This document shows, piece by piece, positions 1-64,000 of a stretch of DNA of 64,000 nucleotides. A program made the position numbers and the translations under genes. Source of the stretch: Tubiluchus corallicola (Eukaryota > Animalia > Priapulida); the NCBI GenBank assembly GCA_030141605.1, contig JAQGDQ010000123.1:434001-498000 (forward strand), given 5' to 3'. Position 1 is the stretch's first letter; each line of letters begins with the position of its first letter. Under the pieces are notes generated by a model. It searched no databases. It had not been told where the DNA came from and saw only the letters and a program-made list of their open reading frames with translations.

Positions 1-329
1 TGTACATTTGTGTTTCGTAGAGCTTGATTAATTGAATTTGGAAACAGATTGCATCCAGCAACTAAAAGTTTAGCTTTATCGACCGTCAAAAGGTCATTAA
101 AATTAACATACGGGGCTATTAAGACAGTTACTTTACTCGAGTAAGGTAATCTTATAGCATTGTAAATTGGACATATTAGTAAATAATGCAACACATCTTC
201 AGTTTGCAAATTACATTTGTTATAAATAGTAGCATGTGATAAAGCTGAATTTGTACAAAAGAGTAATTTAAAGCATTTGTGCCCAACCTTAATGTAGGTT
301 AACTCAGAAGCAAAACGTGCACCTGTAAA

Positions 330-1420
330 ATAATAAAATTTCAGGGGAATACAGTAAATTTTAATTAGAACTTTCTTAAAACTTACTGGCTAAAAATTTA
401 TTTTAATTTTCTAATATCAGTAGAAAGCTTATTCCATTTTTCTGTACCAGAAGGGAAAAACCTTGATTGAAAGTAGTTAGAAATACAAATAATTAACGAT
501 AAATTTTCACTATTACGTAAATTATAGTAGGTTCTATCATAAACAGGTTCTGTAAGTATGGAAGTAAGGTAAGATGATGAAGCTCCTTTAGCAATTTTAT
601 AAAATAAAGACATTTTATGAATGTATCTTCTGTGGTGACGTGGAGTCACAAGAAAGATCTCTCAGCAATTTCTCTCCGCTTGTACCAAACACAGCTCCAA
701 ACACTACCAATGAAACATGGTACTGAATTTGTTCAACAGCTAGAGCAGTCGCTTCTGTGCAATTGTCCCAAATGCATTCACAATATTCAAGCAATGGTCT
801 AATATACGATTTGTATAACTTGTCTAAGGACCACCTATCTAAAAGAAGTTAATTTTTTGCAATGGGTCTAAACGTTTAGAAGCTCTAACTAAAATAATAG
901 CATATGAACGTTGCAAGTTAAATTACTGGTTAAAATTAAACCCAAGTGTTTATGCTTAATATAATTTCCGATTTTTGTCCCCTGAAGAAGCAGATCGGGA
1001 TGAAATGGTGGATGAGTTTTGTGAGAAAAGATAACTAATTCTGTTTTGTCTGCATTAAAGGTAACCAACCATCTCCTAGCCCATTGAGTAATACAGATCT
1101 TAGATCTTGCTGTAATGTGTTACCAGTAGCACTTGGACACTCATCTACATGTTTTATGCATGTATCGTCAGTAAGTAATCGCATATCGGACTGAATACCA
1201 TCAGCTATGTGTCTTTAATGAATATCAAAAAGAGGAGAGGACCTATACACGCACTTTAGATCAGATGCAAAACCATTGATAATTACGGATTGTTTCCTTT
1301 CTGACAGATATGAACATAACCAAGAAAGTAGTTTTTCAGTGTCTCGTTAGCAGCAACTTTTACAGAGCATCGTTAAGCAAGGGCTTACTGTACTTTGCAA
1401 TGTGGAAATTTTCACCAGTG
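330..1420 (-). mobile_element. Decayed CR1/L2-clade LINE, ORF2 RT domain and C-terminus
   Basis: Minus-strand frameshifted segments read GPLLFLIFI, DMRLLTDDTC (YADD-equivalent), KHKHLGLILTSNL, LYKSYIRPLLEYCECIW, HRRYIHKMSLFYKI and RFFPSGTEKWNKL, in the order typical of CR1/L2 ORF2. Boundaries approximate. Confidence 0.85.
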
Positions 1421-1448
1421 CAGCTACAATTAAATTTTCTTTTGTTAG

Positions 1449-4400
1449 AACATTCCCAGTTATTTAAAAAGAAGCCACACTTCTGACACTGACTCTGATG
1501 TCAGCATCTCCATCAGCAGGCACAAAAAGGTGAGTTACATTGCTCTTGTGTTTTTGTCGTCTTTACTTTTATTTGTTTCATTTTTTTGTTTTTACATGTG
1601 GTGTGCACATTCTCAAAAGAGTTAGTTTAATTTGGATTAGTTGTCTGAGTTGTTGGATCATGCACCATGTTATAACACATGGCAGCGATGGGCGGTTAAT
1701 GGATTAATTGAATTAACCCCAAATACAACCATGTATAAATCATATAATTTGTAACTGAACAGTAATTCACTTAATCAACATTAATCGACAGCAAACTATA
1801 CGTGTTACACACCGACTAAAAGCCAGTGTGTTAGTACAAATAAACTCAATTTTTGTGTTTTTTTCTAATTTTTCCCACCTTACACAACGTCTACACCTTG
1901 TGCTAACCACTATGTTGGAAACTTCGTTGGCACGTGATGCATATAGTGACCTATAGAGTAGTTAACAAATGTACATGTCTATGAAATAGGTTACGAGTAC
2001 AACAATGGCTGACAGCGATGAAAGCTGTGAAGAAGTTTACAGGCTATATTTCCCTGCAATCATTGATAAATATTGCTAAAACGGTAAAAAAAGCGTCACC
2101 AAAGATTAATCGTGATATCAAATTACAAGAACAAGTTTGTAATCCAACTTCAAAATCACCCATCATTAATGCATGGTTTTCTTCCTGAGAAACTCCCAAT
2201 ACTTAACGTTCTAGAATTTTTGCAGTGTCTTTGTTTTGTAGTCTAACAAAAGGTATGGTGTATTACATGTGGGGAGAGAATTTTTAGTAATATTAAGATT
2301 ACTAGTGACTGGCGAAAACTTTAGTTCATCTTGAATAAAATTTGATCAATGGCCTCGGGTTTACCTCATTTGAGAGCGTTTACATGGAACATTGTCAAAA
2401 TTTCAAATTTTTTGAACTTAGATCTTGTATGTTTATAAGTATAAGTATGATTACAAATATATGAGCGATATAAGTTAATGAAAAAGAATATTAGCTGTTA
2501 CTTACAGTATATGACAAAAACATTAATTTCAAACTAATTTATTTCTGTTTATTGCACAATTCATGTGAACATGTCAGTAACAAGCATACAGTATCACAAT
2601 ACAATTATTATTTTCTAATGCTTGTACATTTCATGATAACAAGATGAGTAAATACATTATAATCAACGATTAATAAATGTTTATAATTATTATTACTATA
2701 AACTACAAACTTCCTGTAAAAATCCTATGTGTTTAAGAACTAACATGCGAAAATTTTGATTGCTACTGTATCAGTTTACAATTTACTTAGTAACTTTAAT
2801 TTACTATAATCTTTCATTTTGTTTTCACTTTCCACACCTGTACATTTTGATTTGTGCAGAAATACTTTTTAAAGAAACAAAGGCAAAACTAAGCTGCATG
2901 TTGTTAAATGCTGGCTTGGATTGTTTTAAACTTACGCTAACATACATACACTAACATATTACAGCCATTTGTACTAATGTCTGCACACCTTAATTGCTTG
3001 TAGAAGTCTATGTCTGTTACATTTAAGCTCTATTAACTCTATAAACACAATAAAAGTCGATTTTTTATATTTTTTGATCGCATGGCCCTGGAACAATTTC
3101 TGGTGTCATTACTTTATTTGACCAATCTGGCTCCTGTGTTTGAAATGAGTGTGCATTTACGTAACTCATTTATCAAGGTTGCCTGATAGAATCAAGGATC
3201 AAATTGCCCCAAATTTGAGATTTATAAGCTTACTGCAAAACTTTTTTGTGTTTTAATTAATTTTAAGCTGTATTCTGTTTCGTGTTTTGATTTTAAACAC
3301 AAAATTAAAATTTATAATCAATATGTTGAAAATTGTGTGGTGTGGTCAAGTTTTTTTATGTATTTGGCCCTCCTAACTTTAGAACCTGACTGCCCCTGTA
3401 TGCATAACGATAATTAGTAAGGCAGTCAAAGTACTCTTAAGTTTGAGTATGCTTACTGAACCAAATGACTATCTAGTTTAGACGTATTTGCAGATAATAA
3501 TGAATTTGATGGTTCTGCTCTCATAAGCTACAACTCTGTGCATTCACTGAGTGAAGCGTGAGAATGCTGATAAGCACATTGCTCGTTGCATAACGTAATA
3601 GTTTATTGACAGATTCACGTTTTCTAACTTAACTGGACATACTTCCTGCCATTTAGAGTTGAAAAGCAGAAACCAGGTTTTTGATTACCCATGTTCTATG
3701 TCAAGAAGAAAGGAAGAGATTTTCGAATGTGCGAAGGATGATGATGACTACGATTGTTATGACTGCATCACTTGTTTAACCATTGTTATGTTGTAAAAAC
3801 GAGGAAAAAGGTTTTAGGTGGACAACATAATAAATATACTATAGCAGAAACAGTTCAGAGTATTTTCACAAAAGAAAAATAAAGATGTGAAAATATGTGC
3901 TATAATACTCTCTGAAAGTCTACGTGTGTATCCTACTAATGCAGAAGTGTTTGGGCACGCAAAGGAAGTTTTAGTAAAAACTGTTTTATATGCATTGTAT
4001 AGCACATATGGAATCGTAGATATGGTATGCCACGCATGTGAGAGAGGCCAAGGTTATTGTTAAAAAGTGTGGTTATTTGATTAAACATGCAGGTAGTATA
4101 ACTGAGATCACTGCTATGATTGAGTGCAGTGTTGAAATGCTCCCAGATGATCCAGCTTTGTCTTTGTTTTTTGGTTCACAATCTGACAACATTTCTGGCT
4201 TGAGGTCGAGCACACGTTTCTCGCGGAGCTTCTTGGGCGAGTCACAGACGCCAAGGTCGCTGCCCTGATAATCTCCTTCGTTAAGCCAGACGGTTTCTCT
4301 CAGCCATCGTAATCGACAGTCACATTCAAAAGGGTTTCCTGATAATGAGTGAATGTGTTGTTAAAAGATCTAATGTTATAATTATATAAAGACAATTGTG

Positions 4401-7400
4401 TGTTTCCCTATTAATAAGTTTCTGGGTTGCTACTGGATAATGTGCTAAGTATTACAAAGGGGCCATCCATACATAACGATATCAAGTTTTCGGCCGATTT
4501 GGAGGACTATCCTACCTTATGTTGTAATAGTGTTATCATATGCCCCACCACCTACCTACCTCTTATATTGATATCGATGTAGTTTTTTGTACATTTTATT
4601 CTTTCTCCTCCCAAGGACATTCAACAACATCACTGTTGTTAATTAATGAGAAACCATCAGTGGGTTGCGTCATTCTACTGGCACTGCTACTGCTGCTGGC
4701 ACACACGTGTGAAAAAAACATGAAGTCAGTTAACAATATCATGACTAAATCACCTACTTACCTTTAATTTACCTTTACCTTTACTTTACTTACCTATTTA
4801 CATTATGTTATAATGGTGTTATCACATCTCATGTCATCTACCTCCCTAAACTTGATATCGTTATATTTGGATGGCCCCAAAACAGCAGTGTAGTGGCAAA
4901 ACTTTGCACCCACCCTCACAGCCCCAGTATCTGCTGGGAAACCCATCGGTTGGAGGGACCCTTGGCTGTGAAGAAGAACTGGTAAAGCATCAAAGTAATG
5001 CATAATTTTCCAAAACTTTAACAATTTTGTCAACGCGAAATTCTCAAGGAAAAATTAAAGGCAAGTTATGATGTTTTTTGACCGATCTTAAAAATTGTGG
5101 TACATTCGATAGGCCTCAGACATTTTTACCTAAGTTTAATGATTTGTGGTCCACTGGCACTACTTTTGCAGGGTGACCCAAACATACAGTTATGCTAATA
5201 CAGAGCTACAGTGCAGCACAAACCACATATGTGCAGTGAATCTTAAATATGTATTTGGCACAACTACAATATGTTTAATATAAGAATGTAAAGAAAACAA
5301 AAAACTGTTGGTGGTGATTGCATTAGGCTAAACCACGAGTTTTTGTAAATTATATGTACAACTTATAATTTAAAATTAGATGGGCTGTATTTTTTATATA
5401 GCCTATACCCTCATTGACAGCCATTACACCCTCAAGCCTCAATGAGTTATTCTGTTTTGTAAAAATAATTGTCAATTAATATTGTGTGAAGAAATTCCAC
5501 CTAGCTGTGAGATGAACTTTTAATTTAATAAATGATAGAACTTCATAATGAAACTTCAAAATTTGCTATTACTTGATTTTCTTGTACTTGGAGTTACATG
5601 TACTTACTGGTTTTTTGTTATTATTGTTGTTGTTGTTATCGTCACCATTATTGTATATCTTATATCGTTATCATTATCATTATGGTAGTACCAGTAGCTG
5701 TAGCATAATAGTTGTCACTCACCATATAGCAGCAGTAAAACGTTTTTTGTCTCAACATTTTGATGAAATGGTATGTAGTCAATATTTTTTATGCCATTCC
5801 TCGACAGATCAAGCTCTTTTAACCTCGACAGTGAAGATAGGTCCAACTTGAAATGCTGAAGCTTGGCAGCTGTAATTTTGAGTGATTCCAAGTCCCTTAG
5901 ACTTAAAAATGCTTTTGGGTGTATCTGTGGGAGATTGGTTGCCTTTATTATAAGATTCGTAGCGTCAAGACCTTCAAAGGTTTTCTCCTTGATTGCCATC
6001 AAATTTCTTGCCCTGAGTTCTACATGACGGGCCACTATTCCCTTCAGAAACTTCTTGGGAAATGTAGCATTGGGGTTGTTGTTGGTGACCATGAGTTTGT
6101 AGACAGGCCGGTCGATCTCGCTCACAGCTGCTTCGAACTGTGTGCTGTCATGGTAGATGCAGGCAACGTGTGGACATTTTTCTGTGATGGCCACCCTTGT
6201 TCCAAAGCTGCAGTGACACTGTGTCATTTTCGGACATCCGGAGTACTGTGAGCAGTCTTCAGCATGGCACAGGAGTAATAAAGTCGACATCACTAATAAA
6301 AACTCTGTACTCAAATAATTAGAAGGCATTTTTCAATTAAAGTAGTCAGAGTTTGCTATTATTTGCCACTTAAATATTTCCTTTCTCAAGTACACGAACT
6401 ACTGGCCACTACTGCATATTGTAGCAAATTAAGCTCTGAGAACAGCATTTTTTCAGGTAGTTTGATGGGTGTTGGCAGCACAACAGGCCTAAAATGTGAA
6501 TTAGTGGCAGCCCTTGCAGAAGTTTTCCATTACAGTATTTCGGCTGTTGACACATTATTTCTCATCGTAGGCTGTCACCTTGGTGATGCCATGCTCATTA
6601 TTTGCATTGTATTTGGTGTTGGTCATCTTCCCACCCCCATCACAGTTTCTTTGGCCCTGTACCGGTTTAGTGTCAAACCTCAAACTTTGTTGTAGTTAAT
6701 GCCCCAGAGACATTTTTAAAAACCAGTTGGCGTGAGCTGTTCAGCCTCTGCTAATGTTTAATCCTATAATTGTAAATATTGGAATGCAAATATAAGATTA
6801 CAGCTGAGATGATATGAACCATAAAAACTCTGTTTGACCAATACATTCTCACGTGGGCTAAGAAAAACAACGGCACCCTATCAGCACTGCTTGCATAAGA
6901 TGATATTATTGGATTAAGCAATGGAGAAGCACTTGTTAATTATATTTCTGGGAGTTTATTACATAGGCTGTTAGAAGTCCTGTTTGGAGGAAGTAAAAAA
7001 TAAAAGTTTGATGTAAAAGATTAACTTTTTTGTGATAAGTTATGGTTCTAATACTTCTGTTATTTAAGAATTGAAGAAATGTCCTAGATAGCTCTATTAT
7101 TGAATAACATTTTATCATTATCCACCAATGCAAGAATTAAACTGTTAAGTTTATATACGTGTGTGTGTGTGTGTGTGCATGCTTGCATGTGTGAGGGTGT
7201 GTGTGTGTGTTTGTATATGTATATATACTGGTATTGGCATATGAATTTCCTTATGTTTTTGGACAGGTATAATTGATATTAAAAATGTGTTGTTTTAATT
7301 TTATAATATTAACTTATAATCACTCAAATTTAATTGACTTTGGTTTTGTTTGTTTTGTTTTCAGTTTTGTTTATTGTTAATTTCAGTCTCATTTAATGTA

Positions 7401-10400
7401 AGCCCAACGATGGTGATTACATCGTTATAATTATGTCAGTTTGCTTTTGACCATGTATGGTAATTACATGCCATGTTTTGTTACAGATTCGAGGTTTAGG
7501 CTCTGGACGTAGCACGCCATCCTCAAAGTTCAGCAAAGCTGAGTCAGTACTGCGTGAGGGGCCGAAATGGGATCCCGAACGGCTGACGCTTGAAACAAAA
7601 TTCGTAATGGGTGCTAAAGCAAATAAGTGAGCAATAATTTTAATATTAAATGTTTTGCTAATGATATATACAACGGGTGGTGTGGGTCAATAGTACATGT
7701 GTCTCAGTTCTTAGCTGCTATGGACTCCTGTGCTTTTTGGATTCCTTTAGTTCTCTATCATGGTTATTTTCCAACATTTGGTTTTTATTTTATGGGACTG
7801 TGCCGGTTAAAGGCAAATTATATATTTATGAGTCAAGATATAATTTTATGTGAAAACAGAGATTTTGCTTAGTTTTTGTAAGTGACTATGGCTTTTCATT
7901 CTTGTTTTTATGCTAATTTAGTGTAATAACAAGAACGAAAATTCACAATTTTCTTGAGAGCCTAAAGTCTTCGATAAAACTGCATTTTTACTGACCAATT
8001 TATCAAGCAGAATTCCTAATTTTGATTATTCAATAGTGTAGAGAGTGTGGTGGAGAGCCAGTTCATGTGAGCAATAGTGTTGCAGTGCAGTGACAAACTG
8101 CCCCTTCCCCCCCCCCCCCCCATTAAAAACATGAAATGCCTACTTTATGTTTGGAATATTTCAAAATGTCATAAGAATTTAAGTACTGTACTTAAATCTT
8201 CATCGCCAAGTGATATTAAAGATAAGTTGTGTCTCTATTTTGCAGAGTAATGTTTGTTCACTGTTTTACAGAGCATTAGGTCTTGGTGCTACTCGTGGTA
8301 GATTGTACATAAAACATCCAGATTTATTTAAGGTAAGTAATTACTACTTAAACTATGCACAGTGATCATAAGTAGCGAAACAAAAAAAGAAAAGGAAAGA
8401 TGCAAAAGGTGAAATGTGACTGGTGCATCACAGAATTCACGGGCAGTTTTTTTGGTCCCTAATTCTTTGAACTAACGTGTTGCTTAGGTTACAAATTGCT
8501 GTGTTATTTACTGAGTGGAGACCATCTTTAACTGCTTTACTCGTTATGATGCTGAATCCGGCAACTAGCGATGCCACTTCACGATAAGAATATTGAAAAA
8601 ATCAGCAGCAGTTTGTTTGACGATTAACTTCGCTACTCCAAGGCCCTATTATTGTGAATGCACTATTACGCATCTTCTTTGTATGCCAATTTACTGTCAA
8701 AATAAGTAATGTAGTATAATATAAACTATCTTATGCATAATTGACCTCCTGTTTGTCAATTGCAGAATTAACTGCTGAAAGTGGACAATAGGTCCTACTA
8801 ATTTTGTTATAGTGACTGCTAATCATTAGCTCTAAATTAGTTTTGAAAAAGCATTTCTTGTGCAAATTATTTTTAAAAATACAAAAAAAATGAGAAAATA
8901 ATAACATAAGAAAATGTAATATCTCACCACAAATAAATAAGCTTTTCATAAATTTGTTTTTTTGTGGTATTTGCTTCACATGTTGCTGTGAAATACACAC
9001 ATATTTAAGGTTGAATATCAGCAGTTGTTTCCTGTTTAGCTATAACTCGGTTAATTTTAACTTTAGTATTCAGGTGATAGTGAAGACAAGGTGTGGTTGT
9101 ACGAAAATAGGTTGATGCCAGCAACGGGTGGAAGAGCCTATCTCTTGATAGAGGAAGATATTTATGATTTAGCTGAAACAAATGAATACAAGTAAGTTTT
9201 CATACAAAGCCTTTCACAAAATTCTTTCTGAATTATGTAAGTATGGAGTGAGTTGTTTCCATAGTCATAGATGCTTTGCTGAAATCTGTTCATTCTCGCT
9301 TATTTGTCGTAACGTGAGTACTGATAGCTGCATCAGCTTGAACACAGTTGAGATTGAAGTGTTGGTGTGTTAACGTGTCAGTGTAGTTGAGTGATAGTTT
9401 TAACATTTTTTTGTATTAATCTGATGCAGCAATCAACATTGATCATAGCTGCAAAAGATGGTTAAAAGGCTGATACTCACGTTAACAAATCATTTTAATC
9501 AAATTAACAAACTATATGTTTAAGAAACAATCATATTATTACTATGTTAGAACAGCAACACATATTTATTTCTATTCATTTGATCATAGCTGCAAAAGAT
9601 GGTTAAAAGGCTGATAATCACGTTAACAAATCATTTTAATCAAATTAACAAACTATATGTTTAAGAAACAATCATATTATTACTATGTTAGAACAGCAAC
9701 ACATGTTTATTTCTATTCATTTAATTCTGCTAATAAGTTTTTGTCGTATTTTATTCACTTATAGTTATAACTTGATGTCTATGTTTGAATTTGATATAAC
9801 ATATTAAATAACCGTAAAAGATGTGAGAATGCTAATATATTTTCAAGCTAATTTCTGCATTAAAGACACATATATAGATAAAGATAGCAAAATCATCTCA
9901 AATTGTAATCTTCTACCAGAATCTGTAGTTGTTTGTGGTGGCGATTCAGTGGTGTCTTTGGTGTATTCTGTCGTTTCCTCTTCCTCTGTCGTCGGGTTTC
10001 CAGTTGGCGGTCTGTATGGATTGCATAAGTCTGCTGCATTCAGTTCATCGAGGCTTTGTCCGCTAAAATGTGGTGGCTCGGCACAAGTTCCAAGTTTAGT
10101 TCCCCAGCCCCAGGTAGTGTTAACCAGCCAGGCCAGTTCACACGAACAGTTTAATGGATTGTCTGAAAAATTTTTAATATATTATAGGAAACTTAAAGAT
10201 TGCACAAGTCTTCGGTAGTTAAGTCGTCAAGACTTTGTCCGCTCAGATGAGGTGGTGCAGCACACTTTCCAAGTCTGGTACCTCCTCCCCAGGAAGTGTT
10301 AATGAGCCAGGCTAGTTCACACAAACAGTTTAAGGGATTGTCTGAAAAAGTTTAATGCATTAAACCTGGTTATTGTTGTCCCGAATTTTTTGGAAAGCAA

Positions 10401-13400
10401 AATGATGAGTGTACATTATATGATTTCAATCTCATGGCTGTTCAGTAAAATTAGTGCTAAGTAATATTGTATGAAAACACTGTTTTGCACATTTTAATTC
10501 TACTACTGTGTGTACTTTCAGCCAAATTTTAGGAATTTTATTGATGTTATTCTTTTTTTCGTTTAAAACAGCTGTTTGTAAGAGTTGGAGTTATGTAATG
10601 GCATTTTTTCTAAGATTCACCATCAAGATAACCCCTAAAGCTTATCAAGTTTATCGTACCTGATTAGTCACTTGAAAAGTTGACTGTTTTTAGGTGATCA
10701 ACATTGCACACTTTCGATGCTATCTATAATTTGCGTTGTTCAACATTAGTGTGACTGCTAGGCTATTTAACACTTAAATTTCACTAGAATAAGTGGGAAT
10801 CAAAACAGAACAGAAAGTTATTGTGCTAATTGTGTCATTTGGCAATATTAAGTTGATTTAACAATAAGAACTTACTACTCAAGTCTAGCGTTATGGCTTG
10901 ATATTCGCTTCTGCTTATAATGGAATCTTCGTCTAATGTTTTTATTAGATTGTTGCTGAGGTCGAGGCTTTCTAGTTCTTCTAGTCCGGGATCGTCGAAG
11001 ACTCCGCGTTTTATATGCTCAAACTTGTTGTAAACCAAGCTAATTATTTTCAACTTAGTGGTTTTTGCAAATGTGCCAGATTCCAATGATGTCAGATTGT
11101 TCTCACCTAGAAAAAGCACAGTGAGATTTTGCAAGTTGTCCAACGCCCTTTCCTCAATTGTGTGGATCTTGTTGTAGTCCAGATAAAGTGCGAACAAACC
11201 TGATAAACTTCCAAGTGTGTTTGCCTGAAGAGTTGTAATGCCATTGTAGCACATCCACAAGTTCTGTACGCTGCCAGGAATTGAAGGTATCCAAGAGGCA
11301 ACATCCGTTATTGCGTTTTGACTTAAGTCAAGTGTTATCAAATGTGGAAGTCCTTCAAAGCTCTCACTTGCAATTTCACTTAAACGATTACGTCTCAAAT
11401 ATAGATACTGCAATGAGGAAATATCAGAAAAGGCATTATTACTTATCTTAGTTAGTTGTTCATTGTCTACAATTTCTAGTGTGGTTAGTCCTAGTTGTGC
11501 AGAAGAATGTTTGAATGCTCCACTGTTGAGTTCAGTTACATCTGTTCTATTCACTCGTAGTTTCTGTAAAGAGATCATACTTTCTAACATGTTATCAACC
11601 AGCTTTGGCGAGTAGTGAAACTCACTGATGATAAAGGTGCCAATCTGTAACCGCATTGTCTTTAACGTTAATCTTAGTGGTTCATATCCCATCCATTCGC
11701 AGAATATTGTTGATTGACCGCCGGATTCTGTACATACACATCGGTCATTTGGTAATTCATGTGGACATAAAGGCACATCTACGCAATCATGGAAACATGG
11801 CCAATAGCTGAAGGTTATTTGTGGCAGCCATGCCGACAGTATAACACAGACTGACAGTTTTACAAGTTTCATAATTTTATGTAGAGTACCAGACGTTTTC
11901 ACTAATTTTATAACTGCTTCCTTCCTAGCTTCTTATGTCAGCTTCTGTTATAACGGCATTAGTATTTACATTACAAATACGCCCTTTGCTTTACGTTAAT
12001 GTAACATGTATTTATCATTCTTGCGTAAATCATCACATTTTGTTTACAAACTACGTCACATTCTGACACATTTATCACGTCAGTAGAAGCTGATTCTGTA
12101 CTGACACACAGTCCAAAGACCATGTTAGAGTATCAGGTACAGTGTAACTACATGTGTCTACATTGCACAATATTTCACGTTGCAAAATATGGTTGACTAA
12201 AATTAGGTTAAATGCAACTACTTAACCATGGTTATGGAATTATTACAGTGAAATTTCAGTCTTTGCTACACTGTTTTGGAGCCAGAGAACATGTCAGTAA
12301 AATGAAAAAAGAAATGACTTCCGATGCAGTTTTTATCTCTTGTTTGCAATTCTTTTGTTATTAAGTAGTTCTCTTCAGGAGAAAGGGAGACTTCATGATG
12401 ATCAGATTATTTTATATATCAACTTCCCCCTCCAGAATTCCCACACATTTTGACACGGTTTGACTACATAAGTGTCTTTTTAAATAAATTATTATTAACT
12501 ATTGTTGATTAAGAAATAAATATATAGTCAGTTACTATTTCCTGACAAAAATGTTTCTGTGTAGGAATAAATAAGTAGTCGGTTGGTATATCCAGACAAA
12601 TGTATGTTTCTGTATGGATCAAACATGTTTGATAGATAGAAATTTTAAATTGAGCAAGTAGAAGAAAATGTTTTCTGCATACAATAAAAAAAAACCAATC
12701 AGTTGTCCTTGAAAAATGTTTTTCTTGCACCCTTAAAACTACTGTTTCCTGTGAAACATAACCAACTCAGAATTAATAAAAATGTTATAGAGGGACGTGC
12801 TTATAGAGCACTATAAAAGGTGGTCGGTGAGCCGGGCATCCAGAGCTCCAAAGTTGTGTGTTCTAAGCAACATTCGCATGTTTTATTTAATTACTGTTCA
12901 TGAATAATTGCGTATTCACTTATCAGATTTTGATAAAACCAGAACCAGAGGACAAAAAAACAAAAGAACAAAAGGGAAAGCTATTTGATCCATTTGGTAA
13001 TTGGTAACATTTAGGGTTAGACTGTTAGGGCATTCCCACAATTTAAAGGTTATAAATCAGTAAAGTTGAACAGCCATATATATCACATATAATTTTATTT
13101 TGGCGTGTCTTCTGGTACGAGTATTGAACACATTTATATAACCATATTTTTATTATTGCCAGAGACACAAAAAAATAAAACCTTTGGCCACAGCAAGCAC
13201 TGATAAGAAGGCCTCGGGAAGAAGAAATGGTATACAGGTGGTTAACTATTGAAGATCAAATACATAGAAATAGATTAATATACGATGAATTACATACATT
13301 AGTAAACGTAAATAAGCTAAATGTTGAAGATGGCATCAGTGTTTAAGTTGTCAAGATTTTACTTGATAAGGCGAAGTAGTTTGCCATGCATTCCATATCT

Positions 13401-16117
13401 AGTAGTTTTTCCCTAAGAAGTGTTAATAAGCCAGGTTAGGTTAAATTATGGCTTTAGTGGGTTGTCTGAAAAAGTCAAAATCCCTTTTGATGAGCTTCAA
13501 AATGACAAGAGTACATTACTGTAATATCATGTAAATGTTAACTTAATCGCTGAAAATGTTTTCAGAGTGAAAGACAGTCGTCACTGCCTATTTCTACTAC
13601 CTCTTTTACTAGCTTGTAGTAGGCTAGTAGCATCCCACTGGTTGGAAAGCTTAATATAAAATGATTTATGATTGTTGTTCTTTGGTCTACTGCCCCCCCC
13701 CCCTCATTGGCTGTTTGTGATTTCCAATGACCTCTGCTTCCAAGTGAATTACAGTTAAACTTGCCTCATTGCAATTGCAGCCAGATGACAAGTTAAAAGC
13801 CGCACCTTGTTCCTTGCGTGCATTGTATAAAAGCAAAATTTTCAATTTCCCAACTTCAAAATACCAGTATCCTTTCAATCACACTGGCCTGATATACTAC
13901 AAAGTTTATTTTGCATTTTGCATATTTATGCATCAAATATCACTTTTATGCTACTAGCTGTACTACTGGCTCAAATGCCTTGTCTGTGAAAATGGTCTAA
14001 AATTGCTTAGAATGTCATGGCAGATCAAATAACTGGCCTGGAATTCATACATCTTGTTAACAAACATTGACACGAGCACATCCTTGAGTTTGACCTGCAT
14101 GTACTCATATCCTGGTATGGTTGTAAAAATGTTCAGTGTAATAAATGCATTTCATCTTGCGATGCCACCCTCAGAGCCTAGGAATTGCCATAATACAAAT
14201 GCTTTAACAGAACAAAAGGGAGTCAGAGATCAAATTCATACTGTATTTATTACATTTAAACAGCTTTTTTATGTGGGTCATGTATTTTTCTTAAAAACGG
14301 TTCCATGAATATTTGTCACAGATTTCAGTTTGCAGACTATTCCAAAAGTTAGTACCCATTATTTTGAACATGCTGTTTCAGTTTTTCAGTTCTCAGATTC
14401 CATTTTAGAGAACAAGGGCGTTTGTGGTCATCCCTTTAATCCTTTTTTATTATAATAACCAGTAGGCTTTAAAAGATCCCAGTAATACGGTATTTGTATA
14501 ACCTGACTTCTGCTGAGATTTTAACAATACCAAGTAGTGCACTAGCTGGTTCTAGAAATGTTCATTTAGATGTCCTTGGAACCTGCATACTTGTGTGTGA
14601 GGTCCTTTTGCCATTTTCTGTCATGCACAGTATGCAGCATGGCACCTAATTAAGCCTTTAGCAGTGTTATATATAATTATTATTATTATATGTACTAAAT
14701 AATTCAGAAGTGTGCCTTGTATGCAAAAACTGATGGGATAAAAGCTTTTATGCACAAATCAGGTACACTTGTTTGCTTTAAAGTATACATGTACTATTGT
14801 CAATATTAATCTTGAGTTTCAATAATGGAAGCACAAATTATCATTATTTAGTTAATTAAGCATTTTGCTGGAATGCTGGAAAATTCGGAACTTCTGCTAA
14901 TGGAACGTCTTTTCAGAAATCAACCGGGGCTGATGTTAAATATACTCAAAGGTTTTACCGTGCCTGAATTCATGCTGTTAAAAATGAAACTCCATATGGA
15001 AGCATTGCGCACAGACCGTAACAAGTCCAGACAGGGTCACGTTGTCTCGGATAAACTAGATGCTATAAAGGTATGGCTAACTGGATGTCGTTACCAACAC
15101 TCAAAGGCTGATATGAATTGCAGATACCATATACCGGAAAAAATGTGAGCTAAAGTTTTGCGAATTCAACTTCAAACATTGTTTGTGCAGTGATATTTTT
15201 AGCACAGCCTTGCGAACATTACAACGAGAATCTCTGCAGGGAATTACATGTAATAGTAATAAAAATAAGAATTACATATAGTAGTTGGAATTACATGTAT
15301 TACCACATTGCTAGTTGCCCTGATCATAACAGACCGAGAGTGAAAAGTGCTAAACTTATCTAACAGCTAGTACTAGCATTTACTTATTAAATTTATGTGC
15401 ACAAAAAACTTATAGTTGTTTGAAAAAAGAGCAAAATTGGAATTTTTGTTTTGTAGACAGTGTTTTCTAAAATTTTCGGATTTACCATCAAACAAAGCCA
15501 ACGTGTTGCTACAAATTATTATTAGAAAGCACAAGCATCAACTTAAGTACTAGTGTAATTTATGTCTGACTTTCCTCGCAAGTATTTCTAGCACGCACTA
15601 ATTTTATGATTTCAGTAGATTAGTGACCAGCTGATTTGAGTGCTCACTAGCTGACCACGAGTCAGTTGCTTATTACAGATATACTTGCTCAACTTTTTAA
15701 GCAGATCTTGTGAATTTATTTCTGTGTAGAAATTTACACTGTCCATTACTGATTTGATTGCTCAATAACTGAGAAAATTATGATCTTGTGCTACCTGTTG
15801 ATGCAAGATCCACTCCGTGAATTTATTAAAAAGTAATTTAATTGCATAAACTGTGGCTTATAGCTTACCTGTTTTAACATTGTTTTGTTTTACAGCCAGA
15901 GTTAGGAGAAACATATGAAGAAGCAAACAGTGAGACTGGTAAAGGGGATGTAGCTAGCTCCGGTCCCACCTCGCCAGTTACCATGGAAACATGTTCTACC
16001 CACAATCCATCGCCTCTTGGAGAATTTGCTGATTTAGAAGTACCCAGTCCAACAGTAATGTCTGATCTGGGACTAAATGATGGTCAACTATCTGCTCCTT
16101 TTGATGTAAATGATTAA
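1449..16117 (+). CDS. DNTTIP1: Deoxynucleotidyltransferase terminal-interacting protein 1 (MiDAC subunit), 5' exons not identified in the window
   Basis: Phase-consistent GT-AG exons 1449-1529, 7487-7626, 8272-8332, 9067-9191, 14917-15070, 15896-16117 (TAA). Spliced product contains REGPKWDPERLTLETKFVMGAKANKALGLGATRGRLYIKHPDLFKYSGDSEDKVWLYENRLMPATGGRAYLLIEEDIYDLA...FTVPEFMLLKMKLHMEALRT, matching the conserved DNTTIP1 C-terminal domain as I recall it. First and last exons are low-complexity and less certain. Confidence 0.92.
4073..6329 (-). CDS. Nested LRR gene 1: signal peptide, Cys-rich N-cap, LRRs, LRRCT, putative GPI-anchor tail (~290 aa)
   Basis: Exon 1 6329-5723 (MPSNYLSTEFLLVMSTLLLLCHA-EDCSQYSGCPKMTQCHC...LKELDLSRNGIKNI...LLLYG, donor GTGAGT, phase 1). 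Exon 2 4338-4073 after a TATCAG acceptor: GNPFECDCRLRWLRETVWLNEGDYQGSDLGVCDSPKKLREKRVLDLKPEMLSDCEPKNKDKAGSSGSISTLHSIIAVISVILPACLIK-stop. Minus-strand AATAAA near 3602-3607. Lies inside DNTTIP1 intron 1530-7486. Confidence 0.9.
4459..4878. mobile_element. MITE with ~31-bp terminal inverted repeats (Zator- or PIF/Harbinger-like)
   Basis: Left GGGGCCATCCATACATAACGATATCAAGTTT, right AAACTTGATATCGTTATATTTGGATGGCCCC; AAA on both flanks; no coding capacity. Superfamily is inferred only from the GGGG termini. Confidence 0.8.
9440..9721. repeat. Near-perfect 141-bp tandem duplication
   Basis: TGATCATAGCTGCAAAAGATGG...TTTATTTCTATTCATT occurs at 9440-9580 and 9581-9721 with about two differences. Confidence 0.95.
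9843..10162 (-). CDS. Nested LRR gene 2, distal terminal exon B: LRRCT, Thr/Pro/Glu stalk, hydrophobic tail (membrane/GPI form)
   Basis: TTTTTCAG acceptor, phase 1: (N)NPLNCSCELAWLVNTTWGWGTKLGTCAEPPHFSGQSLDELNAADLCNPYRPPTGNPTTEEEETTEYTKDTTESPPQTTTDSGRRLQFEMILLSLSIYVSLMQKLA-stop. Confidence 0.88.
10193..10341 (-). CDS. Nested LRR gene 2, proximal terminal exon A: LRRCT only (secreted form)
   Basis: TTTTTCAG acceptor, phase 1: (N)NPLNCLCELAWLINTSWGGGTRLGKCAAPPHLSGQSLDDLTTEDLCNL-stop. All four LRRCT cysteines retained, no indels relative to exon B. Confidence 0.75.
10876..11872 (-). CDS. Nested LRR gene 2, exon 1: signal peptide, Cys-rich N-cap and about 10 LRRs
   Basis: First ATG at 11872 (MKLVKLSVCVILSAWLPQITFS); N-cap YWPCFHDCVDVPLCPHELPNDRCVC; LxxLxLxxN repeats such as LQYLYLRRNRL, LITLDLSQNAI, LFALYLDYNKI, LTVLFLGENNL, LESLDLSNNLI; GTAAGT donor after ITLDLS (phase 1). 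Lies inside DNTTIP1 intron 9192-14916. Confidence 0.93.
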
Positions 16118-17007
16118 ATTTAAATTCTGTTTCTTCTGTGCAGATATTGTCTACAAAATATTTGTGTTTATTAATGTCATTTGTGGTGTGTTCCGCTGTT
16201 GTGTCTGCATTAGCTATGACTGTTATTAGTATGTTTATGCATCTAACTTTTTTGGAAAGTCATGCAAAACTGATAATAACAGTCAGGATATAAATGGGTG
16301 AAATTTGTTGATTCACATTTTGTTTGTGCCATTTTTTTGGTTTCTAAGTGTTAAATGCATAAGCAATGCACTGAGCCTGTTCATTTGACTAATCGGCATC
16401 TTCATGGACTAATAATCCATCGACATGGTCCTTAAGCATCCTTTTGCCTCAAGCATATTGATCTAATATGGACGAACTTTGATGACATCAAGCTGGACTT
16501 GATTTTTGTCAGTCTCTTTGAACTGAATGAGCAAAGCACAGGATAATCAATGCGACAAATGCTGATGTTATGTGGTGCTACTGGTGATAACACTGTCAAC
16601 TTAGCCCAGGTACGGTGTTGATAAACTGACATTAGCTAGGTACGTTTCCTGGTAAGTGTTTCACTTTCAAAAACACTAAGGTCTTTCTGTGAGATGAGGA
16701 CCGAGCCTTGCCATTAGTAAACATTTTGGTATTTTATGCTTCTTTGATTACACAATATTAGTTATTCACATTTATTGCTGTTGAGGTTTATAACTTTTTC
16801 AACAATCGACCTCTACATTTATGCAGAGAAAGTTTGTGCACTTCCTGCAAAATTAGAGGATACTTTTCTGACGACCCACTTTAGACACACCAAAGGCAAG
16901 GTAAAGACCTCAAATTTTGTGGCGGTCCTGACGTTTTTGTTGCACACATTATATTTCTATTGTGAACAAAAAATTAGTAGACTCCTGTGTAGAATTAATA
17001 CAAATTA

Positions 17008-17818
17008 CAGTAGGCGCTGCTTAATAGACTCATTTTGGGATCGAAGTGTTTTGACCCAATTAACCGACTGAACTTATTAACTGATGGGTGTAGTATTACT
17101 GGTATAAGATATGAGTCACCAGCTTACTATGCACTGCAAAATGTTTTTAATGAATTTTAGAAACGAAGTAACGCCTAAATTCCTTTGTACAGTTAAAAAT
17201 TAGAAAATCACACAAGTCTACTTATTTGCAAAAATTCCTTCAAAGTCGGCTGCTTCATTTTATCATGAAGAAGTTGGCTCACAAAGTTCTCAAAATGATA
17301 AAAATGTGCCTGTGATTCCCCCAACTTTGTCTGTAGCTTGCCATACTTGTGATGTACTTACTGTACTGTACCTGGGTTCCTCGCATAACAGCAACATCTA
17401 ACTGTGTTAAACCTTCTGGCAAAGACAGCCAGAGGTTCAAAAGCAAACTGCTAAACAAGTGATTAAATGTTTAGCTTCCAGGAATTCTTGGGAAACGAGG
17501 TTAATTGCAGTGGACCAGCGGGTCAAAGCAAACCATTAGGGTATGCTAAACGTTTCTGCTTACAAGCAAAACGGTACTTAACATGATTGTTTCTATGTAT
17601 ATTATAGGACAAAAGCAAACTAAGATGATATAAAAGTCATAAAAGCTTATTAATCACACAAGTGTCTTATTGAAGCTTGTGAAGGAAAAACAGGATCGAT
17701 TATGCGGAGTTATTTGAGTCAATTACCGATAGTTCTTATGTATAATTGAATACAAGCGGCCCGTACCAGGTGTTTTTGAGTCAATTAAGCCATTGAGTCT
17801 ATTAAGCGGCGCCTACTG
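17008..17818. mobile_element. pogo/Tigger-type non-autonomous DNA transposon
   Basis: TA-CAGTAGGCGCTGCTTAATAGACTCA ... TGAGTCTATTAAGCGGCGCCTACTG-TA (TIRs plus TA target duplication). Its right ~370 bp are homologous to 30320-30722. Confidence 0.88.
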
Positions 17819-18760
17819 TATTATCAGTATTGCAAAATGTGGGAAATGGATATTGTTTAATATTATCTATCATTGCGGAGCTTTTTACTAAATTTCATCT
17901 TTCTCAAAATATGTGCAAGAAAAAGAACAGTAATAATGTTGAAACCATGTGAATTCATAGTAGTGTGCGATATAAATATTTGGTATAATAATGTAATATT
18001 GATCTATATTTTAACAATTGCTTTTGTTGTGTGTTAGCTATTTAAGTTGATATTTAAGCATACAACATTAATATTATTCCATAACATATATATGAAACTC
18101 ATTTTTGTGTTTCTTGTATAACAATTTTTGTTGAGTAACTTAGGTTGAATAATTATTGCACAAATTTGACAATTGTACATACAGTATCACTAACACTTGT
18201 ATGTTAAAAATAATTTATTAATTCATTGTGAAGTTACAATAAATAACAATGAAATATTTACAGTTGTAGCAGTTAATGGTCTATTACTTTGACTTTAGCT
18301 GATTTTTGTTCAACTGCCAGATCACTATTTTCTCTTAGGAATACTTTGTTAAAAAAATGACGAAAAGTACCCAGAATTCTCACAGACGTCTCTGGTAAGG
18401 TCGGAGGATCGAGCATTTCTTGGAAAGAACTATCCCTCAAGGCTTCACGATTAGCTTAAAGATCATAAAACAAATTGAATGTCACTAGTTTTGCAGTAGA
18501 ATGGAAGAGAATGTAGGAATATTTTGTGAAAAGAACAAGACATCCTAGAAAGCCTAACTTCCTGCAAACGACACGAACATTAGGTTCTGCTGACACACAC
18601 ACCAGTACACCTACTCTATTGTGGCTTAAAAGCAGACATCACTCATATCATTTGAAATGGGTGTGACTCATAAAACAGGTGAATTGTGATTAAGCATTGT
18701 GCATCTTTGGTATGTAATCAATTCACTAGATCATAAGTTGAACCCTGTAAACCATATCAC

Positions 18761-21700
18761 TCATTCCAATGCGAATATACTTTGTCTCGCTGTCATCATT
18801 CGTTGTCGTGCCCGTGAAAATTTTTCTGCAACAAACGTTTAGAAAAACGATTTTAAATTTAGATTAAACATCTGTCTAACCCATTAATTCGACAGTCAAT
18901 TTGAGTCATACCATAAAATATTTGGCCTACAATACTGACAAGAACAATACTTATTTACAATCAGCAGTACGATAAACAAATTACCCAGTACAGTACAGTA
19001 CAATATAGCAAACAAATTGCTCAATTACACATGTCCTGTTGGGCCAATAATTGCCCAGTAAGTTGTTTCCAAATATGTAAGAGGAACATCAAACTTCTGT
19101 TGCCCGTCATATACATAACTAAAAATAAAATTTGCTTTAATAATTCTGATACTTACGGAGTGCAGTGATAATTCCTTCTTGCACCATACTGACCCTAAAA
19201 CAGGATGAAAAATTTTGTATGAAAATTTCTTAATAAAGATGAATGAAAATTGAAAACCCTAACCAATGTAAACTTGTCTGACTATTTTGTAATTTGTCTG
19301 TGCCAAAATTTAACACATCTTGTTATAACGCCAAACTCGCTATAATGCCAACTTTTTCTGGGTTCCAAAATCGACGGTATTGACTAGGTCATTTTTGAAA
19401 AAAATATGTTTCCTTTTAATATTTTATATGCTAGATCATTTTGAGCTGTGGTTCGACATTGGCTCCAGCTTTCTTTTAAAGTTATGACATACAGATGAGA
19501 AAACTAATAATACAGATTTGCCAAGTGACAAACAGGCAGACATGATATGCTGTTTTAACCACAAATTTTAGTAAAAAGACCTACCCCAACTTATCCACCA
19601 ATGATGCAAATGTTCGTTTTCGAGATTTTGAATCAAGAAAGGCACGAGATTGTTGGATGATGTTCAGCTTAATCTTCACGTTTCCTGTAGATTCAGTTTT
19701 GAATCCAAATTTACTAAGTCGATTGCCCTAAAACAAAATGCTGTTATTTGTTTTTTTTTGAATAGCATAATGACAAATTCACATTATTATGCTACACAGA
19801 ACCCCACATAAGAGGGAGAGGCGATGACTAAATTGACGATTAGAATAAAACTTTCCAGAGGCCATTCTGGTTGTTATGGTGTACCAGATTAAGGGTTACA
19901 CTGCAGAATGTGGGAGTGCATAAATAACAGACTGACAAACAGATCGATTTTCATCTTACACACGCAACCACCCATCCACCCACCCATGCATGCACACACA
20001 CACACACACATAATATACATTTAATAAAATTCAGGGAAACTACCTGAAACTCAGGGAACTACTTATGAATAGTCATTAGCAAAAATGTATATTAGTTTCT
20101 TTTTAACTCTAATCCAACTTTACAATTAAGCTTTTATGTAATATTAATTAGGATATTTGTTTTTTATATTGATTATTTTATAGTTTTTACTTCTAATTTT
20201 CGTTTGTAAACCGTGCAAAGAAAACCTCATGTGGACTGCACATGTAATGTATATATATATATATATATATATTAATTTTTAATATAATATAGAAAGTAAA
20301 TCAAATCGATATGTCTCGATAATATTTGCATTTTGCATTTCGACCTAATCGTTATTCTTAATTTGCAATCAGATCATGAGCTAAGCATTTCTAAGATTTC
20401 CAGTTACGAAACTAGATGAGATATGACAAACCTCAAAAGTGGATGGCACAGCAATGTAAGTCGGATCCTCTAACTCGGGTGATCCACCAATAAAAAACCT
20501 TCGAAGCTCGTCATTTATTGATCGCCCTACTGGCCTCCATGTATTAATCACTCTAATATTGCATCCTAAAGATAAGAAAGAGATATTTGGGTCACAATGT
20601 ATTTCAAGGATACATTTTGTATTATGCGTGACACGATTCATTGATATTTATTAGTCGAAAATTTCATAATTGCTTAAGTGCTTAAAAGCGTAAGGATTAT
20701 TATGCTTTCAAGTTTTAGCTTTGGAGGTGAGAATTAGAATGTTAGCAACAGCAAATCGCTAAAAAGGTATAACTAATTGCTATCAATTTAGCAAGCCATC
20801 GAATGGTTTATTTCCGAATTTAAAGCAGTTTAGCACATAGTAACCTTTTACGTGACATTATACATGCCATAATAATTAATTGCAGCGTGAAAATTGCAAT
20901 AGAATACACTGCGGCAGATAGTCGTAACACTTAAAGGAAAACAGGATGATTTTTCATATCCTACCTCATTTTGAAGTACGTAAAAAGTGCTACTGTACGA
21001 GACTCAGTGTGATGTATTAAACTATGCAAGTTTTAAGATAAAAATTCAAATATCAAATTTATGCTCACCACGAGCTCTCAAACATGTGCACTACATCACA
21101 AACGAACACACCCGAACTAAGAGATACAGCACCAGTTATTTTATGCAACGCGTTTCCGAAATGCAGGTGCTAGTGCTGATCTAACCAACAAATGGCAAGC
21201 TGCATGTAAACAGCAAAGAACTTGCTGCACAAGCAAAATTGCATTTCATTGGTAATTATTCTTTCATGAAAGTCATTCTTGAAAAAATAGTGTGTTTCTT
21301 TTCAATATTTTAAACAGTAGATTGTTTTCAGCTACAGTTTAAGATCGAATACAGTTTTCCTTTAAGGCAGCTCTCATACAGTCTATTATTAGTACTAAAA
21401 TTCATGTTTGAGCTTGGGCAATTATAGTCTAAGCCTCATAGCCTCAATAGTTTGAGAGAGATAAAAATGATTTTTTTTTGTTGGTCCAATAGACCTCAAG
21501 CCATTTAAGTGAAGGACACACCTGGTGAATGATGGACACAGGCGCCAAAAGTAGATTTTACCGATAATGCTTTACCAGGCTTCACTAACCTGGTTCAGTG
21601 GGGAGTGATATGTATCCATAGCCTTCCGTTCGATATCGATGCCACATATCGAGAGACAAAACTTCAAGAAAAAGCTGAGGCCAGCCATGAATTGAACTGT

Positions 21701-24700
21701 CTGCACTATCACCTTCTGCAAGGTCATTCTTGTAGAACAGCTCGCATTCAAATGGAAATCCAAAGTGTGACACATTGGAAGTTCCAACAGTTGTAGTAGA
21801 GCAAGTTTGTGTCACCCACGACTGCTGACAAGATGCGTCAATTCGCCACACTAATAACAAAACCATAACTTGCATTACACTAGTTGCTGCTTAATAAAAC
21901 TGCGAATAATAAAACCAGCCACATTTCAGAAGTGTTTAGCCATGTTCCGGCATTACACCCACAAGTTGTTGCCGAGAAACTATTGTTGAGAAAATTCAGT
22001 TAATAAAAAAGTGCACAATTTAATAAGATCACATTTTCAGTAACAGACAACAAAAGGAATAGCAAAATGAAAAATAAAATGTATTTTTTGGTATTTTGAC
22101 TATTTTTATTAAGCCACACAACTACTTAGTCAAAGTCACATTGCAAGTTAAAAGTCAATTGTTTCGTCATAATCACTCTGTAGACTGAAGTACATTTTAG
22201 TCGAGAAACTATTGTTGAGAAAATTCAGTTAATAAAAAAGTGCACAATTTAATAAGATCACATTTTCAGTAACAGACAACAAAAGGAATAGCAAAATGAA
22301 AAATAAAATGTATTTTTTGGTATTTTGACTATTTTTATTAAGCCACACAACTACTTAGTCAAAGTCACATTGCAAGTTAAAAGTCAATTGTTTCGTCATA
22401 ATCACTCTGTAGACTGAAGTACATTTTAGTCTGTTGAATGAACTTAAATCACTGTTTTATGCTTGAATCATTCTGCTGGTATCCAAGTGAGCTGACTACC
22501 CCATGTTTAGTTGTCATGTAGTATAAATTACGTTGAAGTGTTTACGTATTGTACTTAGCACCACATCATAAAACCACCATTTATTACGACCACATATTGC
22601 TGGTTCCGTGGTGGTTTTATTAAGTGGCGGCTACTGTATTCAATAATGTACCTCAATTGTGTGGACAATCATGTTTGCAAGATATTATTAGATTCATAGC
22701 AAACAGGACTTTTGTGGCATTAGAATTTTTTTAAGTGAATTAATCACGAAACATGAATCTTTATACATACTTTGTGGCAGTTCCAGAAAGCAATGAATGT
22801 ACAGGTTATCATATTCATAGTCTTGAGCTGAAATAATCTCTCCATAGCACAGCAACCGCAGCACTTTTGGTGGAGGCTATAATTTTAACAAAATTGTTAC
22901 CTATTGAATTAACATTTTGCAAATATATGTATGCAAAACTGTGCTGTACACATTTAAAGAGAAAAGAGTTTTCAATAGTTTCGAATTGCTAACAGCTCAG
23001 CTATTGCAGAGGTCAGATTGGCAGAATTGCAAAAAGTCTCAAAGGTAATCTGATATAAGCCCTTTATCTTCGTGATAGACTTCCTCATTTCCAAAAAAAG
23101 AAACAAAATATTGTGTGATTATGATCAAAATACAACAGTTGCCGCTTAATAAAACCAGCTGCATTTTACAACCATTTAGCCCTATTTGGAATTACTCTCA
23201 CAGAAACCATTGTTAAGAAAATATGGTTAATAAAACCAGTGTGCCATTTAAGAAGACTATACATTTTTCAGTAATAAGCAGCAAAAGCAATAGCAAAATG
23301 AAAAAATAAATGCATTTTTGGTAGTTTGCTTATTTTTTAAGATATGTAGTAGATTCAACCCTTTTTAGTCAAAATCACACTGAAAGTTAAAGTCGATTGT
23401 TTCATCATAACTGGTCTGCAAGTACAGCCAGTAAAATACATTTTAATTTGTTGAATAAACTTGAATCACTGTTGTACATTTGAGTCTTTCTGTAGGCATG
23501 CGAATGAGCTGTCTGCTTTCAGAAGCTAACCAAACTAAGTATCCACACTCATTTTCTTAAATCATGGTAAATTAATTACTAAATTTCTATCTTGGGAAAT
23601 TGAACTGGGACCACCAGCACTTGAAAAAAAGAGGAGCTGACTGAAAAATATAGCACATGATTTGTGACGAACAGCCGATAACCAATAAAGTTCTGAACTG
23701 CCCCCTGGAAACTGCAAAATATCCCAAAATTTTGATCTGCGGCTCTGAAACAAGATTGCTGTTGTGTGGGCTTAGCTTGTCATTCCATCAGCGCATGTAA
23801 TTTAAATCAAATATGGTGATTAAAGTTTCATTTAATAATATGTTTGCAGACGTTTACTCTAACTATAACCTACATTATACGCAATCAAAATTAAAAATAC
23901 ATTCAGTTGTCTACACTATACATGACCAAAATGAGAAATACATTTAGTTACTTTTACAGTATAATTTACTAATAAAGAAATATAAAATGATTTCTACTTT
24001 GTATGAAAATCACGGAAATACAGAACGTACCATTTCAAACTGAGATCCGACACATGCTTGAAGGAAATCAGTGTGCCGATCATAAAGCTCTTGATACATT
24101 TTATTTTCTTTGTCTTGCTCCTGGTGGCTAATTAACTGAGACACATTCTCCAGTGAATATTCAAACACATCTAAAATATGGAACGGACCAATTAAGAAAA
24201 GAGTTGTGATTTTTTTGCTTTTTACTGCAATGACGCACAGAAATTTAACCAGTCTTAGTCTAGCTTTCCATCAGGTAGTCAGGTACCCGAGTAATTACCC
24301 GCATTGTTTATTACCCGAGCCTAATATTTCTAGCCAGTTTCAACAATGAAAATGCGACATTTTTTGTAGTACGATATCCATACTACAGTTTTTTTAAACT
24401 AACATTTACGTAATATTAATTCTAGTATTTTTGTGACAATGCTCAAGTAAAAAGATCATTTTTAAAAAAGATCATGAATAAAGAAGAAACCCCAATTAAA
24501 AAATATTAAAAAATTAAAAAATAATTAATAATGCATTATTTGTCCTAAAGGAAAATACTGTGAGAGGATACCTTTTCCCAGTGTCTCTGTTTCCACTACA
24601 TAGGGTTTTTCACCATGACTCAAATCTGGTGATATGGAGATCACCCCTCGAGTATCAACTTTAATGGTGCACACGAGATATTCATCTGATAAATATTTCT

Positions 24701-27700
24701 CTTCCCTATGGAAATGAAAAGTTAGTGTTAATTAATTAATGTTTTTTTGCAAAAAAGTAAAGAAATTAAACAAAATGTAAAAAGGTAAAAAACAGCAAAA
24801 TATCCGTACACTACTGCACATACAAAAAATTACGACAGATTTCATAAAAAGAAAATAACTTTTATTAAGAACTTATAAAATGTAAAAAAAAAACATGTTA
24901 CAAACGTTTTTCCAGTGATAGATTACACAAACAAACAACCAGCTTTATAGGCAGACACTACAGTAGAGAAATTATTCACTAACTATGTATTTACAAGGAA
25001 GCCAAAATGTAATGAACAGAGAAACCTGTAAAGAAGAAAGAGAAGCTGTAAAAGTATAGCTAGGTGTTTGTAAACAAAGTTAAGGGAATTGAACTACTTT
25101 GTACATTTACTGTGTCTCTTTCTTTTCTAAATGTGACGTTTTTTAACATTTTATCAGCTTTTAAGTTGTTTTCTCTTTATGGTACTGTGAGTGCCCATAT
25201 AAAGACAAATTCCATTTTTATCATTGACTCTACCATCAGCATGTACAGGTAAGAAAATTCTTGTAAGGTTACCTATTCGAAGGAGACAGATCGGCCATGA
25301 TATACATTGTTTGCCCTGGCGTTGAAACAATGTGTTCTCTTTTTGCCATATCTTTGGAAGGCCGCTGATTCACGATATTCATTTTAGGCAAAACATCATC
25401 CCTGCAAATATACCGGAGCAAATGTTTTCTAATTCAATGTCCAAAAATTGCCCAATTTGACTAACCAATTTATTTTTAATTGTAAAACCATAAACTTATT
25501 TATTACAAATTCGCTGTTTTAGTTGAATGTAGTACAGCACAAGTCACTAAGGTGAAGGAGAAGATTGAAGCTACCATACAGGAATTACTTATGAACAGGT
25601 CAGAATACATGTCTTCAATGAAACATCATTACATTTGAATAAGTTAATGTTTTTCTTAGATACAGGCCAATCAGATCAACAGTCAAACAGTATTGGTCAT
25701 CAGTAATTAACAATCAATAAGAAACTAACTAAACGAATACAAAACAATTAATGAAACAATAAGCATTTCATTTCACACAGTGTACTTCAATTACGACTTA
25801 AAATCATTAATCAGTACAGTAAACATAGTAAATAATTTGTGCATAAATTGTAATAAAACTTCAGTTTGCGACAATATCTGCTATGATCAATCTAAAAAAT
25901 AAATCATGTTTGCAGTAAATTGGTGTTTGCTTGACATTGATGAACATCAACAAAAATTGGTTTGCTGTTTCAAATTCTGATAAACCATCATCACATTTTT
26001 ACGTGGGGCTTTCATAAGCTCTGCATTGCCTAAAATTCATTGCTTATTTAGCAAATAATAATGAAGAAACAGATAATTTTTTACTCTCATACTCATCAGT
26101 TTGGTGCCGAATAGGCTTCACACGTCTGTGCCGCAAGTTGCGCATTCGTTCTGCCACAAAAGTTTGTCGTTCATAAGGCGATGTCGTCATTCGCTCGCAC
26201 TGCTGAAATTAAATAACGAAGGTGTTTACTGGTAAAATAACAACAATCAAGCACTTAGTTTTGGTAACTTACCAAAAGTTTAAATGCTCACAAAAGTCTG
26301 ATTCTTCTTTACATTCCAAGTTAGCAATTGGTCCAAACACTGATTTTTGCAGGAATTTGTTGGAAAACTGATAAATAATGTGAATAGGCCTATAGCGATC
26401 CATCAATGTATGAATGCATTGGGATATTTTATATTATGATATGCGTATCGCCAAAACTTCACCTGTACTGTGATAATCTGAGTCAATGACATTTAGTAAA
26501 CTGGTACCCCTTGACAGTAAGCTGATAAAAACGATGTAAAGTAATTCAAGTTGTAGCTGTAAAGTGTACTCTAGGTACGTAACAATCAGTGCAGTGAGCG
26601 GTGGATGACTTAACACAGGCACAAAAGCGTTTGAAAACACAAGGTGTTTAATCTGCAATAGGCTAATTGCGTTGTTTACATATAAACTTGTGAAACAGCA
26701 AACGTGAACCAGAAAATACACAAGCAACTTTTAAACCAAAGGTATTGATATGCTTTGCTTTTATGGTGGCTTACAATGCAAACAATAGCCTGCAAATTAT
26801 ACAAGTAACAAAAGTTCGTTTAGCATTTATCAATCATAAAACTCTTGACTAGAACAAAATATCTTTAGCATTTATTATCAATTAGTTTCACCTAGTTTTT
26901 TTATAAAACCTGCAAACCTTAGCTCAGGTGTATCGTATCGTGAGGCTAATATTGTGATATGTATCGTTATCATGACCTAGGTGTATCATTACAGCACTAG
27001 TACTGAAGTAAGTATACTACTGCTTAGATTATTCTCAGATCACTAGTACTGGTAACCCAAAAGTCTCTGTTTCAAATCCAAAGTCAGTCTTGACTTGTAC
27101 TTCCCTGTTCTGCTTTTTTAGAGACCGTATTTTCCTTGGCATATATCAGAATCAACATCAAAAGTTGTTTACCGATTCCAAATGAGGTACAGTATCACAG
27201 TCAACGTAGCTGAAGAGTCTCGTTGTTGGCCGAGTTCTAAAAACAAAAACTGCTAAGAAACTGATTGAAGATCAAAATGAGACCAAAAAGTGGTCTTAAT
27301 AAACGGTAGTTTTATTATGTAGTGGGCTGCTGCAAGCGTGTGTATCTAGCAAACTAAAGTACGTAAGCGCTTCACCCAAATTTAATACTATACGACAATT
27401 AAACAAGAGGCAATGCTGAGCAGTTACAAAACAATCAAGTTTAACTTTCAGAGTGACTTTGACTAAGAAGAGCTTCACCTAGAAACAGAATTTCAATTTC
27501 AACTGTGTGTCTTAAAAAATAGGCAAAGTACCAAAAAAACATTTTATTTTTTCATTTTGGCATTGTTCCTGGTGCCTATTACTGAAGAATGTAGTCTAAG
27601 AAGAATGTGGTGCACTGGTTTTATTAACCGTATTTTCTTAACAACAGTTTCTATGGGGGGACCATGCCTGAATGTTTCCAAAATGCAGCTGGTTTAATTA

Positions 27701-30700
27701 AGCGGTGACTACTGTATCACAAATGGCACAGAAAGTGAGGCTAACTGTGTTATATATAGTCCAACTTCCAACATTCGTGAAATAATAATTTCCACTAACC
27801 TCATCCCCTTTATTTCATTGTGATATTTTTGTTCCAACACTGAACTACACAAGCCTTCGTTGCTGTATATCTCGAACTCTCTCTGTAAGAAAACTTGTAA
27901 TTAAGTATAAATGAATTTTGTGTAATTCATGGCCCCCTCTCTGTAAAAAGCCTAAACTAGAGTTGCTGTACAATACAACATAAAATACACTAGAATCTTG
28001 TCAACAGCATCTCACAACGTTTGCGATTCTCAAAAGCATTACTGAAGTTCGGTGATTTTGTACAATAGAAACAATACATTGGAAAACTTGAAAGACTAAA
28101 AAATTCACCTTTTTTTACTTGGTTATCAAATCAAAAAATATGTTTGCATTTATTCAAGAATGTTCAATGAACATGGATTTTTGCATATTTTACGCATAGT
28201 CTTATCAGTAATGATTGAAGATAATTTGATTAACATTAGCCAGCATCATAAGTTTGTTTAGATACACAAAGTAATGAACACATAAGCACACTAGAATAGT
28301 GTCCAACACTTGATCTAATTAGTGAAATTCCAGATGTATCCAACTGAAATGAAAATACCATGGAAATTTAATAAAATATATGCAGTTTATAGCCTGCACT
28401 TAACAGAATTTCTTCATTTAACACACAAGTGCACCAAATATATAAAAATGGTGAAAAGTGTTACCTGACTAAAAACTTTTTCTTGCCAACCAAATATGAA
28501 TTCATCTTCATCGTAGGATGATGCACTTCTAGTGTTTTTGAAATCAGTGAGTTCTACATCTTTAGCAAATGATTTGCCAGTGTCACCACCGCCTCGCCTT
28601 CCAAAAAGTGACTGTGGTAACCCAGTTGCTGAGGTAACTTTCCGAAGTTTTACTCTGTAATTATATATTTAAAGTAGCTGACAATTTTAATATAAATTGA
28701 CAGCTAATAGACAAGTACAATGCATCTTAGACCTAAGCGGTATTTTCCTCATCATTACGTGAAAAGTTTTAATTAACCTTATTATTTATGCTGGACTTCA
28801 AAAATATCCTCATGTGGGAGCTTCAGAGTACTCCCCTTGGCAGACTAATTGAACATCTGACGTGTGTTACTCCACAAATCACTGCGCAGCTCTTGTTGAT
28901 GTGATGTTTCAATGTGACACTTTAATTACTTTAATCAAGGTTTTGGTTGACCCCATCTGTTTTTACTTATCTTTAGAATAACCTTTTTTAGTTTATTATT
29001 ATCAAAATTTCTAAACTATCCATATGAATGTAAACTTTAAATACATTTTATCTCTAAATATATTTTATATACAAACTAATAAATGCTAAATGAATTAATA
29101 AAACTGAATACGATAGAATACAATCATTTTATTTCGCACAGTACTGGTATTACATAAAGATGCAACAAAAGAATACCAAACGCGAGGGCAACAAACAACC
29201 ATACATTAATGTACATGTTGCCCTATTCTAATATTATACTTTATAATATACTGTAGTTGTACAGTCTGCAGAAATTAATTTCTGTAATATAGTATAAAAA
29301 TTAAATGAAGTAGTGCAGAAATCGTAAAAAAATGTTTAAAACTTAGAATTGAGAATACCTGTACAAAAACCTACTAAAACGAATAGTAGTAAGCTATAAA
29401 CGCGTATATAAACTTACCGTTTACCTAAAATCCATATGCTCACACATGTACATGCATATGTATATAAATTTACAGATTATATGTATATATGAACAAAAAA
29501 ATTATGGAATTATGAAATATGAACAAGAAAAAAAGATGACGGAATTAAGTCATTTCTGGAAACAGGACAAAAAAAGCACAGCTTGATTAGATTATAAATA
29601 GAGAATCTCATGACATGATTGAAGTGTTTTTACTTTTTTAATCATGCAATGGCATAAAACCATAAGTATGCTTATGCTATATTTTATACACACACACACG
29701 CACGCACGCATGCACGCACGCACACACACACACACACACATATACATTCATATACATATACACACATACATATAATATATACATGTGTGTTTGTGTTCTG
29801 TATATGTGTATATGCATATACATACTATACATATGCATATACACATATACAGAATACAAACACATACATACATATAAACATGTATGTACGCATACATATA
29901 TACTGATCATATATATATATACATATATATATATGATTTAAATACTAAACAAAGACGTGCATGGATTGGCGTGCTTGAGCTGCAGTTGGTGGTGCCCTTG
30001 TTTCCTGTGCATCGCCTCTTAGATGCTAGACTCTCATTTTGGCTTGCTGACTGCTCCATTTCAGATTGTTTTTTCAATATTCTGCCGAGAGTACTTTGGG
30101 AAATTTTCAACTGCGCTGCTGCACACCTCTGCACCATCTTTGGAAGTTTATCGTACTGCTCTAAAATTTTCAGTTTCTCCTTAACTGTTAGATCTTATGC
30201 TCCATTTTTCAAACTTCTTAACTCTATGCCCTTATTTACTGTATGATGTTTACTCTTGTAAGTCACAAGGAATACTGGCTGATTTGCAACTAGAGCATCA
30301 AAATGAAACCGCTAGGCAAGGGATTAAATGTTCAGCTTCCAGAAATTCTTTGGGTTAACGAGGTTAATTGCAGTGGGCGAGAGGGTAACACATTCAAAGC
30401 AAAACTGCTACGCTAGCATGTTAGCGCATGATAAACGTACCTGTTTACAAACAAAACGGTACTTAACATAATTGTTTCTACATATATAATGCATAAAAGG
30501 GAAGTAAAGGTGACATAAAAGTAGAAAAGGTTCTTTGGGCACATACAAATGTCTTATTTTAAGTACATGAAGAAAAATATTGAGCCAATTAAGCGGAGTT
30601 ATTTGAGTCAACTACCGATAGTTTTTATGTACATTTGAATAGAAGCGGCCCGTTCCAGGCATTTATGAGTCAATTAAGCGATTGAGTCTATTAACCGTGA

Positions 30701-32091
30701 GTCTATTAAGCGGCGACTACTGTAGTTATATGTCGTGTTGAACAGTGTCAAAAGTTTTTGCAGGTTTAAGAATATGCTACATACAATTGATTTTTTATCT
30801 AAACAGTGAAGAATATTTTCAATAAGTTCTGCTGTTGCTAGAGCAGTGGAATACGATTTTCAAAACCCAAATTGATATTTGGTTACTATATTATTTTTAA
30901 CCAAGAATTTATTTAGATGCTTAAATATTACATTTTCAAAAATTTTAGCAATTGAAGAAAGGTTTAAAATTGGTCTGTAGTTGGATGGATTTTAGGAGAA
31001 TCGGTCTTATAAATGGTAGTTACTTTTGCAATCTTGAGACAGTCTGAAAAAATACCTTGAATTATTGATCAGATGAACTAATACCGGTGCAATAACATCA
31101 GCAGACAGCTTATAGAATTTAACTGATATTTCAGGGCCTGGTGATTTGCCTTCATTTAGTTTAGAGAGGGCTGCTTTAATCTTACATTCTGTAACAGAAT
31201 ATAGAAAAATTGATTAGTTTAAAGAGGGAGGTAAATTAAATTTAAAATTTGTATTGGAGGGTGTAATATTTTTTGCCATGTTTTGACCTACTGATTGGAA
31301 AAAAATTATTGAAACAATTAGCAATGCCAAGAGGATTAGTGACAGTATTACCATTGTAATCTAGCTGCGTGGGTAAGATATATTTTTTGTTTTAGAGCTT
31401 CAGAACAGTACTGATTGTACTCCAGGTCTTTTTAATGTTATTTTTGTTTAGCATAAATAAGTGGCCATGGTGTTTCTTCTTTGAGTTTTGTTTAATACGG
31501 TTGAGTTTATTTGAATACAGTTTGTAGTAATTCGTTTTGTATGCAGATTGTGATAATTTATGTGTTTTATAGAGCTTTGTTCTCGTGCGAATAGAAGTGA
31601 GAATGCCAGGAGTAATCCAAGGCTTACGAAAATTTATCTGTTCTTTTTAGTGAGAGTGCAAAAGGGGCATGGTCATCCAGGCTACTTGAAAACACATCAG
31701 TAAAGTACTGGAAGGCATTATTTACATCTGGAATTATTAATATCCCAGAAGTGCAGAATTTAGATCAAAGAGAAAATTTTCTAATTTAAAGTTTCTAGTG
31801 TCTCGTTTGACTATTTTAGTGACATTTCACAGTATCTGCAATGTATTTACAATAGCAAAAATGGGTAAGTGATCAGCTAATTCATATAGGACTATACCGG
31901 CAGTGAGTGGATACTGTTAGTGTATCACTATATGTGATGTATAAGAGTTTTTGAGCGATGAGTCATGCGGGTTGGTTGTGTAATGACAGGAAAGAAACAT
32001 TAATTCACCTTATTTTTAAATTTTTGATGGGATCACTCGATCTATAAATAGCTGTCCCAAATTCTGATTCCAATAGGTCAGCCATAGGCAT
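18761..32091 (-). CDS. MKS1: Meckel syndrome type 1 protein (B9-domain ciliary transition-zone protein), 14 coding exons
   Basis: Exons 32091-32009, 28654-28465, 27882-27800, 27236-27173, 26202-26093, 25401-25273, 24705-24572, 24170-24031, 22876-22771, 21850-21590, 20565-20432, 19727-19585, 19194-19157, 18825-18761, all GT-AG and phase-consistent. Motifs AIYRSSDPIKNLKIRV, GWQEKVFSQ, QTMYIMADL, GEIISAQDYEYDNLYIH, EVLSLDMWHRYRTEGYGY, ELRRFFIGGSPELED, RLSKFGFKTESTG, FSRARQRM match MKS1. Start may instead be the ATG at 32085. Confidence 0.95.
21878..22636. mobile_element. pogo/Tigger-type MITE with internal 229-bp tandem duplication
   Basis: TA-CACTAGTTGCTGCTTAATAAAAC ... GTTTTATTAAGTGGCGGCTACTG-TA; 21973-22201 is repeated at 22202-22430 and the copies look identical by eye. 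Confidence 0.85.
23136..23520. mobile_element. Partial copy of the 21878-22636 MITE family
   Basis: Starts CAGTTGCCGCTTAATAAAACCAGC and shares internal blocks (ACATTTTTCAGTAA, AATAGCAAAATGAAAAAATAAATG, AATCACTGTT) with 21878-22636. Confidence 0.75.
27520..27714. mobile_element. Inverted partial copy of the same MITE family
   Basis: Reverse complement of the family's left end, terminating TTAAGCGGTGACTACTG-TA. Confidence 0.7.
29686..29935. repeat. Compound CA/CACG/TA microsatellite
   Basis: Directly visible dinucleotide and tetranucleotide runs. Confidence 0.9.
29960..30722 (-). mobile_element. Tigger/pogo transposon 5' fragment with CENP-B/psq-type HTH relic
   Basis: TIR end GAGTCTATTAAGCGGCGACTACTG-TA at 30722. 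Minus strand reads DLTVKEKLKILEQYDKLPKMVQRCAAAQLKISQSTLGRILKK, typical of the N-terminal HTH of Tigger transposases; truncated at the microsatellite. Confidence 0.85.
30740..31850 (-). mobile_element. Decayed CR1-clade LINE ORF2 fragment (linker and start of RT)
   Basis: Frameshifted minus-strand segments SSSLDDHAP, KPWITPGILTSIR, IANCFNNFF, KSPGP, KIAKVTTIYK, SNYRPILNLSSIAKI. Located in MKS1 intron 1. Confidence 0.8.
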
Positions 32092-32459
32092 TTTTTAATG
32101 AAATAAAACACTCAAGGTTCATATCAAGGTACCAACTACTCTTGGTAACAGTTTTAAATTCCGCACAGCATATGTAATGGTCTAAATCGTGCTACGGTTT
32201 AACTTTGCTCAGATTCTTGCCATTTAACATAGGGAGGCAACTAATAAAAAGTAAAACAAGAGTTCAGCGAACGCATAAAGCTTGGACAAGTAATCAAAAA
32301 ATTCAACGAAAACAAAAATTTCGATTTTCACGCTTTGCCTTTGGCGCAAAATTTTCCAAGCGAAAACTTTTTTGCCAGGTGTTTTCGGTTTCAAAGCTAT
32401 GATCAAGAACCCGCTTTGTGCAACGCAGGTGTGCCTGGCTTACCCAGTCCAGCCTCCAG
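32092..32459. promoter_or_regulatory. Putative bidirectional promoter MKS1/LITAF-like, with candidate RFX X-box
   Basis: Under 400 bp between the MKS1 ATG and a plus-strand CAG-GTAAGT donor at 32460 (likely non-coding first exon of the LITAF gene); locally CpG-richer; ACTCTTGGTAAC at 32138-32149 fits the relaxed X-box pattern RYYNYY-RRNRAC. Confidence 0.55.
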
Positions 32460-32918
32460 GTAAGTTACGTTGTTTTTGCTGCGTATGGGATTATTCGTTA
32501 TTACGAATTTGTCCCTCAAATTTAAATTTTGTGGGATTATTGGAATTTTGATAATAAAGTTAATATTAGTACTTTTGACTTTGTAATTTAACTTGTCTAT
32601 CGGTATACTGCGCGAATTTGAACATAGTTCGATAATTTAATTAGGTTTGATTTGTTAATAATGTATAAGATTATAATGGTCTTCAAATTTGTCTTGTTGG
32701 TGGCTTAGTTTTCGTTAAAGTTATTGTCCTTTCGTTAGGCTTTCTGGTTTGCAGTGTGTATGGGGAGCTGTATAAAGGAAGTTCTGTTTTCCAAGCTATA
32801 TTATCCGGTATTATTATCATGTTTCCTTTATAGCGTTTTTTTATGAAAACTATTATTATCCTAAATAGCATTAAATATAATTACTTTGGTTTTTTATTAT
32901 TTGTGCTTGTAGGTAGCA

Positions 32919-35373
32919 ATGTCCGATAAAAAAGCATCACCATCTGGTGCAACAGGTGGTTTATCAGTTGAAGACCTACGAGGAGCAACTGGAGGGCTGC
33001 TTGTCGAAGATCTGTTCAATTTGCCTGGATTTAGTGAAGCCCCACCTCCATATGAATTTCCTATACGCCCACCACCACCTCGCAAACAGCGGACACATGT
33101 AGCAAAAAAACAGTTAGTTGATTTGCCACTTGAATCTAAAAACTCTGAGAAAAGTAGTAGTTCAGATAAAGTGAATGATGGCCAAAAACATGAAGATTCA
33201 GCTAGAGATGCATATGCACATAAAGGAGCTCGGCCTAAATACAGAACTTCTATTCCTGATGCAAATGTTCATGCATATGGTGATGCACTTCAAAAAAGCA
33301 ATGGCAGCACAGATGAAGATATCCCTGATAAGGTAGCGGTGTGGTTGGAGACCGAACCAGACAAGCTTTCTCAAAAAAGTGAAGCGTCGTCTTTTCACAA
33401 AAATGATGAAGTTGATGATTATATTATTGAAACTCATATACGTACAGTACCCCTCGCCAGAGGAGCTGACAATGCTCAGTGTGAGTGCTAAATATCCAGT
33501 CATTAGCGTAATTACAAATTTATAATTATAAATCCAAACTGTAGAATTAGTCATTTTTTATTTTGTTATCCTTGAAATAACTAATTTCTAAATGACTTCT
33601 CCATTTTTGAGTCAATTCATGCCATGTCTGACATTACTGTGGTTCCAGTGCACACTTTAATCAAATGCTGACTTCAGGCTGTCAAGTCAAGATTATTCTT
33701 ATGCTTTTTATTGTTTTGTGTGTACGAACGTGTATCACACACGGAACGTTCATAAAATGTTTAACCATAAAGCTGTATTAAACCTTATTTGGCATTAATT
33801 ATTCGAGCAGTAGTTTGGATTTGACAAATTTGCAACATTTGCTTAAAAAATATTAGGTTCTTTGCGTTGATTCATCGTTCACATAATCAAAGATTTCCCA
33901 TATGTAAAATGTCATAGAGTGATACACACGAAACGTTCTTAAAATGTTTAACCATAAAGCTGTATTAAACCTTATTTGGCATTAATTATTCGAGCAGCAG
34001 TTTTGATTTGGCAAATTTGCAACATTTGCTTAAAAAAATATTAGGTTCTTTGTGTTGATTCATCATTCACATAATCTAAGTTTTCCCATATGTAAAATGT
34101 CATAAAGTGGTTTTTAAGTCTGCATTTTCTTGCAATTTCGAGAACTATTAATCACAGATGCATTTGTAGCAGATATACGGTCCGCTTGAACTGTTTGAAC
34201 TAGAAGGTGCAGACAAAAACCAATCTATGACATTTGACACATGGGAAATCTTCGTTTACGCTAGTGATGTATCAACTAATTTCATCACATTCTTACAAAA
34301 TATTTTTTCATTCCAGCGTGAATCATGAGACAAATGTTGTAAAATTGCAGTTAGTATGACGTGCAGTGAGGGTTGATTAGCAAAGTTGGTTTTGTTGCCT
34401 AACTAATGTCCTTTGATTTGTTTCATTAAATTTGTTTCATTTGAAAAATGACATTACGATGCTGTTTGGTGATAGTGATCTCCGTATTCTAAATATTATT
34501 GCTTCTCACTTCAGATTACAGGGTTTACCAGCCCGATGTTTACCAACAGACAACCATAGTCATCAATCCTATAAGTGGACTTGGGCCACATCCAACTACA
34601 TTAGACTGTCCAAATTGTCATCATACAGTTATAACTTTATTAGAAGAGACTGCAGGAACTGCAGCGTGGCTTATGAGCTTAGCTTGCTGTCTTGTGGGGT
34701 AAGTCTAATTTTGACAGGTTCAGCTAGCACTGTGAAGTTTAAATAGTTCATATGCGCAGTTATTAGTCTAAGTCATTTAACACAAAAGTAATGTGGACTC
34801 CGCAGATCCGGGTTCCATTCCCACCTAAGTTATGCTAAGATCTTAAAAATGATAACCCTGATTCTTTGATAAGAATGCAGATTTACTGTGTCAAAGTAAT
34901 AATGCGTGGGACGAACAAGAATCCACCATAGGTGGCTTGGACTCATTCCTGCAAAATGCTCAACAAACGTATAGCAATTTTTTATTGTGTCTGCATCAAC
35001 AATAACAGGACTAGTGACTTTGGGCCCATTCAAGGAACGGGTTCAGTAAGTGCTTTCTTTGCCACTTGAAGGCAGAGATAGTTTAGTGCCTGTAAAATGT
35101 GATGATATTATGGAGGTGGATGTTTTGACGATAATCATTACCACTTTTGACCAAAACTCACAAGTTTTATTAAAATGTTGATGCGACATTTATAATTTGT
35201 TTCCTTAGTAGTTCACTCCAAAAGGACTACAAAATTTAGAAACCAACTGCTTTTCTTTCAGTTTATGGGTAGGGTGCTGTTTGCTGCCATGTTGTGCTCC
35301 TGGTTTGCAGGATGTTCATCACATCTGTCCCACGTGCCGCTTTCATGTAGGAACGTATAGACGCATGGAATAA
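32919..35373 (+). CDS. LITAF/SIMPLE-domain protein (LITAF/CDIP1 family), 285 aa
   Basis: Exons 32919-33480, 34515-34698, 35262-35373 (TAA), phase-consistent. C-terminus PTTLDCPNCHHTVITLLEETAGTAAWLMSLACCLVGLWVGCCLLPCCAPGLQDVHHICPTCRFHVGTYRR has CxxC-hydrophobic-HxCxxC; PPPY motif in the N-terminus. Acceptor TTGTAG lies just upstream of the ATG. Confidence 0.92.
33735..34106. repeat. ~186-bp tandem duplication in the LITAF-gene intron
   Basis: ACACACG(G/A)AACGTTC...CCCATATGTAAAATGTCATA occurs twice in tandem with several substitutions. Confidence 0.9.
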
Positions 35374-38300
35374 ACTGCACGCTATAGCAGCATAGAAATC
35401 TGCTGTTACAGTAAATGTGCCCTTTGTTCTTAGTTGTTTTGGAAGTTACCTATCTAGCATGCCAAAAGACAACTAGATTAGAAGACTGACATGTATTATA
35501 TCATCTTCCCTATCATTGTTACCGTCATCATGTACTATAACATTTTTTTAAATGTGTGGCATTCTGGCAGAAATTTTTGTTCCTTTTGGCAGAAATTCTG
35601 CCAGGGTGTAAAAGTTGTAGGCAACTGAGTTTCTGTGCCTTAGCAACTAGATTCTTATTGGTTGTGATACTCAAATTAGTTTTTTTTTAGAAATAACTAC
35701 GTGTGCTTTTGCAAAAATTGGTTATGCATAGTGTATTTTTAACATTTAGTTACAGTACTGATTTTATAGTTTAGTTAAAAGTGGAGTAGGTACTTAGCGT
35801 ATTTTGTATAATAATTGTATATACCAACTGTACAAACTTTGCAAATGTGCAATAGAGAATCAATATTGATTTTTAATATGGTTTGCAATGAAATGGTACA
35901 TGAATGCTGGCAGTTTTTTCCAAATTTGCAACACATTTTTGCAGCTATTAGTTTCGTACTTTTTAACTGCTATACTTACTTTTACATTCTCATTTTTAAA
36001 CAAAATTTATATTTTTTGTATAATTTAACATCAAGACAGGGAGTTGCGAAGTACAAGTGAATGTTGTCAAGGGGTAGCAAACAAACGAAATGAGATGCGG
36101 ATGGTATTGTAACCCATGACATTGGCCTAAATGTGGCTTTTAGAAAAGTATTTCTCAATATTTTCCATACTCCTGTTTTGCAGTGATATAAATTTTTGTA
36201 TGTTGGCTTTTAGTATTTCACCTCCATGTTTTTCTACCTCTCATGTCTGGCATACACGAGGCAAACTCTGTCTGCAACAGCTTGTCAGACACTGATTTTT
36301 TTGTCCATATGCACAATGCGTAAATACTGTTTTACCAAGTTTGGCACATGGGTTTTTATTAAACGTGCTTAATTTTCTGTCTGACGTGGTGGTGTAGCAA
36401 GTACTTGTGGTATCCTAGCCTTTTAACATTTTGACCATTTGTTTCGTTGATGAAGCCACAAATTGTGTGCGTTTTTTGCATCCCTGAGCCTGACTTTTCT
36501 TTTTTGACGTGATGGGATAAAGGTAAACAAATTTCGGCCAAGAATCACACTGAGTTTGATTTGCGGAACTGCACCACAGTAACTCTTTTCTATGCATTAG
36601 TTACGTGTAACACAACGGTCCTTAAACATTTAGCTCCAGCATTAAAACATGCAAAGATTGTCAAAGATACAGAACGCTACAGGTTTTCACAATAATGCAA
36701 TCGGCATTTAGAGAAGTCACTGTTTCTTTCAAAATTATCGATCTGCTAAGCCACACAACACCTTACACACGCTGTTAAGTAACAACACTAGCTTTTTTTC
36801 TAGGCTGGATGTAATAATTAGTCAGCTACAATGATCTCTGACTAGGCAGTTTTGAAAACTTTTGTTATTTGCTTTGTTAGTGTTGGATCTGTGCTTAATA
36901 AATAACAGTTATTGAACTCTAGAAGAATTTCGCGCCCTCTCACCCTTGCACGCAGCAATCGCATCCATCTTGCGATGCCTCTAGTCTGACACAAACTCAT
37001 CCTGCTCCCATGTGCAGGCTTGGCACAACAATTTGCATCAGACCATCAAAAAGTAATTGTTTTGTCCTGTGTTATGTAATAATTGTGTATTAAGGTTACG
37101 CATGACACAGGTTGTTTCGTACAAAAGTTGCCTTGTGCGGGGAAATTTTGTCTAAGACAATTTGCATTGATCAGACATTTCCCTAAAGACAGATTTTTTT
37201 GCTGTGTGCAGTTAGTATTAGATCTCACTGTTTATTAGTTAAAGCACTAAATAATCATTGCAGGTTAAGGTTTATGTTTAAATATTGTACATTTACTTGA
37301 GAGCTTATGAGCGACTACTGTGAAGTGCAATTGTTGATGACTTTTCATTCCATAACGTTAGACTATAGTGTGATGTAAGCGTATTACACATGACTGCAGT
37401 ATAACAGTAGAACTAGCAACTGAAGTTTCAAATTGTCTAACACTTATATTGGTTTGCAGATGAGCTGTGAGATTTATCGCAATATATTGGCTGAGGCCAT
37501 TTGTTTCTTCGACAAATCCTCTCCCTCTGTCAGTATTTCTGTGATACGCGTTTATCACGAAAAGTTCGAATTCATTATTTTAAATGAAGATAATTTAGAT
37601 AAAAACATTTTAAATGAAAATAAAATATAGGTACTAAATCAATCATGGGCTATTCATGCAGTTATATATGGCAACTATAGATTTATAGTAGTGATAATCA
37701 AAATATTTGTCTAGTGAAATACTGTACATACTGTTGAAAAGGTCCTGCAGCCATTGCTGTATATCTTTTTATTCTTGTAATACCACTCATTAACAGGAAT
37801 CTTTTGTAATATTTTCATGTGATGTTTTCTCCCTGCTTTTCCAGTTCTTTTGGCATTGTGCATAATAGTAAGCAGATTCAGTGTCTCGCAAACAATGGAG
37901 AAGCAGCTAACTCTAGTAACTTGAGTGTGGTGAGTGTATAATGTGCTTAGTTTGTGTATTTCTTTAGCGAACAGTCAGCTGCTCATATCACGCTTTCTAA
38001 TTATTTGTGTGTGTATATATATATATATATATATTTTTTTTTTTTCTTGATAAACTATATATATGTATATATATAGGCTATAAGCCATGTTTGGACCAAG
38101 TGGTGGTAGCTAATATACTGTATAGCAATGATTATAGTTGTATATATTTTAGTACTAAAAAGTACTGACTGTTTAATGTATATTTCGCATTTTCGTTTTA
38201 TGCACCTATACATGCATTTTATGAAATCTCATTAATGTGGATCTTATATCATTGTAATTTTTTTGGCTTTTCTCATTCCACTGTGCCATGAAATTACTTA

Positions 38301-39810
38301 GGATACGTTTTGTTGTGGTGATCAACTAAAGCTGTAATGACTTTATCCCCGTTAAGTAAATTTAAGCAAAAATTGGCATGTTTGTGGTCATAGGTCACCC
38401 TAAAGGTCATGTAAAGGTCGTCACTAAGATACGCAGGGCTGGAAAGACTCTAACACAGATTAAAAAGTTCAGCTGCATAATCTGCTGTATGAACATTATC
38501 TGCCCAATGCATAAATCGTTTGGATTTTCTTATAATCAAGAAACACTAGTGTGGCTAACAATCCTGTCAAGAACAGTTATTGTAACTGCAGATATTAGAT
38601 GTATCTAAACACACATTTTGTGAATAAGGGACTAGAGTTCGTTTAGCATTAAGTTCGTATTCGTTTAGATGTCTGTGCATTTTGTCATTAAATTTTTTAT
38701 GATCTCTATCTAACATCAGCGCCTTTATTGTATGGTAATATATGACGTCCATTTTGTATGTTCATATTATACTTTAACAAAATGGTGACGAAATTATTTT
38801 TTTACTACAATAAAACTGTCACTTGTCTTTTTTCCTTTTTTATTTTTAAGTTGTTTGTATTTTTGTAATTAGAAGACGTACCATTGTGATTTTAGTTACA
38901 ATTATCTTAGCCTGCATAGAGCCTGCGTTAGATGAATATACTGGCTTACAATGTGTTTAATGTAAGCAAAAGTGAAAAATTGAGATCCGCGATTGCAAAT
39001 TATCGGCCAACAATTAGCAATCGATTTTTATTACAGTAATAATTAAACAATTTGCCATAGGCCAGGCTATCTACTCCTATTATTGGCGCAGTATTTTATA
39101 TTTACACCTTTTTTGTATAACCATATGGCATTAAAATAATGATTTTCATAATAAGTTTGTTGCTTATACACGGCATATATATCAACGACTGCATTCATCT
39201 TTTGACCTGCTTGACAAGCTTTGTGCAGAAAGTGATCGGTTCCTCTAAAGCTTGGCTAAACTCTTGTTAATTTTTGATTGGCGAACAGTGAATTCTGCCA
39301 GATGCCATATTCTGGTTTCATCATCGTCAGTATGTTAGGCATCAGATTATAACATTGAATAGCTATTAGGTTAAATCATGAGGTAGGGTAGAGCCCTGGG
39401 GTATGGCCTCATACAGCGGTATGCCGCACTGGAGCAGGCATAGTCAACTGATAACTGGTCACGATCCGCGAGCACCGTGCACACTGGTCAATGACACATG
39501 GGCGTAATCAAATAATCTGCAATTTTTTCAACCACACTAGACCAGGCGTAGCTAAGTAACAAAAACAGTGATGCTCACGCTCACCAGAGTAGAATTTGAA
39601 TTCGTTCAGTTTTGCTCACATTAAATGACATCAGCATTACATTTAAGTGAATATCAAGAAAAGTATTAAGCACAGCACTTGTAAACGGTAGATACGACGA
39701 TAGCATGAACACCTGCGAAGTCATCCATTTTTTTCAGACGGTTTTTTTCAACAACGCGTAAATGTTCACGCATTTTTTGGGTCATCAAACGTGACCCTTT
39801 CAGTTGGTTG

Positions 39811-42038
39811 TCAAGCGTGCACTTTGTCTTTATCTTTATGACCATGAAACACTTTATTGAGAACATGAATTACTTGCTGAGCTGCAGCACTCGACCGGCG
39901 GCGACCTAAAATACAATGCAATAGAATATAACACCTTTACTTAATGTCCATTTTCACAAAATAAAACATAAACTGTAGGCTATTTTCACAGACAAGATTA
40001 AATACAATAAGATCTATTTACAAATAAAGTAGCATAAAATACACACATCATCATTTACACACGCGGACTTTAATACCTAATACATTTCTCACACAAATGA
40101 ATGAGCACATCCATTCTAACACACTCAGTCATTCTCTCATGCACTCATTCACTCTGGCTAAATTTTACACATATTACAACTACGTGAAGGTGATTGCCAT
40201 TGATAAGACTTGAAAATTTTTAAGTTACTGCAAAAAAACAAAACATTTTAGCCATTATTAATTTTCGCTAAAATACATGCACGATACTACGTAGTCAATT
40301 AGTCATGCAGTTTCTACCTCTTTGCCAGTAGATATTTTGCTACAGCTGCTAGTCCATCGTTAACAGTAAAAAAGGCCACAGTAACTGCTTTACACCTATG
40401 TGAGCAAAACTGCGAGTAAACCGCCTCTAAAATAAAATTAAATTCACCTCTTGATTCGACAACTTTCCGTCGCTTCAGTTCTCTGTGAAGTTCGTGGAAT
40501 GATTCGACTACATTTTCGTCCCCGTCACTGGCAGAACATTCAAAAAAACTACAGCAGAGTTCTTCTGCGAGAGCTTCGCCCTCTTCTTGCTTCACCTGAT
40601 AAGAAATCCTTTCAGAAAAAAACACTACTCTTTTTTCTTAGATATTATTACGTGAAAGTAGGAGCAAGCTGCAAGTTTGGAATTCTTTATCATAAATTAG
40701 TTAGAATTACTCTTGTGTGAGCGCTCTAACATTGGAAATGCTGCAACTTGGTTGGCCACCTGTCAAGGATGAACTTTGGGCTGCCTTGATTATTGGGGAA
40801 TGTGGTTGCCTATTGGTTTATGGACGATGCGTTGCAACCAGAATGTCCTGATTCAAATCCAGGCTGCATCCAGGCTATTTTAAACATAAGCTTGATAATT
40901 AATTACGTGTTAAAAACACACATTAACACCTTAATGGTATAATGAGAGACCGATCAAGATAGAGCATTATTAAAGACTACCATTTGGAGTTAATGAAGTC
41001 ATTTGCGAGTCCTGAAAAGAACTAAAGACAAAAGACTTGGAGAAAAGCAACCTTCCCCACAATTGAATTTTTGTGATTCTCATCACAGGCGGCACGTTTA
41101 GCAGAAAGCGCCAAATATAATCATCTTTTTTGTTTAAAGTCGGCTCTTAATTCAACAGACAACACAAACTTGCCATGAGGCTTTCATCAACAAATTACAC
41201 CTACATAGTAGAGATTATTATTACCCTACTTTTACCCTAAATGTCACGCGCCAGGCTGGGCAACAACGGACACCATTTTTAAAGTCTTTGGCATTACCCG
41301 GCCGCTGTATCGAACTCATCACCTTCCAGACCTTAGCACTAGATTATATCTGACAGAAATTATATTAGTTAAGAGTGCTAAGTATATTAATTACTTTAAG
41401 GTGGAATATCATCAATCTAAGTAGACCTACATTAATTTTCTTATAAAAACATTGTCACATTTAAATGAGTTAGTTGAAAACAAAATGCAACTCAATTATC
41501 TTGCGCTTAAACTGTAAGGCAATTATTTGTACATGCACAAAACTCACCTCTCTTATATGATCTAGATCTGCTTTATTACCAATTATAATGCAAGGCGAAG
41601 ACTTGGTCCCTTTAATGTCGTCTATGTATAATTTTATTGAGGCGATTTGTTTGAAACTATCTCTGTCATCAATACTGTAAACTAGCAAAAACGATTCCCC
41701 CCACTTCACCTGTCCCTCCTTGTGCGGAGTTTCACTCTGGAAAATATTAAGTTAAAGTATAAACATATACACATTTTGATTTATAGTTATTATAATATTA
41801 ATGACAAGATTATTATTAAGGCAACAAAATCGACAATAGGAAAAGTGAAAAAGTTGAAATACAGTCTGAAATACAACTTTTTTACTTTTCTTGTCTTTCA
41901 AAATTTAATTAATTGTATGATAATTAATGCACATTTTAATATTGCACAGGACTAGCTTAGCAGGCCTAATTATTTTTGTTGTAACACACAAATAATAATA
42001 ATACACATAGTATATACATAAATACATATATTTTTTCA

Positions 42039-42071
<33 letters not shown>

Positions 42072-45000
42072 GTGTGTATGCTAGTTTTTGGCGTGTTGCT
42101 TGAAAACATTAATTTATTTGAACCATGACGCGTTTCGTTGTTCATGTCAGCTTTTTAAAATGGATTGAAACAATGAAACACACTGTAATAAATACGCAAA
42201 TGTATGCGCAAGTGTTTTCTGCAAAAATAAGATTTTCAGACTATGATAAGATGAGAATACATTGAAAAAATGTTCGTTTCAGTTATAATTCATATTTAAA
42301 ATAATATTAAAACTGATAAAGTGAAACATTTATTTCCTACTTGCAAGTTCAGACACAAGGTAAGAGGTATAATCAAAAATAAAATGCAAATAGATTATGG
42401 CACGCTTAAAGTGTCACTGGTTAAACGTAGATTATGTAATAACAAAAATTTTATTTCAGCTGTAAAAAATTGCACATAAATTTGTGTATTTATTATTGTA
42501 TTTCATTAATCCGTTTCAAGGTCATGGTTCAAGTAAATGAATATGTATTTTTTGTGCAATATTATTGAAAAGGACTAAAGGTATACAAACGCTTTATAAC
42601 TTACCTGACCTCCTGTGTCCAATATCTCGAGTATTACATTTTCATCATCAATTATGAGCGCATGTCTATACGTCCATTCTATATTATAAAAGACAAACAT
42701 TCAAATTTAGCAATCCACCATCTTAATGTCGTACTGTTATGAATCGCAATGTTCATTGTATCCTATTAATTCAGTGTCATGTTCACACTGGAAAATCTAG
42801 TTCGCACTAAGATTGTAGTTCTGTTCACACTAAGTTGATCAACACAACCAGTAGGCCCAGTCTCGGTCTCAACTAGCTCTAATCTCAGTGCTTATAATCA
42901 GCATAGAGGTATTTTTATTGTGCAAGTATTTAATAGCTATAGTGTAAGAACTGAAGAAAATTCCTGTCAATGTGTCACTTACTGAAAATCTCACACCAGC
43001 TCATGCAAGAAAAATGCCGTGTAGATACATTTGTGCAAATTTGTAAAGCGCCTAGCATCTACAAAGCAAATTACAAACTTTCAGCGATAAGAAACCGATA
43101 AATTAATATTTCAGTTTGATTGTAAAAATAGTGGGTGTCAGGAGATGATGATATTGATAAATTATAATATAGTAGAGTGCTAATAGTAGGTATGCTGCAA
43201 CAAAGAAGAAAACTATCCACTCTGTGGGGGAAGGTTCGCTACTAAATGTACGGGGGGAGGGGATTTAAATAAAGGTGCGCTAACTAAACAGGTTAGTCAT
43301 AAAGTCGACCAATTCAACATTTCCTTAAAATCGTAAAGAAAATTTTTATGCGAAAACAGTTACGGAATTTGGATGTCTTACCTAAGGTTGGGTCATATTC
43401 CCAGATAAACCTCTTTGTCAGGAATCGAACAATTAATGCTGCAATAGCAAATGCCAAAAATTAGTATGTTGATACACTACACATCTAAACATGTAGTAAA
43501 CAAATGATTTTATTTCATAAATAACATAGTAATATTTACGTGTTTTCTTAACGTGTTAACCTTTATTTGGTATAGCAAAGGGTCTGTATAGAAATGATGT
43601 CTGATTGATGGGAGAAGTGAGGTCAGTACTACTGACTTGCAGCAACCTTTTATATAAGCAAGTTCTTTCTATCCCTTTTTAAGGTTGAGTTCGCCAGACC
43701 GGATTATATAAACCACGTAATTATGATCACACATACACAAAATCGGCTTTGGCTTCCTTCAGACGTATGAAACCCATAAGAAAATTTGCTTATTAACTCA
43801 TGCAAGAGCTTAGAAATTTTCACTCCAGTCGTTTCTTAAGCTGAGGATTATAGCCATCTGGAACGTAGCTTGTCATTTCCCAAGCCTTTTACGAAACGAG
43901 AACATTTTTATTTAATTCGTACTCCGTTCTGCAAATTTGCCGTTTTTTGTTGAGGAAATTTTAATGAACTACGAAAGATTTAGGTAGTCTAAGTTGACTC
44001 ATTAAAATCGACTCTTTCCGCGGGATAGCTGGCGGCACTTTGAGAAAGCAACAGGCTCATAGCGCTGCAGCTAATAAGTGTTTTTAATGGGGAATTAAAT
44101 TGGGATTCATGTCTCAATATCCTTAACGAGCACAAGTTTCTAATGCGATAAAAGTAATACATTTCCAGCGCTACATGACATGAATGAAACAAAAAGTAAA
44201 ATGCCAAGCTTTCTCTCAACAATAGTTGTTTTTTTCAGAGCTTAAATTTAATTGTTGTTTTAGACCAAGCTTGAGAGTACCAATGATTCAACACAGGAAA
44301 TAAACGGAAAAATCGCGACGCTTGTGGAACTTACTGTACGCAGGGCCGGATTATGACCTTTTGGGGCTCCTAGGCCAAAGCAATTATTCGGCCCCCTTCG
44401 GACGGCGTCAGCCTCTAAACTCGCCAAAATCCATCTTGAATATTTTTTGCTGGTGGTATGTCTTAGCGATATGTATATAGCTTGACGTAAACTTATTGCA
44501 AATTGTTTAAATAAACTAGAAAAGCTGACTTTTGTTTGTCAATAAAAATATTCTTTAAGAAATAGGCTATGCAAACCAGATTAGCATATTGTTTCAACAC
44601 AACCGTAGTAAAAAAGCACATTTTTAGTCAAATGTTACTAAAGCTTGAAGGGCTTCAATATTGAGGGGCCCTAGGTTTGCAGCCTGTATTAGCCTATAGA
44701 ATAATCCGGTTCTGACTGCATTATACTGTACTATAGTTGCATAACTAAATTTGAACCATATATATTGATATATAATAACGCTAACTACTTTGCTTTGACA
44801 ATCAGCAAAGCCGTACTATAGTAAAACAATTAACAAATAATGCGCGTAATGCAACCCAATATCTTCAGTAAAGACGAGTTGAATTAAGTATTTCAATAAT
44901 CTCAGTTCACAGGATAAAATATCAATCTTTCTATCTGGTAATCCACAACTAAGCCATGATAAAAATATTCTCATATTTCAATTAGTGCAGAGATATATTA

Positions 45001-48000
45001 AGGAGACTAAAATATTCGCCGTAGAAATTAGTCATTATTCAGTACTTTGCCAGATTAGTTTAAAAAGTATAATGCATTTTGCATATGTAAAGTTCTCTAA
45101 TGCTTCATTGCCAATTATTTCCGTACAAACTTTGTAATTTTTGATGTACAAATGATGCAAGCCTGGTGTACAAATCAGTTTATTCTAGACTGTTCACCCT
45201 AGGCTTTATAATATAATAACTAAAATTACGTTAACTTTTTTAGAGGAGTGAACTTTAAACCGTTTGAATAATCCAAAAAATATATTATAATCAAGCTCCT
45301 CAATACTTGATAGAAAATTACATGAGCTTCGTCCCAACAATCACTATGCTCTACGTGACCCATTTTTTATTGCCTACACGACATTTGTATAATAGTTTTT
45401 TTCCAAAAAGGCATCCGCCCATGGAATAGTTTACCAATTGAAAGCAGACAGGCCTTCCTTTCTCCATTTGCTTTTAAAAGTAGATTCTTGAACCTATGGG
45501 GAGTTCGTACTAAACGAGTATGCCCCAATTATAATGAAGATCGAAGTAATGAAATTTCAACAAATAGATTCATTGCTAATTTTTCGCAATTAAAAGGTGA
45601 TTTGTTTTTCAGGAATATTATCGATGATGACCGTTCATGTAGCTACAACAATTCGACTGAAAGCCCTCGCCATTATGTTTTCGCGCAAACTATGACATAC
45701 ACACAACACTATTATTGACTCTGTTATTATCATCACATAACTCAAGAATTACACGCCAAATCTAGACCTGCTATTATGTACAAGGACATTTTTTATAAAC
45801 TCAGATCAGGTCATCCATCCAAATTGTTGCCGAACTACAAAAAGTCCACTAAACGTTTTGTTAACTGATTGTACGTATAATTGTATTTTAAGTTATTATG
45901 TAGACTGTCTTTCAATCAAGTACTCATTAATAAACAACTTATGCTAGAATCAACCATATGTACTGTTGTAGTAACTGTAATACTACACTAATTGTATTAA
46001 TTCCACATGTATTGGATTTCTGAATTCTGTAGCAACATTGTGCATTACAATGTACAACTTGTACTTTTCATGGGCTTATAGGCTTATACATCGAGAATCG
46101 TTTCTGTTATCGTATCTATTGTATGGGTTTTGTAAATTTAATTAAGTATTAACTAATGAGCTAGTCGCATTTTTGAATTAACTATTTTGAGTTATTACAT
46201 ACTCTAACTAATTAATTGTATATTTCTTAACTGCACATAGTAGAAATACTGTGATCAGCAATAGTTACTGTGTTGTAAATCCACTCAAAATAAATAAAGT
46301 ATATATATAGCTCGAGGCCAGTCCAGTCCAGTATAGCGCACTTCCAGTCCACTACAATCCGTTCTGTTCTAATTCAAAGCAATGTAATCTATAGATCATT
46401 GCCTGGTATCTATCTATGCCGTCCTCTACGTACATTTAATTCAGGATCAGTTTCAAACTCATTAACTCACAAGTTTTGAGAGATGCTCTTCTTCCTGGGT
46501 TTTTTTTTAAATTAACGTCGTCTCAATTTTAGTACCTAATTTGTTAAATTGAATTTTGCTAAAATGCTTGTTTGTATTAGGTTGTTCTTAAAGGTCACGT
46601 AGGATTACACGAAATGTCGAGAGCAGGTAAATGATAAGGGCGTGTAAGTGAGCAGCACCCTTCTCTTTGCATTAGCAATGTAACCATCCTCCAAAACAAC
46701 CTTCTCACTTGTAAGACAACTTCGGTTTTGGATTTAACAAGGAGAAAACTGTCTTAAACATGTCGAGTAGAAGACACGCGTTGACAAATGTTGGTTGAAA
46801 ATTCAGATACGCCAACGTTGTTTGAACGGTATTGTCGTTTTCCGTAGACGTTTTATCCTGGATAATGAAATGGAAATTGAAAGGGAGAAGTCGGAAATGG
46901 CTTCCTAACAAAATGCAAAGCACGGCTCTATATTTGAACGACCTAGCAAAATTCGAGAAAGTGAACGTTAGTGGATTATATTACTCTGGTTGATGATATG
47001 TGATTATGGAAGGTAAAAACATCCAATTTAGTTACAGATGCAGAATTTTTAGATGCACGAGGCAAGTAACTAAACGTTCTAAATATAATCATTTCTTGCT
47101 ACTCTTTAGTATCATGTATCTTTCTGGCTAAGAGCCAATTCTAAGTCTGTAACTAACGCTAAATTAGGTTTTTGTAAGAAATTTTATCTATGGATGAGTG
47201 AAGATAATAATAATACATATCTTATTGATAAACTACTATAATAGAAACGAAACATGCTAATATGATATAATAGACCATGGTCATCATTCATCTATCACGT
47301 ATATCACCTATTACGTATATTATCTATTACCTATTATGTATCACCTATTACGTATATTATCTTTTGCGCATCTCATCTACTCTTGTCTAGCTCAGCTCAA
47401 AACTTCGCAGGTTTTTGGCTGTTAAATTCTACAACCGTAGCTTGTATGAACAATTTTTTTATTCAAAAGTCTTAATAGGAAACATTCTTGTAATAATTAA
47501 GTAATAACTGGTTATAAAGCCACGATACCATCAAATTTGACCCTTTCTTGTCTGTTATTAGATGACGTTCCTACAGGGCAAGATTATGTCCTTTTGGGGC
47601 CCCTAGGTTAATGAAATTATGGGCCCTCCTCAGACGGAGCCGCTCTCTATCTCGCCCGCACCCGTCTTGATACATTTTAGCGACATTTATACAGCTTGAA
47701 GTGAACTTATTGCAAATTCTTTAAATAAACTAGAATAGCTGATTTTGTTTGTCAATAAAGATATTCTTTAAGAAATATCATTATGTTACTATGTATTGTA
47801 AACTAAGTTAGGAGATATTGCAACACAACCGCAGTGAAAAACAGATTTTTTTTTACCAAATGTTAAAAAAGCTTGAAGGTCCCCAAGCTTGAGGAGCCTT
47901 AGGCTGCAACCTATACTAGTCTATAGGATAATCCGGCCCTGTTGCTGGCATCCTGAAATTGTGCTTAGTGTGCCTACAAATCTTAAGCTATCTGGTAGCA

Positions 48001-48139
48001 GAGCCAAACATTTTTTAAATTAACACTGTTTGCGTTGAGACATCTTTATTTTATTTTATTTCATTTCATTTCATTTCATCTCATCTCATCTCATCTCATC
48101 TCATCTCATCTCATCTCATCTCATCTCATCTCATCTCAT

Positions 48140-48171
<32 letters not shown>

Positions 48172-51100
48172 TATCTTATCTTATCTTATCTTATTTTATT
48201 TTATTTTATTTTCAACAGGATTCGTTTGCAGCACGATTTTCCTTGGAACTCTTCTAACGTGATAACCAACCTTGAGAGTTGAAGCTAACTATAGAGCAGA
48301 GCTTTTTTCGATTATGTTTCACACAGCTCATTGAATTACATGCTCGGCTTGAAACGCTTATTAGACTAACTTGGAGCAAACAATAATGGAAAGAAGCCAG
48401 TTTTCGTTAAGTTACACTTGTTATACCATCACTCGGTGTGGTTTTTCATCGATGAATCATACCACATTCTTCCTGCCTTAATTAATCTAGCTAAGGTTTA
48501 CAAGTGTCATTCTGTGTTGACGTTCGGAAAATACTGCTGATTTTATTAGCCGTCTTCTAATATATATAATCTTGAACTGCAAGGTTCAAAGAACTGTAAA
48601 ACGACTGTTATCAATTCGATTGCGTTCACTGAGGTTTCTAATGGGTTGTCACTTGTCAGGAAGCGAGTTTTGTCTTGGAAACGTCTCAGATATTCCAATG
48701 GCGAAGAAAAATTCTCAAGCAGCACAAGTGAATTCAAGTGGTGGTGGTAGTGGTGGTGATGGTGGTGGTGGTAGTGGTAGTAGTGGTGGTGGTGGTGGTG
48801 ATGCTGGTAGTTGTAGCGGCAGCAGAATTTATTCGCCACATGCAAGTAGTCGGGCACCCGCGTCGCTCCAAAGATGGTTTCTATTGGAGTTTTGTTACTG
48901 TTCCACCGAGAATACTGTAAGAGGTAAATGAAGAACTCCAGTATGTGCCTTCAGGTATGATCGCTGAGAAAAATTCCTAGTTTTACATTATTTAAAGGTA
49001 CAAGAAGGAAATCATGTCTCATAGACCTACCAAAATAACCTACCAAAAACATAAAAGAAAGTGATACATTAGAAGTATTCAAAAACAAGCTTAAAAAAAT
49101 AAGAAACGCAGCTTATATCCATCCACTCCACTAATAAATTGTCTCATATTTTTCTAATTTTACCAACATGGAGTATAATTAGTCATGGTTTTATTTTAAA
49201 AATAAAACTCCGTTTTAAGTATATGTCTCCTGTGCAACATCTAGTTTTATTAATTTCCTGTTAAGTGGCTAGTTGTTGTGTTTCAGTATTTTGTGTAATT
49301 TGTAGTGATGTATCTGTAATTACTGTTTGTGCCCCTGATGTCGTAGTTTTTGTATTAATAATCATTGTAGTGTATTTTCTATCGGTAATACTTTGTGTAT
49401 ATTTCACATATTTTTAGCTTAGCTTAAAATTTTATACACTTTGCACATTTGTAGTTTTTAGATGCTCACGTTTTTCTGATATTCCTAATTTCTAATTTGC
49501 ATTGGATGCATTTGTCTTCACCAGTGTTTTGTTTTAGAACAACTAGTTGTTGTCTTTCATGCAATCCGTTTTATGACAAATAAAGATTTTACTACTACAT
49601 GTACTAACTAAAACCTTCCGCATGCCTATTGAAGTTGCACTTATTTATTACGCAATAATACATCTCCCATGTTTGCCAAGTCGATTTTAACAACTCGTCT
49701 AAGTGACGTGTCATAAACTGTAAATTTCTTTACAACGATAGAGCGTTGAACTGTTTGCAAATTTGCAAATTAACTGCGTGAACAAAACATCAACAGTTTA
49801 TGTTGCGATAAGAACTAATTCCTTATGGCTGGGTTATCGTTTATATGTAAACCCCGAAAACACGCTGATAAATAATTTTATATTTCGCAATAGGGAGAAA
49901 GAGACAAACACGAAGGCTGAAGTTGCATTAGTGCATAAGTGTACAAACTTTTGAGTGTCTTGTAAGTTGTAAGACAGAGCTTGTATCAGTTTCTTTTGCT
50001 TTTTAAATTTAAGCCTCTGATAGAATGTTTCTAATGATGCAGCTGTTTGAAAGCGAGAAAACGTTGTATGGGGTGAAACGTGAAACTCGGCGGATCTCCG
50101 AAAGCGTTTGCATTTCAGAAAAAAAGGTGTAGCGTTACAGCTTGCTTTAGAAATACAATCGATATAGATTAAAAATTTATTGAAGACAAGCATTTATGAG
50201 CGCATATTGTTGTTGCTCGGCTGTGAAATTTATTTTTGACTTGTCCTCCTGATTCTTATCCTTGCGAGGAAGCAATAAATGTGCCTAAAATTAATTTGTT
50301 TGCGCTCTTCACGGAAAAAGCCCACCATTACTGAGCTTATCAGTAATTTTTTGCTTCATATGAAGTTTCGTGACACACGCCCAGGGCTAGGGTCACGAAA
50401 CTCACAAGAAACACTTCCTAGGTGGGGTGTTATGCATATGTGTAACCCGTCGCCCCCGGGTCAAAGGTCATGGATCGGGCAGGGTTTATTTTTTTGTCAG
50501 GCTGGATCTCCTCCTACAGGTTTTGAGCTAGGGCCACAATTTTTGGTATGTCGCCAGGTTGTTGTGTCGAGTCGAGTTGTTGTGCATATGAGTCATTTGC
50601 GTATGAGAGAATTTTTCGGTGAGGGGCAAAAACCAAAATCGAAGGGGTCGTGGACATTAGTGCTTCCAGTGTCGAGGAACAGTAACGCGTAATATATCAA
50701 ATGAAATGTTTCGATGAGACAAATCGAATGGTGTAAGTTTCGCTGATGTTGGTTGATCCCTGACCTGGACAAAAACCGAAATCGCAGGTTGGAACACCGA
50801 TGCTTCCAGTGTCAAGTAACAGTAGCTTATAGTACATCAAATGAAAGGTATGAACGAGACTAATTGAGTAGTATAAGTTACGCCCCTAACTTGTTGACCT
50901 TGACCCCGAGGTCATAGGAAAGTGGAAATACAGGTTTTACTGTCTTATAATATTTCAAATGAAAGGTCTCGGTGAGACGAATTGAATGTTATGACCTAAG
51001 CCTAGACTGGTCAACCACTGACCCCACTAGAGGACAAAAAGTGAACTTTCGTGGAAATGATACAAATGCTTCATATATCGAGCATCAGTAGGTTGTAGTA

Positions 51101-62980: not shown

Positions 62981-64000
62981 GCAGATTAAATTTCTGAGAT
63001 ACAGAGTCCAGCTTTTTCCACGTTGTTATGATATATATAAATCGTATCTATTTAATCCTGGTCGCAAGTGCCAGTTATGATCTATAAATCTTATGATCCT
63101 TTTTATACTGATCTAATACACCAGTTATCTCTTATTAATTATTATATCTTGTGATCGTATAGCATTCACTTGATTTATATATCCATTTAAAATTGATTTG
63201 AAATTGATTCGCTTCCTATCTTAATTAATCGCCACAAGGTGATTTAACACCTGGCTCCTAGGGCTTAAGATTAGTCTATCGGGCGATAATCTAGTCCCTC
63301 TAGACTGACTCTACGACTTCGCACTGTGAGAAAAGTCTTTATCCCAAAAGCTTTCTAGCTTAGCTCCCGCAATTGAGCTTTATTAAATTAATTAATGATT
63401 AATACAATGCGAATCTACAGGTTCGTTATCGAATCTAGTGTTGCTTAACTTTAAACACCTATAAGCATACATGAACTCGTAATTTAAGTCAAAGTGAATA
63501 CTTTTATTGGTTTACAACAATTACTCTTAGCTAGATATTTGTACACGATTTGGTCTTAGACGCTGGTCGGCATTCACAAATAATGTTTTAGCTCCAAGAG
63601 ATACACGAATAATTCACTTATCAATTTTCCGTGCGTTGCACTTAAGGTGCTAAATACAATGTGAAGTATACACTTTACAATCAAACCGTATGCTACACTT
63701 AAGGTGTCTACTACAATGTGAACTACTACTATGCAGAGTTACTCTCAAGTTACAAATGCGTTAAGATTACTTAACTCGGTGGAATGGCCAATGCAACTCC
63801 CGTACACAAATCCAATGCTTCTGTAAGACTATTCGTAGATCCAGTGCTCAGATTAGCTGAGGACGTAGAACGATGGTCCACGCTGGTTCGAAACGAAGTC
63901 TATACACTTGTCAGATTTCCTGTCGCCTCTCTCTGGCTCCTCTCTCCCTGATGTTGCTCTCTGCTCGCACCCAACTAACTAACCACCACGTGTCTTCAAA

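What the first reader, a model, noticed from the sequence alone, without database searches (positions are those of the whole stretch)
9843..11872. LRR gene with duplicated alternative LRRCT exons: predicted secreted versus stalked membrane isoform switch
Seen: one phase-1 donor (10875) is followed by two paralogous exons, each with a TTTTTCAG acceptor and a complete four-Cys LRRCT. Exon A (10341-10193) stops two residues after the last Cys. Exon B (10162-9843), 30 nt further on, continues into a Thr/Pro/Glu stalk and a C-terminal hydrophobic segment with no cytoplasmic tail. The copies differ at many synonymous and conservative sites (e.g. CLC/CSC, GGGTRLGKC/GWGTKLGTC) yet have no indels. Established: SP-LRRNT-LRR-LRRCT-Thr/Pro stalk-GPI is the architecture of agnathan VLRB, and membrane/secreted switching by terminal exon choice occurs in immunoglobulin heavy chains. 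Inference: acceptor choice yields a soluble or a surface form of the same LRR solenoid, with a slightly different cap, possibly in an invertebrate recognition or immune system. Shared architecture does not establish homology to VLRs.
Basis: partly seen in the sequence, partly recalled or inferred. Interest (0 to 1): 0.85.

Follow-up and report, generated by a model that had tools for sequence, protein, structure and literature searches.

The report
Duplicated cap exon: anchored or secreted
An invertebrate leucine-rich-repeat gene carries two conserved copies of its last coding exon, which likely let splicing choose between a predicted lipid-anchored surface protein and a predicted secreted one, a known trick reached here by exon duplication and unrelated to lamprey antibodies.

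Summary
One phase-1 donor (10875) is followed by two paralogous LRRCT exons: A (10341-10193), which stops after the cap, and B (10162-9843), which adds a stalk and a GPI-like signal.

A relative's protein (88% identical) shows the exon1>B junction. No exon1>A junction was found, but A is under purifying selection (A/B dN/dS 0.11-0.18). It took 31 nonsynonymous changes while A took 2 (p=1e-7). So A has been conserved as a tail-less exon, and alternative 3' splice-site choice giving secreted versus GPI-anchored forms is the best reading (about 0.7).

The VLR/immune framing is not supported. The gene is complete in the germline, has no LRRCT insert and no cassettes. Its nearest look-alikes are Connectin, LRRTM, ALS and Nogo receptor. 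It lies antisense in a DNTTIP1 intron. An intronic site complementary to both exons was not above genomic background.

Verdict: a new variant of a known kind (ACHE-type acceptor switch; PGRP-LC-type duplicated 3' cassettes). The ligand is unknown.

The parts
10876..11872 (-). Exon 1: predicted signal peptide, Cys-containing N-cap and about 10 LRR strands, ending in phase 1 one base into the codon before the N-P of the LRRCT
   Evidence: (LRR_8 E=1e-38)
10342..10875 (-). Intron from the single donor GTAAGT (10875) to acceptor A (534 nt); to acceptor B it is 713 nt
   Evidence: donor position supported by an 18-nt loose end of an RNA-like contig and by P0001
10193..10341 (-). Exon A: four-Cys LRRCT plus stop; predicted secreted isoform, 382 aa
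   Evidence: purifying selection; junction not observed
10163..10192 (-). 30-nt spacer carrying acceptor B; homologous to the intron tail upstream of A
   Evidence: 18 of 22 aligned columns match
9843..10162 (-). Exon B: LRRCT (10160-10020), Thr/Glu/Pro stalk (10019-9924), GPI-like signal (9923-9846: D-S-G, basic spacer, hydrophobic end, no cytoplasmic tail); 439-aa isoform
   Evidence: junction and tail type present in P0001
9706..9755 (-). Two AATAAA candidate poly(A) signals downstream of exon B, which both isoforms could share
   Evidence: untested
13317..13465 (-). Copy C: dead paralogue of exon A upstream of exon 1, with the same acceptor and the same terminal stop position, 3 internal stops and 0 of 4 Cys; serves as an internal neutral control
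10742..10776 (-). Intronic stretch complementary to homologous sites in exons A and B (candidate docking site; NOT above genomic background)
9067..9191 (+). DNTTIP1 (host gene) exon 5' of the intron that holds the LRR gene
14917..15070 (+). DNTTIP1 exon 3' of that intron; the LRR gene and copy C are nested antisense in intron 9192-14916

Best explanation
The gene has one LRR-encoding exon and two duplicated, conserved cap exons, and splicing likely chooses between their acceptors to make either a predicted GPI-anchored, stalked surface protein (B) or a predicted secreted one (A). SHOWN: the anatomy; the exon1>B junction in a relative; protein-level constraint on A since it split from a dead copy that already ended at the same codon. 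INFERRED (origin): a tandem duplication of intron tail + LRRCT made a first copy that runs into the duplicated intron tail and stops. Both acceptors were kept. INFERRED (splicing): the choice is exclusive by construction. With acceptor A, exon B becomes 3' UTR of the same last exon, so no extra poly(A) site is needed and exon-junction-dependent decay is avoided. B is probably the main form. INFERRED (function): both forms present the same concave LRR face. The anchored form acts as a cell-surface adhesion or recognition receptor, and the soluble form as a diffusible binder or decoy for the same ligand. I put adhesion/matrix/signal modulation at about 0.55 and microbial recognition at about 0.4.
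For: Junction and tail: P0001 (Logan, 392 aa, 1552-nt contig, 88% identical) joins exon 1 directly to a B-type cap, stalk, DSGRR motif and hydrophobic end. An RNA-like contig about 10% diverged leaves exon 1 at the predicted donor and continues 8 nt that match A or B at 7/8 and the intron at 2/8. Selection, A vs B: 18.5 synonymous and 12.5 nonsynonymous differences, dN/dS 0.11-0.18, Fisher p=6e-6. If A were neutral, P(Nd<=observed) is at most 0.003 in all 8 simulation settings. Selection, dead copy: synonymous/nonsynonymous changes by branch are A 4/2 and C 8/31. The relative rate of nonsynonymous change gives p=1.3e-7, and of synonymous change p=0.39. Age: A differs from P0001's cap at 14 of 47 residues and B at 5 of 47, so the duplication probably predates that species split. 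Ancestral layout: the neighbouring LRR gene has the same phase-1 intron and a single cap+GPI-type exon. Fold: the AlphaFold model (pLDDT 81.6) is an LRR solenoid with the cap folded at the end and a disordered stalk.
Against: No read, contig or protein with the exon1>A junction was found, though no listed run holding this stretch was on record as RNA. P0001's contig runs unbranched through the B junction, which suggests A was minor or absent in that sample. The signal peptide and GPI signal were judged by rule and hydropathy, not by SignalP or NetGPI. The dN/dS numbers rest on 47 codons. Constraint shows past function, not current expression. No ligand or tissue data exist.
Confidence: 0.7

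Rival explanations
1. Exon A was a functional alternative exon until recently but is now silent or vestigial, and only B is made.
For: Only the B junction is observed. Copy C shows that copies at this locus are born and die.
Against: A keeps its acceptor (9 of 13 upstream positions are pyrimidines, against 7 for B), all 4 Cys and an open frame. It is unchanged in a second haplotype or individual. It has only 2 nonsynonymous changes on its own branch.
Confidence: 0.14
2. The switch is real and serves immunity: a VLR-like innate recognition receptor with a secreted agglutinin or opsonin form. This overlaps with the best explanation and differs only in function.
For: The gene is lineage-restricted: apart from P0001 no hit is above 36% identity among the best 150 of 1.84 billion representatives. 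There is local birth-and-death (copy C, a second LRR gene). Crab VLR2 has spliced forms with and without a TM segment that bind bacteria (PMC10045472 passages). Amphioxus FrLRR is a GPI-predicted LRR phagocytic receptor (PMC10199209 abstract).
Against: Atlas look-alikes are Connectin, ALS, Slit and chaoptin. Structural neighbours are LRRTM2, chondroadherin, LGR4, LRIG1 and Nogo receptor. There is no cassette array in the window and no LRRCT insert. The listed X2 differences do not show faster protein change than in the host gene DNTTIP1 (7 of 18 vs 4 of 8 changed codons nonsynonymous).
Confidence: 0.3
3. Exon B's tail is a short transmembrane or aggregation segment rather than a GPI signal, so the switch is TM versus secreted, or between two secreted forms.
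For: No GPI predictor was run. In hagfish VLRB a hydrophobic tail drives both GPI anchoring and multimer secretion (PMC6050320 passages).
Against: The best 19-residue hydropathy window is only 1.37 in B (2.09 in P0001). It lies at the very end with no cytoplasmic tail. A small-residue D-S-G plus basic spacer 26-27 residues from the end is conserved while the hydrophobic residues vary, which is the usual GPI-signal pattern (recalled).
Confidence: 0.1
4. Exon A is a neutral duplication remnant or an assembly artefact.
For: Its stop is a natural by-product of duplicating intron tail + exon.
Against: 23% divergence from B excludes a collapsed or duplicated-read artefact. A public contig spans both exons. 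Neutrality is rejected. Copy C shows what a real neutral remnant looks like here.
Confidence: 0.03

Closest known systems
Vertebrate ACHE 3' alternative splicing (AChE-H/T/R)
   Same: One donor with proximal and distal 3' splice sites in the terminal region decides between a GPI-anchored and a non-GPI C-terminus, with a soluble read-through form (PMC5388418, passages read).
   Different: The ACHE alternatives encode unrelated tails. Here each alternative re-supplies a folded domain, the LRRCT cap, from a duplicated exon, and the proximal exon is the tail-less one.
Drosophila PGRP-LC, pip and CG42235 duplicated 3' variable cassettes
   Same: Tandemly duplicated, mutually exclusive terminal exons joined to a common donor (PMC6191721 abstract, sections 5 and 14; PMC9013439 passages).
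   Different: Those cassettes vary the recognition or catalytic domain, not anchoring, and their selectors are conserved intronic elements. The candidate pairing here is exonic and not above background.
GPI-type 'LRR-only' extracellular proteins: Connectin, OMgp, human nyctalopin, Nogo receptor
   Same: The SS-LRRNT-nLRR-LRRCT-GPI layout (PMC2235866 passages). Connectin is the top Atlas look-alike at 0.96. Nogo receptor, LRRTM2 and chondroadherin are among the top Foldseek hits.
   Different: Only 20-27% identity in the structural matches, and orthology was not tested. A duplicated cap exon is not described for them in what I read; that survey kept one isoform per gene.
Agnathan VLRB
   Same: Signal peptide, LRR solenoid, Thr/Pro-rich stalk, GPI site, and both surface and secreted forms (PMC6050320, PMC3308329 passages).
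   Different: VLRB is somatically assembled from cassettes, has an LRRCT insert and its only intron in the 5' UTR. In hagfish one C-terminus drives both surface display and secretion. None of this applies here.
Eriocheir sinensis 'VLR2'
   Same: An invertebrate LRR gene whose splice forms either have or lack the membrane anchor (PMC10045472 passages).
   Different: Its nine short forms lose parts of the LRRNT, LRR and LRRCT. Here the soluble form keeps the whole solenoid with its own complete cap.

Membership tests
Agnathan VLR | Incomplete germline gene with a non-coding intervening sequence in place of the LRRs | tested here: not met
   All LRRs lie in one uninterrupted germline exon; definition from PMC3308329
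Agnathan VLR | Flanking LRR donor cassettes | tested here: inconclusive
   None in the 64-kb window apart from one other complete LRR gene and one dead LRRCT. VLR loci span about 2 Mb and no genome is held
Agnathan VLR | Only intron in the 5' UTR | tested here: not met
   Phase-1 coding intron before the LRRCT
Agnathan VLR | 48-65-residue LRRCT with a variable insert loop | tested here: not met
   47-residue cap. It aligns to SALM/LRFN caps with a 2-residue gap and is 4 residues shorter than amphioxus Bf66946
Agnathan VLR | Thr/Pro-rich stalk and hydrophobic GPI tail | tested here: met
   Stalk has 11 T, 6 P and 6 E in 32 residues; hydrophobic end. By composition only
Agnathan VLR | Somatic assembly in lymphocytes | not testable with these tools
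   Unnecessary for a complete germline gene; the host looks like an invertebrate
Extracellular LRR-only, GPI class (Connectin/OMgp/NgR architecture) | Signal peptide + N-cap + LRRs + LRRCT, no Ig/FN3/TIR domain | tested here: met
   Pfam finds only LRR families; model; signal peptide by hydropathy only
Extracellular LRR-only, GPI class (Connectin/OMgp/NgR architecture) | GPI attachment | tested here: inconclusive
   Rule-based pattern conserved in P0001; no predictor or assay available
Connectin orthologues | Phylogenetic grouping with Connectin | not tested
   Only Atlas feature similarity; no tree built
Mutually exclusive duplicated terminal exons | Homologous tandem exons with the same phase and intact acceptors | tested here: met
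Mutually exclusive duplicated terminal exons | Both junctions expressed | tested here: inconclusive
   B seen in a relative; A not seen; no RNA run holds this stretch
Docking-site/selector control (Dscam, PGRP-LC type) | One site pairing competitively with each cassette, conserved with covariation across species | tested here: inconclusive
   A candidate exists, but 37 of 229 genomic tiles pair as well; no second species' intron available

The most novel reading that the evidence does not exclude
An invertebrate recognition receptor has independently evolved a receptor/antibody-like duality. One LRR solenoid is issued either GPI-anchored or secreted, each with its own separately selected C-terminal cap that tunes ligand binding. 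The choice is set by an intronic docking site pairing competitively inside the two duplicated coding exons, and shifts on infection.
Probability: 0.07. Interest if true: 0.78.

Novelty: new variant of a known kind. Interest (0 to 1): 0.46.

Why it matters
If true, it is a compact example of how one short tandem duplication (acceptor + cap exon) creates a secreted isoform of an anchored LRR receptor at a stroke. A dead sister copy 3 kb away dates the event and proves selection on the new exon. It is directly testable with two junction primers. It does not bear on the origin of VLRs. GPI-versus-soluble splicing and duplicated 3' cassettes are each known; the new part is that the duplicated unit is a structural cap.

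Tried and rejected
Expression and genome: no whole genome is held. No RNA holder was listed for the stretch, which says nothing about expression. X2 had no contig on exon A or B even at 80% likeness, which is uninformative.

Searches for an A-type protein or locus found none: exon A against longer proteins (8 candidates, 0 scored; it also missed P0001, so it is weak); P0001 against 1.84 billion representatives (only itself close among the 150 listed); metagenome scan (174 pattern hits, 0 confirmed); DNA pattern scan (116 loci, 0 with a tblastn hit).

Docking-site hypothesis: one intronic stretch (10742-10776) pairs with A (-29.3 kcal/mol) and B (-30.5), and poorly with dead C (-16.0). The intron-A helix is in the MFE and centroid folds with pair probabilities near 1. 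Against shuffles the alignment score is reached in 6 of 2000. Against real genomic tiles it is reached in 22 of 467, and by energy in 37 of 229 tiles run out of 233. The whole-intron duplex was not significant (18 of 300 shuffles for both exons; 128 of 233 tiles), the whole-region fold z-score is -0.11, and the neighbouring gene's longer intron scores about as high against its own exon. Kept only as a lead.

Other splice routes, rejected by inspection: splicing A onward to B or to B's stalk (the stop precedes any GT, and the 30-nt spacer is too short); read-through from A into B (179 nt is out of frame).

An IgH-type poly(A) switch is not needed. The ATTAAA in the spacer (10178) has counterparts at 10356 and 10155.

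No exon-1 or exon-B remnant was found around copy C. The single-sequence AlphaFold model failed (pLDDT 40.8). The phylum could not be fixed: DNTTIP1 exon hits are chelicerates and a limpet at 61-76%. Four look-ups of earlier scan findings returned nothing.
Full report
OBSERVATION. The minus strand carries a 997-nt coding exon (11872-10876) ending in phase 1 at GTAAGT. Two exons follow, each beginning after TTTTTCAG: A (10341-10193) and B (10162-9843), 30 nt apart. Their first 149 nt are 115/149 identical without gaps. Exon 1 is LRR (Pfam LRR_8 E=1e-38). Both caps match LRRCT weakly, below the Pfam cut-off (E=0.009 and 0.022), and match LRRCTs of solved structures weakly. A contig from a public run spans both exons with 3 differences, none in A and one E>Q in B. 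That run may be the source sample, so it shows that the arrangement is real, not that it is fixed in the species.

CONTEXT. The gene sits antisense inside an intron (9192-14916) of DNTTIP1, whose exons were mapped by Pfam TdIF1_2nd and tblastn. DNTTIP1 hits are chelicerates and a limpet at 61-76% identity: likely an invertebrate, phylum not fixed. A second, distantly related LRR gene (6329-4073, minus; best 28% over 94 aa) has the same phase-1 intron one codon before the cap's N-P and a single cap+GPI-type exon. This suggests that exon 1 + B is the ancestral layout. The spacer before B is homologous to the intron tail before A, so A arose by tandem duplication of intron tail + cap and was born without a stalk (inference).

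IS B USED? P0001, from a 1552-nt Logan contig and the only close hit among 13, joins exon 1 straight to a B-type cap, stalk, DSGRR motif and hydrophobic end. A contig from a run guessed to be RNA (it skips a GT..AG DNTTIP1 intron) matches exon 1 at 89%. It then continues with 18 letters that read as the exon-1 end plus 8 nt matching A or B at 7/8 and the intron at 2/8. It confirms the donor but stops before A and B can be told apart. Its residues differ from P0001's at several sites, so it is a third sequence.

IS A USED? No direct junction was found. The indirect evidence is strong.
(i) A vs B over 47 codons: 6, 6 and 19 differences at codon positions 1-3; Sd 18.5, Nd 12.5; dN/dS 0.11-0.18 for kappa 1-3; Fisher p=6e-6. 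In simulations with A neutral and B constrained (8 settings, 1500 accepted runs each) P(Nd<=observed) was 0-0.003 and all four Cys survived in 1-3%.
(ii) tblastn revealed a third copy, C (13465-13317), upstream of exon 1, where it cannot be spliced to this donor. C has the same acceptor, 96/149 nt identity to A and 81/149 to B, and shares 21 sites with A against 6 with B. It has three internal stops, none of the four Cys, and a terminal stop at the same codon as A. With B as outgroup (7 three-way sites left out), the A branch has 4 synonymous and 2 nonsynonymous changes, and the C branch 8 and 31 (Fisher p=0.035). Relative-rate p is 1.3e-7 for nonsynonymous and 0.39 for synonymous changes. So A was already tail-less when C split off and has been held at the protein level since.
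(iii) A differs from P0001's cap at 14 of 47 residues and B at 5 of 47, placing the duplication before that species split if P0001 is the orthologue.
The caveats are the small numbers, and that past constraint is not proof of present expression.

PROTEINS. The N-terminus looks like a signal peptide (best 11-residue hydropathy 2.37). An AlphaFold model of P0001 on a 25-sequence alignment (pLDDT 81.6, pTM 0.80) gives an LRR solenoid with about ten parallel strands, a folded cap, and low confidence over the stalk and tail. B's tail has D-S-G, a basic spacer and about 12 hydrophobic residues at the very end (best 19-residue hydropathy 1.37), with no cytoplasmic part and no Cys. This is the GPI-signal pattern as I recall it; no predictor was available. 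A has no hydrophobic segment (0.57) and would be secreted. Unspliced read-through would give a third, cap-less product (ORF to 10835), untested.

MECHANISM. The best model is alternative 3' splice-site choice in the terminal exon. With the proximal acceptor, A is translated and B becomes 3' UTR. With the distal acceptor, A is removed with the intron. Exclusivity needs no special device. I tested for Dscam/PGRP-LC-type control, because one intronic stretch about 100 nt after the donor is complementary to homologous sites in both exons. It folds with A in the predicted pre-mRNA and beats shuffles (6 of 2000), but not real genomic sequence (22 of 467 tiles by alignment score; 37 of 229 by energy). 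It remains an unsupported lead.

COMPARISON. It works like ACHE, where proximal and distal acceptors set GPI versus other C-termini (PMC5388418, passages), and like the duplicated 3' cassettes of PGRP-LC and pip (PMC6191721, abstract and sections 5 and 14; PMC9013439, passages). Its architecture is that of Connectin, OMgp and human nyctalopin (PMC2235866, passages). The Atlas ranks Connectin first, sequence search of the PDB ranks ALS, LRRTM, LRIG1 and LRRC15 well above VLRA, and Foldseek ranks LRRTM2, chondroadherin, LGR4, LRIG1 and Nogo receptor first. It is not a VLR by the features in PMC3308329 (passages): the germline gene is complete, there is a coding intron, there is no cap insert, and no cassettes lie in the window. 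Hagfish VLRB gets its surface and secreted forms from one C-terminus (PMC6050320, passages). Splice forms with and without an anchor are already reported for a crab LRR gene (PMC10045472, passages), and a GPI-predicted LRR phagocytic receptor for amphioxus (PMC10199209, abstract), so an immune role is possible but not indicated here. Searches for a duplicated-LRRCT secreted/GPI switch found no such report in the open-access library; subscription papers and supplements were not seen.

VERDICT. The feature is real and well supported, and probably a functional soluble/anchored switch (0.7). It is a new variant of a known kind. Interest 0.46: the anatomy is neat, has a built-in neutral control and is easy to test, but it is not surprising in principle, the VLR link fails, and the ligand is unknown.

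Noticed in passing
window 4073-6329 (-): A second LRR gene: SP-LRRNT-LRR exon (6329-5723), a phase-1 intron at the same position, and an LRRCT + GPI-like exon (4338-4073). It lies upstream of the mapped DNTTIP1 exons and is possibly also nested antisense.
   Followed up: partly
window 13317-13600 (-): Dead copy C of exon A, with weak homology to about 150 nt of the upstream intron; no exon-1 or exon-B remnant is detectable nearby.
   Followed up: yes
window 7487-15070 (+): DNTTIP1 exons (7487-7626, 8272-8332, 9067-9191, 14917-15070); the 7627-8271 intron is seen spliced in run X2. A putative earlier exon at 1449-1529 was not confirmed.
   Followed up: partly
window 9439-9720: A 141-bp near-perfect tandem duplication just downstream of the gene, covering a poly(A)-signal region. 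It is absent from the X1 contig, so it is an allele or an assembly artefact.
   Followed up: partly
window 21585-21890 (-): B9-domain (ciliary basal body) exon, Pfam B9-C2 E=2.6e-19.
   Followed up: no
window 21966-22423: A 229-bp tandem duplication, 99% identical.
   Followed up: no
window 34515-34698 (+): LITAF-like zinc-ribbon exon (Pfam E=1e-8); a Pro-rich ORF at 32913-33491 may belong to the same gene.
   Followed up: partly
window 40314-41751 (-): Ras-family small GTPase exons (Pfam Ras E=1e-10 for 41473-41748).
   Followed up: partly
window 50661-52110: Dispersed imperfect repeats of about 80-100 nt at about 140-nt spacing, possibly a helitron- or MITE-like element.
   Followed up: no
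window 59141-60529 (+) and 398-1119 (-): Broken ORFs that look like non-LTR retrotransposon reverse-transcriptase fragments (by eye; not searched).
   Followed up: no
window 62163-62983: Degenerate 58-nt tandem repeat array.
   Followed up: no
window 22036-23402 vs 27429-27717; 29907-30194 (-): Long imperfect inverted repeats about 4-5 kb apart, and a short ORF resembling a transposase DNA-binding fragment (by eye); probable DNA-transposon remnants.
   Followed up: no
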